From Escherichia coli (GTDB lineage Bacteria > Pseudomonadota > Gammaproteobacteria > Enterobacterales > Enterobacteriaceae): DNA of 64,000 nucleotides. The position numbers and the translations under genes are program-made. Within the stretch, counting starts at the first letter, position 1, and the number at the start of each line of letters is the position of its first letter. The stretch lies in NCBI RefSeq assembly GCF_044324875.1, contig NZ_CP172185.1. One strand, written 5' to 3'. Below, piece after piece: positions 1 through 64,000 of this stretch. A model generated the notes under the pieces. The model made no database searches. It was not told the DNA's origin and saw nothing but the letters and a program-made list of their open reading frames with translations.

Positions 1-1317
1 CGCCCGCTCCCGCAAGGTGAGTGGCAACAATTTCTCCTTTCTGATTGATGATGGAGGCATCGGTAGAGCCTGCACCTAAGTCCAGAATTGCCAGTGGACG
101 TGTGGTTCCAGGGGTAGTCAAGGCCCCCTGAATGGCGGCTTCTGCTTCTGCGCCTCCGACCTGAACATCAACATGCAGTTTTTGCTTAATTTCACTGGCG
201 ATCATTGCCATTTGCAGACGGTCGGATTTCACCATAGAGGCAATACCCACAGCCTGTTCCAGTGAAAATTCACCTGCCAGGCCGCCGGTTACGCTGACGG
301 GGACAGAGGTATCTATCGCCAGCAAATCCTGAATAAAAATTTCGTTGCTGGGTTTGTTGGTCAGTTCCGCCATGGTCTGGCGAACATGTTCCAGCATTCC
401 GCCGATGTTGGTGCCTGGTTCTCCCGTCACGTTTTCCAGTTTTGGGCACTCACCGACCGCTTTCATAATGGCATCGGCACCAGCAGCTACATCAACGCGC
501 GTTGTGCGCCCGGCAGAAAGCAGTTCGATATTTCCGGCGGGTATCGAACGGGCTTTAACGTCGCCAGAAGGCGTTTTCACTACCACTGCTGAACGGTTGC
601 CGATTAGCGCCCGCGCGACAGGAACAATATTTTTAGTCTCTTCAGCATTGAGGGCGAAAACGGTGGCAATCCCATACGGGTTAGACAGGGTTTCGATAAC
701 TTTCCCGGGAACGGCAACTTCAATTGCAGCCAGCATGCCGAGCGGAATACGATCGATGTAGAGGACTTCATCAACAATAGGTACAGCAATTTCCAGGCGG
801 TTACTGACCAGCACGCCATCGTCGCGTTGCAGAATAACGCCAGTCAGCTGATATCCGGCACGTACGGAGGCGTTTATCATCGTCGCGATATCGGCAAAAT
901 CAAATGCCGATGACACCACCAGGATGTAAGGTGTGTCCGCCGGGCGTGTTAATAACTCTTGCGGAGTGATGGTGAGCCCTACGCCCAGCCCCACTCCGCC
1001 CGGAGTTTTCGGGTTGTGACCGATCATGGTTGATTCGGTGATGATGGTTTCAGTGATGGTTTCCATCGCCACATCACCAATGACCGGAGTTGCTTCGTTG
1101 ATACGAATAAGCGAAATATCGCTAACATTGATGCCGACTTTTTTCGTTGCCTGTGCGAGCGCCTCCTGAATACCATGGACGTTACGCAACGTACCTTTAA
1201 TTCCGGTGGTTTCCGCCAGGGCGCTACTCACGAACGACAACTCTCCAGTTGCACTGAGCGTTGCCAGCGCAATCTCTGTTGATGAGTTGCCGATATCAAT
1301 GCCTGCTATATATCGCA
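1..1317 (-). CDS. pduG: Diol dehydratase reactivase large subunit, partial (C-terminus beyond window start)
   Basis: Reverse complement at 1317 reads MRYIAGIDIGNSSTE..., and the minus frame stays open to the window edge; sits directly downstream of pduCDE as in the Salmonella pdu operon. Confidence 0.75.
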
Positions 1318-1327
1318 TAGTTCGTCC

Positions 1328-1846
1328 TTAATCGTCGCCTTTCAGTTTTTTGCGCTCGACATAAAGCTCCGCAGCTTCACGGACAAATGCAGCACAAATT
1401 TTGGCCTGATAACGCCGTTCAAGATCGTCAGCAATGGCAATAAGTTCTTGCTTAGTCGAACGATAAGGGCGTAACGCATTGTAGATTTCGAGGATGCGAT
1501 CATCCGGTACTGAGGTAAGCTCAGCGGCGCGTTCAAAATTCATCGCCAGGCGATCGCGACCAGCATCTCTGGCAATCGCGGCCTGAATACGCAATGTTTC
1601 AGGGGTTATACGCATATCCTGGGCGGTGACGTTATCGCTGAGTACATTTTCCAGAGTGAAATCGTCGAGCGTTTTATTGGTCGCCGTTTTAACCCATTCC
1701 GGATGTTTATTTGCCAGCGGATAATCCGTCACTTTGGCGCTCTGTATTGATGCGTTGGGGACCGCAGAAACAGAAGCTGCATCCTGTAAACTGTTCATGC
1801 GGTTCAACACGTCCCTGACCATCGACTCAATTGCATCGGTATTCAT
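1328..1846 (-). CDS. pduE: Propanediol dehydratase small subunit
   Basis: 172 aa ORF starting MNTDAIESMVRDVL..., which I recognise as PduE; operon position after pduD. Confidence 0.85.
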   Translation of the reverse strand: MNTDAIESMVRDVLNRMNSLQDAASVSAVPNASIQSAKVTDYPLANKHPEWVKTATNKTLDDFTLENVLSDNVTAQDMRITPETLRIQAAIARDAGRDRLAMNFERAAELTSVPDDRILEIYNALRPYRSTKQELIAIADDLERRYQAKICAAFVREAAELYVERKKLKGDD

Positions 1847-1860
1847 GAAGATTTCCTTTG

Positions 1861-2529
1861 TTAAAACGTCACGCGCAGTTCTTGCGGTTTTTTGCCAGTG
1901 ACCACGTACTTCGTCTCTTTGATATGCAAAATGGCAGATTTAGCCTGGTATTTCGGCCGCGCCATTTGATCGTTGAGGGTCGGCACCGGTTGTGGAGACT
2001 CACGCTTTGCATAACGCGCGGCGTTTTTGCCAATCTGACGATAAGTTTCCAGCGTCAACAAAGGCGCTTGAGGGAATAGTTCCAGGTTAGACAAGGGAGG
2101 AAGACCCTGCTGGTGGATAACCGTTGTGCCTTTCGACTGAATACCGATAGCAATACCTGAACCACTAAGACGATCGCCTTCGACTGCTACGAATGCGACA
2201 TCGGACGATTTAAAGCAGCGAATCACACGGGCTTTAATGCCTTCTTCTTCGATACCAGCAATCACTTCGCGCAAGATGTTTTTATGCGGAATACCGATGA
2301 TATTGACGGTTTGCGCCAGGCCGAACGCCGGGCCTACAGCAATAATGACTTCATCTTGCTGAGTGCCTTGTTGGGCTTCGCCAATTTCGGTCAGAAAAGT
2401 TCCGGTATCTGGCGCGGAAGAGACAGTTGCACAGGCAGGTGCGCGAAATGAAACGGGCTTGTCGCTGGTTTGCATTTCTGCCAGCACGTCTTCGATAATC
2501 TGACGCAGTAATTTTTCGTTAATTTCCAT
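1861..2529 (-). CDS. pduD: Propanediol dehydratase medium subunit
   Basis: 222 aa ORF starting [16 protein letters not shown]..., PduD-like; between pduC and pduE. Confidence 0.85.
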
Positions 2530-2538
2530 TTCTCACCC

Positions 2539-4203
2539 TTAGTCAATTTCGTTGGGATCAAGTGCACCGGGAATATTTTTGATCTCTTCCCAGCGTTCCC
2601 CTTGCAGGCGGTAACCTGTAGCCGGTCCGGCGTAATCATTGATGTCATTGACCGCTGAGAGCACTTGTCCGTCATCGACGATGATGGCTGAGGTATGGAG
2701 ATAATCGCCGGTCAGTTTTGCTTTTTGCATGTTGAGCATGTCCTGGGCGACATCGGTAAAACCGCCTTGCGCCAGGGCTTTCACCACTTCCAGGCTGTTA
2801 CGGTTTTTATTGATAATCTCCTGGGCGAACTTGATGTCTTCCACAATATTGCGCTCAGGCATATCTTTCGAACCGTGGGCATAGGTTGCCGCTTCGACTT
2901 CTTCATCGGTAATAGGCGGTAGTCCCATACCGGCAAAGACAGCCTGTAAAGCGCGAGCGGCTTTATTGCGGATAGCGATAACATCTTCTTCGCGTACTGG
3001 TCGCAGCCCGCCATCAACCTTCAGGTCACGCTGAATGACGTTGTAATCATCGAAGTCTTCAGCATCTTCGTTTGAACCAGCAAACATGTTGTCGTAGTTC
3101 GGCACAGCGGAAAAACCGGAAGAGATAAAGTCGGTACCTGGCAGAAACTGCATCAGGAAACGTGCGGTACGGCGCATATCCGAGTGGGTAAAGGTCTGGT
3201 CATTACTGGAAGCGCATTCCAGATCCAGCGATGAGCAAATTAAGTTTTCCGCTAATACTGCGCGGATGCCTGATGGCACAGCCGATGGGACACCGATGCA
3301 GCTTACCGAACCATTCTGCAGACCCTGAACGCCTGCGGCTTTAGTGATGTAAATGCAACGAGCCTCGAGATAAAGCATTGATTTGCCTTCCGCGTAACCC
3401 ATCTGTACTTCTGAGCCGGAGCCGGAAGTAAAGCGCATTTTTAAGCCGCGAGAAGCATAAGATGACGCGAGAAACCCTTTTGACCACGGGGTATCATCGC
3501 CATCGGTGAAAACAGGTTCTGTACCATAGACAGAAATTGTTTCGGCGTAACAGGTGTGGCCTAACATACCGAGTTTCAGTTCGGTGGCTTCTTCCAGTGA
3601 ACACTGGGTCAAGACGCCCGGACGTCCCACCTGTGAGCCGACCAGCAGGGCGATGGCGTTGAACGGTGCATAGCGAGCAACGGCAACGGTGGTTTCCTGT
3701 TCATCAAACCCGCGCCATGCGCCTTCAGCTGCGTCGGCGGCAATTTGTACCGGGTTATCTTTAACGTTGGTGACGTGAGCCTGTTGTGATGGTGTTCGAC
3801 GGGCGCGCATTTTCTGCATCGCCATCATCATCTCTACCACGTTCATCTGCGAAACCACTTCGACGATTTTTGCAGGCGTCATTGCTGTGGTAAGGGGAAC
3901 GATATCGCTACGTTTGACATTTGGATCGCACAACATATTGGCAAGTTTTACCGAATCCATCGCGATGACTTCTTCGGCGCGAGCGAGATTGATGCCGTAG
4001 CGGGCGATAAAGTGGTCGATCAGGTCAAACTGGCTGGCGGGTTTTCCATCCAGTTCGGTAACGACGCCGTTAACAATTTTGATTGACGGTTTAGGATCGT
4101 TCGGGCTTTCCATCGCAATGAAGCCTTCTTCAATCCACTCTTTAACGAAACCGTCCTGGTTGACCGGGCGTTTTGCCAGTGCTTCAAATCTTTTCGATCT
4201 CAT
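2539..4203 (-). CDS. pduC: B12-dependent propanediol/glycerol dehydratase large subunit
   Basis: 554 aa ORF, the size and sequence of a diol dehydratase large subunit. Confidence 0.9.
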   Translation of the reverse strand: MRSKRFEALAKRPVNQDGFVKEWIEEGFIAMESPNDPKPSIKIVNGVVTELDGKPASQFDLIDHFIARYGINLARAEEVIAMDSVKLANMLCDPNVKRSDIVPLTTAMTPAKIVEVVSQMNVVEMMMAMQKMRARRTPSQQAHVTNVKDNPVQIAADAAEGAWRGFDEQETTVAVARYAPFNAIALLVGSQVGRPGVLTQCSLEEATELKLGMLGHTCYAETISVYGTEPVFTDGDDTPWSKGFLASSYASRGLKMRFTSGSGSEVQMGYAEGKSMLYLEARCIYITKAAGVQGLQNGSVSCIGVPSAVPSGIRAVLAENLICSSLDLECASSNDQTFTHSDMRRTARFLMQFLPGTDFISSGFSAVPNYDNMFAGSNEDAEDFDDYNVIQRDLKVDGGLRPVREEDVIAIRNKAARALQAVFAGMGLPPITDEEVEAATYAHGSKDMPERNIVEDIKFAQEIINKNRNSLEVVKALAQGGFTDVAQDMLNMQKAKLTGDYLHTSAIIVDDGQVLSAVNDINDYAGPATGYRLQGERWEEIKNIPGALDPNEID

Positions 4204-4221
4204 AAATCTGCCTCAGAAAAT

Positions 4222-5034
4222 TCAGATGTAGGAAGGGCGATCGTTTTTCGGTGTATCGCCGAGAGTCGAAAGCACGGTTTTACCGATTTCGCGTGCGGAG
4301 ATGACCGCCTGGCGGACTGCGCCGGAGTCACCCGAGATAATCAGAATGACTTCATTGCTGTAGCTGGTGCCTTGCGCGGGGGAGCTGTATGCCACAACAT
4401 CCACATTGGCGGACTTCAGCGCGGTGTCTGCCATCAGAACACCCACCGCAGCCGGAGCGCCGACAATAACGCCGCAAGCCCGTCCCAGTGGAGCGCCAAA
4501 CGCTTTTTCCAGTGCATAGCTGGCGCGGGCGGTATATTGCAGTTCAAGATGTCCGGCTTCGTTGGCATAGACATCGCCAAAGGTTCGATCGAGTTCTTTC
4601 AGGGCAACTTCAATACCGCGTTTCACGTCGGAAACATCGTTGCCACCTAAGAGGATCAATGAGCCGTGTCCGGCACCGCCTTTAGTATCGCGAGGAAGTT
4701 CAATGCTAATAACTTCAGTATTGGTTGCTTTTACCGCTTCATCAGCGGCCATAATGTGTGGACCTGCGCCAATACGCGCACCCAGAATGCCAATGGAACG
4801 ATAGCGTTTTTCAAGTTTCATTGCGTCCAACAGGGCGCTATCAACGTTCGCAATGACCAGACCTACAGTGTCGCCAATAGCGGTGCCAACAAATTCTGTT
4901 AACGTGCAGCTTTTTTCTGCCATAGCCGTCTCTCGTATTTGATGAGTGGTTTTCGGGAGAACCTCATGCTCTGGCGTCGCTACGCGAGCGATGACCTGCG
5001 CCATGATCTGTTCGACCAGTTCATTGCTGCTCAT
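4222..5034 (-). CDS. pduB: Microcompartment shell protein PduB
   Basis: 270 aa ORF between pduA and pduC; tandem BMC-domain shell protein by sequence and position. Confidence 0.85.
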
Positions 5035-5315
5035 GGGTTAATTCCCTTTGGTAAGATTTTTTCGACATCGGTATGTGGGCGGGGAATAACGTGCACGGCT
5101 TTTACTTCGCCGACGTTACGCGCAGCTGCGGCACCTGCGTCTGTTGCCGCTTTTACCGCCCCGACATCACCACGAACGATGACGGTCACCAGCCCGGAAC
5201 CTATTTTTTCGTAGCCGACCAGCAAAACATTTGCCGACTTCACCATGGCGTCTGCGGCCTCTATGGCGGCAGTTAAGCCTTTGGTTTCTACCATTCCTAA
5301 CGCTTCTTGTTGCAT
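5031..5315 (-). CDS. pduA: Microcompartment shell protein PduA
   Basis: 94 aa [33 protein letters not shown]..., near-identical to the PduA I remember; first gene of the pdu operon. Confidence 0.9.
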
Positions 5316-5826
5316 AAAGACCTCGCCTGGATTTTTTTGACGATATGACTATAAAAAAAAGCGAGGAAAAAGAATGGCTGACTTAATCGGCTAATGAGAA
5401 AAATTAATAGAGAACAAATATTATAAAATTGCTTTTATGAACTATATGTTGTTAATTTATTAGTTGTTTTGTGGATATTTCAATGTGAATTAATTGCGTT
5501 GGCTAGTGAGTTTAATCGCGAGTAATATTTTGTGGGGGGGTGTTCGAGGAAGGAACTGTGATATTTGTTTCAATTTTATTATGTCATGATGGCAATTTTT
5601 TATTATAAAAGTTTGGCGGTAATTATTACTTTCAACACTGATTAACGCTGTGTTGCATGATTCGGTAATGACAATAATTTGTTATGTTAGCACGATTTTT
5701 ACACGAGTCTGTCATGCATGTTAGCAATATTTTCTGCAGAGCAATTTTTTATAGTTGCGCTCGATATATACAACAATCAGCGCATAGTTGGCTGATAAAG
5801 AAAAACTCCGTAAAGAAGGTGTCACT
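5316..5826. promoter_or_regulatory. AT-rich divergent control region between pduA and pduF
   Basis: About 500 bp AT-rich intergenic DNA between divergently oriented pduA and pduF; this is where the pdu and pduF-pocR promoters lie in Salmonella. No individual site was identified. Confidence 0.4.
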
Positions 5827-6636
5827 ATGAATGATTCACTCAAGGCGCAATGCGTTGCCGAGTTTTTGGGCACCGGACTGTTCCTCTTTTTTGGCATTGG
5901 TTGTTTGTGCGCCCTGAAACTTGCCGGGGCAAGTCTGGGACTGTGGGAAATTTGTATCATTTGGGGGTTAGGGATTTCGCTTGCTGTTTACCTTACGGCA
6001 GGTATTTCCGGCGCTCATCTCAACCCGGCAGTTACCATTGCTCTGTGGCTGTTTGCCTCTTTCCCAGCCCGTAAAGTGCTGCCATTTTGTGTGGTGCAAT
6101 TAGCGGGTGCCTTTGGTGGTGCGGTTCTGGCATATTTTCTCTACAGCAGTTTGTTTACCGATTTTGAATCTGCTCACAATATGGTGCGTGGTAGTGCAGA
6201 AAGTTTACAACTCGCCAGTATCTTCAGTACTTATCCGGCAGCGGCGATTAATGTATGGCAAGCTGCGTTGGTCGAAGTGGTCATAACGTCCATGTTAATG
6301 GGGTTGATTATGGCGTTGACCGATGACGGTAATGGCGTACCCAAAGGACCGCTTGCGCCTTTACTTATTGGTATTCTGGTTGCTGTTATTGGTGCTTCTA
6401 CCGGACCATTAACCGGTTTTGCCATGAATCCAGCGCGTGATTTTGGACCTAAAATTTTCACCTGGCTTGCGGGTTGGGGGGAAATTGCGATGACTGGTGG
6501 ACGCAATATTCCTTATTTCATTGTACCCATTATTGCACCGATCATTGGCGCATGTGTTGGTGCGGCGATTTATCGCTATCTCATTGCAAAGAATTTACCT
6601 GTCAATAGTGTTACACCTAAAGAAATCAGCGAATAA
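5827..6636 (+). CDS. pduF: Propanediol diffusion facilitator (MIP/aquaporin family)
   Basis: ORF track frame 5788..6636; likely start at internal MNDSLKAQC... preceded by an AAGGTG ribosome-binding site; multiple transmembrane segments and MIP-type NPA motifs (NPAVT, NPARD). Confidence 0.85.
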   Translation: MNDSLKAQCVAEFLGTGLFLFFGIGCLCALKLAGASLGLWEICIIWGLGISLAVYLTAGISGAHLNPAVTIALWLFASFPARKVLPFCVVQLAGAFGGAVLAYFLYSSLFTDFESAHNMVRGSAESLQLASIFSTYPAAAINVWQAALVEVVITSMLMGLIMALTDDGNGVPKGPLAPLLIGILVAVIGASTGPLTGFAMNPARDFGPKIFTWLAGWGEIAMTGGRNIPYFIVPIIAPIIGACVGAAIYRYLIAKNLPVNSVTPKEISE

Positions 6637-6838
6637 CGAAATAATCTGGCAGCTATAAACGTTTATTTTTTTACTGTTTGTGATCTGCTTTCCGAACTTA
6701 TTAAAAAGTCTCCCGCTTCACGGAGGCTTTTGTTATTGTCCTTTGTGCTTCTCGTCAGTAAATCATCAGGGATGATGTGAAGATTAAATGTAAAACAATT
6801 GTTTTGCTATAACAATAAATTAACTGGGAGGTTTTATC

Positions 6839-7753
6839 ATGATTTCTGCGGCGACACTTAATTCAGAACTCATTAATAAAATCGCGCAGGATTTTGCGCA
6901 GGCGACCAGCCTTGCGGTTGTCGTGGTCAATATTCACGGCGATGAAATTTCCGAGCTGTTTAACTTCACTCCATTTTGTCAGATGATGCGGCAACACTCT
7001 CAGCTTAGCACTCGATGTCGCATGAGCGATCGTTGTGGGGGCCTGGAAGCCTCTAAATCCGATCAGCCTTGTATTTATCGCTGTCATGCCGGATTAACCG
7101 ATTTCTCTATTCCACTGGTAATCGCCGGACATTTAGTTGGTTTTGTATTGTGCGGGCAAGTTCGTCTGCGTAATGATGATGTCGATTTGGTCGATATTCT
7201 GAATGTCGATGATTGCTGGCAGGCAGATCCCGAATTACTTAATGAATTTCGCAAAGTCCCTGAGATGGATTACTCAAGAGTTATGGCCTCTGCTGATTTG
7301 TTGAAGTTGATTGTGGAAAATTGCCTCAAAAAACAACTCAATTTTGTTGTTATTAAAGAGAACAAATTTCAGTCAGATTCGGTGCGCCAGACTCGTGCGC
7401 CTAATCCCCACGACAATAAAATGAAAAAAGCTTTACGCTATATTGATGCGCATTTATCAGACGATTTGCGTCTGGAAGATGTCGCCTCGCACGTTTATCT
7501 AAGCCCTTATTATTTCAGCAAGTTATTTAAGAAATACCATGGGATTGGGTTTAATGCGTGGGTAAACCAACAACGGATGGCCAGCGCTCGTGAGTTACTG
7601 TGCCATAGTGACTGGAGCATCGCCAGCATTGCGCGTAATTTAGGTTTTTCGCAAACCAGTTATTTTTGCAAAGTTTTCCGTCAGACTTATCAGGTTACGC
7701 CGCAGGTGTATCGGCAGCAAGTGAATGAAAATGCGGCGATGGAAACGGTATAG
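6839..7753 (+). CDS. pocR: AraC-family regulator of pdu/cob
   Basis: 304 aa ORF with a C-terminal AraC-type HTH domain (…YLSPYYFSKLFKKYHGIGFNAW…); position between pduF and the cob leader. Confidence 0.85.
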   Translation: MISAATLNSELINKIAQDFAQATSLAVVVVNIHGDEISELFNFTPFCQMMRQHSQLSTRCRMSDRCGGLEASKSDQPCIYRCHAGLTDFSIPLVIAGHLVGFVLCGQVRLRNDDVDLVDILNVDDCWQADPELLNEFRKVPEMDYSRVMASADLLKLIVENCLKKQLNFVVIKENKFQSDSVRQTRAPNPHDNKMKKALRYIDAHLSDDLRLEDVASHVYLSPYYFSKLFKKYHGIGFNAWVNQQRMASARELLCHSDWSIASIARNLGFSQTSYFCKVFRQTYQVTPQVYRQQVNENAAMETV

Positions 7754-7859
7754 AGTAAATGCCAAAAAAAAGGAAGGTTTAAATAAACGCTGGAATGAAT
7801 AATTAACGTTATTTACGTGTTATGGGAAAAGTGAAATCAGCTCATAACATACGCTGACA

Positions 7860-8060
7860 GGTGTGGCACATTTGTGCCAGGGAAGAGGGTGAAAATCCCT
7901 CGCAGCCCCCGCTGCTGTAATGCTGACAAACCCGAAAATGCCACTGATCGCGAGATTGGGAAGGTCGGGTGAGGATGACGCTAAGCCAGAAGACCAGTCT
8001 GTCAGTCAATACCAACAACTTCGGTGGGAAGTGGGTTGCCCGGAAGCGTCCGGTAGAGTA
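7860..8060 (+). ncRNA. Cobalamin (B12) riboswitch-like leader
   Basis: Contains GTGCCAGGGAAGAGGGTGAAAATCCC, GCAGCCCCCGCTGCTGTAA, GCCACTG and a B12-box-like AAGCCAGAAGACCAGTC, all resembling conserved cobalamin-riboswitch segments as in the btuB and cob leaders. Confidence 0.7.
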
Positions 8061-8235
8061 CTGGCGCGTCTTTATACCCCTACCACCCTGAAAGGATCAG
8101 GGTATGGCGGCATCATTTAGTTCTTTCATCGCAGTGCCAACAGGCACCAGAGCTGCACTTAAGGTGTGGCAATCTTGTTTCATGGCTCATCAACCAGACC
8201 GCCATTACAGGAAACTAAGTGGAGGGCGAGGGACA

Positions 8236-8672
8236 TGAAAACGATAAGACCCGAATCGATAGCTCTTTTTTGCCTCTTATCTGGAGATGCGGACCTGGCG
8301 AAACAATTGGCTGAAATATTGCCAATAACTTGTTTTGTTGGTGAGGACTGGCAGCAAGATTTCCAGCCTCTTGACGGTGGGCCTGTGCAATCGTTATCAG
8401 ATGTGTATGGCGATTATTCAGTGCTGCTATTGATAGCAGCTGAAAGCGAGATATCCGTACCAGAATGGCTCGCTCATTCTGAAGGAACGACGGTAATTGT
8501 GATTGCAGAACACAATGCCCGTTTGCTGACTGGTCCGGCTGGTGGGGCTGTAGCATTGATCCATTATCTGAATGAAATCTGTCATTCCAGAGAAACCGCT
8601 GTCAATGACGCATTTTGTCGTACGTTAACACGAGGAAGTCTGGCTATTCCGCAATGCCATCTTCTTTCGTAA
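8236..8672 (+). CDS. Hypothetical protein downstream of the B12 riboswitch (possible remnant of a deleted cbi region)
   Basis: ORF track frame 8166..8672; internal ATG (MKTIRPES...) preceded by GGAGGG; no family recognised. Confidence 0.3.
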
Positions 8673-8805
8673 TGGATTGAGAATGCTGGATTTTTAATTA
8701 TATTACGCGCAGTATTAATCGCGTAAATGTTTTGCGGTCAGCAACGGTGGGGGATCCATTGTTCTGTTCAATGAATACCATCATACAAATGAATCAGGAG
8801 TCGGT

Positions 8806-9351
8806 ATGATGATTTTGGTGACGGGGGGCGCACGGAGCGGGAAGAGTCGCCACGCAGAGGCGCTTATTGGGGACTCTTCACAGGTTCTGTATATCGCCAC
8901 CTCGCAAATCCTTGATGATGAGATGGCTGCACGGATAGAACATCATCGGCAAGGCCGCCCGGCGCACTGGCGCACGGTGGAGCGCTGGCAACATCTTGAT
9001 GAATTAATTCATGCAGACATTAACCCGCATGAAGCTGTGTTGCTGGAATGCGTTACCACAATGGTGACTAATCTGTTGTTTGATTATGGCGGCGATAAAG
9101 ACCCTGATGAATGGGATTATCAGGCGATGGAACAGGCAATTAATGCTGAGATTCAGTTGTTGATTGCTGCCTGCCAACGTTGCCCCGCGAAGATTGTATT
9201 AGTGACTAACGAAGTGGGAATGGGGATTGTGCCGGAGAGTCGTCTGGCACGACATTTTCGTGATATTGCCGGGCGGGTAAATCAGCAGCTGGCCGCTGCG
9301 GCAAATGAAGTGTGGCTGGTGGTTTCGGGTATTGGAGTAAAAATCAAATGA
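8806..9351 (+). CDS. cobU: Adenosylcobinamide kinase / adenosylcobinamide-phosphate guanylyltransferase
   Basis: 181 aa [25 protein letters not shown]... with P-loop; matches E. coli CobU. Confidence 0.95.
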
Positions 9352-10091
9352 GTAAATTATTTTGGGCGATGCTCTCTTTTATTACGCGTCTGCCTGTGCC
9401 GCGTCGCTGGTCCCAGGGACTGGATTTCGAGCATTATTCTCGCGGTATTATTACTTTTCCTTTAATTGGTTTATTGCTTGGCGCGATTAGCGGGCTGGTC
9501 TTCATGGCGTTGCAGGCATGGTTTGGCGTACCACTGGCGGCACTGTTTAGCGTACTTGTGCTGGCGCTTATGACCGGGGGATTCCACCTGGACGGCCTCG
9601 CCGATACTTGTGATGGCGTATTTTCTGCACGTAGCCGCGATCGCATGTTGGAAATCATGCGTGATAGCCGTTTAGGTACCCACGGCGGTCTGGCATTGAT
9701 TTTTGTTGTACTGGCAAAGATTTTGGTGTTAAGCGAGTTGGCTTTGCGTGGCGAACCGATCCTTGCATCGCTGGCGGCAGCATGCGCGGTCAGCCGCGGG
9801 ACTGCCGCATTATTGATGTATCGTCATCGTTATGCCCGGGAAGAAGGGCTTGGCAATGTGTTCATTGGCAAAATTGATGGGCGACAAACCTGCGTCACAC
9901 TCGGTTTAGCCGCTATTTTTGCTGCTGTATTATTGCCAGGTATGCATGGTGTGGCTGCTATGGTGGTGACGATGGTGGCGATTTTCATCCTCGGTCAGCT
10001 TCTCAAACGTACGCTGGGCGGGCAAACCGGCGATACGCTGGGAGCAGCCATAGAGCTTGGTGAACTGGTCTTCCTGCTGGCACTGCTATAA
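9348..10091 (+). CDS. cobS: Cobalamin synthase
   Basis: Start [17 protein letters not shown]... overlapping the cobU stop (ATGA); polytopic membrane protein matching CobS. Confidence 0.95.
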
Positions 10092-10102
10092 AGAGACGTG
10101 AC

Positions 10103-11182
10103 ATGCAAACACTTGCCAATTTACTGAATACGATCCCTGCCATCGATCCTGCCGCTATGTCGCGTGCACAACGGCATATTGACGGGTTACTCAAACCTGT
10201 TGGTAGCCTGGGAAGGCTGGAGGCGCTTGGCGTACAACTGGCGGGAATGCCGGGGTTGAATGGCATACCGCATGTGGGCAAAAAAGCGGTACTGGTTATG
10301 TGTGCCGATCACGGCGTCTGGGAGGAAGGGGTCGCTATTTCCCCAAAAGAAGTCACAGCCATTCAGGCTGAAAATATGACCCGCGGAACAACCGGCGTGT
10401 GTGTGCTGGCAGCACAAGCGGGCGCTAACGTCCACGTAATTGATGTTGGTATTGATACTGCTGAGCCTATCCCCGGGCTTATCAACATGCGTGTCGCACG
10501 AGGTAGCGGCAATATTGCTTCAGCTCCGGCAATGAGTCGCCGTCAGGCTGAAACGTTGCTTTTGGACGTCATATGTTATACGCGGGATCTGGCAAAAAAC
10601 GGTGTCACGCTGTTTGGTGTAGGTGAATTGGGGATGGCAAACACGACACCGGCAGCGGCGATAGTGAGCACAATCACTGGCCGGGCTCCTGAAGAAGTGG
10701 TTGGGATTGGCGCAAACCTGCCGACAGATAAACTGGCTAATAAAATTGATGTTGTGCGACGGGCGATTACGTTGAATCAACCAAATCCGCAGGATGGCGT
10801 TGATGTCCTGGCAAAAGTGGGTGGATTTGATTTGGTCGGAATGGCTGCCGTGATGTTAGGCGCTGCGTCCTGCGGTTTACCGGTGTTGCTGGATGGATTT
10901 CTTTCTTATGCTGCTGCGCTCGCAGCCTGCCAGATGTCTCCTGCAATCAAACCGTATCTCATTCCTTCTCACCTGTCGGCAGAAAAAGGGGCGCGTATAG
11001 CGCTGTCACATTTGGGGCTGGAGCCTTATCTCAATATGGAGATGCGTTTAGGTGAGGGGAGTGGCGCAGCTCTGGCGATGCCCATCATCGAAGCTGCTTG
11101 TTCGATATACAACAACATGGGCGAACTTGCTGCCAGTAATATTGTTCTACCGGGGAATACGACTTCTGATTTGAACAGTTAA
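10103..11182 (+). CDS. cobT: Nicotinate-nucleotide--dimethylbenzimidazole phosphoribosyltransferase
   Basis: 359 aa [35 protein letters not shown]..., matching CobT. Confidence 0.95.
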
Positions 11183-11243
11183 AAACGAAAAGTCTGATAA
11201 AAGCTATACTTAACCGATAGCTTTCGCGACTTAGGAAAGGGAC

Positions 11244-12179
11244 ATGATGCGTCGTGTAAATATTTTTTGCTCATTTGCTCTACTTTTTGCCAGCCATAAT
11301 AGCCTGGCGGTAACTTATCCATTACCTCCAGAGGGTAGCCGTTTAGTGGGACAATCGCTTACTGTAACTGTTCCTGATCACAATACCCAGCCGCTGGAGA
11401 CTTTTGCCGCACAATACGGGCAAGGGTTAAGTAACATGCTGGAAGCGAATCCGGGCGCTGATGTTTTCTTGCCGAAGTCAGGCTCGCAACTCACCATTCC
11501 GCAGCAACTGATTTTGCCCGCCACTGTTCGTAAAGGGATTGTGGTTAACGTCGCTGAGATGCGTCTTTATTACTACCCACCAGACAGTAATACTGTGGAG
11601 GTTTTTCCTATTGGTATCGGCCAGGCTGGGCGAGAAACCCCGCGTAACTGGGTGACTACCGTTGAACGTAAACAAGAAGCACCAACCTGGACGCCAACGC
11701 CGAACACCCGGCGCGAATATGCGAAACGAGGGGAGAGTTTGCCCGCATTTGTTCCTGCGGGGCCCGATAATCCCATGGGGCTGTACGCGATTTATATTGG
11801 CAGGTTGTATGCCATCCACGGTACCAATGCCAATTTTGGTATTGGGCTCCGGGTAAGTCAGGGCTGTATTCGTCTGCGCAATGACGATATCAAATATCTG
11901 TTTGATAATGTTCCTGTAGGTACTCGTGTGCAACTTATTGATCAGCCAGTGAAATACACAACGGAACCGGATGGTTCAAAGTGGCTGGAAGTTCATGAGC
12001 CGCTGTCGCGCAATCGTGCTGAATATGAGTCTGACCGAAAAGTGCCATTGCCGGTAACCCCATCTTTGCGGGCGTTTATCAACGGGCAAGAAGTTGATGT
12101 GAATCGCGCAAATGCTGCGTTGCAACGTCGATCGGGAATGCCTGTGCAAATTAGTTCTGGTTCAAGACAGATGTTTTAA
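11244..12179 (+). CDS. ldtA: L,D-transpeptidase
   Basis: 311 aa ORF with signal peptide and a YkuD-type L,D-transpeptidase region; position after cobT as for erfK/ldtA in E. coli. Confidence 0.9.
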
Positions 12180-12200
12180 GAGCGTTGGTAATTAGAAAGC

Positions 12201-12230
12201 AAAAAGCCTGCTAGAAAGCAGGCTTTTTTG
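12201..12230. terminator. Intrinsic terminator hairpin between ldtA and tRNA-Asn
   Basis: AAAAAGCCTGC-TAGAAA-GCAGGCTTTTTT: perfect stem flanked by an A-run and a T-run, so it could act in both directions. Confidence 0.6.
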
Positions 12231-12234
12231 AATT

Positions 12235-12310
12235 TGGCTCCTCTGACTGGACTCGAACCAGTGACATACGGATTAACAGTCCGCCGTTCTACCGACTGAA
12301 CTACAGAGGA
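12235..12310 (-). tRNA. asnV: tRNA-Asn (anticodon GUU)
   Basis: Reverse complement reads TCCTCTGTAGTTCAGTCGGTAGAACGGCGGACTGTTAATCCG...GGTTCGAGTCCAGTCAGAGGAGCCA, the E. coli tRNA-Asn sequence; gene name assigned by position. Confidence 0.95.
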
Positions 12311-12635
12311 ATCGTGTGAACGGGGCGCATATTAATGGCAGTGCATGGTGATGTCAAAGGGTGAAATGCATTTTTTTGTTTGTTTGCTGTCAATTTCAAC
12401 AAAGTGGTGAGCTTTCAATCTTATTGGTAATGAACCATCGTGGTGCATACCCTCCTTTTATGGGGCAGGGGAACGCGACAGCTGATAAAAAGAGCCAATG
12501 ACGAACCTATCATAATCTCTTATTTGACAGTTGGTTAGCTTGTACATCAACGCCAAAATAAAACTGGCAAGCATCTTGCAATCTGGTTGTAAGTAATGGC
12601 GGCACTTGGGCCGATTCTTATAAACCGGAGGCAAC

Positions 12636-13553
12636 ATGAACTTCAGACGCCTGAAATACTTCGTAAAAATTGTAGATATTGGTAGCCTGACCCAGGCTGC
12701 TGAAGTATTGCATATCGCACAACCAGCGCTCAGTCAGCAGGTTGCCACACTGGAAGGTGAGTTAAATCAACAGCTTTTGATTCGCACAAAACGGGGCGTT
12801 ACGCCAACTGACGCCGGAAAAATTCTCTATACCCATGCGCGGGCCATTTTACGTCAGTGTGAGCAGGCCCAACTGGCGGTGCATAACGTTGGTCAGGCAT
12901 TATCGGGGCAAGTCTCGATTGGCTTTGCGCCAGGAACCGCTGCGTCATCCATCACCATGCCCTTATTACAGGCGGTTCGCGCTGAATTCCCGGAGGTCGT
13001 TATCTATCTTCATGAAAATAGCGGTGCAGTGCTTAACGAAAAACTGATAAATCACCAACTCGATATGGCGGTGATTTATGAGCATTCCCCTGTGGCTGGT
13101 GTATCCAGTCAGGCTTTACTGAAAGAAGATCTTTTTCTGGTAGGAACTCAAGATTGCCCGGGGCAAAGCGTTGATGTTAATGCTATTGCGCAAATGAACC
13201 TCTTTCTCCCCAGTGATTACAGTGCTATTAGACTTCGTGTTGATGAGGCTTTTTCCCTACGGCGACTCACGGCAAAAGTCATTGGTGAAATTGAGTCTAT
13301 TGCCACGCTTACCGCAGCGATTGCCAGCGGCATGGGCGTTGCAGTATTACCCGAATCGGCCGCGCGTTCGTTATGTGGCGCAGTAAATGGGTGGATGTCA
13401 CGCATTACCACTCCTTCCATGAGTCTCTCTTTGTCATTAAATTTACCCGCCAGAGCGAACTTATCGCCACAGGCACAGGCAGTGAAAGAGTTGTTAATGT
13501 CAGTGATGAGTTCTCCAGTGATGGAAAAAAGGCAGTGGCAATTGGTGAGCTAA
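12636..13553 (+). CDS. nac: LysR-family nitrogen assimilation control protein
   Basis: 305 aa ORF with N-terminal LysR HTH (MNFRRLKYFVKIVDIGSLTQAAEVLHIAQPALSQQV...). Confidence 0.9.
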   Translation: MNFRRLKYFVKIVDIGSLTQAAEVLHIAQPALSQQVATLEGELNQQLLIRTKRGVTPTDAGKILYTHARAILRQCEQAQLAVHNVGQALSGQVSIGFAPGTAASSITMPLLQAVRAEFPEVVIYLHENSGAVLNEKLINHQLDMAVIYEHSPVAGVSSQALLKEDLFLVGTQDCPGQSVDVNAIAQMNLFLPSDYSAIRLRVDEAFSLRRLTAKVIGEIESIATLTAAIASGMGVAVLPESAARSLCGAVNGWMSRITTPSMSLSLSLNLPARANLSPQAQAVKELLMSVMSSPVMEKRQWQLVS

Positions 13554-13654
13554 GCGTTATATCGGGATGGAATAAGATGCGGGTTTTTATTATTTGTTAT
13601 GCCGGGCATTAGACTTTAACAATAACGGGATATCTGAACTGCCCGGAGTTTACC

Positions 13655-14605
13655 GTGAATTTCCAACAACTAAAGATAATCCGCGAGGCTGCACGTCAGG
13701 ATTACAACCTGACAGAGGTTGCGAATATGCTTTTTACCTCACAGTCAGGCGTCAGCCGTCACATTCGGGAACTGGAGGATGAACTTGGCATCGAAATATT
13801 TGTTCGACGAGGTAAGCGACTGCTGGGCATGACTGAACCGGGCAAAGCATTACTGGTCATTGCAGAACGCATTCTTAATGAAGCCAGTAATGTTCGTCGG
13901 CTTGCAGACCTGTTTACCAACGATACGTCTGGCGTTCTCACTATTGCAACGACGCATACTCAGGCACGTTATAGCTTGCCTGAGGTCATTAAAGCTTTTC
14001 GCGAACTTTTCCCGGAGGTTCGGCTGGAGCTAATCCAGGGTACGCCACAGGAAATTGCGACGTTGTTGCAAAATGGCGAAGCTGATATTGGTATCGCCAG
14101 CGAGCGTTTGAGTAATGACCCGCAGCTCGTCGCCTTCCCGTGGTTTCGTTGGCACCATAGTTTGCTTGTTCCACTCGATCATCCCTTGACGCAAATTACA
14201 CCGTTGACGCTGGAATCAATAGTGAAGTGGCCGTTAATCACTTACCGACAGGGGATTACGGGGCGCTCACGTATTGATGACGCATTTGCCCGCAAAGGTT
14301 TGCTGGCAGATATTGTATTAAGTGCGCAGGATTCTGATGTCATTAAAACCTATGTTGCTCTTGGGCTGGGGATTGGATTAGTTGCCGAACAATCCAGCGG
14401 CGAACAAGAGGAAGAGAATTTAATCCGTCTGGATACGCGGCATCTTTTCGATGCCAATACTGTATGGTTGGGACTGAAGCGAGGGCAACTTCAACGTAAC
14501 TATGTCTGGCGCTTTCTGGAACTTTGTAATGCAGGACTGTCAGTTGAGGATATCAAGCGCCAGGTGATGGAGAACAGTGAAGAGGAAATTGATTATCAGA
14601 TATAG
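13655..14605 (+). CDS. cbl: LysR-family regulator Cbl
   Basis: 316 aa ORF MNFQQLKIIREAARQDYNLTEVANMLFTSQSGVSRHIRELE...; CysB-like, adjacent to nac as in E. coli. Confidence 0.9.
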   Translation: MNFQQLKIIREAARQDYNLTEVANMLFTSQSGVSRHIRELEDELGIEIFVRRGKRLLGMTEPGKALLVIAERILNEASNVRRLADLFTNDTSGVLTIATTHTQARYSLPEVIKAFRELFPEVRLELIQGTPQEIATLLQNGEADIGIASERLSNDPQLVAFPWFRWHHSLLVPLDHPLTQITPLTLESIVKWPLITYRQGITGRSRIDDAFARKGLLADIVLSAQDSDVIKTYVALGLGIGLVAEQSSGEQEEENLIRLDTRHLFDANTVWLGLKRGQLQRNYVWRFLELCNAGLSVEDIKRQVMENSEEEIDYQI

Positions 14606-14606
14606 C

Positions 14607-14634
14607 AAAAAGCCCGCTATAAAAGCGGGCTTTT
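14607..14634. terminator. Intrinsic terminator hairpin after cbl
   Basis: AAAAAGCCCGC-TATAAA-GCGGGCTTTT immediately after the cbl stop. Confidence 0.6.
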
Positions 14635-14642
14635 CAGAAATT

Positions 14643-14718
14643 TGGCTCCTCTGACTGGACTCGAACCAGTGACATACGGATTAACAGTCCGCCGTTCTAC
14701 CGACTGAACTACAGAGGA
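14643..14718 (-). tRNA. asnU: tRNA-Asn (anticodon GUU)
   Basis: Same 76-nt tRNA-Asn sequence on the minus strand. Confidence 0.95.
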
Positions 14719-14878
14719 ATCGCTGTTGAGGCACATCTTAACGGCGAAAAATCTTTTGTCAAACCCGATTTTTAAATTTCCCAACTGTTTGCCGTTTCTA
14801 TCAACAGTTTGTTGCATTTGCAGACAATTTGTTGGCGAAAATCTTTGCAGCTTTGCTGATTCTCCCTCATTATTTGAA

Positions 14879-16366
14879 ATGTGGTTTCACTTTCTGCAAT
14901 TAAGGTCGGCTTTGAATATCTCCTCTGCTTTACGCCAGGTTGTTCACGGCACTCGCTGGCACGCCAAACGCAAGAGTTACAAAGTGTTGTTCTGGCGCGA
15001 GATAACCCCGCTTGCTGTTCCTATCTTCATGGAGAACGCCTGTGTCCTGTTGATGGGTGTCCTGAGCACTTTTCTGGTCAGCTGGCTGGGAAAAGATGCG
15101 ATGGCCGGCGTGGGATTGGCGGACAGCTTCAATATGGTCATTATGGCATTTTTTGCGGCTATCGATCTTGGTACCACTGTCGTTGTGGCATTTAGTCTCG
15201 GTAAGCGGGATCGACGACGAGCGAGGGTGGCGACGCGGCAGTCATTGGTGATCATGACGTTGTTTGCCGTGCTGTTGGCAACGCTTATTCATCATTTTGG
15301 CGAACAAATTATTGATTTCGTTGCGGGTGATGCCACGACAGAAGTTAAAGCACTGGCGTTGACTTATCTGGAGCTGACGGTACTCAGTTATCCAGCAGCT
15401 GCCATCACTTTGATTGGTAGTGGTGCACTTCGTGGTGCAGGGAATACGAAAATACCGCTACTGATTAACGGTAGCCTGAATATTCTTAATATTATTATTA
15501 GCGGCATATTGATTTACGGCCTTTTCTCCTGGCCGGGACTGGGATTTGTCGGGGCTGGGTTGGGTTTAACCATTTCTCGTTATATTGGCGCAGTGGCAAT
15601 TTTGTGGGTGCTGGCGATTGGTTTTAATCCTGCGCTAAGGATTTCGTTAAAGAGCTATTTTAAACCGCTGAATTTTAGCATTATCTGGGAAGTCATGGGG
15701 ATTGGTATTCCAGCAAGTGTCGAATCAGTATTATTTACCAGTGGTCGGTTATTAACCCAAATGTTCGTTGCCGGGATGGGGACCAGTGTTATTGCCGGAA
15801 ATTTTATCGCGTTTTCAATTGCGGCTCTTATCAACTTACCCGGAAGTGCGCTCGGCTCTGCTTCTACGATCATTACAGGCCGAAGGTTGGGAGTAGGGCA
15901 GATAGCGCAAGCAGAGATTCAGTTGCGGCATGTGTTCTGGCTGTCCACTCTTGGATTAACGGCCATCGCCTGGCTAACGGCTCCCTTTGCCGGGGTTATG
16001 GCATCGTTTTACACCCAGGATCCACAGGTTAAACATGTCGTTGTGATTCTGATTTGGCTAAATGCTTTATTTATGCCTATTTGGTCTGCCTCATGGGTGC
16101 TACCCGCTGGATTTAAGGGTGCTCGCGATGCACGTTACGCCATGTGGGTTTCTATGTTGAGCATGTGGGGTTGCCGGGTTGTAGTCGGTTATGTGCTGGG
16201 AATCATGCTTGGCTGGGGTGTGGTTGGTGTCTGGATGGGAATGTTTGCCGACTGGGCTGTGCGGGCCGTGCTGTTTTACTGGCGAATGGTTACTGGACGT
16301 TGGCTGTGGAAATATCCTCGACCTGAGCCGCAAAAGTGTGAAAAAAAGCCAGTTGTGTCGGAATAA
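14879..16366 (+). CDS. yeeO: MATE-family efflux transporter
   Basis: ORF track frame 14726..16366; start moved to an internal Met to give the roughly 495 aa I recall for YeeO; many transmembrane segments. Confidence 0.85.
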   Translation: MWFHFLQLRSALNISSALRQVVHGTRWHAKRKSYKVLFWREITPLAVPIFMENACVLLMGVLSTFLVSWLGKDAMAGVGLADSFNMVIMAFFAAIDLGTTVVVAFSLGKRDRRRARVATRQSLVIMTLFAVLLATLIHHFGEQIIDFVAGDATTEVKALALTYLELTVLSYPAAAITLIGSGALRGAGNTKIPLLINGSLNILNIIISGILIYGLFSWPGLGFVGAGLGLTISRYIGAVAILWVLAIGFNPALRISLKSYFKPLNFSIIWEVMGIGIPASVESVLFTSGRLLTQMFVAGMGTSVIAGNFIAFSIAALINLPGSALGSASTIITGRRLGVGQIAQAEIQLRHVFWLSTLGLTAIAWLTAPFAGVMASFYTQDPQVKHVVVILIWLNALFMPIWSASWVLPAGFKGARDARYAMWVSMLSMWGCRVVVGYVLGIMLGWGVVGVWMGMFADWAVRAVLFYWRMVTGRWLWKYPRPEPQKCEKKPVVSE

Positions 16367-16466
16367 ACGACAAAGTGCAGATTATTTCAGCAAACGATTT
16401 CAAATTTAAAAAACAGGCTTTGACATTGTGGATGAGCGTCGCTAATATTCGCCTCGTTCTCACGAT

Positions 16467-16542
16467 TCCTCTGTAGTTCAGTCGGTAGAACGGCGGACTG
16501 TTAATCCGTATGTCACTGGTTCGAGTCCAGTCAGAGGAGCCA
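16467..16542 (+). tRNA. asnW: tRNA-Asn (anticodon GUU)
   Basis: Plus-strand TCCTCTGTAGTTCAGTCGGTAGAACGGCGGACTGTTAATCCGTATGTCACTGGTTCGAGTCCAGTCAGAGGAGCCA. Confidence 0.95.
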
Positions 16543-16603
16543 AATTTTAGTTTTGAGACATCTCTATGAGTCTCAAGACAGTTAAAAAATAAAAATTATT
16601 TTT

Positions 16604-16638
16604 ACCCGGTTACCTTGTAAAAAGTGACCGGGTTTTTT
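16604..16638 (+). terminator. Intrinsic terminator after asnW
   Basis: ACCCGGTTACCTTGTAAAAAGTGACCGGGTTTTTT: hairpin plus T-run. Confidence 0.55.
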
Positions 16639-16996
16639 GATTTCTGTGTTTCGTGCGCTTAATCGAGTCTCACGCTTCAGTGAGCAAATTGCCCCTCCCC
16701 AACAGACATCACGATTCGCAAGGTCAAAAACTCTGTTCCATGAAGTACCGTACAAAGACAAAGAGAAAAATGCCTTATGCGGGATGTCGCTATCGCGTCT
16801 TTATCGGGAAACTATGCGTAATTGCCACTTTGCCTTCTGTAATCAGAAAAAGAAGAACTGGAATTTTAATAAATATTATTTCTCTGGGAATGGGGGGTTT
16901 TTATAAGCAATATGACGAGTTGAATATTATATTTTTTATAAGGATTATATGAGATTAAAGAAATCTGCCATAAAGACAGATTTCTTTAAAATATAA

Positions 16997-17713
16997 TTAG
17001 AGATTTGCGACGTTATGATAAACTTTTTGAACATCGTCGTCATCTTCAAGGGCATCAACAAGCCCTTCAAAGATTTCTAAATCTTCTGGGGAAAGCTCAA
17101 CTTCAGATTGAGCAATCATTTCTAATTCTGTTGTTGAGAACTCAGTGATTCCAGCTGCTTTTAGAGCCGCGATTCCTTTATGAAGGTCAGTAGGTTCAGT
17201 ATAAATAACAATATTACCTTCTTCTTCAGTTACATCACGAACATCAACTTCAGCTTCAAGTAAAATTTCAAAAATATGGTCAGGGTCTGTTCCTTTAAAT
17301 ACAATCACACCCGTATTGTCAAACATATAGCTGACAGAGCCTGCCGCTCCGATATTGCCGCCTTTTTTATTGAAAATTGTGCGAACGTTAGCAATCGTAC
17401 GGTTAACATTTGAAGTCAATGTCTCAGCGATAATCATTGAGCCATTAGGACCAAAGCCTTCATAACGGCCCTGCACGAACGTTTCATCTCCGCCGCCTTT
17501 GGCTTTATCAATTGCTTTATCAATAACGTGCTTTGGAACTTGTGCCTGCTTTGCTCGTTCAATAACGAATTTTAAAGATGTGTTTAATTCTGGATCGGGT
17601 TCACCTTGTTTGGCAGCGGCATAGATTTCTACACCGAATTTTGCATAAATTTTAGACGTCGCACCGTCTTTAGCCGTTTTTTTAGCAACAATATTGGCCC
17701 ATTTACGTCCCAC
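16997..17713 (-). CDS. yeeN: YebC/PmpR-family transcriptional regulator
   Basis: 238 aa [30 protein letters not shown]..., the conserved YebC-family N-terminus. Confidence 0.9.
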
Positions 17714-18054
17714 TGGAATGATCTCCTCGAAAATTTATTTACATTACTGGTAAATCGTTAACATGTGTTAATTCGGCATATTATATCATAACAGGAAAAA
17801 TCTCGTCTATTAGAAATAAAAATATTCTAAAGCCATAATATTATATTTAATCTCATAAAAACTAATGTTGTTGGCGGGATTTTTTATAATTGTGTTTTGA
17901 AAGCATACTTGCTTATAATATGTGGAAATCATTAAGGCTATAATAAAACTCGTATCCGCCCCAGGAAGCAAACAGCCTGCTTTATTGCAGGCTATTTGCT
18001 GGATGACTTACTAAATCCTTCACATCTATTCCTGATAAAAAGGAACAGAACTTA

Positions 18055-19509
18055 TTACCGGAACGGCGGCTCATTAAATGTTCGTAATTTACGTGAATGC
18101 AGTCGGTCGCCTTCTGCGCGCAGCAAATCGATCGCCCGAATGCCAATTTGCAGGTGTTCGGAAATAGCGCCTTCATAAAAACGGTTAGCCTGACCGGGAA
18201 GTTTAATCTCACCATGCAACGGTTTATCTGAAACACACAGTAGTGTCCCGTATGGCACGCGGAAACGATATCCTTGCGCGGCAATGGTTGCACTTTCCAT
18301 ATCAATTGCTACGGCCCGGCTTAAGTTAAAACGAAGTGCAGAAGCTGAGTAACGTAATTCCCAGTTCCTGTCATCTGTGGTTACCACAGTGCCAGTACGT
18401 AGCCGCTGTTTAACTTCCTCACCGGGCCTGCCGCTGACTAACTTGGTAGCGTCATAAAGCGCACGTTGCACTTCAGCAATGCTCGGAATAGGAATATCGG
18501 GCGGCAGTACCGCATCAAGAACGTGGTCATCGCGTAAATAAGCGTGTGCAAGTACATAATCTCCAATGGCCTGGCTTTCACGTAAGCCACCACAGTGACC
18601 AATCATCAACCAGACATCCGGGCGTAGCACCGCCAGATGATCGCAGATGGTTTTAGCATTTGACGGTCCCACGCCAATATTCACCAGAGTAATACCCTGA
18701 CCATCGGCGGTAATTAAATGCCATGCTGGCATCTGGTGTTTTTTCCATGCAAGGTCGGAAATGGCTTCTTCTGGCGCTTCGGTTTCGGCGGTGATCCAGT
18801 TCCCGCCAGCACAAGAAAGGGCAATGTAGGGACTATCAGGGTCGAGGATCTGGCTGCATCCCCAACGAACGAATTCATCCACATAACGTGTGTAGTTGGT
18901 AAACAAGACGAACGGCTGAAAATGTTCAACTGGCGTACCGGTATAATGGCGCAACCGCGCGAGGGAAAAATCGACGCGGCGCGCATCAAAATGCGATAGC
19001 GGGGAGAATTCAGTTGGATGATAAATGCCGTCTGCAGTTTCATCGCCAATTTGCGCCAGTTCTGTTGTCGGGAAATAGCGAGTTAACCCAGCGCTCATTG
19101 AGCGATCAAGTGTCAATTCAGAGCCATCGATGACATAAGGATAAGGGATTTCATGCTGCGAGGGTTGCACCGAGATATGCGCACCATAATCCTGATACAG
19201 CAACGTAAGTTGTTCATTGAGATACGAACGAAAGAGAGTAGGGCGAGTAATCGTGGTGGTGTAGCTGCCTGCGTGGGTAAAACGACCAAATGCGCGCGTT
19301 TTGGGGGGATTGGTTGTGCTACCGTCCCAGGTTACGGTCAGTGATGGATAGACAAAAAGACCTTGTTTGCGGGCGTTTTCATCAGGTAATTCGCCACTTG
19401 TAATATATTTGCCAATGGCGTTGCGTAATGCGACTACAGATTGCTCATACAGCGCGTCGAGTTTATCCAGTGCCTGAGCTGGGGTCAGACCGGAGCCCTT
19501 ATTATTCAT
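18055..19509 (-). CDS. amn: AMP nucleosidase
   Basis: ORF track frame 18055..19614; start moved to internal MNNKGSGLTPAQALDKL... giving 484 aa as I recall for Amn. Confidence 0.9.
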   Translation of the reverse strand: MNNKGSGLTPAQALDKLDALYEQSVVALRNAIGKYITSGELPDENARKQGLFVYPSLTVTWDGSTTNPPKTRAFGRFTHAGSYTTTITRPTLFRSYLNEQLTLLYQDYGAHISVQPSQHEIPYPYVIDGSELTLDRSMSAGLTRYFPTTELAQIGDETADGIYHPTEFSPLSHFDARRVDFSLARLRHYTGTPVEHFQPFVLFTNYTRYVDEFVRWGCSQILDPDSPYIALSCAGGNWITAETEAPEEAISDLAWKKHQMPAWHLITADGQGITLVNIGVGPSNAKTICDHLAVLRPDVWLMIGHCGGLRESQAIGDYVLAHAYLRDDHVLDAVLPPDIPIPSIAEVQRALYDATKLVSGRPGEEVKQRLRTGTVVTTDDRNWELRYSASALRFNLSRAVAIDMESATIAAQGYRFRVPYGTLLCVSDKPLHGEIKLPGQANRFYEGAISEHLQIGIRAIDLLRAEGDRLHSRKLRTFNEPPFR

Positions 19510-19610
19510 GTGTGTCTCCTGTTCCATACAATTACCGCACATCCGATAGTATGTCACAGAAATGTGAAACAAAAGTGTAAGGCGAAGATCGGATGATCTT
19601 CGCCAGACTA

Positions 19611-20927
19611 TCAAGCGCGTAGATTATCTTTCATCAACAAAGCGGTCATTGCGGAAATCAGGCATCCAGCCAGCAAATAAATGGCGACGCTATGCCAGTT
19701 CCCGGCAAAGTAAGTGATGAGTGCAGCGGCAATAAAAGGTGTAAATCCACCGCCAACCACACTGGCAACCTGATAACCGACTCCTGCACCACTATAGCGA
19801 TAACTGGCACCAAACATTTCGGTAAACATCGGTTGTTGCACACACACCACCATGTCATGCGCAATGTTTGCCAGCATTATGGAGAAGAAAACTATCCAGA
19901 AAATAGATTGTGTTTCAAGCGCCATAAAGAAAGGAAATGCGCTCAACGTTCCGATTAACGCGCCTGTGATATAAACCCTGCGGCGACCAAAACGATCGGC
20001 AAGCCAGGCAAAACAGGGAATGGTCAGGCAGCTTAATCCACCTACCAGCAAACCAATATTAAGGAAAAGTTCGCGCGGTAACCCCATATTCTGGGTTGAA
20101 TAATTAAGTGCGAAGGCGGTAACGATGTACATCGTCAGCAACTCGCACAGTCGTAGCGCAATAATCTTCAGGAAAGCACCGGGATGTCGTAATAGTGCTT
20201 CGATAACCGGAATGCGTTTTTTCGCGGCCGCTTGATTATGTTGCTGTTGTTCGAATTCCGCGGACTCCTCCATGCCATTACGCACCCACAATGCTCCCAG
20301 TACCAGTACGATGCTAAACAGGAAAGGAATGCGCCAGCCCCAGCTTAAAAACTGTTCGTCAGTCGTCATCATACTGATCAATGAAACCAGTCCAGTTGAA
20401 AGCAGTAAACCTACACCGTAGCCAACTTGTACACCGCTACTGTAAAAGGCTTTTTTATTTTTCGGTGCACTTTCAACGGAAAGTAACGCTGCGCCTCCCC
20501 ATTCGCCGCCGACGGCAAATCCCTGTATGGCACGCAGCGTCACCAGTAAAATGGGGGCCCACCACCCAATGGTCGAGAAGGAAGGAAGAATACCAATCAA
20601 GGCTGTCGCGATGCCCATCATCCAGACGGTCAGCATTAACATGCGCTTACGTCCCAGCCGGTCGCCAAAGTGACCGAAAATGACACCGCCGAGCGGACGG
20701 AAAAGGAATCCGACGCCAAAGGTGGCAAATGCGGCGAGCGTTCCCATAGCCGGGCTTACTTGCGGGAAAAACTCGCGATTAAACACCAGTGCGGCGGTAA
20801 TGCCATAGAGTAAAAAATCATACCAGTCGACGACGGCACCAGCGAAACTGCCTAACGCAGCTCGTCGGGCGCGACTTAACGAAAGCGTCCCTTCATCGGG
20901 ACGAGTGGAGATGAGCGTGGAGTCCAT
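19611..20927 (-). CDS. shiA: Shikimate transporter (MFS)
   Basis: 438 aa ORF with 12 predicted transmembrane segments; size and sequence match ShiA. Confidence 0.9.
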   Translation of the reverse strand: MDSTLISTRPDEGTLSLSRARRAALGSFAGAVVDWYDFLLYGITAALVFNREFFPQVSPAMGTLAAFATFGVGFLFRPLGGVIFGHFGDRLGRKRMLMLTVWMMGIATALIGILPSFSTIGWWAPILLVTLRAIQGFAVGGEWGGAALLSVESAPKNKKAFYSSGVQVGYGVGLLLSTGLVSLISMMTTDEQFLSWGWRIPFLFSIVLVLGALWVRNGMEESAEFEQQQHNQAAAKKRIPVIEALLRHPGAFLKIIALRLCELLTMYIVTAFALNYSTQNMGLPRELFLNIGLLVGGLSCLTIPCFAWLADRFGRRRVYITGALIGTLSAFPFFMALETQSIFWIVFFSIMLANIAHDMVVCVQQPMFTEMFGASYRYSGAGVGYQVASVVGGGFTPFIAAALITYFAGNWHSVAIYLLAGCLISAMTALLMKDNLRA

Positions 20928-21241
20928 AATGATCCTGTTTGTACTGTCTTTTTATAATTAGTATGGAAAAGGTAACTCACATTGCCGTCGATCTATAAAC
21001 GAACCTTATGAGACTACCTCGACAGAGCGCATCTGCAAATGATTTTATGGCTGATTAACGGCAACATGAAAAATTCGCTGGAAGATGAAAGTACAGGAGT
21101 TGCTGGTGTTGTTTAAGGATTAAGCAGAGCACCCACAGGTTCGAGATATGAAACATAAAAGTCCGCATATGCACAAAATGGCACCCTGATGAGTCTGATA
21201 GACTGCATTGCATTATAACCAGTAGGGAGGCGAGGTTAATT

Positions 21242-22294
21242 ATGTTTTTAGCATCATTGTTGAGACGTATTGCATTTAGTTACTACGATTATAAAGCTAA
21301 TAATTTCAATATTGGAAAAACAGAGTTTGTTGTCATCCATATTCCCGATCAAATTGGCGATGCTATGGCCATCTTTCCAGTTATTCGGGCGCTTGAACTG
21401 CATAAAATTAAGCATCTTTTAATTGTTACTTCGACTATTAATTTAGAAGTCTTTAATGCGCTCAAACTTGAACAGACTAAATTAACATTAGTCACAATGA
21501 CTATGCAGGATCACGCAACATTAAAAGAAATAAAAGATTTAGCGAAGAACATAACACAGCAATACGGTACGCCGGATCTTTGTATAGAGGCGATGCGTAA
21601 AAAGAACCTGAAAACAATGTTATTTATCAGTCAGTTGAAAGCAAAAACGAATTTTCAGGTTGTCGGTTTAACCATGAAGTGCTATTCCCCTTTGTGTAAG
21701 ACTGCGTCCCGGATGGATCAGAATCTCCGGGCTCCCGTACCCATGACATGGGCATTTATGATGCGTGAGGCGGGTTTTCCAGCAGTCAGGCCAATATATG
21801 AATTGCCATTAAGCGAGGATGCACTCGATGAGGTGCGCGAGGAAATGCGATCGTTAGGATCTTACATTGCGCTTAATTTAGAAGGTAGCTCGCAGGAGCG
21901 TACATTTTCATTATCGATTGCAGAAAATCTAATAGCAAAAATTCAAAGTGAAACAGATATACCAATAGTGATCGTTCATGGACCCAAAGGGGAAGATAAA
22001 GCCAGGGAACTAGTGAATAGTTATAATAATGTCTACCGTTTATCCTTGTCACCCTCGATTAAACGTTCAGCAGCAATCATAAAAGATGCTTATATCGCAA
22101 TAACACCTGACACCTCAATATTACATATGGCAAGTGCCTATAATACCCCCGTTGTTGCAATTTATGCTGATTACAAAACGCGATGGCCCGCAATGGCCGA
22201 TGTCTCGGAGTCAGTCGTCGTTGGGCAAAAAATTGACAATATAAGTCTGGATGAATTCGCAAAGGCATTAAAAAGTGTTTTGGCGAGAATATGA
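21242..22294 (+). CDS. yeeL: Glycosyltransferase family 9 (heptosyltransferase-like) protein, intact
   Basis: 350 aa uninterrupted ORF between shiA and yeeJ, at the position of the yeeL pseudogene of K-12 (from memory). Confidence 0.7.
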   Translation: MFLASLLRRIAFSYYDYKANNFNIGKTEFVVIHIPDQIGDAMAIFPVIRALELHKIKHLLIVTSTINLEVFNALKLEQTKLTLVTMTMQDHATLKEIKDLAKNITQQYGTPDLCIEAMRKKNLKTMLFISQLKAKTNFQVVGLTMKCYSPLCKTASRMDQNLRAPVPMTWAFMMREAGFPAVRPIYELPLSEDALDEVREEMRSLGSYIALNLEGSSQERTFSLSIAENLIAKIQSETDIPIVIVHGPKGEDKARELVNSYNNVYRLSLSPSIKRSAAIIKDAYIAITPDTSILHMASAYNTPVVAIYADYKTRWPAMADVSESVVVGQKIDNISLDEFAKALKSVLARI

Positions 22295-22873
22295 GGCAGT
22301 ATTTATGCATATTAATGCCGATCTGTTATGAACGGTGGTGTCATCAATACTCTGTGGCTGGTCAATCATTACAGAAAGCCAGTCTTTGGAGCAAAGCTGT
22401 ACTCACCGGATACGATCATAGTCACATCGAACGCGATTCTGGCGGAACCAAAACATTGTAATGTATTTCACCATCATAAATAAGGCAATCTAAACTTTAA
22501 CTCCCGTTAACTGCCATACATTATTATGAGTGGCGCTGATGTAATTTGTAATAGTGAAATATGAATTAATGTTGTTTGTACGTCCTAACATATCTTCCTT
22601 CTTGATGTAATTAGCTAAACATTAACGTGATTTGACTACATAGCAACAATGGTAGCTATCAAAAATAGCTCATGTACTTCGTTTCCTGCTGGCATGGAAC
22701 AGGTGGTTATATCGTGTGTGAAAGCTTTTATAAAAAGTAAGGAGGCTCGACTATCTTTAAACTAACAGGGGGTATGGGAAAATGCAGGTATATTAATGGA
22801 GCGTTTGACAGCAAACGAATATAAAAGCAGAGCGCCCCGAATGGAGCACTCTGTAAGAAAATATAGCGAAAAA

Positions 22874-31489
<8,616 letters not shown>

Positions 31490-31801
31490 GCTTACCTTCC
31501 CTGAACGAGCTAACATAAATGCGCCCTTTCTAGCACAGCGAAAAAAAGTAAATCCTGATAGCAATATGATTGAAAATTAATAACTTTTCGTTAAGCAGTT
31601 TTGGGTGTGAGTTGCAAGGGGGAGACTACTGAATTACTCAAGTTTTATAATCGAGGGGAAAATGGTGATGGCGTCCATAGCAAAACGCCCTCAACCATTA
31701 AGGTCGAGGGCGCTTAAGATGTCAAAAACCCGCTATCCGTTAAAAAGCAATGCTCAACTAAGGTCAGTGACATTGGGCTAAAAAAGCGAATTTTTAGAAT
31801 T

Positions 31802-31877
31802 TGGCTCCTCTGACTGGACTCGAACCAGTGACATACGGATTAACAGTCCGCCGTTCTACCGACTGAACTACAGAGGA
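31802..31877 (-). tRNA. asnT: tRNA-Asn (anticodon GUU)
   Basis: Fourth copy of the identical 76-nt tRNA-Asn sequence, minus strand. Confidence 0.95.
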
Positions 31878-31977
31878 ATCGTGTGAACGGGGCGCATATT
31901 ACTTAGCGGTACCTTGTCTGTCAACACTAAATTTCATAAGTCATTTCAATTGGTTAATTAATCTGCAAAGTTGTTAA

Positions 31978-32775
31978 TTAATGAACATTCGTCGTCGAAA
32001 ACGAGTCTGTATCATTAGCGTGATGCAGTCTCTGCAAAGGATCTTGTTGATAAAATTGGCAGAAACGTTGCCACAATGAAGGGAAACGAGGAGCAAAAAG
32101 TTCTGGGGCGCTAAAGAAATATTCAGAAAGTACGGCAAAACATTCAGCAGGATCACTGGCAGCATAAGCATCAATGCTCGCCGCATTCACGCCAACTAAT
32201 TCGATTTCTTCCTGAATGTTGTTCATTGCAGCATGAAGATCGTGTTCCCAGCCAGCAACCTCACGCAACGGAATAAAGGGAACTCCGCTGGCGCGATCGC
32301 CGTTACGGGTGTCCAGCTTATGAGCGACTTCATGAATAATCAGGTTAAAACCAGAAGCATCAAAAGAATCTTGTATATCCAACCAGTTCAAAACGATAGG
32401 CCCTTGCTGCCAGCTCTGACCTGACTGAACAATACGTTGGTTATGCACCAGACCGATATCGTCTTCCCATTCATCATCGACCACAAATGGCGCAGGATAA
32501 ATTAAGACTTCATGAAAACCATCCAGCCATTCCAGTCCTAACTCCAGAACGGGAAGGCAAAATAGAAGTGCTATCCGGCAGCTTCTTAATGAATCCAGTT
32601 CAAAGCCCTGTAAAGGAACAAGCCGCTTTTGCTGTAAAAAACGTTCGGCAAGAGTGACTAATTTGCTTTGTTCCTGTTCCGTCAGACACGTTAAAAGGGG
32701 GATCGATAGTGCTTCCTGCCAGGGAAGGGCAGTTTGATGTGCTGATTCTTGTACTTTCCAGGGCCACTTAATCAT
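31978..32775 (-). CDS. mtfA: Zinc-dependent peptidase MtfA (Mlc titration factor A)
   Basis: ORF track frame 31978..32814; start at internal MIKWPWK...; HEXXH zinc motif ([10 protein letters not shown]). Confidence 0.9.
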
Positions 32776-32867
32776 CGTTTTGCTCGCAAACTCGTCACTT
32801 GAACAAAATTGCACGGACAGGGACTGTTAAAATGCCAAATTTCCTGGCATCATGGCAACCATCTGAA

Positions 32868-32957
32868 CGGAGAGATGCCGGAGCGGCTGAACGGACCGGT
32901 CTCGAAAACCGGAGTGGGGGCAACTCCACCGGGGGTTCAAATCCCCCTCTCTCCGCC
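32868..32957 (+). tRNA. serU: tRNA-Ser (anticodon CGA)
   Basis: GGAGAGATGCCGGAGCGGCTGAACGGACCGGTCTCGAAAACCGGAGTGGGGGCAACTCCACCGGGGGTTCAAATCCCCCTCTCTCCGCCA: long-variable-arm class II tRNA with anticodon CGA. Confidence 0.9.
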
Positions 32958-33002
32958 AAAATTCAATCACTTATACATCATTAAGTCAGTGACAAAAATC
33001 AC

Positions 33003-33038
33003 ACTTGGAATTACTTGGAATATTTTCTTGGAATATTT
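33003..33038. repeat. Three direct CTTGGAAT repeats next to the attachment site (candidate integrase arm-type sites)
   Basis: CTTGGAAT at about 33003, 33013 and 33026, with GGAATATTTT occurring twice; lies between the tRNA-Ser 3' end and the integrase 3' end. Confidence 0.35.
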
Positions 33039-34036
33039 TCAGGTAACGGGACATCAAGTGTTGGTGAAACTTTAACCTTCCGGTCATAGATTAGCACTTG
33101 CCCTTCGGTTTTGTGACCAGAGAAAAGTTGCTTATCCCGGCTGCTTCCTTCATAGTCTGAAATTCCTTTCGCCTTCAGATCATGAAAGGTGAAGTCGGTT
33201 AAAATACCTGAAACTTTGCCTGCGCGATTTCTTGCTTCTACCCACATTTCGTTAAAGCCTTTGTACATATATCGGTTGCCGTATTGATTGCTGATCACAT
33301 AGGCGGATTTTGGTAACTGTTTTGCTTTTTCGACCGCTGCCTGTAATCGTGGACTCCATGCTTTTATCTGTTTTTTCCCTGTTTTCCCTTGCTGGATAAA
33401 GATCCCGTCGTTTCCAATCTGCTCCCATTTCAGCGATAACACATCGGAAACCCTCGCTGCACACAGATAGGCAATTTCCATTGCGATAAAAACAGGAAGG
33501 GGTGCCACGCTTAATACTGCCTGGTATTCTTTGTCGGTTACATATCGTTCGCGGTTTTTGGCCTTGAATTTACTTACTCCTGCACATGGGTTAGCCTTCA
33601 CGTACCCTCGCTCATACCCCCAACTGTAAACACGGGACATACTGCTTTTTTCATGGTTGGCTTGCGTTTTACTCTGTTCCCCTCTTTTGTCCATGTATCG
33701 ACGGATGTGTTCTGGTTTTATGGAATCCGCTGGTACCTTACCGAATACGGCAAGCAACTTTTTTTGATGTTGCAGATAATCTTTTTGTGTTCTTGGACTA
33801 AGGTCACTGTAACAGGCGCTGGCGAGGAATTTTTCCCACAAGCGACCGAATGTCATTGCACGATCGCGATTATTTACAGTTTCCTCATACTTTTTCCATA
33901 AAGCAGCTAAACCATCCTTGATGGCGGTTAGTGTTACAGATTCTCTGGATGTTGGTTTCCATACATAACTATATTTATTTGGGTATACATTTGGAGGTAA
34001 TTTTTCGTGTTCAGGATTTTTCCTTCGTCTTCCCAT
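33011..34036 (-). CDS. int: Tyrosine recombinase (phage integrase)
   Basis: 341 aa ORF adjacent to the tRNA and reading toward it; C-terminal region has tyrosine-recombinase-like R...HxxR...Y spacing (…FTFHDLKAKGISDYEGS…HKTEGQVLIYDRK…). Confidence 0.85.
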   Translation of the reverse strand: MGRRRKNPEHEKLPPNVYPNKYSYVWKPTSRESVTLTAIKDGLAALWKKYEETVNNRDRAMTFGRLWEKFLASACYSDLSPRTQKDYLQHQKKLLAVFGKVPADSIKPEHIRRYMDKRGEQSKTQANHEKSSMSRVYSWGYERGYVKANPCAGVSKFKAKNRERYVTDKEYQAVLSVAPLPVFIAMEIAYLCAARVSDVLSLKWEQIGNDGIFIQQGKTGKKQIKAWSPRLQAAVEKAKQLPKSAYVISNQYGNRYMYKGFNEMWVEARNRAGKVSGILTDFTFHDLKAKGISDYEGSSRDKQLFSGHKTEGQVLIYDRKVKVSPTLDVPLPENIPRKYSK

Positions 34037-34239
34037 CAGATCGCACCAAAATTCGGCTCTACCTCGCGTGGTGGTAAAGTTTTATTGCAGGTAAATAGAT
34101 CCCGGCTGACAATCGGTTTGCCACTACGATTGGTATAGAACGGAAGCCCGTTTTCCATTAACCATTTTCGCTGGTGGCTTGCATATTTGCAGCCCGTTAA
34201 TATTAGCAATTCATCTTCGGTTAAAAATAAGCTGCTCAT
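34036..34239 (-). CDS. xis: Excisionase-like small DNA-binding protein
   Basis: 67 aa ORF immediately upstream of int with overlapping stop/start; size and position typical of Xis. Confidence 0.6.
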   Translation of the reverse strand: MSSLFLTEDELLILTGCKYASHQRKWLMENGLPFYTNRSGKPIVSRDLFTCNKTLPPREVEPNFGAI

Positions 34240-34297
34240 AGCTATATCTCATAACCGCCGCTAACTATATGCGGTTAGCGGCGATTAGGGTTGAACA

Positions 34298-36751
34298 TTA
34301 AAAATCAGCCTGATTCGGGATCAGTTTTTGTATAGTGGCTGTTACGTATTTTGCCTGGTGAAGAGCGTCATCCAGAGCATTATGGCGCACGCCTTCGAAT
34401 GGAATTACGCTTCTGGCATTGAAGTCTGTGATTTTCCCCATCTCAACGATTGTGCGTACATCACGATCGTTGCTGTAATGCCACGGACAGGGGATGTCCA
34501 GACGTTCGTATGAGGTGCGCAAAATTGCGTTATCGAACGTTGCGCCATTACCCCACACCTGAACGAATTTTTCATCAGAGTGTTCATTGACGAATTGCCG
34601 AAAACGCAAAAGGGCATCTTTCATTTTTACCTGGTCAGTTAAAATGGCAGCTCTGGCTTCGCTGGACTGCTTCAGCCACCATTCGATGGTGCCACCATCA
34701 GGAACAGCCCCTGTATTCATTGCGTCAGTCAGGCTGATAACGATATAAAATACCGGCCCGATTTCCCCTGTTTCCGGGTCGAAGAAAACCGCACCAATAA
34801 CTACTATGGGTGCATTGGTGTTGGCTCCCATTGTTTCAAGGTCGACTGACAGGTGATTCCATACTCTGCTGGTGGATGTGATTTCACGATGACCGTTCAT
34901 CTTAATTAAGGAATTTTCTGTTTCGCCAGTTTTATTATCGCTGGCGTGGCCCTGAGCGCCGCCAGTGTTCTCCTTGTGCGGATGCTCAGTGCCTTCCGTT
35001 TCCTCCGGATTTTTTTCCTGAGATTCAGCCTGATTTTCTCCATTGAATGTTTCCTGGTATGTTGCGTCACCCATTACTGAGCCACAATCAGGGCAGTTGC
35101 CGCCGCTGGTCTGACCGCAGGCGGTGCAGACTTTTTCCGGTTCCTGTTGCGCTACTGGCTCAGGTTGTTTCGTTTCTGGCTCGTTTTGTAACGCATTTTG
35201 GCTGTTTTGTTCCGCTTTCTGGTCGTTCTGTTCCGTTTCTTGCTGGTTCTGGTTCACTGAATCGCGAGTCTGGACTCCCTTAACCCATTTCAGATCATTC
35301 GGGTCGCTAATCCCTTCAACGAACTCACCACGCGAGGCCGCCAGTAATTTGTCTGCATCGACAGGATTTTTGGGCGGAATGTTTTTCCTAGCTTCATGGA
35401 GTTCTGCCCGCAGTTTCTGATATTTCGCATCAACAGAATTCACCTGCGGCTGAGCATCCAGCGGCTGCGTGTCCGGATGATGTTCAGTTGTATCCGGTTC
35501 CACTGTTTCAGTCGTTGGCTGTTCATCTGCCATTGCGCCAGACGGTTGCGGTTTTTCTTCATCATCCTGTTTTCCTTCTTCTGTTACACGCTGCGGCATT
35601 GGGGCAGAGGAACGACCGCAGGCAATATCCACGATTTCCGGATCAGGGTTGGCATGATCGGTTTCGGTCAGCACTTTATTCAAGTATTCGGTGACGCGCT
35701 GGGGCATAGCCTCTATACCAACCGGTGCTTCTTTCACGGAGGCAACCACGATGGCGCGGGAATAATCCATCCCGCCTGGCATGTTCAGAAAAGCCTTAAG
35801 GAAGACGGAGAAACAGGGATCATTTTCTGCGATAATTTCGTTAACACGTCTGGTATGTGAAGGATGCATGTTGTAAATATCCACATCCATCGAACGAGCC
35901 AGTTTTCCTGTAGCAACATCGAATGCCATTGACGCATTATCATGCACAAAACCTTCGCCGCGATCGGTAAGAATACCGCCGCCAGCGTTAGCGCCGGATG
36001 GTGTGCGACTGATGCGAGAAACACGATTTCCTTTCATCCACTCTTTTGTAAGCAGACCACGATCAGTGTAGTCAGCGTCCAGGTATGCTTCGATGAAGGA
36101 GGTCATCAGTCCCAGGTCTGAATTTACGGGGGCGGGAAAAACTTTGTCAGTGTCCCGCACCAGTTTGTACAAATCCCGAATCTCCAGCGGTTCGAGTTGC
36201 GCTGCTTTATTTGAGATGGCCAGCGCGGTAACGGCGGGAAGTTTTTCTTCCTGTGCGTTATGTAATGAGCGCAGTTCATCCCGCGAAACGTGCGTTACTG
36301 GTTTTTCGCCGCCGTGTTGCGCCAGCCAGCGAACAGGCAGAATCTGACCTGAAACCGGCAGAAGCATATTCTCCTCAATCTCAGTCATGTCTTCGCCATT
36401 AACATTGGTGTTGTCAGTGCTGGCTGGTTTGTCCTGCGCGGATGGCGGAGGCGCGATAAATATCATTGTGATGCCATCTTCGCCGCCTTTTTCATACCGG
36501 TTACAGAATTCGGTATCAAACACGCCTTCCGGTGGAAGGTCATCAACAACGGGCAAATGGACGCGAACAGGTTTTTTAAAGTCGTCTTCATCATAATCGT
36601 TATCATCCATTGCGGTAATGCAGCGGGAGATGGCAACAGATAATTTTTTTGCTGTAGTCCAGTAAAAACCACCTTTAATCCCAAGGCGTTTTCTGACTTT
36701 GTCATTTTTAGCTTCGCAATATAGCGCAAAAGTTTCTTTATCAGTGCTCAT
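34298..36751 (-). CDS. Large early protein with internal Cys4 zinc-ribbon and C-terminal DnaQ-like (DEDDh) 3'-5' exonuclease domain
   Basis: 817 aa; CTACGQ...CPDCG motif; C-terminus has DLETMG ... HNALDDA spacing like DEDDh exonucleases; occupies the recE-like position but I do not see a RecE/lambda-Exo type nuclease motif. Confidence 0.55.
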
Positions 36752-36870
36752 TGATAAACCTCATTGCTGTTTTAAGGTTGTGCGAATCCCTGCCATTGCT
36801 GGCATATAAGAATCGACCCTTATGTATTTATTAAGCTGAATGTCGTATTGGGTCAGTTATTTATTACAGC

Positions 36871-37092
36871 TCACCATGCCACCGCCTTTACAGGTAAACC
36901 ATCACGACCGAGGAAGACTTTAATCATGCGGTCAGTAATGCATGTTTTTGTAGTGAAATCACGGATATAAAGTTTTTGCTTTTCGATATTGTTTGCCGAG
37001 GCGATATATGTCCGGCCTTCGTAAATAACGTAATCGCCGGGAGTGACGCACTGGCGTGGTATTTCATCGGTTCCGAAGTGATGAGCAATCAT
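36871..37092 (-). CDS. Hypothetical small early-left protein
   Basis: 73 aa ORF with AAGGAG ribosome-binding site 7 nt upstream of the ATG. Confidence 0.45.
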
Positions 37093-37137
37093 AATAATCT
37101 CCTTAATAATTTGTGATATGAAGGAAATTCCAGAAAA

Positions 37138-37692
37138 CTATTTAATACTCAGCAACTGCTCGACGGTCATATTTTTAATTGCGCCCCGGTTTATGAGAGT
37201 CCATCCCTGCTTTTCCAGATAAAAACGGAAAGTATCCAGAGTACAGACCAGTGCGCCATCAGGAACTGTTTCGGTGAATTTGATGTAGCCGTGTTCGTCG
37301 AAGCGGATAACCAGGGTGCGGCCATCACCCGGGATTATTTTGTCAGCGGGTGTGGTGTTATTCCGGCGCAGTTCTTCCTCCATGCGGTCGAACTCGGCAA
37401 TGTAGGCTTCCTTGAATGCAGCGGCCTTTTTGCCCGTGAAGCCCATCACAAGGAAAACGAAGCCGTTTTTGGTGATTTGGTACATTGGGAGTTTGCGTCC
37501 TGTTGAGTCGGTGTATTCGCTCGCCTTAAAATTAAGGGCAGTGAACTCAGCGGAGCAGTCCAGTAATTTTATTTTTTGGATAACATTGTCGTGACGCTTG
37601 CCAAAGAATTCCGCGATCGCAACAGACGTAGTGACAGCGCGACCATTTTCAATGGTTACGTCAGGGTGAGAAAGGGTAAGGGTAGTAGCCAT
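37138..37692 (-). CDS. Rha-family phage regulatory protein (antirepressor-like)
   Basis: ORF track frame 37138..37989; likely start at internal MATTLTLSHPDV...; Rha-like motif ...VTTSVAIAEFFGKRHDNVIQKIKLL.... Confidence 0.65.
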   Translation of the reverse strand: MATTLTLSHPDVTIENGRAVTTSVAIAEFFGKRHDNVIQKIKLLDCSAEFTALNFKASEYTDSTGRKLPMYQITKNGFVFLVMGFTGKKAAAFKEAYIAEFDRMEEELRRNNTTPADKIIPGDGRTLVIRFDEHGYIKFTETVPDGALVCTLDTFRFYLEKQGWTLINRGAIKNMTVEQLLSIK

Positions 37693-37861
37693 AATGGCAG
37701 CCTCCACGTTGAGTATTGATAACTCACCACCGAGGCTTTCCACGACCATAATGGTGGTGAGACGTACAGGGGTGGAAATACCGGTCAACGTAGAACCCGG
37801 CCAGCCTTGCGGCTGCCCTGCACGCCCCACCATAATCTGAATGTGGCTGTGCTTCACGCAT

Positions 37862-37886
37862 AAAAAAACCGCCTGAGCGCGGTTGT
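37862..37886 (-). terminator. Intrinsic terminator on the minus strand upstream of rha
   Basis: Minus strand reads AACCGCGCTCAGGCGGTT followed by a U-run (plus strand TAAAAAAACCGCCTGAGCGCGGTT). Confidence 0.45.
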
Positions 37887-38501
37887 GCGCTACGTTTGAC
37901 TTCGGGTTTCCACGCCCGGCACCCGGTTTATGAGGTGCAGGTGCACTATAATTCCACCCGTACTGGTTTTCAATAGCTACATTCAACATTTTCTCTTACC
38001 TTTCATCACCGAAGTGAACTTTGTTGATGCGGTGCCAGGTGCCTCCAGGTGACGTTAACCAGTTAACAATTAACGCCGGATACAGAGAATCCACCCATAA
38101 CTCTGTTTTTGGTTTTAACTGTTCCACGTGCGATCAGCCGCATTCACCACATCACAAAATTCACTTTAAAAAGGGCGGCAGAGCAGTCACGGAGTAAAAC
38201 TGATACCGCAAAACGTCACCAGAAAATTGATAACAGATGGCGTTGCAGCGGGGTTGTCACTCAGGCGCATGGTCAACCTGACAACCCGGTGTCCTCAAGG
38301 GGAAGGGAACCCCGCCATGCTTACCGCCGCGCCATTTCGCGGAGTGCCACAACCGGAAGCGGACGGTCGACGAAAATTTAACGACAGGCTATATATGAAC
38401 CAGCTACCTCGCCGTGCGCTTTCGTGTTGTGTGCCTGCTTTTAACCACGTCAGGCGAGGTGGTATCCTCTGAGGGGTCTGTTACCCGAGAGGAAATTGGT
38501 T

Positions 38502-38702
38502 ATGAATACAATCAAGTTTTCTTGCCCAGAATGTGGTGGCGAAGTCTTCGACACATCCTTTAAGCCGCAGGGCTCTGACAGTTTCGCGGGAGCCATCTGC
38601 AAAAATTGTGGTCACCTTGTAACTGAAGATGAGTCCTCGCAATTCGATGAGGAAATCGTTGACAATATCTTCGGTGTAATCACCGGAGCCTTTCTGAAGT
38701 AA
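38502..38702 (+). CDS. Small zinc-ribbon protein (CxxC...CxxC)
   Basis: MNTIKFSCPECGG...CKNCGH...; GAGG 8 nt upstream of the ATG; opposite orientation to neighbouring early genes. Confidence 0.5.
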   Translation: MNTIKFSCPECGGEVFDTSFKPQGSDSFAGAICKNCGHLVTEDESSQFDEEIVDNIFGVITGAFLK

Positions 38703-39068
38703 AGGCACATACCGCTTAGTTACCGCTCTGATAATTCTTACCTGCCCGGCAATGGCGCTGATGTCAATATAAAGCGCCATTGCTGCTTCTTTGCCGATCC
38801 CGGGATGCCTTCCATTCTGATGTTTGACTTCGCCCACTGAGAAATCCTCTGTTTCCCCTTAACGCCGGGGTAGCGGAACAAAAACCTGCTGCATAGTTAA
38901 AGTTAAACCCTGCCGTCATGTTCATACGCCTCGGGCTGGCTACTTAACCCCTGACCACTGCCTGGTAACTCGAAGTATTGCCCTGCGTTCTGTGGGGCGG
39001 GGTGGGTTGGTGAAATTAGTTTATACAAAAATAAACTTAACAGTCAATCTGCAACTTAACTAAACAGT

Positions 39069-39098
39069 AAAAAATAACACTCTCTTTGAGAGTGTTTA
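39069..39098 (-). terminator. Intrinsic terminator downstream of the RelE/ParE-like toxin gene
   Basis: AACACTCTC-TTT-GAGAGTGTT perfect 9-bp stem, followed on the minus strand by a U-run. Confidence 0.5.
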
Positions 39099-39121
39099 AG
39101 GCTGTGTTGATGGGCAGAGGG

Positions 39122-39406
39122 TTATGTTACAGGGAACTGTCGGCGGGTATGGACTACGTTTACTATTTCAATACTTGAGGTTGTCACGCGGTACAGAATT
39201 ATATAATTGGGGTGAGCCACAATCTCACGTAAGCCTGGCACTCTGTCGCTTGGGGGGTATAAATACGGATGTTCGGATAATGGCAGCACACACCCCCTTA
39301 ATCGCTGCCATAAGCGTTCTGCCGCATCTATGTCGAAACGAGCAATGTAACTAGTTATATCATCCAGGTCGGTATCTGCGCTTTCAGGCCATAACACAGG
39401 TAACAT
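39122..39406 (-). CDS. RelE/ParE-family type II toxin
   Basis: 94 aa ORF abutting the stop of an upstream small ORF; typical size and basic C-terminal region for RelE/ParE-family toxins. Confidence 0.7.
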   Translation of the reverse strand: MLPVLWPESADTDLDDITSYIARFDIDAAERLWQRLRGCVLPLSEHPYLYPPSDRVPGLREIVAHPNYIILYRVTTSSIEIVNVVHTRRQFPVT

Positions 39407-39598
39407 TTACTGTTCACTCCGTTCCTTGCGTATTTTAGCAAAGCGTTCTGCCATTCTGCGCTCAACTTCGTCATGGGGAATTGCTGGGCGCGGATCTGCA
39501 AGGCTTGCAGCTACTTTGGCTCGCAGCCATTCGTTGTAACTGTTTTCTTGTTCAATAGTTTCAAACTCAGAAACCATTGGTGAAAGGGCCGTATTCAT
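39407..39598 (-). CDS. Putative antitoxin partner of the RelE/ParE-like toxin
   Basis: Start at internal MNTALSPMVSEF... with GGAGG 7 nt upstream; 63 aa acidic protein directly upstream of and abutting the toxin gene. Confidence 0.55.
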   Translation of the reverse strand: MNTALSPMVSEFETIEQENSYNEWLRAKVAASLADPRPAIPHDEVERRMAERFAKIRKERSEQ

Positions 39599-39627
39599 GG
39601 CACACCTCCGTCTGTGTATGGTGGTCA

Positions 39628-40026
39628 TTATGCCCGATGCCCTTTCCGGGCAGCGAGCCATCTTTCAATTGTGCGATCCATTAACTCTTTTTTGTCTTTC
39701 ATCTCCTGAAGCATTTGCTCTTGATCTTCCTCTGGAAATGCCTCAAATGTTTGAAGTAGCTCCTTTTGCCTAGGAGTTATTTTTATTATATCTTGTATTC
39801 TGTCATTTTTTTCTTCATTTAACGGTAAGAAGAACCAATACTGAGGATATCCTGTTGCTTCAGATAGTTTATCTAGATTAGCTGCTGTAGGGCTTGAGAT
39901 ACCACAAACCCATCTTTGAACGGATTGTTGAGTAATGCCAATTCTGCGCGCAAGTTCTGCCTGGCTCCAGCCTGTTACCAACAAAAGCTTCCTAATTCTA
40001 AGAGCACTAATTTCGAGTACACCCAT
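39628..40026 (-). CDS. XRE-family HTH regulator (repressor-like, paralog A)
   Basis: ORF track frame 39628..40101; HTH segment SQAELARRIGITQQSVQRW; C-terminal 45 aa paralogous to the neighbouring gene; start codon uncertain. Confidence 0.6.
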   Translation of the reverse strand: MGVLEISALRIRKLLLVTGWSQAELARRIGITQQSVQRWVCGISSPTAANLDKLSEATGYPQYWFFLPLNEEKNDRIQDIIKITPRQKELLQTFEAFPEEDQEQMLQEMKDKKELMDRTIERWLAARKGHRA

Positions 40027-40060
40027 CTGATATATCTTGTTTTTAAGAGTATGCTTCCCA

Positions 40061-40432
40061 TCAGGCGCGGCGACCTTGCTGCGCCAACCAACGTGCGACA
40101 AAATCTTCCATTGCTTCTTTTTTGTTTCTTAGTTCTTTTATGATCTCTTGCTGTTCATTATCAGGAAATGCACTAAATATTTGTAGCAATTCCAGCTGGT
40201 TAGGGGTTAATGCTATAGCTCTTGATGATGGAGACTCTGTTATGTCTTCTGGCTCAATATCAAGATAACCCCCTGGCATCCCATATGTTTGTTCAATACG
40301 TCTAGCTGCTTTTTCGCCAAACGTAGCCTTACCGCTCATTAACTGAGATAAGTAACTTTTCTCTTTGGGTGGCAAAGTTCTGTCTTTGAACCACTCTTTG
40401 AGGCGTAAACGCCGAATCTCTCTTGTTTCCAT
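40061..40432 (-). CDS. HTH regulator (CI-like repressor lacking a peptidase domain, paralog B)
   Basis: 123 aa; C-terminal segment LTPNQLELLQIFSAFPDNEQQEIIKELRNKKEAMEDFVARWLAQ resembles that of paralog A; divergent from the Cro-like gene. Confidence 0.65.
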   Translation of the reverse strand: METREIRRLRLKEWFKDRTLPPKEKSYLSQLMSGKATFGEKAARRIEQTYGMPGGYLDIEPEDITESPSSRAIALTPNQLELLQIFSAFPDNEQQEIIKELRNKKEAMEDFVARWLAQQGRRA

Positions 40433-40535
40433 ACATGCATTATCTTTAGTAATTGCGAAATAAGCAAATACTTGACTGGTTTATTTAGTTACGTATAAAC
40501 TTTTGCTTGCACTAAAGTATGTTGAGATCGAAATC

Positions 40536-40823
40536 ATGACTCTAAAGGAATTCATCAAATCATTAAAAACTGGAGAAGCAAAAAAATTTGCTGCCAACCT
40601 TGGTGTGTCTCCGTCCTTCTTGTCTCAAATGGCATCTGGCAGTTCACCAGTGTCTCCTGTTCGTGCGTTAATGATAGAAGCAGAAACTGCAGGGCATGTT
40701 ACAAGAAGAGAGTTGAGGCCGAATGACTGGGATCTTATATGGCCGGAATACACCGGAATTACGCCCCCTTCAAGTCATAAATATGAGCTTAACACCAAAA
40801 AAGTTGATGGGGTTGATTCATGA
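40536..40823 (+). CDS. Cro/YdaS-like small DNA-binding protein
   Basis: Start at internal MTLKEFIKSLKTGEAKKFAANLGVSPSFLSQM...; divergent from the repressor genes. Confidence 0.55.
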   Translation: MTLKEFIKSLKTGEAKKFAANLGVSPSFLSQMASGSSPVSPVRALMIEAETAGHVTRRELRPNDWDLIWPEYTGITPPSSHKYELNTKKVDGVDS

Positions 40824-41245
40824 AAATCAAACATGAGCACATCCGCATGGCGATGAATGCCTGGGCGCATCCGGACGGCGAAAAAGTACCGGCTGCGAAA
40901 ATTACCAAAGCGTATTTCGAACTGGGTATGACGTTCCCGGAACTGTACGACGACAGCCACCCTGAAGCCCTGGCGCGTAATACCCAGAAAATTTTCCGCT
41001 GGGTAGAGAAAGACACCCCTGATGCAGTTGAAAAAATTCAGGCGTTGTTACCAGCGATCGAAAAGGCAATGCCACCTTTGCTGGTGGCCAGAATGCGCAG
41101 CCACAGTTCAGCTTATTTTCGGGAGCTGGTGGAGATGCGGGAACGACTGGTGAGAGACGCTGATGATTTTGTCGCGGTGGCAATAGCTGGCTTCAACCAG
41201 ATCAACCGTGGTGGCCCGGCCGGAAATGCTGTGGCTGTGCATTGA
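40820..41245 (+). CDS. YdaT-like / CII-position early regulator
   Basis: 141 aa ORF overlapping the Cro-like stop; gene order resembles Rac ydaS-ydaT-ydaU-ydaV. Confidence 0.4.
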   Translation: MKIKHEHIRMAMNAWAHPDGEKVPAAKITKAYFELGMTFPELYDDSHPEALARNTQKIFRWVEKDTPDAVEKIQALLPAIEKAMPPLLVARMRSHSSAYFRELVEMRERLVRDADDFVAVAIAGFNQINRGGPAGNAVAVH

Positions 41246-41316
41246 TCGGCAATATTCATACCGGATCTCTTTCGGTAATACGTGATTAAAAAGATTCGGT
41301 ATCTGAAGAGGTTAGT

Positions 41317-42387
41317 ATGGCTAATGCCTGGCTCAGATTATGGCATGACATGCCAAATGACCCCAAGTGGCGAACCATTGCCCGGGTGTCAGGTCAGCCA
41401 ATTGCAACAGTGATGGCTGTGTATATCCACCTCCTGGTGAGCGCGTCACGAAATGTCACGCGAGGTCACATTGATGTCACGACCGAGGATTTGGCAAGTG
41501 CGCTCGATGTGACAGAAGAGATGATTGATTCAATTTTGCAGACGATGCAGGGGCGGGTACTTGATGGTGATTTAATCACTGGATGGGAAAAACGCCAGGT
41601 GCTGAAAGAGGACAACGGCAATATTTCGCAAACCGCAAAATCTCCTGCAGAGCGCAAGAGGGCGCAGCGAGAGAGGGAAAGAAAGCGGGAACAAAATGGC
41701 GATTGTCACGGCGCGTCACGAAATGTCACGCACATGTCACGACGAGTCACGACAGATAAAGATACAGATAAAGATACAGATCAAGAAGATCAAAACACTA
41801 TGGTCCATGGCGTGAAAAACGCCACGAACCAGGCTGGGGATGTTCAGACCGTCAATCCTGATCAGCCCGCAGGCACGACACCGGAAGCCGATTCAGCGTA
41901 TGCGCTGAAAGCCGATTCGGGCGCTGTGCAGCAGGCGATGACCGCAGGGTCGGAGCAATCACACCAACTGCAGCAGCCTGAAGCCGATTCCGCGATTCAG
42001 CGGGAAGCCGATCGGGTAGTCCCGGAAAACACCGGGCAGCCTGTGGGACGAGTGGATTATCCGGATGTGTTCGAACAGGTCTGGCGGGAATACCCGTTGC
42101 GTGCCGGGGCAAACCCGAAGAAATCCGCTTTCAGTGCCTGGAAGGCCAGATTACGCGAGGGGGTGCCACCGCAGGTCATGCTGGATGGTGTGAGGCGTTA
42201 CGCGAGGTACCTGGCGGCGACCGGGAAAGCGGGAACGGAATTTGTTCAGCGGGCGACAACGTTTTTTGGACCTGACCGGAATTTTGAAAACCCCTGGTTG
42301 CTCCCGACTGGCGGGACGAACAACCAGCGTTGTGTGAATCATATTTCCGAACCGGATACCGAAATTCCACCAGGTTTCAGGGGGTGA
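41317..42387 (+). CDS. Replication initiation protein (YdaU-like) with internal origin iterons
   Basis: 356 aa; N-terminal MANAWLRLWHDMPNDPKWRTIARVSGQP...; the gene body contains two clusters of GTCACG repeats. Confidence 0.6.
   Translation: MANAWLRLWHDMPNDPKWRTIARVSGQPIATVMAVYIHLLVSASRNVTRGHIDVTTEDLASALDVTEEMIDSILQTMQGRVLDGDLITGWEKRQVLKEDNGNISQTAKSPAERKRAQRERERKREQNGDCHGASRNVTHMSRRVTTDKDTDKDTDQEDQNTMVHGVKNATNQAGDVQTVNPDQPAGTTPEADSAYALKADSGAVQQAMTAGSEQSHQLQQPEADSAIQREADRVVPENTGQPVGRVDYPDVFEQVWREYPLRAGANPKKSAFSAWKARLREGVPPQVMLDGVRRYARYLAATGKAGTEFVQRATTFFGPDRNFENPWLLPTGGTNNQRCVNHISEPDTEIPPGFRG
41444..41752. repeat. Candidate replication-origin iterons (GTCACG repeats at about 10-bp spacing, two clusters)
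   Basis: Cluster 1 at about 41444..41481 (four GTCAC copies); cluster 2 at about 41705..41752 (five GTCACG copies at 10-11 bp spacing); followed by A-rich GATAAAGATACAGATAAAGATACAGATCAAGAAGATCAAAAC. Confidence 0.5.
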
Positions 42388-42393
42388 AGGATT

Positions 42394-43140
42394 ATGAAAA
42401 ATATAGCGGCAGGAGGTGTTCTTGAACGTATCCGCAAGCTGGCACCACAGCATGTAACCGCGCCGTACCGGACGGCAGAAGAGTGGCGTGAGTGGCAACT
42501 TGCGGAAGGCCAGAAACGTTGCGAGGAGATCAACCGTCAGAATCGTCAGTTACGGGTGGAAAAAATTCTGAATCGCTCCGGTATCCAGCCGTTGCACCGC
42601 AAATGTTCGTTTGCGAATTACTGGGTGCAGAACGACGGCCAGCGATATGCGCTGAGCCAGGCAAAATCCATCGCGGACGTACTGAGAACCGGATGCACAA
42701 ATTTCGTGTTCAGCGGTAAGCCGGGTACCGGAAAAAATCACCTGGCAGCCGCCATCGGTAATCATCTTCTGGCGAAAGGTCGCAGCGTGATTGTGGTCAC
42801 GGTGGCTGATGTGATGCTGGCGCTACACGGCATCTACGATAACAAAAACTCAGGCGAAAAATTTTTGCAGGGTTTGTGTGACGTTGACCTGCTGGTTCTG
42901 GATGAGATTGGCATGCAGCGTGATACGCGCAACGAACAGGTCACACTGAACCAGATCGTCGATCGCAGAACAGCCGCGATGCGCAGTGTCGGGATGCTGA
43001 CGAACCTGAATCATACCGCAATGAGCACCCTGCTTGGCGGGCGCGTGATGGACCGCATGACCATGAACGGTGGGCGCTGGGTGAATTTTAACTGGGAGAG
43101 CTGGCGTGCGAATGTCGGTCAGCCAGGAATTGAAAAGTAA
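42394..43140 (+). CDS. DnaC/IstB-like AAA+ helicase loader
   Basis: 248 aa with Walker A GKPGTGKNHLAAAIG and Walker B LLVLDEIG; follows the initiator gene. Confidence 0.75.
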   Translation: MKNIAAGGVLERIRKLAPQHVTAPYRTAEEWREWQLAEGQKRCEEINRQNRQLRVEKILNRSGIQPLHRKCSFANYWVQNDGQRYALSQAKSIADVLRTGCTNFVFSGKPGTGKNHLAAAIGNHLLAKGRSVIVVTVADVMLALHGIYDNKNSGEKFLQGLCDVDLLVLDEIGMQRDTRNEQVTLNQIVDRRTAAMRSVGMLTNLNHTAMSTLLGGRVMDRMTMNGGRWVNFNWESWRANVGQPGIEK

Positions 43141-43163
43141 TTTTATCGGGGAGAAAAAATTTA

Positions 43164-43934
43164 ATGGAAACCGTTTTAGACGCACTGAAAGCAATGGGAA
43201 AAGCCACGTCGGTAGAATTGGCTACGCGACTTGATATCAGTCGTGAAGAAGTTCTGAACGAGCTGTGGGAACTCAAAAGAAATGGCCTCGTTGATAAAAC
43301 TGGTCACATCTGGTTTCTGGCTGGCGAAGGTGAATCCCGGGTAACCGAAGAGCGACCAGTAAAATCTGAAGCACAGGATATGCTGACCGGGGAGGTTGAA
43401 CAAAAAGTTACCGCAGACATGATGATTGAGTTTATCAGTCAGGAGGGGGCTAAAACGTGTGAGGAACTGGCGGGTAAGTTCGGTGTCAGCACTCGCAAGG
43501 TTGCTTCCACACTGGCGGTAGTAACCGCAACGGGGCGGCTGGCACGCGTTAATCGGAACGGTAAATTTAGTTACTGCATGCCGGGCGATAATTTACCGGC
43601 AGAGCCGAAAGCTGCACCGGTAACGAAAACGGCTGGTAAGGCCTTTCCTCAGCCAGCAGGTGTTGCGTTACCAGTACAGGAAGCTGCAACACAGGAAGAA
43701 ATTACAACAGATACTGTGGCGGACATTGTGCAGTCGCTGCCATCGTTTACTGAAACGCGAGCGGATGACCTGGTTTTACCATCGCTGCATATGGCAAACC
43801 GCGAATTGCGTCGGGCGAAAAATCATGTTCAGAAGTGGGAGCGAGTCTGCGCCGCGCTGCGGGAGCTGAACAAGCACCGGGATATTGTTCGACAGATTAC
43901 TGATTCTTCCCGCCGTGTTGTATCGGAAAAGTGA
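43164..43934 (+). CDS. Hypothetical phage protein (predicted winged-helix domains)
   Basis: 256 aa ORF in operon continuity; no family recognised with confidence. Confidence 0.5.
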   Translation: METVLDALKAMGKATSVELATRLDISREEVLNELWELKRNGLVDKTGHIWFLAGEGESRVTEERPVKSEAQDMLTGEVEQKVTADMMIEFISQEGAKTCEELAGKFGVSTRKVASTLAVVTATGRLARVNRNGKFSYCMPGDNLPAEPKAAPVTKTAGKAFPQPAGVALPVQEAATQEEITTDTVADIVQSLPSFTETRADDLVLPSLHMANRELRRAKNHVQKWERVCAALRELNKHRDIVRQITDSSRRVVSEK

Positions 43935-44344
43935 TTGCCGGAGGCGCTTATGGCAAAAGTATTTACACAAGAAGAGCGGGAAAAATTAAAGGGCAGGTTG
44001 TCGAACTCGTGCGACAGAGCGGGCGCGAGACGTTACGACAACTGGAAGCGAAAACAGGTGCGACAAGATATCTGCTGAGCGTTCTTGCCAGAGAGCTGGT
44101 TGCCAGTGGTGATGTATACAATTCAGGCTACGGATTATTCCCGTCTGAGCAGGCGCGTAAAGACTGGCAAAACGCCCGCAAAAAACTATCAAGGGAAAAG
44201 GTGAAAAAACCGGTTGTGGTTGATCCTGACCTTATCTGGTCATTACCAGACGGAGAAATACGCCGCTACGACAGGCGCCTGAATATAATCTGTCGCGAGT
44301 GCCGGAAGAGCGAAGCTATGCAGCGTGTACTGGCATTTTATTAA
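43931..44344 (+). CDS. Hypothetical phage protein
   Basis: 137 aa ORF with GTG start overlapping the upstream stop. Confidence 0.45.
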   Translation: MIAGGAYGKSIYTRRAGKIKGQVVELVRQSGRETLRQLEAKTGATRYLLSVLARELVASGDVYNSGYGLFPSEQARKDWQNARKKLSREKVKKPVVVDPDLIWSLPDGEIRRYDRRLNIICRECRKSEAMQRVLAFY

Positions 44345-44549
44345 GGAAATGTTAGGTATTTTAGACGTTACTAGATTAAAGAGCATTAGTTCAGATGTGA
44401 ATTGACATTTTCATGGCGCAGGGTAGAGCTAGTGTGGTTGTCCGCTTTGCGTCAAAACCAGATATTACCAGATTTAGACATATATTCCCGATAGCCCTGC
44501 TCTGATGCTACACTCTGTGCTATTTTCATGACCCCCAATAAAAATATTT

Positions 44550-45215
44550 ATGACTATTGCTGATTTCAAACGGCCTAAATTGGAGCTCCCGAACGGGGCA
44601 AACAAACTACTACTGCACTCTTGCTGTGCTCCATGTTCCGGTGAAGTGATGGAGGCGCTTCAGGCCTCGGGAATCGACTACACCATCTTTTTCTACAACC
44701 CGAACATTCATCCTCAGAAAGAGTATTTAATTCGTAAGGATGAAAATATTCGCTTTGCTGAACAACACGGCGTGCCGTTTATCGATGCTGATTACGACAC
44801 CGACAACTGGTTTGAACGTGCCAAAGGAATGGAATGGGAGCCTGAGAGGGGGATCCGTTGTACCATGTGTTTTGACATGCGTTTTGAGCGGACAGCGTTG
44901 TACGCTGCTGAAAATGGTTTCAGTGTGATCAGCAGTTCACTGGGCATTTCACGCTGGAAAAATATGCAGCAGGTTAACGAGTGTGGGCGGCGAGCTGTTG
45001 CGCATTATCCGGGTATGGTGTACTGGGATTATAACTGGCGCAAGCAGGGCGGCTCGTCCCGTATGATTGAAATCAGCAAGCGCGAAAAATTCTATCAGCA
45101 GGAATATTGTGGCTGTGTGTATTCTCTGCGCGATACCAATCTACACCGCAAATCTCAGGGACGCCCTCTTATAAAAATTGGCCAACTCCACTACGGAAAA
45201 GAAGAGAAGGAGTGA
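44550..45215 (+). CDS. DUF208 / QueH-like protein (putative B12-independent epoxyqueuosine reductase)
   Basis: 221 aa with N-terminal [14 protein letters not shown] motif and further conserved Cys (…[10 protein letters not shown]…, …EYCGCVYS…), resembling what I remember of the DUF208/QueH family; own promoter-like region upstream. Confidence 0.55.
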
Positions 45216-45451
45216 TTTTATGGATCACCTTTCTGATTGATTTCATATTGGCGAGGTGACGGGAGTTAAGTAGAATTGCTGCGGGTGCTTGAGGCTATCT
45301 GCCTCGGGCATGAACACCAACGGCAGATAGAGAAAAGCCCCAGTTAACATTATGCGTCCTGCAAGACGCTTAACATTAATCTGAGGCAGAATCTATGTCT
45401 AGCAAATGTAGGTTAGCCTCTTACGTGCCGAAAGGCAAGGAGAAGCAGGCT

Positions 45452-45607
45452 ATGAAGCAGCAAAAGGCGATGTTAGTCGCCCTGATCGTCATCTGTATTA
45501 CCGTCATTGTGACGGCACTGGTAACGAGGAAAGACCTCTGCGAGGTACGAATCCGAACCGGCCAGACGGAGGTCGCTGTCTTCACAGCTTACGAACCTGA
45601 GGAGTAA
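45452..45607 (+). CDS. hok: Hok/Gef-family type I toxin
   Basis: MKQQKAMLVALIVICITVIVTALVTRKDLCEVRIRTGQTEVAVFTAYEPEE, 51 aa, near-identical to chromosomal Hok/Gef peptides; the ORF track frame extends in-frame upstream to 45395. Confidence 0.8.
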   Translation: MKQQKAMLVALIVICITVIVTALVTRKDLCEVRIRTGQTEVAVFTAYEPEE

Positions 45608-45711
45608 GAGACCAGGCGAGGGAGAAATCCCTCGCCACCTCTGATGTGTCAGGCATTCTCAACGCACCCGCACTTAACCCGCTTCGGCTGTTCCTTAGTT
45701 TGTCCTGATTT

Positions 45712-46065
45712 TTATTTATTACTAATACATGATTTAATTCCTTGAATCCTCTTGTTTTTTCCATTGGTAGGATCTAACACACCTCGAAGAGAATAAAAAT
45801 CAATAGTGGTAGAGCCGTCTGCTGACTTATAAATGTCGGCATTATCTGCAACTGCTAATACACTGTAATATTTACCAATTTTTTGAGAAGTGATAGTATA
45901 CAAGAGAGGTACACGTTGCCACTCACTGAGAATGCATTCTTGTATTTCTTGTGGTGGAGAATTTGTTTTAAATGAAATGATAATATCCTGCTCTTCTCTA
46001 TAATTATAAGGGTTTACGCATCCAGAAATTGCGAAAGAAAACAGAAGAATAATGATCCTGTTCAT
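45712..46065 (-). CDS. Small lipoprotein of unknown function
   Basis: ORF track frame 45712..46095; start at internal MNRIIILLFSFAISGC (signal peptide plus lipobox-like ISGC); gene is AT-rich by eye. Confidence 0.55.
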   Translation of the reverse strand: MNRIIILLFSFAISGCVNPYNYREEQDIIISFKTNSPPQEIQECILSEWQRVPLLYTITSQKIGKYYSVLAVADNADIYKSADGSTTIDFYSLRGVLDPTNGKNKRIQGIKSCISNK

Positions 46066-46127
46066 TTTTTTGCCTCTTTTGAAAATATTACTCAATTATT
46101 TTAGTTGCGGTGTGTTATAAGCATTAA

Positions 46128-46427
46128 CTATAAAATATTAGATTCATAATTTTGTCCGCCGTGGTAAACGCCAGCGATAAAGACTTTATTGCCATCAACG
46201 GCAAAAGCAATAATCGTTCTGTGTCGGAAATGAGTTACCCGCATCCCCTGGCGAATATCATCGCGTTTATTGCCCCGATGCGGGAATGTAGAAAACCCAT
46301 CAAGATAATCAAGAAGCGCATTGGCATAATTGTCAGCAATGACGCTTCTTGCTTTCTCCGTTATATATCTGTGCAGGTTTATTATCTGCTGTTCGGCCTC
46401 GGGGGTAATGATGACTTCATATGTCAT
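46128..46427 (-). CDS. parE: ParE/RelE-family type II toxin
   Basis: 99 aa MTYEVIITPEAEQQIINLHRYI...; immediately downstream of a ParD-like gene. Confidence 0.7.
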   Translation of the reverse strand: MTYEVIITPEAEQQIINLHRYITEKARSVIADNYANALLDYLDGFSTFPHRGNKRDDIRQGMRVTHFRHRTIIAFAVDGNKVFIAGVYHGGQNYESNIL

Positions 46428-46432
46428 GCAGA

Positions 46433-46690
46433 TTACTTCCCGGATCGAATCGCGGCGCGAACCTGTGAAATGGAGCGTCCGTTGTTTGGATTTTCGCGGA
46501 TAGAATCAAGAGAGGGGGCGGCTGAATGCGTTAACCACGCTTCGATTGCTTTATCGCGCTCATTCAGTGCACGAAGCCCTTCACGAATGACCTCGCTTTC
46601 TGAAGCATAGGCACCGGAAGCCACACGGGCGCGCACCATGTCAGCCATCTCGTTAGTTAATGTAATGCTGAATTGTTGGGTTGTACGCAT
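46433..46690 (-). CDS. parD: ParD-like antitoxin
   Basis: Start at internal MRTTQQFSITLTNEMADMVRARVASGAYASESEVIREGLRAL... (ParD-like N-terminus); 5 nt upstream of parE. Confidence 0.65.
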   Translation of the reverse strand: MRTTQQFSITLTNEMADMVRARVASGAYASESEVIREGLRALNERDKAIEAWLTHSAAPSLDSIRENPNNGRSISQVRAAIRSGK

Positions 46691-46825
46691 GGTAAACCTC
46701 ACGGAGTAGGATAGAACACTATTCGATGATAGCACGCTGCCTGTTGACGACAACAGAAATCAGAGACAATATTGCCGCACGCCAGCCTGAACAACTGGCA
46801 CCTGCTGCGCCAGCAGAGAAAACAA

Positions 46826-47098
46826 ATGGCGCACAATACCAAAAATCACAATTCTGATGCCGTTCGTGCCAGCAGGCATGGGCGGCGTTCGCGCGTATTT
46901 AAAACCGACTGGTACCAACACCCTCCATGCACTGAAGAACAGGCCGAATGGCTGATTCAGTGTTACCGCAGACACGGATACGAGATTAAGAAAGCCCTCA
47001 GCCTCGATTATCGTCACTGGATAATCTCCGTCAGGCTTCCTTACTCAGAACGCCCACCGCGTCCGTCCCGCACATACCAGCAACGTATCTGGAGGTAA
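46826..47098 (+). CDS. Hypothetical phage protein
   Basis: ORF track frame 46772..47098; probable start at internal MAHNTKNH...; stop followed by the next gene's ribosome-binding site. Confidence 0.4.
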   Translation: MAHNTKNHNSDAVRASRHGRRSRVFKTDWYQHPPCTEEQAEWLIQCYRRHGYEIKKALSLDYRHWIISVRLPYSERPPRPSRTYQQRIWR

Positions 47099-47099
47099 C

Positions 47100-48158
47100 G
47101 TGCGGGTATTACTTCGACCTGTTCTGGTACCGGAACTCGGGCTGGTGGTCCTTAAGCCCGGTCGTGAATCCATGCCGGTATTTCACAATCCTCGAGTGCT
47201 GGTGGAGCCGGAACCGAAAAGTATGTGCGGCCTGCCATCCGGAGTCGTCCCTGCCGTTCGCCAGCCGCTGGCGGAGGATAAATCATTACTGCCATTTTTC
47301 AGCGATGATCGGGTGATTCGTGCTGTTGGCGGCGCTGGGGCACTGTCTGACTGGCTGTTGCGTCATGTCAAATCCTGCCAGTGGCCTCATGGTGACTATC
47401 ATCACAGTGAAATCGTCATACATCGTTACGGTACCGGCGCGATGGTGTTGTGCTGGCACTGCGACAACCAGCTGCGTGACCAGACATCCGAATCACTCGA
47501 GCAACTTGCTCATCAAAACCTGTCAGCATGGATGATTGACGTCATCGGTCACGCAATAAGCGGTACGCAGGAGCGTGAATTATCTCTGGCTGAATTATCC
47601 TGGTGGGCGGTCCGCAATCAGGTGGCGGACGCGCTTCCGGAGGCAGTATTACGTCGTTCTCTGGGGTTACGTGCGGAAAAAATCCGCTCCTTGTACCGCG
47701 AAAGCGACATCGTACCGGGAGAGCAGACCGTCACCAGCATACTGAAGCAGCGCACAAAAAATATTGCGCTACCGCCTCTCGTCCACCAGCAACAGAACCC
47801 ACCACAGGAAGAGACGGTGGTCAGCATTGCCGTTGATCCGGAGTCACCGGCTCAGTATCTCCAGCGCCAGAAACCACAACGGGAAGAGATGCCTGTATAC
47901 ACGCGCTGGGTAAAAACGCAGAAATGCATGACGTGCGGTAATCAGGCAGATGATCCGCATCACATCATTGGTCATGGACTGGGAGGGATGGGAACAAAGG
48001 CTGATGATTTGTTTGTTATTCCGCTGTGCCGTAAATGTCATAACGAACTGCACGCCGGGGTAAAAGATTTTGAAGAAAAACACGGCAGCCAGCTGTTGTT
48101 GCTGATTCGTTTTTTAATGCACGCGAGAAATTCAGGTGTCCTGAAGTGGAAAGCATAA
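47100..48158 (+). CDS. DUF968-like nin-region protein with C-terminal Cys/His HNH-like motif
   Basis: GTG start after GGAGG; C-terminus CMTCGN...DPHHIIGHGLGGMGTKADDLFVIPLCRKCHNELH; sits before rusA. Confidence 0.5.
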   Translation: MRVLLRPVLVPELGLVVLKPGRESMPVFHNPRVLVEPEPKSMCGLPSGVVPAVRQPLAEDKSLLPFFSDDRVIRAVGGAGALSDWLLRHVKSCQWPHGDYHHSEIVIHRYGTGAMVLCWHCDNQLRDQTSESLEQLAHQNLSAWMIDVIGHAISGTQERELSLAELSWWAVRNQVADALPEAVLRRSLGLRAEKIRSLYRESDIVPGEQTVTSILKQRTKNIALPPLVHQQQNPPQEETVVSIAVDPESPAQYLQRQKPQREEMPVYTRWVKTQKCMTCGNQADDPHHIIGHGLGGMGTKADDLFVIPLCRKCHNELHAGVKDFEEKHGSQLLLLIRFLMHARNSGVLKWKA

Positions 48159-48524
48159 ATGACTGAAAGCATAGAATTTGTTTTGCCTTACCCGCCAACG
48201 GTGAACACCTACTGGCGACGTCGTGGCAGCACATATTTTGTATCAAAAGCCGGTGAGCGTTATCGCCGTGATGTGGCGCTCATTGTTCGCCAGCAGCGGC
48301 TGAAGTTAAACCTGTCCGGACGGCTGGCGATAAAGATTATTGCAGAGCCACCGGATAAACGTCGTCGTGACCTGGACAATATCCTGAAAGCACCACTGGA
48401 TGCGCTGACGCATGCCGGACTTCTCATAGACGACGAGCAGTTTGATGAAATCAATATTGTGCGCGGTCAGCGCGTTCCTGGGGGGCGGCTGGGCGTGAAG
48501 ATTTACAAAATTGAGAGTGAGTGA
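48159..48524 (+). CDS. rusA: Holliday junction resolvase RusA
   Basis: 121 aa MTESIEFVLPYPPTVNTYW... with the RusA acidic motif RRRDLDN. Confidence 0.85.
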   Translation: MTESIEFVLPYPPTVNTYWRRRGSTYFVSKAGERYRRDVALIVRQQRLKLNLSGRLAIKIIAEPPDKRRRDLDNILKAPLDALTHAGLLIDDEQFDEINIVRGQRVPGGRLGVKIYKIESE

Positions 48525-49111
48525 TCGTAAATATGATATACCCGGAAATTACAGGCAAAAGCGGCGAGCATTTACGTCTAAAAACGCTGGAAGCCGTCTG
48601 GATCCAGGGGAAATTACGGATGTGGGGGCGTTGGTCGTATATCAGTGGAGGGACTAGCGGTAACATGTTTAACCAACTGCTTGTATCCAGCAAAATTACC
48701 AAAACTGCAATCAACGATGCGCTGCGCCGTATGAAAAAGTCAGGCATTACGAAACCAGAGCTCGAAGCTTATTTGCGCGAAATACTCAACAGTAAAAACA
48801 AAAGTAGTCTGGCGTTTTGCTCGGACGATGAAGGCCTGAAGATTGACGGTGTGATCGCCTCGGTGCTGATGAATAATGATTACCGTTCTCTATACGGTGT
48901 GATTGTTGGCCGGTATCGTCTGCGTAAGAGCAAGTTGCAAATGGCCAATGAGCTTCATATTAAACATCCTGACTGGGCGCTCATTACCTGTCGCCGCCGA
49001 GTTGACACATGGATAAGTTTGGCCGAATCGCTCCTGTACGTTCCACTATGTGATGCGTTTGGCACAAATAGCGACAGATTTAAATTGCAAAGTGAGCAAG
49101 AAAGTGCTTGA
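48521..49111 (+). CDS. Putative late-gene antiterminator (Q-position protein)
   Basis: 196 aa ORF between rusA and the lysis cassette; assignment is positional only. Confidence 0.4.
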   Translation: MIVNMIYPEITGKSGEHLRLKTLEAVWIQGKLRMWGRWSYISGGTSGNMFNQLLVSSKITKTAINDALRRMKKSGITKPELEAYLREILNSKNKSSLAFCSDDEGLKIDGVIASVLMNNDYRSLYGVIVGRYRLRKSKLQMANELHIKHPDWALITCRRRVDTWISLAESLLYVPLCDAFGTNSDRFKLQSEQESA

Positions 49112-49510
49112 ATTGTGATAAGCTCGGGACGAAAAGCGAACTGAGCAACATAATAGTAAGAACCCGCCATTGTGCGGGTTTTTTTGTCTGCACAACAGGT
49201 AAGAGCACTGAACCCGCAGACCTCGCGGAACTGGTGAAAGGTGCCGCGCAGTGCTCTTATCGTTGTGGTGAAGCTCAATGGCGAGCTAGCAGATAGGCGA
49301 CAGTGAAAATACTAGTCATGTATCTGACCGCCGCGCGTACTGCAATCGGCAGCGCACCGATGGAAGCCGGTTCGATTCCGGCCGCCACAACCCAAACTGA
49401 GCCGTAGCCACTGGCTGTCCTGAACTCCTCAGTGATAGTTACGCTGCGGCCTTCTTTTTCCCCTTCCTAATACAAGAACTACGCAATCCGTTACTGGCGG
49501 AGGCGTTGCT

Positions 49511-49726
49511 ATGAAATCCATGGATAAGATAACAACGGGTGTCGCCTATGGCACCTCGGCAGGCAGTGCCGGGTACTGGTTTTTACAGTGGCTTGATCAG
49601 GTTAGTCCGTCACAGTGGGCTGCTATTGGTGTGCTGGGGAGTCTGGCACTGGGCTTTCTGACTTATCTGACGAATCTGTATTTCAAAATTAAAGATGATC
49701 GGCGCAAAGTGGCGCGGGGAGAGTAG
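49511..49726 (+). CDS. Holin (phage 21 S21 pinholin-like, dual-start motif)
   Basis: [71 protein letters not shown], closely matching what I recall of S21 including the Met-Lys-Ser-Met dual start. Confidence 0.85.
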
Positions 49727-49729
49727 GCG

Positions 49730-50041
49730 ATGAATAAAAAATACGAACTGGTTATTAAAGGGATAAGTAGTCACCCGGATAAGGTTGTGGTTACTGTGGC
49801 GCTGGAGAGCGACGGCTATCCGACGCTGTTTTCGCCGCATGTGGTGATTAAGCTTGATCGTGTTGACGGCGCAGCGCTGGAGCTTTATGAAGCAGAGGCG
49901 AAAAAACGAGCGAAGAAGATTTTTATGGATGCTGCTGCCGGGTTATGTGAAGCGTGGTCGTTGCCGGAAAAGCGCCTCCATTCAGAGGCGCGGTATACCA
50001 TAAAAATTAACGGTTCAGATAACTCAATTGCTGGTTTTTAA
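49730..50041 (+). CDS. Hypothetical protein translationally coupled to the holin
   Basis: 103 aa ORF starting 4 nt after the holin stop with GGAGAG upstream; no transmembrane segment or recognised motif. Confidence 0.5.
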   Translation: MNKKYELVIKGISSHPDKVVVTVALESDGYPTLFSPHVVIKLDRVDGAALELYEAEAKKRAKKIFMDAAAGLCEAWSLPEKRLHSEARYTIKINGSDNSIAGF

Positions 50042-50277
50042 CCTTTTGTCTCAGTTGGCTTTCCAATATCTTTCATTGGTAGCAGCATTTCGATATTGCT
50101 TTTGATATATGGATTATCTGCATGTTCTGTTAATTGATAAATGATAGCATTTTTTTCATTCTGGTCTAATACAGAAAACATAACTGCAATCATATATTTA
50201 AGAGCCTCAATTTCTCCTGTTGTTGAGTTGGGGGATGAACAGTCCGCTGTAACATTAATAAAAGTTTCTTTTTTCAT
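50038..50277 (-). CDS. Hypothetical protein, convergent, AT-rich
   Basis: 79 aa ORF with AAGGA ribosome-binding site; 3' end overlaps the 3' end of the upstream plus-strand gene by 4 nt; visibly AT-rich. Confidence 0.45.
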   Translation of the reverse strand: MKKETFINVTADCSSPNSTTGEIEALKYMIAVMFSVLDQNEKNAIIYQLTEHADNPYIKSNIEMLLPMKDIGKPTETKG

Positions 50278-50401
50278 ATCAGATCCTTAGATGGGGTAGC
50301 TCAGCCAACCACCCGAGCCTTAACCGGAACGCCAGTGCCCACTACACTACTGGCGGGCTGAGGCTTTAACATATCCAGGGTTCAGAAAACGATAAATATC
50401 C

Positions 50402-50935
50402 ATGAGCACAAAAATCAGATACGGCCTGTCGGCTGCCGTTCTGGCGTTGATTGCTGCAGGTGCATCCGCTCCCGTCATTCTTGACCAGTTTCTGGACGAA
50501 AAAGAAGGTAATCACACTACGGCATACCGTGATGGCTCCGGTATATGGACCATCTGTCGGGGTGCCACGATGGTGGATGGAAAACCCGTTTTTCCCGGTA
50601 TGAAACTGTCGAAGGAAAAATGCGACCAGGTCAACGCCATCGAACGGGATAAGGCGCTGGCATGGGTGGAGCGCAATATTAAAGTTCCACTGACCGAAGC
50701 ACAGAAAGCGGGTATTGCGTCATTCTGTCCCTATAACATTGGCCCCGGTAAGTGTTTCCCGTCGACGTTTTATAAGCGGCTGAATGCCGGTGATCGTAAG
50801 GGCGCATGCGAGGCGATTCGCTGGTGGATAAAAGATGGTGGGCGCGATTGCCGCATACGTTCAAATAACTGCTATGGACAGGTTATTCGTCGTGACCAGG
50901 AAAGCGCATTAGCCTGTTGGGGAATAGATCAGTGA
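50402..50935 (+). CDS. Phage lysozyme (T4-lysozyme fold) with N-terminal signal-anchor, SAR-endolysin-like
   Basis: N-terminal hydrophobic [21 protein letters not shown] followed by catalytic E-x8-D-x5-T ([16 protein letters not shown]). Confidence 0.8.
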
Positions 50936-51399
50936 GCAGAGTCGCCGCGATTATTTATGCTCTGGTTATCTGCACTATCGTCTGCCTGTCGTGGGCGGTC
51001 AATCATTACCGTGATAACGCCATAGCCTACAAAGAACAGCGTGATAAAAAAGTCAGTGAGCTGAAGCAGGCGATCGCCACCATCGCTGACATGCAGCAGC
51101 GTCAGCGTGATGTTGCTGCGCTCGATGCAAAGTACTCGAGAGAATTAGCCAATGCGAAAGCTGAAAATGAAACTCTGCGCGCTGATGTTGCCGCTGGTCG
51201 TAAGCGCCTGCGGGTCAATGTCAGTTGCTCCGAAGCCGTGCGTGAAGCCACCGGACCCACCAGCGTGGATAATGCAACCAGCCCCCGACTGGCAGACACC
51301 GCTGAACGGGATTATTTCACCCTCAGAGAACGGTTGATGACGATGCAGAAGCAACTGGAAGGGGCACAGGAGTATATCCGCACTCAGTGCATTAAGTAG
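50932..51399 (+). CDS. Spanin, inner-membrane subunit (Rz)
   Basis: GTG start overlapping the endolysin stop; [38 protein letters not shown]... closely matches lambda Rz from memory. Confidence 0.8.
51152..51337 (+). CDS. Spanin, outer-membrane lipoprotein subunit (Rz1), embedded in Rz in the +1 frame
   Basis: [21 protein letters not shown]...[32 protein letters not shown]: lipobox and proline-rich region matching lambda Rz1. Confidence 0.8.
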
Positions 51400-51441
51400 C
51401 CTTTTTATCGTGGTAAACATTTCGCAGGGTATGAGGTATTT

Positions 51442-51792
51442 ATGCCATCACGAATCCCACGCGCCTGCCGTAAGCGTGGATGTGCAGGTACAACCACAGA
51501 CAGTTCTGGTTACTGCGATAAACATCGTGGCGAAGGATGGGTACAGCATCAACGCGGACTGAGCCGCCACCAGCGTGGCTATGGCTCGAAATGGGATGCC
51601 ATACGTGCGCGCATACTGAAGCGTGATAATCATCTGTGTCAGAACTGCCTGTGCAATGGGAGAGCTGTTGAAGCCAGAACTGTGGACCACATCATTCCGA
51701 AAGCTCATGGTGGCACGGATGCAGACAGTAACCTGCAGAGTCTGTGCTGGCCCTGTCATAAAGCAAAAACAGCGCGCGAACGCATCAATTGA
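51442..51792 (+). CDS. HNH endonuclease (terminase-associated)
   Basis: 116 aa with ...CQNC...DHIIPKAHGG...NLQSLCWPCH...; directly upstream of the terminase small subunit. Confidence 0.8.
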   Translation: MPSRIPRACRKRGCAGTTTDSSGYCDKHRGEGWVQHQRGLSRHQRGYGSKWDAIRARILKRDNHLCQNCLCNGRAVEARTVDHIIPKAHGGTDADSNLQSLCWPCHKAKTARERIN

Positions 51793-51939
51793 TAACAGCT
51801 CCCATCTGCAGGGGAGGGGCGGGTCAAATCTCTGCAACCCAGGCTGCTCAGTACCGCCGCCTTGCCTTTCCTCGCATCGCCGCAGGTTCGAAAACTTTTT
51901 TTTGGAAAGTTATTAAATGATTGATAGGTAAAACCGATT

Positions 51940-52422
51940 ATGTCAGGACCCCCGAAAACCCCGCCACGCCTGCATTTGATACGAGGCAACCCCTCAAAGC
52001 GCCCCGTTAAAGACCCAAAAAAAACCGCTAAAAAGGATGAAAAAGGTCTCCCTAAAATTCCGCAACATTTAGGGTCGCAGGGGAAGTACTGGTTCAGGCG
52101 AATGGCGGAAGAACTGAATGCGGAAGGGATCATTTCTCAGCTTGATGCGCGTGCACTCGAGTTACTGGTGGAAGCCTACACCGAATACCGGCATTACTGC
52201 GAAACACTCGATGTTGAGGGGTATACCTACCGCACGGAAACGCAGAACGGTGATGTGCTGATTAAGGCACACCCGGCTGCTGCGATGAAAGCGGATGCCT
52301 GGAAGCGGATCCGGGCGATGCTTGCAGAATTTGGTATGTCACCGGCAAGCCGGGCGAAAGTAAATACCGCCGGACCGGATGATGTTGATCCGCTGGCGGA
52401 GCTTTTAAAAGCGAGAGACTGA
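51940..52422 (+). CDS. Terminase small subunit
   Basis: 160 aa ORF immediately preceding and abutting the terminase large subunit. Confidence 0.7.
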   Translation: MSGPPKTPPRLHLIRGNPSKRPVKDPKKTAKKDEKGLPKIPQHLGSQGKYWFRRMAEELNAEGIISQLDARALELLVEAYTEYRHYCETLDVEGYTYRTETQNGDVLIKAHPAAAMKADAWKRIRAMLAEFGMSPASRAKVNTAGPDDVDPLAELLKARD

Positions 52423-54179
52423 TGGCAAAAGTGGCTGACGGGATCCGCTACGCCGAACGTGTTGTTGCAGGAGAAATTGTTGCTGGCGAATTTGTCCGCC
52501 TAGCCTGCCAGCGTTTTCTTGATGATCTGAAGTACGGCGAAGAGCGGGGGATTTATTTCAGTGAACCCCGTGCGCAGCACATCCTGAATTTCTACAAATT
52601 TGTGCCCCATGTGAAAGGGGCGCTGGCAGGCCAGCCCATTGAGTTGATGGACTGGCATGTATTTATCCTCATTAATATTTTTGGTTTTGTCATTCCGCTG
52701 GTGAATGAAGAGACCGGGGAAGTTGTCATGCGCAGCGATGGCAGCGGACGCCCGGTGATGGTGCGCCGGTTCCGGACGGCGTACAACGAAGTCGCCCGTA
52801 AAAACGCAAAATCAACCCTGTCATCGGGTATCGGCCTGTATATGACGGGGGCAGATGGTGAAGGCGGTGCTGAGGTTTATTCAGCCGCAACCACGCGTGA
52901 TCAGGCCAGAATTGTGTTTGAAGACGCCAAAAATATGGTCAGAAAAGCCCGGTCGACACTCGGGCGGTTGTTTGATTTCAACAAGCTGGCGATTTACCAG
53001 GAGCAGAGCGCATCAAAATTTGAGCCGCTTTCCTCGGATGCAAACAATCTGGACGGTCTGAACATCCACTGCGCCATTATTGATGAGCTGCATGCACATA
53101 AAACCCGTGACGTGTGGGACGTTCTGGAAACGGCAACCGGTGCCCGTCTGCAGTCCCTTTTATTTGGTATCACCACGGCAGGGTTTAACAAGGAAGGGAT
53201 TTGTTACGAGCAGCGTGATTACGCCATCAAGGTATTGCGTGGCTATAACAGCGACGTGGAGGGCGCGGTAAAAGACGACTCCTACTTTGCGATTATTTAC
53301 ACCCTCGATGAGGGAGATGATCCGTTTGATGAAACGGTCTGGCAGAAAGCGAATCCCGGCCTGGGCATCTGTAAACGCTGGGATGATCTGCGTCGCCTGG
53401 CGAAAAAAGCGAAAGAACAGGTCTCTGCGCGGGTGAATTTTTTTACCAAACACATGAATGTGTGGGTCACTGCCGAATCAGCCTGGATGGACATGATTAA
53501 GTGGGAGAAGTGCGAATATATTGCTCCACGACATGAGCTGAAAACATATCCCATGTGGGTCGGCGTTGACCTTGCTCATAAGATTGATATCTGTGCAGCG
53601 GCAAAACTCTGGCGAACGGATAACGGGCATGTTCATGCCGATTTTAAATTCTGGCTTCCGGAAGGACGGCTGGAACGATGCTCGCGGCAGCAGGCAGAAC
53701 TTTACCGGAAGTGGGCGGAGATGGATAAGCTGATTCTGACGGATGGTGATGTTATCGATCATGGCCAGATAAAAAGTGACTTACTGGAATGGACTGGTGG
53801 TGAAAACCTCAGGGAACTGGGATTTGACCCGTGGAGCGCGATGCAGTTCAGCCTGGCACTGGCTGAAGAAGGGATACCGCTGGTGGAGGTTCCGCAGACG
53901 GTTCGCAATCTGTCAGAGGCCATGAAGGAAACGGAATCACTGGTCTATGCCGGGCGTTTCCATCACAGCAATCACCCGGTCATGAACTGGATGATGTCTA
54001 ACGTTACGGTGAAACCGGACAAAAACGACAATATCTTCCCGAATAAATGCACGCCGGAAGCCAAAATCGACGGCCCTGTTGCGCTTTTTACAGCCATGAG
54101 CCGCCTTCTGGTAAATGGCGGGGACGTGAATGACTTTCTGTCCACGCTTGATCCTGATGAGGACCTGTTAATTCTGTGA
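52422..54179 (+). CDS. Terminase large subunit
   Basis: 585 aa; size and position fit a terminase ATPase/nuclease. Confidence 0.85.
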   Translation: MAKVADGIRYAERVVAGEIVAGEFVRLACQRFLDDLKYGEERGIYFSEPRAQHILNFYKFVPHVKGALAGQPIELMDWHVFILINIFGFVIPLVNEETGEVVMRSDGSGRPVMVRRFRTAYNEVARKNAKSTLSSGIGLYMTGADGEGGAEVYSAATTRDQARIVFEDAKNMVRKARSTLGRLFDFNKLAIYQEQSASKFEPLSSDANNLDGLNIHCAIIDELHAHKTRDVWDVLETATGARLQSLLFGITTAGFNKEGICYEQRDYAIKVLRGYNSDVEGAVKDDSYFAIIYTLDEGDDPFDETVWQKANPGLGICKRWDDLRRLAKKAKEQVSARVNFFTKHMNVWVTAESAWMDMIKWEKCEYIAPRHELKTYPMWVGVDLAHKIDICAAAKLWRTDNGHVHADFKFWLPEGRLERCSRQQAELYRKWAEMDKLILTDGDVIDHGQIKSDLLEWTGGENLRELGFDPWSAMQFSLALAEEGIPLVEVPQTVRNLSEAMKETESLVYAGRFHHSNHPVMNWMMSNVTVKPDKNDNIFPNKCTPEAKIDGPVALFTAMSRLLVNGGDVNDFLSTLDPDEDLLIL

Positions 54180-54326
54180 AACAGCTTATTACTGATATGA
54201 CCGGGCTGATCGGTTTCGGTCTGCTCACTGCTGGCGTTTATCTGTATGCAGGTCTGCCAGCGTCTCTGATCCTGTCCGGCTGTTTGTTACTGCTTTATGC
54301 ACTGGTGGTGTCCATGAGGAGAAAAC

Positions 54327-55553
54327 ATGCTTCTTGATGCTCTGTTTCGCAGTGAACCTCTGGAAAATCCCTCGGTTCCGGTAACCGGAGAGACAGCTGA
54401 GACGGATAATATTTTTGCCCGGGATGTGTATGTCAGTCCGGAAACATCCATGAAGCTGGCTGCTGTCTATGCCTGTATTTATGTTATTTCATCCAGTGTG
54501 GCTCAGATGCCCCTGCATGTGATGCGAAAAACGGATGACCAGGTTCATCCGGCACGCGATCACCCGTTGTTCTGGCTCGTTCATGATGAACCGAATGCCT
54601 GGCAGACCAGCTATAAGTGGCGGGAACTGAAGCAGCGTCATGTGCTGGGGTGGGGCAATGGTTATACGTGGGTAAAACGTAATCGTCGTGGCGAGGTTAC
54701 CAGTCTTGAATGCTGTATGCCATGGGAAACCACGTTACTTAACACCGGTGGGCGTCATACCTACGGGGTGTATAACGAAGAGGGCGCATTTGCGGTAAGT
54801 CCGGACGACATGATCCATATCAGGGCACTGGGAAACAATCAGAAAATGGGACTGAGTCCGATCATGCAGCATGCTGAAACCATTGGCATGGGGATGAGCG
54901 GCCAGCAGTATACCAGTGCCTTTTTTAATGGTAACGCGCGTCCTGCCGGTATTATTTCTGTGAAAAATGAACTGAACGAACAGAGCTGGAGCAGGCTTAA
55001 AAATATGTGGCAGCGGGCGGTGACAGGGCTTCGCAGTCAGGAAAATAAAACTATGCTCCTGCCCGCGCAACTGGATTACCGTGCTCTGACAGTTTCACCG
55101 GTGGATGCTCAGATCATTGATATGACCAAACTGAACAGGTCGATGATTGCCGGGATTTTTAATGTCCCGGCGCACATGATTAATGACCTGGAAAAAGCCA
55201 CGTTTTCGAATATTACACAGCAGGCGATTCAGTTTGTTCGCTACACGATGATGCCCTGGGTTGCGAACTGGGAGCAGGAGCTTAACCGCCGCCTGTTTAC
55301 CCGTACAGAACGGGCTGCCGGGTATTACGTTCGTTTCAACCTCACGGGGTTGCTCCGTGGGACCCCACAGGAGCGTGCGCAGTTCTATCACTTTGCCATT
55401 ACAGATGGCTGGATGAGCCGGAATGAAGCCAGGGCATTTGAGGACATGAACCCGGTTGACGGTCTGGATGAAATGCTGGTCAGCGTAAATGCAGCAAATC
55501 CGTTGAATAACTTTAAAGATACGAAAGGCAAAGAGGAAAAGGACGATGAATGA
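54327..55553 (+). CDS. Portal protein (HK97 family)
   Basis: 408 aa following the terminase. Confidence 0.8.
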   Translation: MLLDALFRSEPLENPSVPVTGETAETDNIFARDVYVSPETSMKLAAVYACIYVISSSVAQMPLHVMRKTDDQVHPARDHPLFWLVHDEPNAWQTSYKWRELKQRHVLGWGNGYTWVKRNRRGEVTSLECCMPWETTLLNTGGRHTYGVYNEEGAFAVSPDDMIHIRALGNNQKMGLSPIMQHAETIGMGMSGQQYTSAFFNGNARPAGIISVKNELNEQSWSRLKNMWQRAVTGLRSQENKTMLLPAQLDYRALTVSPVDAQIIDMTKLNRSMIAGIFNVPAHMINDLEKATFSNITQQAIQFVRYTMMPWVANWEQELNRRLFTRTERAAGYYVRFNLTGLLRGTPQERAQFYHFAITDGWMSRNEARAFEDMNPVDGLDEMLVSVNAANPLNNFKDTKGKEEKDDE

Positions 55554-56148
55554 CCGTGAAATCCGTTGTTACAGCGGTGAGGTGCGTGCTGAGAAGCATG
55601 ACGATAACCCGGCGCACATTATCGGTTATGGATCGGTGTTTGACAGTCGTTCTGAGCTGATATTCGGTTCATTCCGCGAAATCATCCGGCCCGGCGCTTT
55701 TGACGATGTGCTTGGTGATGATGTACGCGCACTGTTTAACCACGATCCTAATTTTATTCTTGGGCGTAGTGCAGCAGGCACGCTGAATCTTTCAGTTGAT
55801 GAACGTGGATTGCGCTATGACATCCAGGCTCCGGAGACACAGACCATTCGTGACCTGGTGCTGACCCCGATGCAACGCGGAGATATTAACCAGTCATCTT
55901 TCGCTTTCCGTGTCGCCCGTGACGGCGAGGAGTGGTATCAGGATGAGGACGGGGTTGTTATTCGCGAGATAACCCGCTTTTCCCGCCTGTTTGATGTCAG
56001 CCCGGTGACATATGCGGCCTATCAGGAGGCAGAATCTGGCGTTCGCTCGATGAAAGCCTGGCAGGAAGCGCGGGCGAGTGGTGCGCTGAAGAAAGCTGTT
56101 AATGAACGAATGGCGCGTGAGCGCCTTTTGACCCTTCTTAATGCATAA
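55546..56148 (+). CDS. Prohead protease (HK97 family)
   Basis: 200 aa between portal and major capsid genes. Confidence 0.75.
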   Translation: MNDREIRCYSGEVRAEKHDDNPAHIIGYGSVFDSRSELIFGSFREIIRPGAFDDVLGDDVRALFNHDPNFILGRSAAGTLNLSVDERGLRYDIQAPETQTIRDLVLTPMQRGDINQSSFAFRVARDGEEWYQDEDGVVIREITRFSRLFDVSPVTYAAYQEAESGVRSMKAWQEARASGALKKAVNERMARERLLTLLNA

Positions 56149-56162
56149 GGATACTACTGACG

Positions 56163-57380
56163 ATGAAACTTCATGAGATGAGGCAAAAACGAAACACCAT
56201 TGCAAAGGATATGCGTGCACTGCATGAAAAAATTGGTGATAACGCATGGACTGATGAGCAACGGGCAGAGTGGAACAGGGCGAAAGCTGAGCTGGATGCG
56301 CTGGATGAGCAAATCGCCCGTGAAGAAGAGTTGCGCCGTCAGGATCAGGCATATGTGGATGAGTCCGGGCCGGAAGAGCGCCAGAATAATGAGGCGGAGA
56401 ACGGGAAAAAGGCGGTGGAAGAGAAGCGTGCTGCGGCATTTAACCGTTTTCTGCGTGCCGGATTTGCAGAACTGAATGCTGAAGAGCGTAATCTGATGCG
56501 TGAACTGCGGGCTCAGGGTGTAACAACGGATTCTCAGGGCGGATATACGGTGCCCACGCAGATGCGTAACAAAATCATTGACGCCATGAAGGCTTATGGC
56601 GGGATTGCCGGTGTGGCACAACTTCTGACCACATCAACCGGGCAGGATATCACCTGGTCAACGTCTGACGGCACGACTGAAGAGGGCGAACTGCTGGCGG
56701 AAAATACAGCCGCAACGGAGCAGGATGTGACGTTCGGGACTGCTATTCTGGGGGCTAAAAAGCTGTCATCAAAAATAATTCGTGTGTCCAATGAGCTGCT
56801 CCAGGACAGTGGGGTGGATATTGAATCTTATCTGGCAAACCGTATTGCCCAGCGTATTGGTCGTGGAGAGGCAAAATATCTGGTTCAGGGGACCGGAACG
56901 GGATCACCGTTACAGCCAAAAGGGCTGGCAGCGTCGGTGACGGGAACCATCCAGACTGCAGCTTCTGCCGCTTTCACCTGGAAAGAAATGAATGCCCTGA
57001 AACATGCCATTGATCCGGCATATCGTGGTGGGCCGAAATACCGCTGGGCATTCAATGATGCCACATTGCAGACTATTGAACAGATGGAGGATGGACAGAA
57101 ACGCCCGTTATGGCTTCCGGATATTGCAGGCGGTACGCCAGCTACTGTGCTGGGGATCCCTTATGTTATTGATCAGGCTATTGACGGGATTGGTACCGGG
57201 AAAAAATTCATTTTCCTGGGGGATTTCAACCGCTTTATCATTCGCCGCGTTACTTATATGGAGCTGAAACGTCTGGTTGAGCGTTATGCTGAGTTTGATC
57301 AGGTAGCATTTCTTGCTTTCCATCGTTTTGACTGTGTGCTGGAAGATGTGGCAGCCATCAAGGCGCTCACTGGCAAATAA
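56163..57380 (+). CDS. Major capsid protein (HK97 fold)
   Basis: 405 aa with N-terminal coiled-coil/scaffold-like delta region (MKLHEMRQKRNTIAKDMRALHEKI...). Confidence 0.8.
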   Translation: MKLHEMRQKRNTIAKDMRALHEKIGDNAWTDEQRAEWNRAKAELDALDEQIAREEELRRQDQAYVDESGPEERQNNEAENGKKAVEEKRAAAFNRFLRAGFAELNAEERNLMRELRAQGVTTDSQGGYTVPTQMRNKIIDAMKAYGGIAGVAQLLTTSTGQDITWSTSDGTTEEGELLAENTAATEQDVTFGTAILGAKKLSSKIIRVSNELLQDSGVDIESYLANRIAQRIGRGEAKYLVQGTGTGSPLQPKGLAASVTGTIQTAASAAFTWKEMNALKHAIDPAYRGGPKYRWAFNDATLQTIEQMEDGQKRPLWLPDIAGGTPATVLGIPYVIDQAIDGIGTGKKFIFLGDFNRFIIRRVTYMELKRLVERYAEFDQVAFLAFHRFDCVLEDVAAIKALTGK

Positions 57381-57456
57381 CCACACGTTGTTCAGTTACA
57401 GACCGCGCCGACGCGGTTTTTTTATGCCCGCACAGTGTTGCGGGCAGGAGTTTCTG

Positions 57457-57774
57457 ATGGCAGCAATAGTGGAAAAACTCAGGACGCAGTGCCGTATTGA
57501 TACAGATGATGCAACTGATGATGAGTTACTGATGCTGTATTTCCGGGCTGCCTGTCGTAAGGCAGAAAACTTTATCAACCGTAAGCTCTATGAGGAGACG
57601 GTGCCGGAGGATGATCCTGAAGGGGTGCTTATTGCTGATGATGTTTTGCTGGCGCTCATGTTGCTGGTCGGGCACTGGTACGAAAACCGGGAAAATTCCT
57701 CAGATGTCAGCAAGGCTCCCATACCGTTTGGTTTTTCCTCTCTTCTGGAGCCTTATCGTTTTATTCCTTTGTAG
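57457..57774 (+). CDS. Head-tail connector protein
   Basis: ORF track frame 57313..57774; start at internal MAAIVEKLRTQ... after GCAGGAG; size and position. Confidence 0.6.
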   Translation: MAAIVEKLRTQCRIDTDDATDDELLMLYFRAACRKAENFINRKLYEETVPEDDPEGVLIADDVLLALMLLVGHWYENRENSSDVSKAPIPFGFSSLLEPYRFIPL

Positions 57775-57782
57775 GAGGAGCC

Positions 57783-58121
57783 ATGCAGGCGGGAAGATTA
57801 CGCGATCGTGTGGTTATTCTGAATGCCACCACCGTTCGCTCTCCGTCAGGGCACCCGGTGGAGACGATGACGGAGGGAGCCACCGTATGGGCAGAGGTTA
57901 AAGGGATCAGTGGACGGGAACGTATATCGGGCGGTGCGGAAACCGCTCAGGCTACCGTGAGAGTCTGGATGAGATTCCGGCGCGATGTGACAGCAACTTC
58001 ATGTCTGAAAGTGCTGACTGGTGCATTCAAAGGAGCGATTCTGAGTATAGACGGTCCGCCGATACCGGATGCACGTGCCACCCGGATTGAAATACTCTGC
58101 TCTCAGAAGGGGAATGTGTGA
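57783..58121 (+). CDS. Head closure / head-tail adaptor protein
   Basis: 112 aa, positional. Confidence 0.6.
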   Translation: MQAGRLRDRVVILNATTVRSPSGHPVETMTEGATVWAEVKGISGRERISGGAETAQATVRVWMRFRRDVTATSCLKVLTGAFKGAILSIDGPPIPDARATRIEILCSQKGNV

Positions 58122-58567
58122 TGGATTTCAGTCTTGATTTTTCCGGCCTGGCAGATATTGCACGGGATCTGGAGACGCTCAGCAGGGCAGAAAACAATAA
58201 GGTACTGCGCGATGCCACCCGTGCCGGTGCTGAAATTATGCGGGATGCGGTTGTTGAACGTGCGCCGGAGCAAACCGGGAAACTGAAGAAAAATGTGGTT
58301 GTTCTCACTCAGCGTTCAAAGCGTCGGGGGGAAATTATCTCGGGTGTCCACATTCGCGGACGGAACCTGCGAACCGGAAACAGTGATAACAGCATGAAAG
58401 CCAGCGATCCCCGGAATGCGTTTTACTGGCGCTTTGTCGAACTGGGCACGGTAAATATGCCCGCACATCCGTTCATTCGTCCGGCGTTTGATACGACTGA
58501 GGAACTGGCGGCACGGGTTGCCATACAGAGAATGAATCAGGCTATTGATGAGGTATTAAGTAAATGA
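58118..58567 (+). CDS. Tail completion protein (HK97 gp10-like)
   Basis: 149 aa, overlapping start/stop with neighbours. Confidence 0.6.
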   Translation: MMDFSLDFSGLADIARDLETLSRAENNKVLRDATRAGAEIMRDAVVERAPEQTGKLKKNVVVLTQRSKRRGEIISGVHIRGRNLRTGNSDNSMKASDPRNAFYWRFVELGTVNMPAHPFIRPAFDTTEELAARVAIQRMNQAIDEVLSK

Positions 58568-58908
58568 GGGAGGCCGCACTGTATTCCCGGCTCTCTGAGC
58601 TGGCCGGAGGACAGGTTTACCCTTATGTGGTCCCGCTGACGGAGGGAAAGCCTGCGGTATCTCCGCCGTGGCTGGTGTTTTCTGTGGTGTCTGATACCGC
58701 ATCTGATGTGCTTGATGGTCAGGCTGAATCCAGAATTACCGTGCAGATCGATGTCTGGGCAAGGATACCTGATGACGCAGATAATATCCGTGAGCAGGCG
58801 CTTGATGCGGTAAGGCAACTTGCACCCTCCGTTATTTCTAAAACGCAGGGTTATGATCCTGATTCCCGTCTGAGCAGAGCCACGCTTGAATTTCAGGTAA
58901 TAGCCTGA
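58564..58908 (+). CDS. Tail-component protein
   Basis: 114 aa; positional. Confidence 0.5.
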   Translation: MREAALYSRLSELAGGQVYPYVVPLTEGKPAVSPPWLVFSVVSDTASDVLDGQAESRITVQIDVWARIPDDADNIREQALDAVRQLAPSVISKTQGYDPDSRLSRATLEFQVIA

Positions 58909-58967
58909 GGTCGTTAATGATTTTACCCACCCGCCGCTGGCGGGTTTTTTATTTTCAGGAGACGAGT

Positions 58968-59672
58968 ATGCCCTCGAATTTTGAACGTTCGCAACTGACG
59001 AAAATTATGATTTCGTCCGTACCGGTAAGGAAAGAAACACTGGATTCTGCCAGTTTTCTTGAACTGAGCTGTACGATTAAAGAGGTTCAGTTTACCGCCG
59101 GGCAGAAACAGGACATTGACGTCACCACGCTGTGTTCTGTTGAGCAGGAGAATATCAACGGTCTTGGGGCTGCTTCAGAGATTTCCATGTCAGGAAATTT
59201 TTATGTCAATGCTGCCCAGAACGCGTTGCGCAGTGCCTATGACAATGACGCCACGTATGGCTTTAAAGTTATTTTTCCGTCAGGCAACGGATTTACCTTT
59301 ATGGCAGAGGTGCGTCAGCATACCTGGTCTGCAGGTACTAACGGCGTGGTGGCTGCCACATTTTCCCTTCGCCTGAAAGGTAAGCCTGTGCTGACCACAC
59401 AGTTGCTGAAAGTTAAGCTTGACTTAAAAAGTACGCTGAAAGTCTCTACCGGCAATAAACTGGAAATGGTGGTTGAGGCTGCCGGTGGTGTGCCGCCTTA
59501 TTCTTATGTCTGGAAGAAAGGTGGTTCTCCTGTTGCCGGACAGACGGCGGCAACGTTCAGTAAGGCATCCGCAGTATCCGGTGATGCCGGTGCGTATACC
59601 TGCGAGATTTCTGATTCAGCAAGCCCTGTTAACAAGGTGACCTCCACTTCCTGCACTGTTACCGTCAGTTAA
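58968..59672 (+). CDS. Major tail protein with C-terminal Ig-like domain
   Basis: ORF track frame 58917..59672; start at MPSNFERSQ... after CAGGAGACGAGT; C-terminal segment ...GGVPPYSYVWKKGGSPVAGQTAATFSKASAVSGDAGAYTCEISD... looks Ig-like. Confidence 0.65.
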   Translation: MPSNFERSQLTKIMISSVPVRKETLDSASFLELSCTIKEVQFTAGQKQDIDVTTLCSVEQENINGLGAASEISMSGNFYVNAAQNALRSAYDNDATYGFKVIFPSGNGFTFMAEVRQHTWSAGTNGVVAATFSLRLKGKPVLTTQLLKVKLDLKSTLKVSTGNKLEMVVEAAGGVPPYSYVWKKGGSPVAGQTAATFSKASAVSGDAGAYTCEISDSASPVNKVTSTSCTVTVS

Positions 59673-60058
59673 TGAGGATAGATGTGATGACTAAAAATAT
59701 CCGTAATCTGGCACTGGCAACGATGTCGGGGTTTCGCCATAAAACTGTTGATGTGCCTGAATGGGAAGGGGCAACGGTTGTGTTACGGGAACCTTCTGCA
59801 GAAGCCTGGTTGCGCTGGCAGGAGATCGTTAAAGCAAAAGATGATGAGACACCGTTATCCGTTGCGGAGCGCGCCCGCCGAAATCTGAAAGCGGATGTTG
59901 AACTGTTCATCGATGTTCTGTGTGATACCGGACTGCAACCTGTATTTTCAGAGGATGATCGTGAACAGGTGATTGCCGTGTATGGCCCGGTGCATGCGCG
60001 GCTTCTTCGTCAGTCACTGGAACTGATCAGTGATGCCGGAGAGGTTAAAAAAAAGTAG
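59672..60058 (+). CDS. Tail assembly chaperone (gpG-like)
   Basis: 128 aa between major tail and tape measure genes; ends in a slippery A AAA AAG heptamer. Confidence 0.6.
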   Translation: MRIDVMTKNIRNLALATMSGFRHKTVDVPEWEGATVVLREPSAEAWLRWQEIVKAKDDETPLSVAERARRNLKADVELFIDVLCDTGLQPVFSEDDREQVIAVYGPVHARLLRQSLELISDAGEVKKK

Positions 60059-60360
60059 CGCTTCCGGGGATGCGTTTTCTGATGATGCTGGCGCTCAGGA
60101 TGGGGCGCACATTGTCAGAATTACGCCGGGAAATGTCCGCATCAGAAATCATGATGTGGGCAGAATTTGACAGGTTCAGCCCGCTGGGGGACGAACGGGC
60201 TGATATCCGGGCTGCCCAGATAGTTTCTGCGGTTTACGGTGCGCAGGGTGTCAAAGTACCACTGAATGACGCGCTTCTTCAGTGGGAACAAGAGCTGACA
60301 GAAGGCGCCTCAGATCCATTTGCCGGACTGGAAAACGCGCTTTTAACCGTGTCTCAGTGA
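60055..60360 (+). CDS. Tail assembly chaperone extension (gpT-like), predicted to be reached by -1 frameshift
   Basis: Downstream ORF is in the -1 frame relative to the gpG-like gene and open from the slip site. Confidence 0.5.
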   Translation, partial: VALPGMRFLMMLALRMGRTLSELRREMSASEIMMWAEFDRFSPLGDERADIRAAQIVSAVYGAQGVKVPLNDALLQWEQELTEGASDPFAGLENALLTVSQ

Positions 60361-60400
60361 GTCAACATAACCGCTTCGGCGGTTTTTTTTCGTCCGGAGA

Positions 60401-63400
60401 GTGAGTGTGGCGACATTACGTGAACTGATTATTAAAATCTCGGCAAATTCCCGGTCATTCCAGTCAGAGATCTCCCGGGCTTCGCGTATGGGGCAGGATT
60501 ACTACCGTACCATGCAGAACGGAGGCCGACAGTCCGCTGCTGTATCCCATGAAATGCGGCGTGCACTGGCAGAAGTGACGGATCAGATAAATACAGCTAA
60601 ATCTTCGGCACTGAACATGGCGGGGGCATTTGCCGGGGCTTTTGCTACCGGTCATCTTATTTCTCTCGCCGATGAGTGGAATTCAGTAAATGCCCGTCTG
60701 AAGCAGGCCTCACAGTCCAGTGATGATTTTCAGTCATCACAGCGTGAATTAATGGCGATCAGCCAGAGAACGGGGACGGCTTTTTCTGATAACGCCAGCC
60801 TTTTTGCCCGCTCTGCAGCTTCCATGCGGGAGTATGGTTACAGTTCTGAGGAGGTACTGAAAGTCACCGAGGCGATCTCCACGGGCCTGAAATTATCCGG
60901 TGCCAGTACAGCAGAAGCCAGTTCGGTGATCACGCAGTTCAGTCAGGCTCTGGCGCAGGGAGTGCTGCGCGGTGAAGAGTTTAACTCGGTGAATGAGAGT
61001 GGCGATCGTGTTATTCGTGCTCTGGCTGCGGGAATGGGAGTTGCCCGTAAGGATCTGAAGGCCATGGCGGATAACGGAAAGTTGACCGCCGATAAGGTTG
61101 TTCCTGCACTGATTAGTCAGCTTGGGGCATTACGTGATGAATATGCGGCAATGCCTGATACGGTTTCATCCTCTGCAACCAAAGTTGAAAACGCCTTTAT
61201 GGCCTGGGTTGGTGGTGCGAACGAGGCAAGCGGAGTGACGAAGACGCTCTCCGGTGTGCTGAATGGTATTGCAGGCAATATTGACACCGTGGCAACCGCT
61301 GCCGGTGCTCTGGTTGCCGTCGGGGTAGCCCGATATTTTGGCAATATGGCGTCGTCTGCTGGATCTGCAACTGCCGGATTAATTACTGCAGCCAGAAACG
61401 AAGTGGCTCTTGCTGAAGTGCAACTTCGGGGGACACAGATAGCAACCGCCAGGGCGCGTGCGGCGGTTTATCGTGCGCAACAGGCGGTTGTTGCTGCTCG
61501 CGGTACCGAAAGGCAGGCCGCAGCAGAAGCGAAGCTGACAGCTGCCCAGGCGTCACTTACCCGTAATATTGCGGCCAGAACAGCGGCACAGACAACGCTG
61601 AATAATGTTACGTCAGTGGGGAGTCGTTTATTAAGTGGCGCGCTGGGGCTGGTTGGTGGTGTGCCGGGGCTTGTCATGCTGGGGGCTGCGGCCTGGTACA
61701 CGATGTATCAGAATCAGGAGCAGGCCAGAGAATCTGCACGCCAGTATGCCGCAACAATCGACGAAATTCGCCAGAAAACGTCGGCAATGTCGCTTCCTGA
61801 AGCGTCAGATAATGAGGAAAAGACGCGACAGGCACTGAAGGAGCAAAACAGGTTAATTGACGAGCAGAAAAGTAAGATTAAATCCTTACAGGAAAAAATT
61901 GCTGGCTATCAGTATGTGCTGGCAAATCCGGGTTGGACAACCGATAACGGTTTTATGATTAACCACATGACGTCGGTAAAAACTGTCACAGAAGGGCTTG
62001 CAGAAGCAACAAATCAACTGGCAGTTGAACAGTCTCGCCTCACTCAAATGCAGGGCAAAGCGCAATCCATTCAGGATGTGCTTGCCGGGCTGGAGGAGCG
62101 ACGGGTGGCGTTGATCCGTCAACAGGCAGCGGAACAAAACAAAGCGTATCAGTCCCTGTTGATCATGAATGGGCAGCATACCGAGTTTAATCGCCTTCTC
62201 GGGCTCGGTAATGAATTACTTCAGCAGCGACAGGGGCTGGTGAATGTACCGTTACGGCTACCACAGGCAACCCTGGATGATAAACAGCAGACCGCACTGA
62301 ATAACAGCGAGCGCGAACTGGCTCTGTCCCGCCTGAAGGGGGAAGCCCGTGAGCGTGCCCGCCTGGGTTATGCTGCGGATGATCTCGGCTTTGTGGGAGA
62401 GGCGTATCAGACAGCAAGACTGAATTATATAAATAACTCACTGGATGCATGGCGAAATAACCAGGCAAATAAACCCAAAGCGCATAAAAAGACCGAAGCG
62501 GAAAAAACAGAAGATACTTATAAGCGACTGATTAAACAGCAAAAAGAGCAAATAGCACTGGCAGGGCAGAATACTGAACTGGCTAAGATGAAATATCAGG
62601 TCAGCAAGGGCGAATTATCAACCCTGTCAGAAGCGCAGAAAAAAACGCTTTTGCAGAATGCAGCACTCATCGACCAGAAAAAGATTCGTGAGCAGCTTGC
62701 TGCGTATGAGAGCAGTCTGGCGGACAGTAATGCCAGTGTCAGAGCATCAAATGAGGCTCAGTTACTGGGATATGGTGAAGGCTCACGGATGCGTGAACGA
62801 CTTCAGGAAATGTGGAGCATCCGGCAGGAGTTTGAGCAGAAAAATAACGAGCTACTGAGACAGTATCAGGCCGGAGAAATTGAAGAAGCCCTGTGGAAAC
62901 AGGAAAAATCTCTGAATGAAAAATATCTGGAAGAGCGTCTCAGCGATCAGCAGGATTATTATGCAAAGGCTGATGCTTTACGCAGTAACTGGAATGCCGG
63001 ACTCCAGGAGGGACTGACGAACTGGGCAGACAGTGCCACCGATTATGCTTCGCAGGCGGCAGATGCTGTCGTTTCCACTATGGACGGGCTGGTATCAAAT
63101 ATTTCCGATGCACTGGCCGGAAATGTTGTGGACTGGAGAAACTGGGGGAGTTCAATTCTCCAGGAAGTTTCAAAAATTCTGATGAACGCTGCCATCGTTA
63201 ACGGGCTGAAGTCACTTTCCAAAAGCATGTCCGGTGCCGGAGGATGGCTTGGTACAGTCGGCGACTGGCTTTCCGGTGCAGTGGCAAACGCAAAAGGTGG
63301 TGTTTATACATCGGCAAATCTGAGTGCTTACAGTAACACCATTGTGGATACCCCGACGTATTTTGCTTTTGCGAAAGGTGCCGGGCTGATGGGCGAGGCC

Positions 63401-63646
63401 GGGCCTGAAGCTATCATGCCACTGACTCGGGCAGCGGACGGCTCTCTTGGAGTCAGAGCCATTGGCAATGTGAATGGTGGCGGTGGATTTGTTTATTCTC
63501 CCGTGTATCACATCAGCATTCAGAATCAGGGGAGCAATGGCGAGATAGATGCGCGCTCAGCCAGGGGACTGGTGGATCTGATCGACAGCAGGGTTGTGTC
63601 AGTTATGCAGTCATCGCGTCGGGATGGAGGATTGTTGAGTGGGTGA
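60401..63646 (+). CDS. Tail tape measure protein
   Basis: 1081 aa, Ala/Gln-rich with long coiled-coil-like stretches, located after the chaperone pair. Confidence 0.85.
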   Translation: MSVATLRELIIKISANSRSFQSEISRASRMGQDYYRTMQNGGRQSAAVSHEMRRALAEVTDQINTAKSSALNMAGAFAGAFATGHLISLADEWNSVNARLKQASQSSDDFQSSQRELMAISQRTGTAFSDNASLFARSAASMREYGYSSEEVLKVTEAISTGLKLSGASTAEASSVITQFSQALAQGVLRGEEFNSVNESGDRVIRALAAGMGVARKDLKAMADNGKLTADKVVPALISQLGALRDEYAAMPDTVSSSATKVENAFMAWVGGANEASGVTKTLSGVLNGIAGNIDTVATAAGALVAVGVARYFGNMASSAGSATAGLITAARNEVALAEVQLRGTQIATARARAAVYRAQQAVVAARGTERQAAAEAKLTAAQASLTRNIAARTAAQTTLNNVTSVGSRLLSGALGLVGGVPGLVMLGAAAWYTMYQNQEQARESARQYAATIDEIRQKTSAMSLPEASDNEEKTRQALKEQNRLIDEQKSKIKSLQEKIAGYQYVLANPGWTTDNGFMINHMTSVKTVTEGLAEATNQLAVEQSRLTQMQGKAQSIQDVLAGLEERRVALIRQQAAEQNKAYQSLLIMNGQHTEFNRLLGLGNELLQQRQGLVNVPLRLPQATLDDKQQTALNNSERELALSRLKGEARERARLGYAADDLGFVGEAYQTARLNYINNSLDAWRNNQANKPKAHKKTEAEKTEDTYKRLIKQQKEQIALAGQNTELAKMKYQVSKGELSTLSEAQKKTLLQNAALIDQKKIREQLAAYESSLADSNASVRASNEAQLLGYGEGSRMRERLQEMWSIRQEFEQKNNELLRQYQAGEIEEALWKQEKSLNEKYLEERLSDQQDYYAKADALRSNWNAGLQEGLTNWADSATDYASQAADAVVSTMDGLVSNISDALAGNVVDWRNWGSSILQEVSKILMNAAIVNGLKSLSKSMSGAGGWLGTVGDWLSGAVANAKGGVYTSANLSAYSNTIVDTPTYFAFAKGAGLMGEAGPEAIMPLTRAADGSLGVRAIGNVNGGGGFVYSPVYHISIQNQGSNGEIDARSARGLVDLIDSRVVSVMQSSRRDGGLLSG

Positions 63647-63980
63647 ACTTAAAATTTTTAGGTGGCTCCCCAGGGAGGGGATGGAGACGACACGAAAGCC
63701 ATCTGTTATTACGGTAAAGTTCGGTGACGGATATGAACAGCGAAGGGCGGGTGGTCTGAATGCAGATCTGAAAACGTTTAAACCGGTATTTCGTGTCACA
63801 GATGAATATTCCCGCGCAGCACTGGACAGTTTTTTATCCCGTCATGCCGGGGTTCGTGCTTTTTTATGGCGACCACCAAAATACAACAGAACTGTCCGGG
63901 TTGTCTGCAGGGAGTGGAGTATTTCGGATAATGCCATGTATACCGATTTTAGCTGTACCTTTGAAGAGGTTACTCACTGA
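63639..63980 (+). CDS. Minor tail protein (lambda gpM-like)
   Basis: 113 aa; ...VKFGDGYEQRRAGGLNADLKTF...FLWRPP... closely resembles lambda M from memory. Confidence 0.8.
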   Translation: MGELKIFRWLPREGMETTRKPSVITVKFGDGYEQRRAGGLNADLKTFKPVFRVTDEYSRAALDSFLSRHAGVRAFLWRPPKYNRTVRVVCREWSISDNAMYTDFSCTFEEVTH

Positions 63981-64000
63981 TGCAGGATCTACAGCCGCAA

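Follow-up and report, generated by a model that had tools for sequence, protein, structure and literature searches.

In phage lambda, the prototype of the embedded two-component spanins, the Rz1 gene is enclosed in full by Rz, in the +1 frame, and begins at 0.47-0.48 of the Rz length, as it does in the locus described here. Lambda Rz consists of a TMD, CC1, the L2 linker and CC2 (Cahill et al. 2017, PMC5295617); the TMD covers residues 4-24, and C99 and C152 of Rz and C29 of Rz1 form homotypic disulfides (PMC5295617). A survey of spanins found that about 70% of the embedded ones start at 0.4-0.5 and end at 0.9-1 of the length of the enclosing gene (Kongari et al. 2018, PMC6139136). The HK97/P22-type embedded spanins have the same +1 architecture and a homologous Rz (47-66% identity), but their o-spanin belongs to another sequence family (…PEPAAWAMEKAQDLQQMLNSIITVSE…; 'HK97' in Kongari et al. 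2018), whereas the Rz1 reported here is of the lambda family (PMC6139136). Unimolecular spanins of the T1 gp11 type act at the same lysis step, outer-membrane disruption (PMC6139136), yet combine an N-terminal lipobox and a C-terminal TMD in one polypeptide, unlike the arrangement in our locus.

The locus lies in a 64,000-nucleotide stretch of Escherichia coli DNA (contig NZ_CP172185.1 of assembly GCF_044324875.1), hereafter the window. Its gene structure, its homology, its motifs and purifying selection on both frames identify it, with very little doubt, as an embedded lambda-family two-component spanin pair that ends the lysis cassette of an HK97/lambdoid-type prophage. The Rz/Rz1 pair is already known and already named, and the value of the result lies mainly in correct annotation: the prophage has the holin, endolysin, i-spanin and o-spanin expected for a Gram-negative host, Rz1 is often missed by automated annotation, and 'endopeptidase Rz' is a legacy misnomer.

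The Rz and Rz1 genes

The i-spanin gene, Rz, occupies 50932..51399 on the plus strand (468 nt, 155 aa, GTG start, TAG stop), exactly where the original prediction had placed it. Its product and lambda Rz share 75% identity (115/153, over 153 of 155 aa; E = 7e-84), the reference for both lambda proteins being J02459. In Pfam it scores 165.4 bits (cut-off 25.4) with PF03245, 'Bacteriophage Rz lysis protein', over profile positions 1-125 of 126, and in PHROGs it matches phrog_13, 'Rz-like spanin' (E = 1.6e-75). The exact sequence is already in NCBI as 'lysis protein [Escherichia coli]', on 39 contigs. A three-way DNA alignment of the window, lambda and cdtI starts to match at xTGAGCAGAGTC, while the bases upstream are unrelated and are part of the endolysin gene. 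Position 50932 is thus the correct start of Rz, because homology to lambda and cdtI begins exactly there. A TTG start at 50917, which a mechanical list of open reading frames gave for an Rz of 160 aa, was rejected on the same ground.

A single N-terminal TMD is predicted in Rz at about residues 4-24 (50941..51003, plus strand) from Kyte-Doolittle hydropathy, the AlphaFold helix and the alignment to lambda; hydropathy over 19 residues reaches its maximum, 2.46, at residues 4-22, and the residues flanking the segment are the same as those flanking the lambda TMD. The AlphaFold model (a monomer built from an 11-sequence alignment, pTM 0.30, mean pLDDT 73.9, relied on for secondary structure alone) has a helix at 3-87, a low-confidence coil at 96-121 and a second helix at 122-154. 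These predicted helices and the linker match the TMD-CC1-L2-CC2 layout of lambda Rz. Two cysteines, Cys99 and Cys153, align with lambda C99 and C152. A PDB sequence search with Rz returned chance matches only (alpha-haemoglobin stabilising protein, E about 0.15), and a search of NCBIfam gave a sub-threshold match for Rz and no matching model for Rz1.

The o-spanin gene, Rz1, lies at 51152..51337 on the plus strand (186 nt, 61 aa, ATG start, TGA stop). Its start is offset by 220 nt from that of Rz, so that (51152-50932) mod 3 = 1, and the gene is fully embedded in the +1 frame, which bears out the claim of a lipoprotein gene contained entirely within Rz. Rz1 spans 0.47-0.87 of the Rz length, close to the position of most embedded spanins described above. 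Over its full length the product shows 72% identity to lambda Rz1 (44/61; E = 2e-28), and it matches Pfam PF06085, 'Lipoprotein Rz1 precursor' (64.3 bits, cut-off 27.9) and PHROGs phrog_3198, 'Rz-like spanin' (E = 7e-29). A PDB sequence search with Rz1 gave no matches; in NCBI, the exact sequence is present on 404 contigs as 'Rz1 family lipoprotein'.

The first 60 nt of Rz1 (51152..51211, plus strand) encode a signal peptide and the lipobox V-S-A-C, which was found by regular expression at residue 17 and aligns with lambda LVVVGC, where Cys20 is the lambda site (PMC5295617); the hydrophobic core scores 2.49 on the Kyte-Doolittle scale over 11 residues. Cys20 is predicted to be lipidated, and the +2 residue is Gly, not Asp, and is compatible with outer-membrane sorting. 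The mature protein would have 42 aa (Cys20 to Gly61), ten of which are Pro. The proline-rich region at 51248..51286 (plus strand), equivalent to the lambda P5 stretch and PRR, differs from lambda by two changes only, P34D and P43A. In lambda, P34, the third residue of the penta-proline, tolerates alanine, and no defective P43 allele is tabulated (PMC5295617). Cys30 aligns with lambda Rz1 C29.

On the opposite strand, an antisense open frame of 91 aa at 51145..51420 crosses Rz/Rz1 and has no family support. Lambda carries a comparable antisense frame of 70 aa, and the frame in the window is probably a by-product of dual-coding, doubly constrained sequence.

Comparison with lambda Rz and Rz1

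Pairwise alignment with lambda was the check proposed with the original prediction, and the 75% and 72% identity obtained for Rz and Rz1 both lie above the clustering rule of at least 40% identity over at least 40% of the length (Kongari et al. 2018, PMC6139136). At the DNA level, lambda matches the region at 82.8%. The likeness to lambda extends to the TMD, the CC1-linker-CC2 layout, the lipobox with Cys20, the proline-rich region and the three cysteines that correspond to C99, C152 and C29. The differences are small. Rz is 2 aa longer than in lambda, owing to one insertion in the linker and a C-terminal IK in place of R, and Rz1 is longer by 1 aa. Where lambda Rz1 has PPPPP and VVGC, the window has PPDPP and VSAC.

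The two proteins were also compared with the lambda mutational map (Table 3 of PMC5295617). At mutationally sensitive positions of lambda Rz, 25/28 residues are identical in the window, the changes being K70R, R91K and E150T; 14 of the 15 sensitive positions of Rz1 are likewise identical, and the one change, G19A, is inside the lipobox and still a legal residue there. E150R and E150G are lysis-defective in lambda (PMC5295617). At this position, Thr is near-invariant among the aligned natural relatives. As far as can be read from the DNA, every sequence feature required by the lambda spanin model is present and under selection, and the prediction of a complete spanin pair holds at that level, both reading frames being complete.

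Translation signals

As in lambda, Rz directly follows the endolysin gene with a 4-nt overlap of start and stop. In the window the overlap is GTGA (50932..50935, plus strand), in which the Rz start overlaps the TGA stop of the endolysin; the corresponding bases of lambda and cdtI are ATGA. The lambda-like reading is thereby refined in one respect, in that Rz starts with GTG and not with the ATG of lambda. Phage vB_EcoS-611R1 and E. coli AR_0085 share the GTGA start. An overlap of this kind is associated with translational coupling, which may also apply here.

The Shine-Dalgarno of Rz1 is weaker than in lambda. The region before the ATG (51131..51151) contains GAGAGAA, with a predicted anti-Shine-Dalgarno pairing of -3.0 kcal/mol, compared with -8.3 kcal/mol for the AAGGAG of lambda and cdtI and -6.4 kcal/mol for the GAGGGAA of Stx phages. 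The signal is degraded because the overlapping Rz codons have changed from T-K-E to S-R-E. The window shares this upstream sequence with vB_EcoS-611R1, and the weak signal is a minor, lineage-specific difference; it is the sole mildly unusual point of the locus and is no argument against an Rz1 gene. It is conceivable, although we regard it as unlikely, that the lineage that includes vB_EcoS-611R1 has an altered Rz:Rz1 ratio, or that its Rz1 translation depends on ribosomes translating Rz. The basis for this suggestion is the GTG start of Rz, the degraded Shine-Dalgarno of Rz1 and the P-to-D change in the penta-proline motif taken together; if true, it would mean a known system with a minor difference in regulation.

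The lysis cassette and its prophage

Upstream of the lysis genes lies a Q-like antiterminator gene (DUF1133/Phage_antitermQ) at 48521..49111. About 50 nt downstream of it, a GC-rich hairpin followed by seven T residues (AACCCGC-CATTGT-GCGGGTT, 49161..49185, plus strand) lies where a terminator of the tR' type, which Q antitermination reads through, would be expected; its shape is also that of such a site and resembles the tR' terminator of lambda. The intergenic region between Q and S (49112..49510) also contains a tRNA-like 3' fragment (…GCCGGTTCGATTCCGGCCGCCA…) at 49335..49393. An Rfam scan of 48000..52500 found nothing at gathering score and returned this fragment only, as a match to the tRNA/tmRNA clan below gathering score (E = 2.5e-5, 20 bits). 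ARAGORN at default settings called no tRNA at 49335..49393, and with relaxed settings it called a tRNA-Arg(tcg) on the opposite strand. tRNA genes upstream of the lysis genes are found in many lambdoid and Stx phages, and the fragment is probably a decayed copy of such phage tRNA genes.

The cassette itself begins with a class II holin gene of the phage 21 S type (49511..49726, plus strand; PF04971, 120.8 bits), which has the dual-start motif MKSM. Between holin and endolysin lies a moron-like insert (49730..50277) that is conserved in many E. coli prophages. It comprises an ORF of 103 aa of the DUF1327/YdfR family (49730..50041, plus strand) and a convergent, AT-rich ORF of 79 aa (about 30% GC; 50038..50277, minus strand), which matches phrog_21218 and has no Pfam match. 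The endolysin gene follows at 50402..50935 on the plus strand. Its product belongs to the lysozyme family (PF00959, E = 8.7e-25), matches the PDB entries 3hde (Lysozyme) and 4zpu (RrrD), and has an E-x8-D-x5-T motif. The Ala/Gly-rich hydrophobic stretch at its N-terminus resembles the SAR (signal-anchor-release) domain of phage 21 R. Comparison of holin and endolysin with lambda S and R showed no similarity. The description of the cassette as lambda-like therefore stands for the spanin pair and fails for the holin (PF04971) and the endolysin (PF00959). Judged from these matches, the cassette is a mosaic in which the spanin pair is lambda-like and the rest of phage 21/Qin type.

Downstream of Rz, an HNH endonuclease gene (PF01844) and ORFs of the size of TerS and TerL occupy 51442..54179, followed by portal, head and tail genes. 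An HNH gene directly upstream of TerS/TerL is typical of HK97-like cos packaging. Nothing resembling a terminator lies in the 42 nt between the Rz stop and the HNH gene, and the late transcript therefore probably runs on through HNH. Over about 70% of 25 kb, the prophage aligns at about 94% identity with the deposited E. coli phage genomes vB_EcoS-689R5, 813R8 and Evi, and its surroundings are E. coli-like chromosome. The window has tRNA features at 12235..16542, 31802..31877 and 32869..32958, with four tRNA-Asn(gtt) and one tRNA-Ser(cga). The tRNA-Ser(cga) is followed by a reverse ORF of 341 aa (33011..34036), of integrase size, and then by ORFs of the early region. The integration site of the prophage is apparently a tRNA gene of the serU type, since the tRNA-Ser(cga) directly adjoins the ORF of integrase size.

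Alternative explanations

The nested frame could in principle be a chance open frame in a real Rz gene, with no Rz1 protein made. Length does not discriminate here: a +1 ORF of 61 aa or more turns up in 39% of the sequences obtained by shuffling the synonymous codons of Rz, and ORF length was dropped as a test and replaced by a filter for lipoprotein features (basic N-terminus, hydrophobic core and lipobox) together with comparative tests. With this filter, a lipoprotein-like embedded ORF arose in only 13 of 5000 shuffles, whereas an embedded +1 ORF with a lipobox is kept in all 12 relatives fetched (lambda, cdtI, 611R1, two Stx phages, mEp235, N7, ST64B, BTP1, HK106, the Hafnia phage Pocitis76 and P13374), whose Rz is 35-93% identical. 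The Rz1 products of these relatives fall into two sequence types, lambda-like and HK97/P22-like, matching the two o-spanin families published as 'Lambda' and 'HK97' (PMC6139136). Within the overlap the third codon position of Rz is the second position of Rz1, and among six lambda-type genes the variable third positions of Rz drop from 55/92 outside the overlap to 17/60 inside it (Fisher's exact test, p = 2e-4) and to 2/30 opposite the conserved C-terminal half of Rz1, residues 32-61 (p = 1e-7). Third positions that are almost frozen in this way are the expected signature of purifying selection acting on both Rz and Rz1, and the codon-position pattern is a clean textbook case of such selection on overlapping frames. 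The weak Shine-Dalgarno before the ATG, and the many annotations that have no CDS there (RefSeq for AR_0085 and most phage records), would fit a chance frame; against it, Rz1 also has high identity to an experimentally characterised lambda protein and scores above the Pfam cut-off, and we consider the probability of a chance frame negligible.

It is also very unlikely that the pair, although intact in sequence, is poorly expressed or losing its function in a domesticated prophage, in which case the GTG start and the weak ribosome-binding site of Rz1 would be signs of relaxed selection. The decayed tRNA-like fragment between Q and S and the extra moron-like genes within the cassette would agree with such decay, as would the two translation signals themselves. 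However, the same GTGA and the same sequence upstream of Rz1 occur in vB_EcoS-611R1, a record deposited as a phage genome, and the overlap of Rz with the endolysin gene appears to be of the translational-coupling kind. Neither frame is interrupted and almost all of the sensitive residues are conserved; the prophage retains an integrase (an ORF of that size) and replication, Q, lysis, terminase, head and tail genes, and its similarity to deposited phage genomes, given above, also argues against domestication. As for the enzymatic role implied by the names in phage and RefSeq records ('endopeptidase Rz', 'RzpD prophage endopeptidase'), in which Rz would be a peptidoglycan endopeptidase and not a membrane-fusion spanin, 'endopeptidase' is a legacy label. 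Neither Pfam nor NCBIfam finds a peptidase domain in Rz, which is predicted to consist of a TMD and two long helices with a disordered linker, and in lambda the genetic evidence makes Rz/Rz1 a complex that spans the periplasm and disrupts the outer membrane (PMC5295617, PMC6139136). An endopeptidase is thus extremely improbable, and an embedded spanin pair is the reading that we retain.

Proposed role

Topology, lipidation, complex formation and membrane fusion are inferred for this spanin pair by analogy with the lambda paradigm (PMC5295617, PMC6139136). On this model, Rz would sit in the inner membrane in type II orientation, with a single TMD at its N-terminus and a helix-linker-helix domain in the periplasm. 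Rz1, whose translation starts at a separate ATG in the +1 frame, would be exported, receive its lipid at Cys20 and end up in the inner leaflet of the outer membrane. By homology to lambda, disulfide-linked homodimers of Rz and of Rz1 would bind to each other through their C-termini across the periplasm. When the holin triggers, releasing or activating the endolysin, the peptidoglycan meshwork would be destroyed and the spanin complexes held by it would be freed; collapse of the complex would then fuse the inner and outer membranes and complete lysis.

Relatives and their annotation

The Rz/Rz1 region has DNA-level matches in 417 phage records, the best of which are cdtI and phi458 (94.9%) and vB_EcoS-689R5 and 611R1 (97.7% over 94% of the query). 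The Rz1 proteins of this group, in which vB_EcoS-611R1 and 689R5 are induced E. coli phages, differ from that of the window at 2 positions. cdtI differs further in its ATG start of Rz and in the strong AAGGAG before Rz1. Its Rz ends in TQRIK, with Arg at the site of the C-terminal Cys, the counterpart of lambda C152, and its Rz1 keeps the Cys equivalent to C29. In lambda, loss of Rz C152 is tolerated only if the C29 disulfide of Rz1 is kept.

The rzpD cassettes of E. coli cryptic prophages of the Qin/DLP12 type have the same order of holin, DUF1327, small reverse ORF, lysozyme and Rz, which RefSeq names class II holin/essD, DUF1327/YdfR, hypothetical protein, rrrQ and rzpD; a CDS for Rz1 is usually absent from the RefSeq annotation of such cassettes. 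The best match of the whole cassette to a complete E. coli genome is only 94.8%, and the Rz there is closer to that of lambda. In AR_0085 (NZ_CP029741; Rz at 2623..3084 of the fetched segment), Rz1 is present in the +1 frame without a CDS annotation; there, as in most matching phage records, Rz is still named 'endopeptidase'. The gene that follows Rz in AR_0085 is iss (increased serum survival), which encodes a Bor-like lipoprotein, whereas in the window it is the HNH endonuclease gene.

Follow-up and report, generated by a model that had tools for sequence, protein, structure and literature searches.

Organization of the HNH-terminase locus

The late region of a lambdoid prophage occupies 49.5-56 kb of the 64,000-nucleotide stretch of Escherichia coli DNA analyzed here (the window), with every gene on the + strand. 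Genes for a P21-type holin (49511-49726), a lysozyme (50402-50935) and Rz (50917-51399, with an embedded Rz1 at 51152-51337) are followed by an HNH endonuclease gene (51442-51792; 116 residues from an ATG start), an intergenic region of 147 bp (51793-51939), and the genes for a small terminase of the P27 family (TerS; 51940-52422, 160 residues, ATG at 51940), a large terminase of the HK97 type (TerL; 52422-54179, 585 residues, with Pfam TerL_ATPase and TerL_nuclease matches), a portal protein (54327-55553) and an S78 prohead protease (55546-56148). The HNH gene lies directly 5' of the terminase genes and shares their strand, which is the arrangement of the HK97-type cos packaging module. The PGAP annotation already names both the HNH and the terminase genes, and the module is an ordinary one, since it is carried by 1014 of 5426 complete E. 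coli genomes.

An earlier note on this DNA had described the intergenic region as a spacer of about 150 bp that contains a G-rich sequence and a T-run. The measured length of 147 bp bears this out, the G-rich sequence GGGGAGGGGCGGG is present exactly at 51811-51823, and the T-run is a tract of eight T residues (T8) at 51896-51903. The spacer is conserved among related phages.

The HNH endonuclease and the terminase subunits

The product of the HNH gene matches the Pfam HNH profile PF01844 with 56.9 bits against a cutoff of 21.4 (E=2.4e-15). Its translation carries a zinc ribbon at the N-terminus, formed by C9RKRGC14 (C9-x4-C14) and C25DKH28 (C25-x2-H28), as well as the CxxC motifs C66QNC69 and C102WPC105 and the H-N-H residues H83, N97 and H106, an architecture that places it with the zinc-ribbon HNH nicking endonucleases (group 1 of Xu and Gupta, for example N.phiGamma). 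The protein is 90% identical to L34 of phiP27, aligns over its full length with N.phiGamma (37% identity, E=3e-15) and with the sequence of the GVE2 HNH structure (PDB 5H0M, E=1.1e-14), and is 37% identical to HK97 gp74 across 70 residues (BLASTP, E=2e-11). Judged by these alignments, it is a homolog of the packaging-associated HNH nucleases. HK97 gp74 itself stimulates cos cleavage by terminase in vitro (PMC9410871).

The small terminase matches the Terminase_4 profile PF05119 (89.3 bits against a cutoff of 24.7, E=2.2e-25) and is 21-22% identical to the TerS proteins of the phiP27/SfV/SfI type, which belong to the same Pfam family. The large terminase falls in the HK97 lineage: it is 28% identical to HK97 gp2 (E=1e-40) and 37% identical to L36 of phiP27, and its sole sequence match in the PDB is HK97 TerL (6Z6D, E=4.5e-35). 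The view that this HNH-terminase pair is HK97-like, put forward in the earlier note, is thus in keeping with both the gp74, phiP27 and N.phiGamma homologs of the nuclease and the nearest solved structure of the large terminase. Small terminases of the HK97-like type form rings with a central tunnel, through which the DNA is threaded (PDB 8POP).

A predicted cohesive end at the position of known virion ends

A search of the phage collection with this region matched many E. coli phages and, at 82% identity, phiP27, in an alignment that spans the HNH gene and ends at the feature annotated as 'cos-site'. The ten annotated bases of phiP27 are CGCCCGCCCC, preceded by GGGGAGGGGCGGGTCAAATCCCTGCAACCCTGGCTGTCCGGGAC and followed by GTCAAATTTTT, the experimental status of this site resting on the annotation of the record. 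In SfI, a 10-nt gap, TGCCCGCCCC, was derived from sequenced virion DNA ends (PMC3636060), and the SfI record terminates in ...GGGGAGGGGCGGGTCAAATCTCTGTGACCTGACGTCTTCCGGAC^TGCCCGCCCC (a caret marks a cut or boundary). The ends of HK97 are 10-nt 3' overhangs (PMC9410871); its record terminates in ...GGGCAGGGGGGGGGATCAAATCTTCAAAACCTTTGCCCCAAATGAC^CGCCGCCAAA and starts with GTTTGAATTTAACGCTAACCCGATTTTTTT. The record of Bacillus phage Gamma terminates in ...GGGTAGGGGCGGGTCGAAAAACATTCAGGGCGGTCTGTCCGTAC^CGCCGCCCC, and the same nine bases stand at its start.

The spacer between the HNH and TerS genes of the window is homologous to these mapped or annotated sites, with identical spacing. By positional homology, the predicted cohesive end is CGCCGCCTTG (51855-51864, + strand), which is preceded by GTAC, so that AC^CG occupies 51853-51856. 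The predicted cuts would fall after 51864 in the top strand and between 51854 and 51855 (AC^CG) in the bottom strand, and the virion ends are predicted, by analogy with these homologs, to carry a 3' extension of about 10 nt. The right-hand cut is uncertain by about 1 nt, giving a cohesive end of 9 or 10 nt, because the overhang differs from the mapped ones and the terminal repeat of Gamma measures 9 rather than 10 nt. The suggestion in the earlier note that the spacer may hold cos accordingly gains support from its homology with annotated or mapped ends in phiP27, SfI, HK97 and Gamma.

The core of the window site has the HK97 form, namely CGCCGCC followed by three variable bases. These last three bases of the overhang are TGA in most E. 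coli relatives, AAA in HK97, TAG in mEp235, TAA in the Klebsiella phages and TTA in the Morganella phages, and the P27 overhang, unlike that of the window, ends in CCCC. The window overhang is rare, being shared by a single one of the relatives (L010), and among the records of the phage collection none is linearized at a cos of the same subtype as that of the window (type-B).

A G-box with fixed spacing to the predicted cohesive end

The left-hand element of the site, which we call the G-box, consists of GGGGAGGGGCGGG followed by TCAAATC (51811-51830, + strand). The sequence GGGGAGGGGCGGG is not unusual in itself (when 2 mismatches are allowed there are 2 matches in the window, against 1.09 expected), and its weight comes from conservation rather than from statistical rarity in the window. 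In phiP27, SfI, SfV, HK97, mEp235, Bacillus phage Gamma and the phages of Klebsiella and Morganella, a G-box is found at a constant distance from the cohesive end. The window spacer can be aligned position by position with the cos regions of phiP27, SfI/SfV, HK97 and Gamma, which share the layout G-run, TCRAA, 24 nt, AC^CGCC(C)GCC; counted from the T of TCRAA, the overhang begins at a distance of 31 nt in phiP27, SfI, HK97, Gamma, mEp235, Klebsiella and Morganella alike. In the window, the 24 nt between TCAAA and AC^CG (51829-51852, + strand) belong to a stretch that, in a scan of viral contigs, is variable in sequence and fixed in length. The core sequence ACCGCCGCC occurs 3 times in the window, and only the copy at 51853 (51853-51861) has a G-box context.

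The viral contigs were scanned with the pattern GGGTCRAA-N20-28-ACCGCCGCC, in which the gap was free to vary, and 80 loci were examined, a sample (at least 80 loci) rather than a census, drawn with a pattern that itself presupposes parts of the motif. Among the matches listed, 46 have a gap of 24 nt, and 35 of these have an HNH gene upstream on the same strand, 33 a TerS gene downstream and 29 a TerL gene. A gap of 23 nt is found in 13 of the matches listed, with 4 same-strand upstream HNH genes, 3 downstream TerS genes and 4 TerL genes, and the 21 matches listed with any other gap have none of the three; two of these show weak HNH matches on the opposite strand, and terminase is found near none of them. 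A G-rich tract lies just upstream in nearly all of the listed matches that have an HNH-terminase context, and the matches listed elsewhere are without it. Since, among the matches listed, this context is restricted to gaps of 24 and 23 nt, the G-box forms one unit with the GC-rich core and the gap of fixed length, and this unit occurs specifically between HNH and terminase genes.

Conservation of the G-box and of its spacing is thus evident across the sequences compared, and the constant distance between G-box and nick, across bases that vary freely, suggests that both are contacted by a protein complex. On these alignments, the G-rich block is an upstream element about 30-45 bp to the left of the predicted cleavage site, rather than the cleavage site itself, and it is possibly a left-hand element comparable to lambda cosQ. 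Cue and Feiss (1998) reportedly found that, at termination, nicking of the bottom strand depends on cosQ. At the position of the G-box, phiSLT has a tract that is C-rich on the top strand, which speaks against a simple oriented recognition site, so a structural role for the G/C tract is also possible. No description of a G-box at a fixed distance was found in the literature searched, several key papers being outside that search.

The right-hand half of the site varies with the small terminase

To the right of the cohesive end lies a block, ATCGCCGCAGGTTCGAAAACTTTTTTTT (51876-51903, + strand, or +12 to +39), which is a candidate for a cosB-like TerS site and is built of CGCCGCAGG, then AAAA, a single C and T8. 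The right half of the window site, CCTTTCCTCGCATCGCCGCAGGTTCGAAAACTTTTTTTT, is common to mEp235 and to Klebsiella and Morganella phages with TerS proteins 62-75% identical to that of the window; the flanks of the block diverge among these phages, and the block is replaced by other sequence where the TerS subtype differs. Its invariance in the alignment is partly forced by the selection pattern, which required ACCGCCGCC, CC after the cohesive end and A-Y-CGCCGCAGG; the GGTT-GAAAAC-T-run part of the right half was not required by that pattern.

In the viral-contig sample, one left half is joined to at least 4 right halves, each of which tracks a TerS subtype. The same division is seen in the comparison with phiP27, in which DNA homology stops at cos: as the HNH protein is 90% identical to its phiP27 counterpart, against 22% for TerS and 37% for TerL, and homology ends at this point, cos is a mosaic of two parts. 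In addition, hybrid loci such as L088, L083 and L087 combine a P27-like left side with a window-like right side, and the sequences of these hybrids show recombination within the cohesive-end sequence itself.

HK97 TerS binds 15 bp, from +15 to +29, where it recognizes T16, the G at position 21 and, by its shape, an A-tract (PMC11331095). The sequence of the HK97 record, CTAACCCGATTTTTT, has T16, a C/G pair at 21 and a T-tract at 24-30, and this agreement with the published positions confirms the numbering. All right-half types seen have, at a similar offset, a core rich in CG and then A and T tracts (ACCCGCGAAAAA in SfI, CGCAGAAAAATCCGTTTTT in Gamma and CGCCGCAGGTTCGAAAACTTTTTTTT in the window), and because this arrangement is shared, the T-run is probably part of the TerS recognition site. 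The right half of the window site (51876-51903) probably corresponds to the HK97 TerS site, which makes it a candidate binding site, and the T-run would lie to the right of the cleavage site, probably within the predicted small-terminase binding region.

Other features of the spacer

Several other kinds of element were sought in this region. There were no Rfam family matches in 51300-52100 at a permissive threshold, and the spacer contains neither a terminator-like site nor a promoter-like site on the + strand, the single promoter-like match being on the minus strand and no better than those in shuffled sequences. A stable hairpin or cruciform was rejected on the basis of the single-strand DNA fold of the spacer (-16.4 kcal/mol, where shuffled sequences average -18.0; z=+0.56), and direct or inverted repeats that might serve as TerS sites were limited to chance-level repeats of 6-7 nt. 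An ORF of 43 residues (51789-51920) was dismissed as coding, since the variation in T-run length (T6-T9) and the other indels seen in relatives would shift its frame; a second ORF, of 97 residues (51623-51916), also traverses the spacer. The window has three G-tracts only, and their homologs vary; a G-quadruplex, judged by eye, is not a favored reading.

A match to the IHF consensus, WATCAANNNNTTR (TATCAATCATTTA), is found on the minus strand at 51914-51926. Matches to this consensus are not enriched in the window (4, against 3.23 expected), and the one in the spacer is retained in both E. coli spacer variants and absent from spacers of the Klebsiella and mEp235 types. An IHF site at this position is a weak lead only.

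A model for cos cleavage and packaging

Our interpretation of these observations, to which we assign a probability of roughly 85%, is that the spacer serves an HK97-like lambdoid prophage as its cos site, where the HNH gene product is predicted to act as an accessory nuclease partnering the terminase. In a first step, TerS would bind the right-hand block (about +12 to +39) beside its own gene, as is suggested by the way in which this block changes with the TerS subtype and by the position of the HK97 site (+15 to +29). TerL and the HNH protein would then assemble on the GC-rich core, where TerL would cut the top strand after 51864 and the HNH protein would nick the bottom strand at CG^GT (AC^CG in the top strand, 51854/51855), leaving CGCCGCCTTG as a 10-nt 3' overhang. 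Packaging would proceed rightward from the TerS side, and at the next cos the motor would reach the G-box ahead of the cut site, because the G-box is on the last-packaged side of cos. There the nuclease complex would use the G-box, which is placed like lambda cosQ, for recognition or positioning on the left-hand side, a function that we infer by analogy; with the 24-nt gap fixed, TCAAA would lie about three helical turns from the nick.

The assignment of strands in this model derives from the known nicking site of N.phiGamma together with models in the literature. Xu and Gupta found that N.phiGamma and N.phiE2 nick CG^GT (AC^CG), with close variants for several other enzymes (PMC3592412); their paper drew no connection to cos. 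The bottom strand of the window at the predicted nick reads 5'-...GGCGGCG^GTAC-3', and the same motif is found at the cos boundary in Gamma (GTAC^CGCC) and just past the HNH gene in GVE2 (GGAC^CGGCGGGGGC); in phiSLT, the start of the annotated cos is at most one base away from GTAC^CGG. A division of labor in which HNH and TerL each nick one of the two strands has already been proposed (PMC11331095, among others). The present comparison suggests that the HNH protein is the bottom-strand nickase at cos, which fits the published two-nuclease model and adds to it which strand would be nicked. This assignment stays provisional, since HK97 gp74 and other packaging HNH proteins have been reported to be non-specific in vitro (PMC3592412, among others), the boundary in SfI is AC^TG and not AC^CG, and the specificity was measured in Gram-positive homologs.

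A broader reading, which we hold tentatively and at somewhat less than even odds, is that HNH-dependent phages of Gram-negative and Gram-positive hosts share an ancient cos grammar with the G-box as one of its indispensable sub-sites, in which it would act as the hitherto missing determinant of specificity or positioning and as the functional counterpart of cosQ. Under this grammar, a G/C tract and TCRAA would be followed by a rigid 24 nt (about three helical turns) and by AC^CG, where HNH would nick the bottom strand; TerL would cut the top strand 9-10 nt further on, and the TerS-specific right half would be swappable exactly at the cohesive end. If this were true, the place at which the overhang begins on its left would be explained by the CG^GT specificity with which the N.phiGamma-type enzymes nick in vitro.

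Alternative explanations

The main residual doubt is whether this prophage is active. The site could be a true cos homolog that persists as an uncut relic in a defective or cryptic prophage, as many E. coli prophages are defective, and a near-identical annotated prophage in E. coli TUM1886 has an integrase annotated as frameshifted; the rarity of the overhang among relatives and the end of the window ahead of the tail fiber genes, which leaves only part of the element in view, point the same way. In the window, however, the prophage, which adjoins tRNA-Ser (32869-32958) and mtfA, has a full-length, open integrase ORF (33011-34036, 341 residues), its ORFs are open from there through the tape measure gene (60401-63646), those for packaging and head proteins are all intact, and every conserved position of cos is kept. 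Relatives with 96-97% DNA identity, vB_EcoM-606R7 and phi467, have moreover been recovered as phage genomes and deposited as such, and we consider the relic improbable.

The HNH gene might instead be a selfish, free-standing homing endonuclease that merely adjoins the terminase genes, in which case the spacer would be ordinary intergenic DNA that includes the ribosome-binding site of TerS, and packaging would depend on a site elsewhere. HNH genes are mobile in phage genomes, which has led to caution about inferring a role from position (PMC12315714), and several records annotate the gene as a 'homing endonuclease'; against this, the order HNH-cos-TerS is kept in phages of E. coli, Klebsiella, Morganella, Bacillus, Geobacillus and Staphylococcus, the mapped or annotated ends of relatives fall in this very spacer, and gp74 stimulates cleavage at cos, so that this explanation appears very improbable. 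Headful packaging, with the conserved spacer as a pac or regulatory site, is less probable still, as the proteins with which TerL groups, HK97 gp2 and phiP27 L36, belong to cos phages, and the GC-rich core matches known cohesive-end sequences.

Implications of a predicted cos region

It is established that, in HK97-like phages, an HNH gene lies beside the terminase genes with cos between them. What may be new, and is a modest lead from these comparisons, is the fixed spacing of a G-box shared by phages of hosts that range from E. coli to Bacillus, together with the apparent coincidence of the overhang boundary with a measured HNH nicking site. For annotation, the 147-bp intergenic region can be labeled as an HK97-like cos region with a predicted cohesive end at 51855-51864, which helps to define the ends of the prophage genome, to predict mobilizable cosmids and satellites and to design packaging signals for engineered particles. 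The arrangement also amounts to a testable rule (G-box, 24-nt gap, AC^CG, a GC-rich 9-10-mer, and a CG core with A/T tracts matched to TerS subtype) that could automate cos annotation in the approximately one fifth of E. coli genomes with the module, and it bears on the question, raised in structural papers on HK97, of which nuclease cuts which strand.

Comparison with known systems

The gene order of the window is that of HK97 (HNH gp74, TerS gp1, TerL gp2), and the left half of the HK97 site likewise consists of a G-run, TCAAATC, 24 nt and AC. The HK97 core, CGCCGCC and 3 nt, forms the last 10 nt of the genome record, and a T-tract lies to its right, as in the window. In phiP27, SfV and SfI (and SfII and SfIV), the G-box and its spacing are nearly identical to those of the window and a 10-nt GC-rich end is found at the same position, but the core of phiP27, SfV and SfI is xGCCCGCCCC, compared with CGCCGCCTTG, and their right half, GTCnTTTTTTTAYACCCGCGAAA, is unlike that of the window.

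Bacillus phage Gamma and Geobacillus virus E2 (GVE2) also have a zinc-ribbon HNH nickase beside cos and a TerS of the P27 family. Gamma has GGGGCGGGTCGAA, 24 nt and GTAC^CGCCGCCCC, GVE2 has GGGGCGGTC...GGAC^CGGCGGGGGC, and in both the cohesive end is followed by CGC(A)G, an A-tract, a T-tract and TerS. They differ from the window in their Gram-positive hosts and, for Gamma, in a terminal repeat of 9 nt, and the CG^GT specificity was measured for N.phiGamma and N.phiE2, whereas that of the window enzyme is predicted.

A lambda-type cos was considered and rejected, as the spacer is without the lambda cosN sequence GGGCGGCGACCT, an HNH gene is present, TerS belongs to Terminase_4 and TerL is of the HK97 type; lambda has 12-nt 5' overhangs and uses Nu1 and gpA without an HNH protein. 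No homology to the flanks of lambda cos was seen, the likeness of the G-box to cosQ being one of position, and the sole shared sequence is the lambda cosN heptamer GGCGGCG, which is found on the bottom strand of the window cos. Nevertheless, the cosQ-cosN-cosB arrangement of lambda follows the same three-part logic, in which a GC-rich nicking site has an element upstream of it and the small-terminase site downstream, and in lambda, as would be the case in the window, the small-terminase site adjoins the terminase genes.

Variation in and around the packaging site of related phages

Directly after the T-run of the cos region, the spacers of mEp235 and of the Klebsiella and Morganella phages carry a GGGG-N1-3-CCCC palindrome, equivalent in position to nucleotides 51904-51915 of the window and recorded at the related loci L008, L090, L091 and L092, among others. 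Its variants (GGGGTCCCC, GGGGATCCCC, GGGGTTACCCC and CCGGGATACCCGG) preserve the symmetry. The spacers of the E. coli type, by contrast, are without this palindrome and have in its stead a match to the IHF consensus.

In some relatives, 0.7-5 kb of additional DNA separates the cos core from the terminase genes, as seen in three IMG/VR viral contigs: the small terminase gene (TerS) starts 4.7 kb past cos in L110 and 0.8 kb past it in L116, while in L104, where a search for a TerS match found none, the large terminase gene (TerL) starts 5.5 kb past cos. The extra DNA in these contigs points to insertion of cargo at the packaging site itself. On the other side of the HNH endonuclease gene, the interval from Rz in several close relatives holds a bor-type 'virulence determinant' gene and approximately 0.8 kb of extra DNA (for example, positions 1129-1422 of phage vB_EcoS-813R8, L003); this insertion is absent from the window, in which the interval, between 51399 and 51442, is only 42 bp.

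A rearrangement of a different kind is found in phage Evi (L002, LR597642), in which the segment 1880-2095 corresponds to window positions 51727-51905 and 52017-52139. Here, an inverted copy of TerS codons ~26-66 stands in place of the 3' end of the HNH gene, the G-box, the cohesive-end core and the candidate TerS binding site, the inversion being joined at a T8GG/CCA8 microhomology, and the record carries a second 'terminase small subunit' annotation on the opposite strand. The Evi arrangement is probably an assembly artefact or derives from a defective genome.

Annotation of related records

In Morganella phage IME1369_02 (L098, KY653119), the gene annotated as 'holin' (22086-22439, minus strand) is a homolog of the packaging HNH, with 73% identity to the window protein (tblastn, E=2.7e-56). 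The annotated 'homing endonuclease' of this phage, 1.5 kb away from the homolog, is an unrelated HNH_3 protein. The RefSeq record of Geobacillus virus E2 (L222/L223, NC_009552) is linearised within the HNH gene, and the HNH ORF is consequently split across the record ends. TerS is annotated there as starting at 134, a position upstream of the cos-like sequence; the true start is probably near 250.

The predicted cos core and comparison with lambda cosN

Three copies of ACCGCCGCC, a 9-mer of the predicted cos site, are present in the window, versus 0.63 expected; the two additional copies (35975-35983 and 55285-55293) lie within coding regions and have no G-box context. Elsewhere in the window, the DNA upstream of the prophage (12235-16542 and 22874-31877) includes four tRNA-Asn genes and, at 22874-31564, a minus-strand ORF of 2,896 aa.

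Read on its bottom strand, the predicted cos site (51853-51864) is CAAGGCGGCGGTAC and has the heptamer GGCGGCG in common with lambda cosN, which PMC12315714 quotes as GGGCGGCGACCT. The two sites carry the heptamer on opposite strands with respect to the terminase genes, and its common occurrence may reflect either coincidence or deep ancestry.

Follow-up and report, generated by a model that had tools for sequence, protein, structure and literature searches.

A putative programmed −1 frameshift joining two tail assembly chaperone reading frames in an HK97-like Escherichia coli prophage

The end of a tail assembly chaperone gene in an Escherichia coli prophage, where a run of adenines meets the stop codon, raises the question of whether this gene and the reading frame that follows it are expressed as two separate proteins or whether a part of the translating ribosomes joins them into one fusion by a programmed −1 frameshift, as the original prediction had proposed. 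We analyzed this locus within a stretch of 64,000 nucleotides of E. coli DNA (hereafter, the window), and all features of the locus described here lie on its plus strand. Positions 60041–60058 read GAG GTT AAA AAA AAG TAG in the frame of the upstream gene (G), exactly the gene end that had been claimed, and the G-frame ORF (59672 or 59687 to 60058) ends on exact translation in ...LISDAGEVKKK followed by the stop codon. The slippery heptamer A_AAA_AAG, predicted to stand just before that stop, occupies 60049–60055 in the X_XXY_YYZ phase and adjoins the TAG (60056–60058) that terminates G in the 0 frame.

[quoted passage not shown] The downstream ORF, the first ATG of which is at 60070, lies in the −1 frame relative to G (60070 mod 3 = 1, compared with 59687 mod 3 = 2), and this frame contains no stop from 60049 to 60357 before it closes with TGA at 60358–60360. 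Exact translation of the −1 frame gives ...CRRG-stop-KKVALPGMRFLMM... or, in a longer readout, ...CRRG-stop-KKVALPGMRFLMMLALRMGRT..., with no stop codon between the slip site and the downstream ORF that could have spoken against the proposal. The stop within this translation is a TAA (60046–60048) that stands directly 5′ of the heptamer and forms the 5′ edge of the productive slip window, the 3′ edge of which is the TAG of G. The productive −1 window is therefore exactly 7 nt long and is wholly filled by A_AAA_AAG, and because of the two flanking stops the heptamer is the only place at which both ORFs can be joined. This makes the locus a clean example, in which the position of the shift is fixed by the sequence alone.

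Both reading frames belong to recognized families of tail assembly proteins. Taking ATG 59687 as the start, which is the RefSeq choice (GTG 59684 and ATG 59672 are also in frame), G spans 59687–60058 and encodes a protein of 123 aa and 13.9 kDa (PGAP CDS WP_045147191.1), which matches the Pfam family PF06222 (Phage_TAC_1) over its full length (3.1e-58; 195.5 bits against a gathering cut-off of 25) as well as phrog_344, ‘tail assembly chaperone’ (2e-44). The T segment (60055–60360), which slipped ribosomes would read in the −1 frame, comprises 101 codons (VALPGMRFLMMLALRMGRT...TVSQ) and then the TGA at 60358–60360, and it matches PF06223 (Phage_tail_T; 3.8e-19; 69.3 bits against a gathering cut-off of 25.9). 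As both ORFs score above the curated Pfam thresholds, the pair is, judged by its sequence, a member of the HK97 gp13/gp14 family. The predicted GT fusion (59687–60055 joined to the T segment) would have 224 aa and a mass of 25.1 kDa, with the junction ...AGEVKKK-VALPGMRFLMMLALRMGRT...; in the junction stretch VKKKVALPGMRF the residues after the slip are encoded by 60055–60069 in the −1 frame, which holds no start codon there. In addition, PHROG 14766, a profile of 224 positions, aligns with G at positions 1–121 and with the −1 ORF at positions 123–221, a coverage of both halves that is expected if the family was built from fused proteins.

The genomic setting is that of a tail gene cluster. 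G and T sit between the gene for the major tail (tube) protein, which has a C-terminal Ig-like domain and lies directly 5′ of G (58968–59672), and the gene for a tape measure protein of 1,081 aa directly 3′ of T (60407–63646), which carries HK97_TLTM, TMP_3 and lambda C-terminal domains and is followed in turn, according to the Pfam search, by a gene for a gpM-like minor tail protein. The host element is an HK97-like lambdoid prophage that adjoins yodB/zinT. Its small terminase is of the P27 type, it has an HK97 prohead protease and an HK97 capsid, and its tail-tip genes L, K, I and J are lambda-like. At 100% identity, the window matches the chromosome of E. coli TUM1886 (NZ_CP128970.1); the region is present at an identity of at least 80% in about 900 of 5,426 complete E. 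coli genomes, and it is found at 96–98% in 11 phages in GenBank, among them Evi, phi467 and the vB_EcoS series.

A tblastn search with G returned 199 phage records. To place the site in its family, we compared ten diverse relatives together with lambda. These 11 relatives are phages of E. coli, Klebsiella, Serratia, Halomonas and Burkholderia and reach down to about 30% identity. In all 11, T is shifted by −1 from the frame of G, and the overlap contains a shift-prone site. This site is of the heptamer type in every relative except the Klebsiella phage ST13-OXA48phi12.4 (A_GCA_AAG TAA), which keeps only the A_AAG core. It reads A_AAA_AAG in Stx2 phage 1717, where it stands directly 5′ of TAG, in Serratia OS31 and in the Burkholderia phages phi1026b and Bcep176; G_GGA_AAG in mEp390 and lambda; G_GAA_AAG in HK97, HK446 and SaltyDalty; and A_AAA_AAA / A_AAA_AAC, within a run of nine adenines, in Halomonas H4907.

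The protein level tells the same story. In an alignment of the fusions predicted for 11 family members, most junctions share the alignment column of the window's junction and the rest fall within about two residues of it. The junction is followed by a linker with a conserved proline and then by the motif [RKQ]-F-L-M-x-LALR[ML]G[RK]T, as seen in K-VALPGMRFLMM in the window, K-VSTPGVKFLMS in HK97 and K-VKMPGMQFLMA in the Klebsiella phage, where the first hyphen marks the junction. The linker is thus kept at the protein level, and it has no start codon of its own. Joined CDSs are annotated for HK97 gp14, HK446 gp11 and Bcep176 gp69′. The HK97 fusion, when built at the AAG of the homologous lysine, reproduces NP_037707.1 exactly. 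In its position, its −1 phase, the in-phase slippery site that the overlap contains and its conservation, the locus bears the testable hallmarks of the conserved G/GT frameshift.

A further 80 loci were found in IMG/VR with an alignment of six enterobacterial sequences, and the functional layout is kept in 77 of them. The most frequent arrangement, A_AAA_AAG followed by TAG with a 7-nt window, occurs in 57 of the 80; two carry A_AAA_AAA followed by TAG, and 18 have the HK97-type layout. The terminal G of the heptamer is kept in 57 of the 59 close-clade loci. In two loci (L051 and L056) a one-base deletion has reduced the run to seven adenines, and one is disrupted, its G ORF diverging after about query residue 106 with no T ORF following. 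Two loci (L072 and L073) have nine adenines before the TAG. The codon that corresponds to ATG 60070 is ATA or ATT in L052, L067–L069 and L072; the linker is still open in these loci, and the loss of this ATG while the frame stays open argues against its role as a start codon.

The conserved G/GT tail chaperone −1 frameshift of long-tailed phages was reportedly described by Levin in 1993 and by Xu, Hendrix and Duda in 2004, and several known systems can be set beside the window. One of the closest is HK97, whose gp13/gp14 (NP_037708 / NP_037707) likewise combine Phage_TAC_1 with Phage_tail_T, with a G part that is 64% identical, the same place between the major tail and tape measure genes, a fusion of 224 aa, and the slip lysine in the same alignment column at identical spacing to the F-L-M motif; the HK97 record states that gp14 is ‘translated due to a -1 frameshift’. 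HK97 differs in its imperfect tandem G_GAA_AAG, about 5 codons before the G stop in an overlap of 49 nt, whereas the window has a perfect A_AAA_AAG that adjoins the stop in an overlap of 7 nt. In HK97, furthermore, a moron (gp15) separates T from the tape measure gene, and the window has no such gene.

Stx2 phage 1717 shares with the window A_AAA_AAG and then TAG, T in the −1 frame, and a G part that is 67% identical. However, its run of adenines is six long (AGA AAA AAG) rather than eight, its −1 window is longer (22 nt, against 7), and its T is shorter, reaching 80 codons beyond the G stop, with a predicted fusion of 204 aa. Antonov et al. (2013; PMC3711429), who assigned 41 frameshifted genes similar to an HK97 protein to a ‘phage tail assembly chaperone’ cluster, measured two such sites in E. 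coli with a GST-MBP reporter and found 7% frameshifting for an A_AAA_AAG-TAG cassette and 6% ± 0.61 for the cassette ...GCG_GGA_AAG_CCG_TAA.... The 7% cassette is that of an Stx/O157 prophage, and its sequence agrees with Stx2 phage 1717 throughout the stretch that was compared; the 6% cassette is of the mEp390 type.

Lambda gpG/gpGT is the positional and functional paradigm, with a −1 shift near the end of G and a T that belongs to PF06223. Here the original prediction, which had called the upstream gene gpG-like, requires qualification: the description is apt for position and function, but by family the protein belongs with HK97 gp13 (Phage_TAC_1) and not with Phage_TAC_2. Lambda G matches only Phage_TAC_2 (PF06894) and the window's G only PF06222; BLASTP found no significant similarity between the two (E = 4.9), nor any significant pairwise similarity between the window's T and lambda T, so that the kinship of the T proteins is visible only at the level of Pfam profiles. 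Lambda also differs in its heptamer (G_GGA_AAG) and in its overlap of 61 nt. In lambda, T is made only as part of the GT fusion, and gpG and gpGT are produced at a ratio of about 30:1 that is required for tail assembly. Each of them binds the tape measure protein, the major tail protein is recruited through the T domain, and the virion contains neither gpG nor gpGT; frameshifting between G and T is widely conserved among long-tailed phages (Atkins et al., 2016; PMC5009743).

The dnaX gamma/tau frameshift of E. coli has the identical A_AAA_AAG and the same logic of tRNA-Lys re-pairing. Among heptamers, A_AAA_AAG is the one most prone to shifting in E. coli, because its only tRNA-Lys (mnm5s2U34) forms better pairs with AAA than with AAG; A_AAG by itself suffices as a minimal −1 site (PMC5009743). 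In lambda, the G:GT ratio is reportedly altered in mnmA or tusA-E mutants, in which tRNA-Lys lacks s2U34 (Maynard, 2012; PMC3296357). In dnaX, a shift of about 50% is brought about with an upstream SD-like element and a downstream stem-loop (PMC3711429). Both stimulators are present there, whereas neither is supported here, and the dnaX shift truncates its protein, whereas the shift in the window would extend it.

Candidates for both kinds of stimulator were considered. An SD-like GGAGAGG (60038–60044) lies 4 nt 5′ of the heptamer. In dnaX the SD-like stimulator stands at a spacing of about 10 nt. The element in the window was rejected as a stimulator because the spacing of 4 nt is too close and because it is not conserved: close relatives have GGCGAGG, GGTGAGG or GGAGAAG, conservation is lost in L066–L069, and the element is absent in L067–L069 (GCTGAAGTTATT). 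On the downstream side, a local hairpin is predicted at 60064–60129 (MFE −30.2 kcal/mol, z = −2.2), and 8 of 200 shuffles fold as well. RNAalifold, applied to the 11 relatives anchored on the F-L-M motif, returned zero conserved pairs, and the hairpin, which thus lacks a consensus structure in these relatives, was likewise rejected as a supported feature. Judged by these two features, the site falls outside the dnaX-type class of stimulated frameshifts. As no conserved stimulator was found, the efficiency of the shift is not predictable from sequence. The lambda G/GT site is not known to need a stimulator, and the site in the window resembles lambda in that respect.

We consider it highly probable (about 0.88) that a programmed −1 ribosomal frameshift on A_AAA_AAG yields GT in this HK97-like prophage. 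The assignment to the conserved G/GT frameshift, which the original prediction had made from the sequence alone, is now backed by the PF06222/PF06223 pair, by synteny, by PHROG 14766, by the annotation of HK97, and by the 6–7% measured with cassettes from homologues. According to this model, most ribosomes would end at TAG 60056 and release the 123-aa chaperone G, and a small fraction, probably a few per cent, would slip by −1 on the heptamer (60049–60055). The two tRNA-Lys would re-pair from AAA-AAG to AAA-AAA, with GTA (60055–60057) as the next codon, and the slipped ribosomes would read GTA GCG CTT CCG GGG ATG and onward to the TGA at 60358, producing the 224-aa GT. If lambda is a guide, the tape measure protein may then be coated by numerous copies of G and a few of GT, with the major tail protein recruited by the T domain, in which case a fixed G:GT ratio, set by the frequency of slipping, would matter for assembly. 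We infer that the shift is ribosomal rather than transcriptional in nature, and likewise what its efficiency and the roles of G and GT in this prophage are likely to be.

Several other readings have to be weighed against a programmed ribosomal shift. Geometry alone would be unconvincing, since other in-phase heptamers with long −1 extensions occur in the window. AAAAAAG is found 30 times on both strands, compared with 17.3 ± 4 in shuffles, and 71 in-phase X_XXY_YYZ heptamers with Y = A or T were counted when every ORF of 80 aa or longer was scanned. For 23 of these the −1 frame stays open for 40 codons or more, mostly in ORFs without annotation support. Two others stand in genuine or plausible genes: T_TTA_AAA at 52404, at the junction of the small and large terminase genes, is an ordinary TGATG stop/start overlap, and the transporter-like ORF that ends near A_AAA_AAG at 16342 has no gene downstream. 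Such counts lend something to the view that the heptamer is a chance by-product of a lysine-rich (KKK) C-terminus with no programmed role, but this view is scarcely credible given the identity of both ORFs, the 7-nt window, the conservation of the slip position throughout the family, with the slip column kept down to about 30% identity, and the reporter data from homologues, which together raise the site above chance. It is also very improbable that G and T are independent genes, with T starting at ATG 60082 (or 60070), possibly by termination-reinitiation, and with no fusion needed. This is the arrangement implied by PGAP, whose 92-aa CDS (60082–60360) encodes a protein found in exact form on 483 contigs, and in-frame ATGs do lie 12 nt (60070) and 24 nt (60082) past the G stop. 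However, a P-G-x-[RKQ]-F-L stretch upstream of these ATGs is conserved in the −1 frame, and its HK97 copy precedes any start codon; ATG 60070 has become ATA or ATT in several relatives; and inspection of the sequence 5′ of ATG 60070 and ATG 60082 revealed no good Shine-Dalgarno. The ATGs at 60082/60085, one of which PGAP takes as the start of T, are kept in relatives because they encode the F-L-M-M motif. Independent genes would, moreover, have to accommodate the −1 phase in 11 of 11 relatives, a heptamer that fills the sole productive window, and homologues that are annotated or measured as fusions, among them lambda T, which is made as GT.

The remaining alternatives concern how the fusion is made. 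The heptamer is contained in a homopolymer of eight adenines (60047–60054), a possible substrate for slippage by RNA polymerase and an indel-prone tract, and GT could arise mainly by transcriptional slippage, in which RNA polymerase adds one A and a ribosomal shift is minor or absent in the clade. An mRNA with nine adenines would, under standard translation, give the identical ...EVKKKVALPG... fusion. Runs of more than seven adenines have been implicated in programmed transcriptional realignment (PMC3711429), and the window's run of eight exceeds that length; slippage is efficient on runs of nine A or T (PMC5009743), a length reached in L072, L073 and Halomonas H4907; and magnesium chelatase reporters gave 10% with A7, 40% with A9 and 63% with A11 (PMC3711429). 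We nevertheless regard this explanation as distinctly improbable, as what is constant across the family is a ribosomal slip site and not a long run. Shorter runs are found in HK97 (A4), in mEp390 and lambda (A3), and in Stx2 phage 1717 and the Burkholderia phages (A6), and cassettes with A6 and A3 still gave 7% and 6%; A_AAA_AAG is, in addition, the heptamer on which E. coli ribosomes are most prone to shift. The last G of the heptamer, kept in nearly all close-clade loci, matters for the re-pairing of tRNA-Lys from AAG to AAA and not for slippage by polymerase. A related conjecture, also unlikely in our estimation, is that with the slip window squeezed to the heptamer inside the A8 run, a substantial part of GT arises when RNA polymerase slips, or through slippage that the adjacent stop codon stimulates, instead of through a classical tandem ribosomal shift, and that the homopolymer may act as a mutational on/off switch for tail assembly, in view of the A7 variants in L051 and L056.

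A programmed ribosomal shift would have consequences for how the locus is annotated. PGAP annotates G at 59687–60058 and gives T a CDS of its own, 92 aa long, at 60082–60360 under the name ‘phage tail assembly protein T’, with no ribosomal-slippage join, and the same two-gene annotation appears in 12 of 12 matches listed among the E. coli genomes; in one phage record, three small CDSs are annotated in its place. Among the approximately 15 billion proteins searched, no entry equals the 224-aa fusion, whereas G and the 92-aa T both occur on hundreds of contigs (483 for T). This absence is attributable to annotation practice and is not evidence against the fusion. The RefSeq T is truncated at its 5′ end, and joining G and T by ribosomal slippage would mend the annotation. 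Recoding of this kind is textbook knowledge, and in this family it has already been annotated (HK97) and measured (Antonov et al., 2013); the locus adds an unannotated instance and leaves current understanding unchanged.

Points of residual note are the minimal 7-nt window, the A8/A9 run with its A7 variants, and the natural series of slip sites. The last comprises A_AAA_AAG, A_AAA_AAA, G_GGA_AAG, G_GAA_AAG and A_GCA_AAG, all at or near one homologous lysine, and could be used to study how the strength of a slip site is tuned to the G:GT ratio that is required.

Not all relatives of the tail assembly chaperone gene G have a canonical slippery heptamer (X_XXY_YYZ) for the -1 slip into segment T. 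The HK97-type site, found in HK97 itself (L012, positions 1335-1341), HK446, SaltyDalty and 18 IMG/VR loci, is G_GAA_AAG, which is not canonical because re-pairing of the P-site tRNA-Glu on GGA would leave a mismatch. The HK97 fusion built at the lysine of this site exactly matches NP_037707.1. In the Klebsiella phage ST13-OXA48phi12.4 (L007, 1596-1605), the stretch in which a -1 slip can join G and T is 7 nt, as in the window, and reads A_GCA_AAG TAA, without a tandem heptamer. Judged from this sequence, the GT fusion could be obtained only via a single-tRNA slip on A_AAG adjoining the stop codon. The fusion is probably still made in this phage, since the linker 3' of the slip site (VKMPGMQFLM) is conserved.

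Two IMG/VR loci, L051 and L056, carry A7 in place of A8 (~1860-1875, homologous to window 60045-60058; gttaaaaaaagtag), so that reading of G continues in the +1 frame to give 160 aa and T is out of reach of any -1 slip. The A7 run reflects either a sequencing error or an indel in the homopolymer, and such an indel would inactivate the tail module. In the GenBank record of phage vB_EcoM-606R7 (ON470580.1; L001, 1588-2261), G/T is split into three small 'tail assembly chaperone' CDSs, one of which is a +1-frame ORF (1934-2071) and almost certainly spurious.

Other slippery heptamers lie in phase elsewhere in the window. Another A_AAA_AAG (16342-16348) occurs near the end of a transporter-like ORF of 546 aa (14726-16366), five codons short of its stop, and is most likely due to chance; the -1 frame from it runs for 42 codons, and the ORF listing of the region held nothing gene-like there. 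At 52404-52424, a T_TTA_AAA heptamer lies three codons ahead of the small terminase stop codon, and the large terminase is encoded in the -1 frame. Because the two genes overlap as TGATG, ordinary translational coupling is the likely reason for this arrangement.

There are terminator-like hairpins followed by T runs at two places, one just 5' of the major tail gene (58929-58955; ACCCGCCGCTGGCGGGT plus T5) and one that separates T from the tape measure gene (60369-60392; AACCGCTTCGGCGGTT plus T8). 'Putative terminators' are annotated at the corresponding places in HK97 and HK446, and window positions 58800-60700 hold 10 terminator-like sites, compared with 2.3 in shuffles. The major tail (tube) protein (58968-59672) has an in-frame C-terminal Ig-like domain, with Pfam Ig_2, Ig_3 and I-set matches in the longer ORF at residues ~172-250.

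Two further genes lie between the replication module of the prophage and its late-regulation module: an epoxyqueuosine reductase gene, queH, encoding a tRNA-modification enzyme (~44176-44841; 2577-3242 in locus L013), and a hokD toxin gene (~45078-45233; L013 3479-3634).
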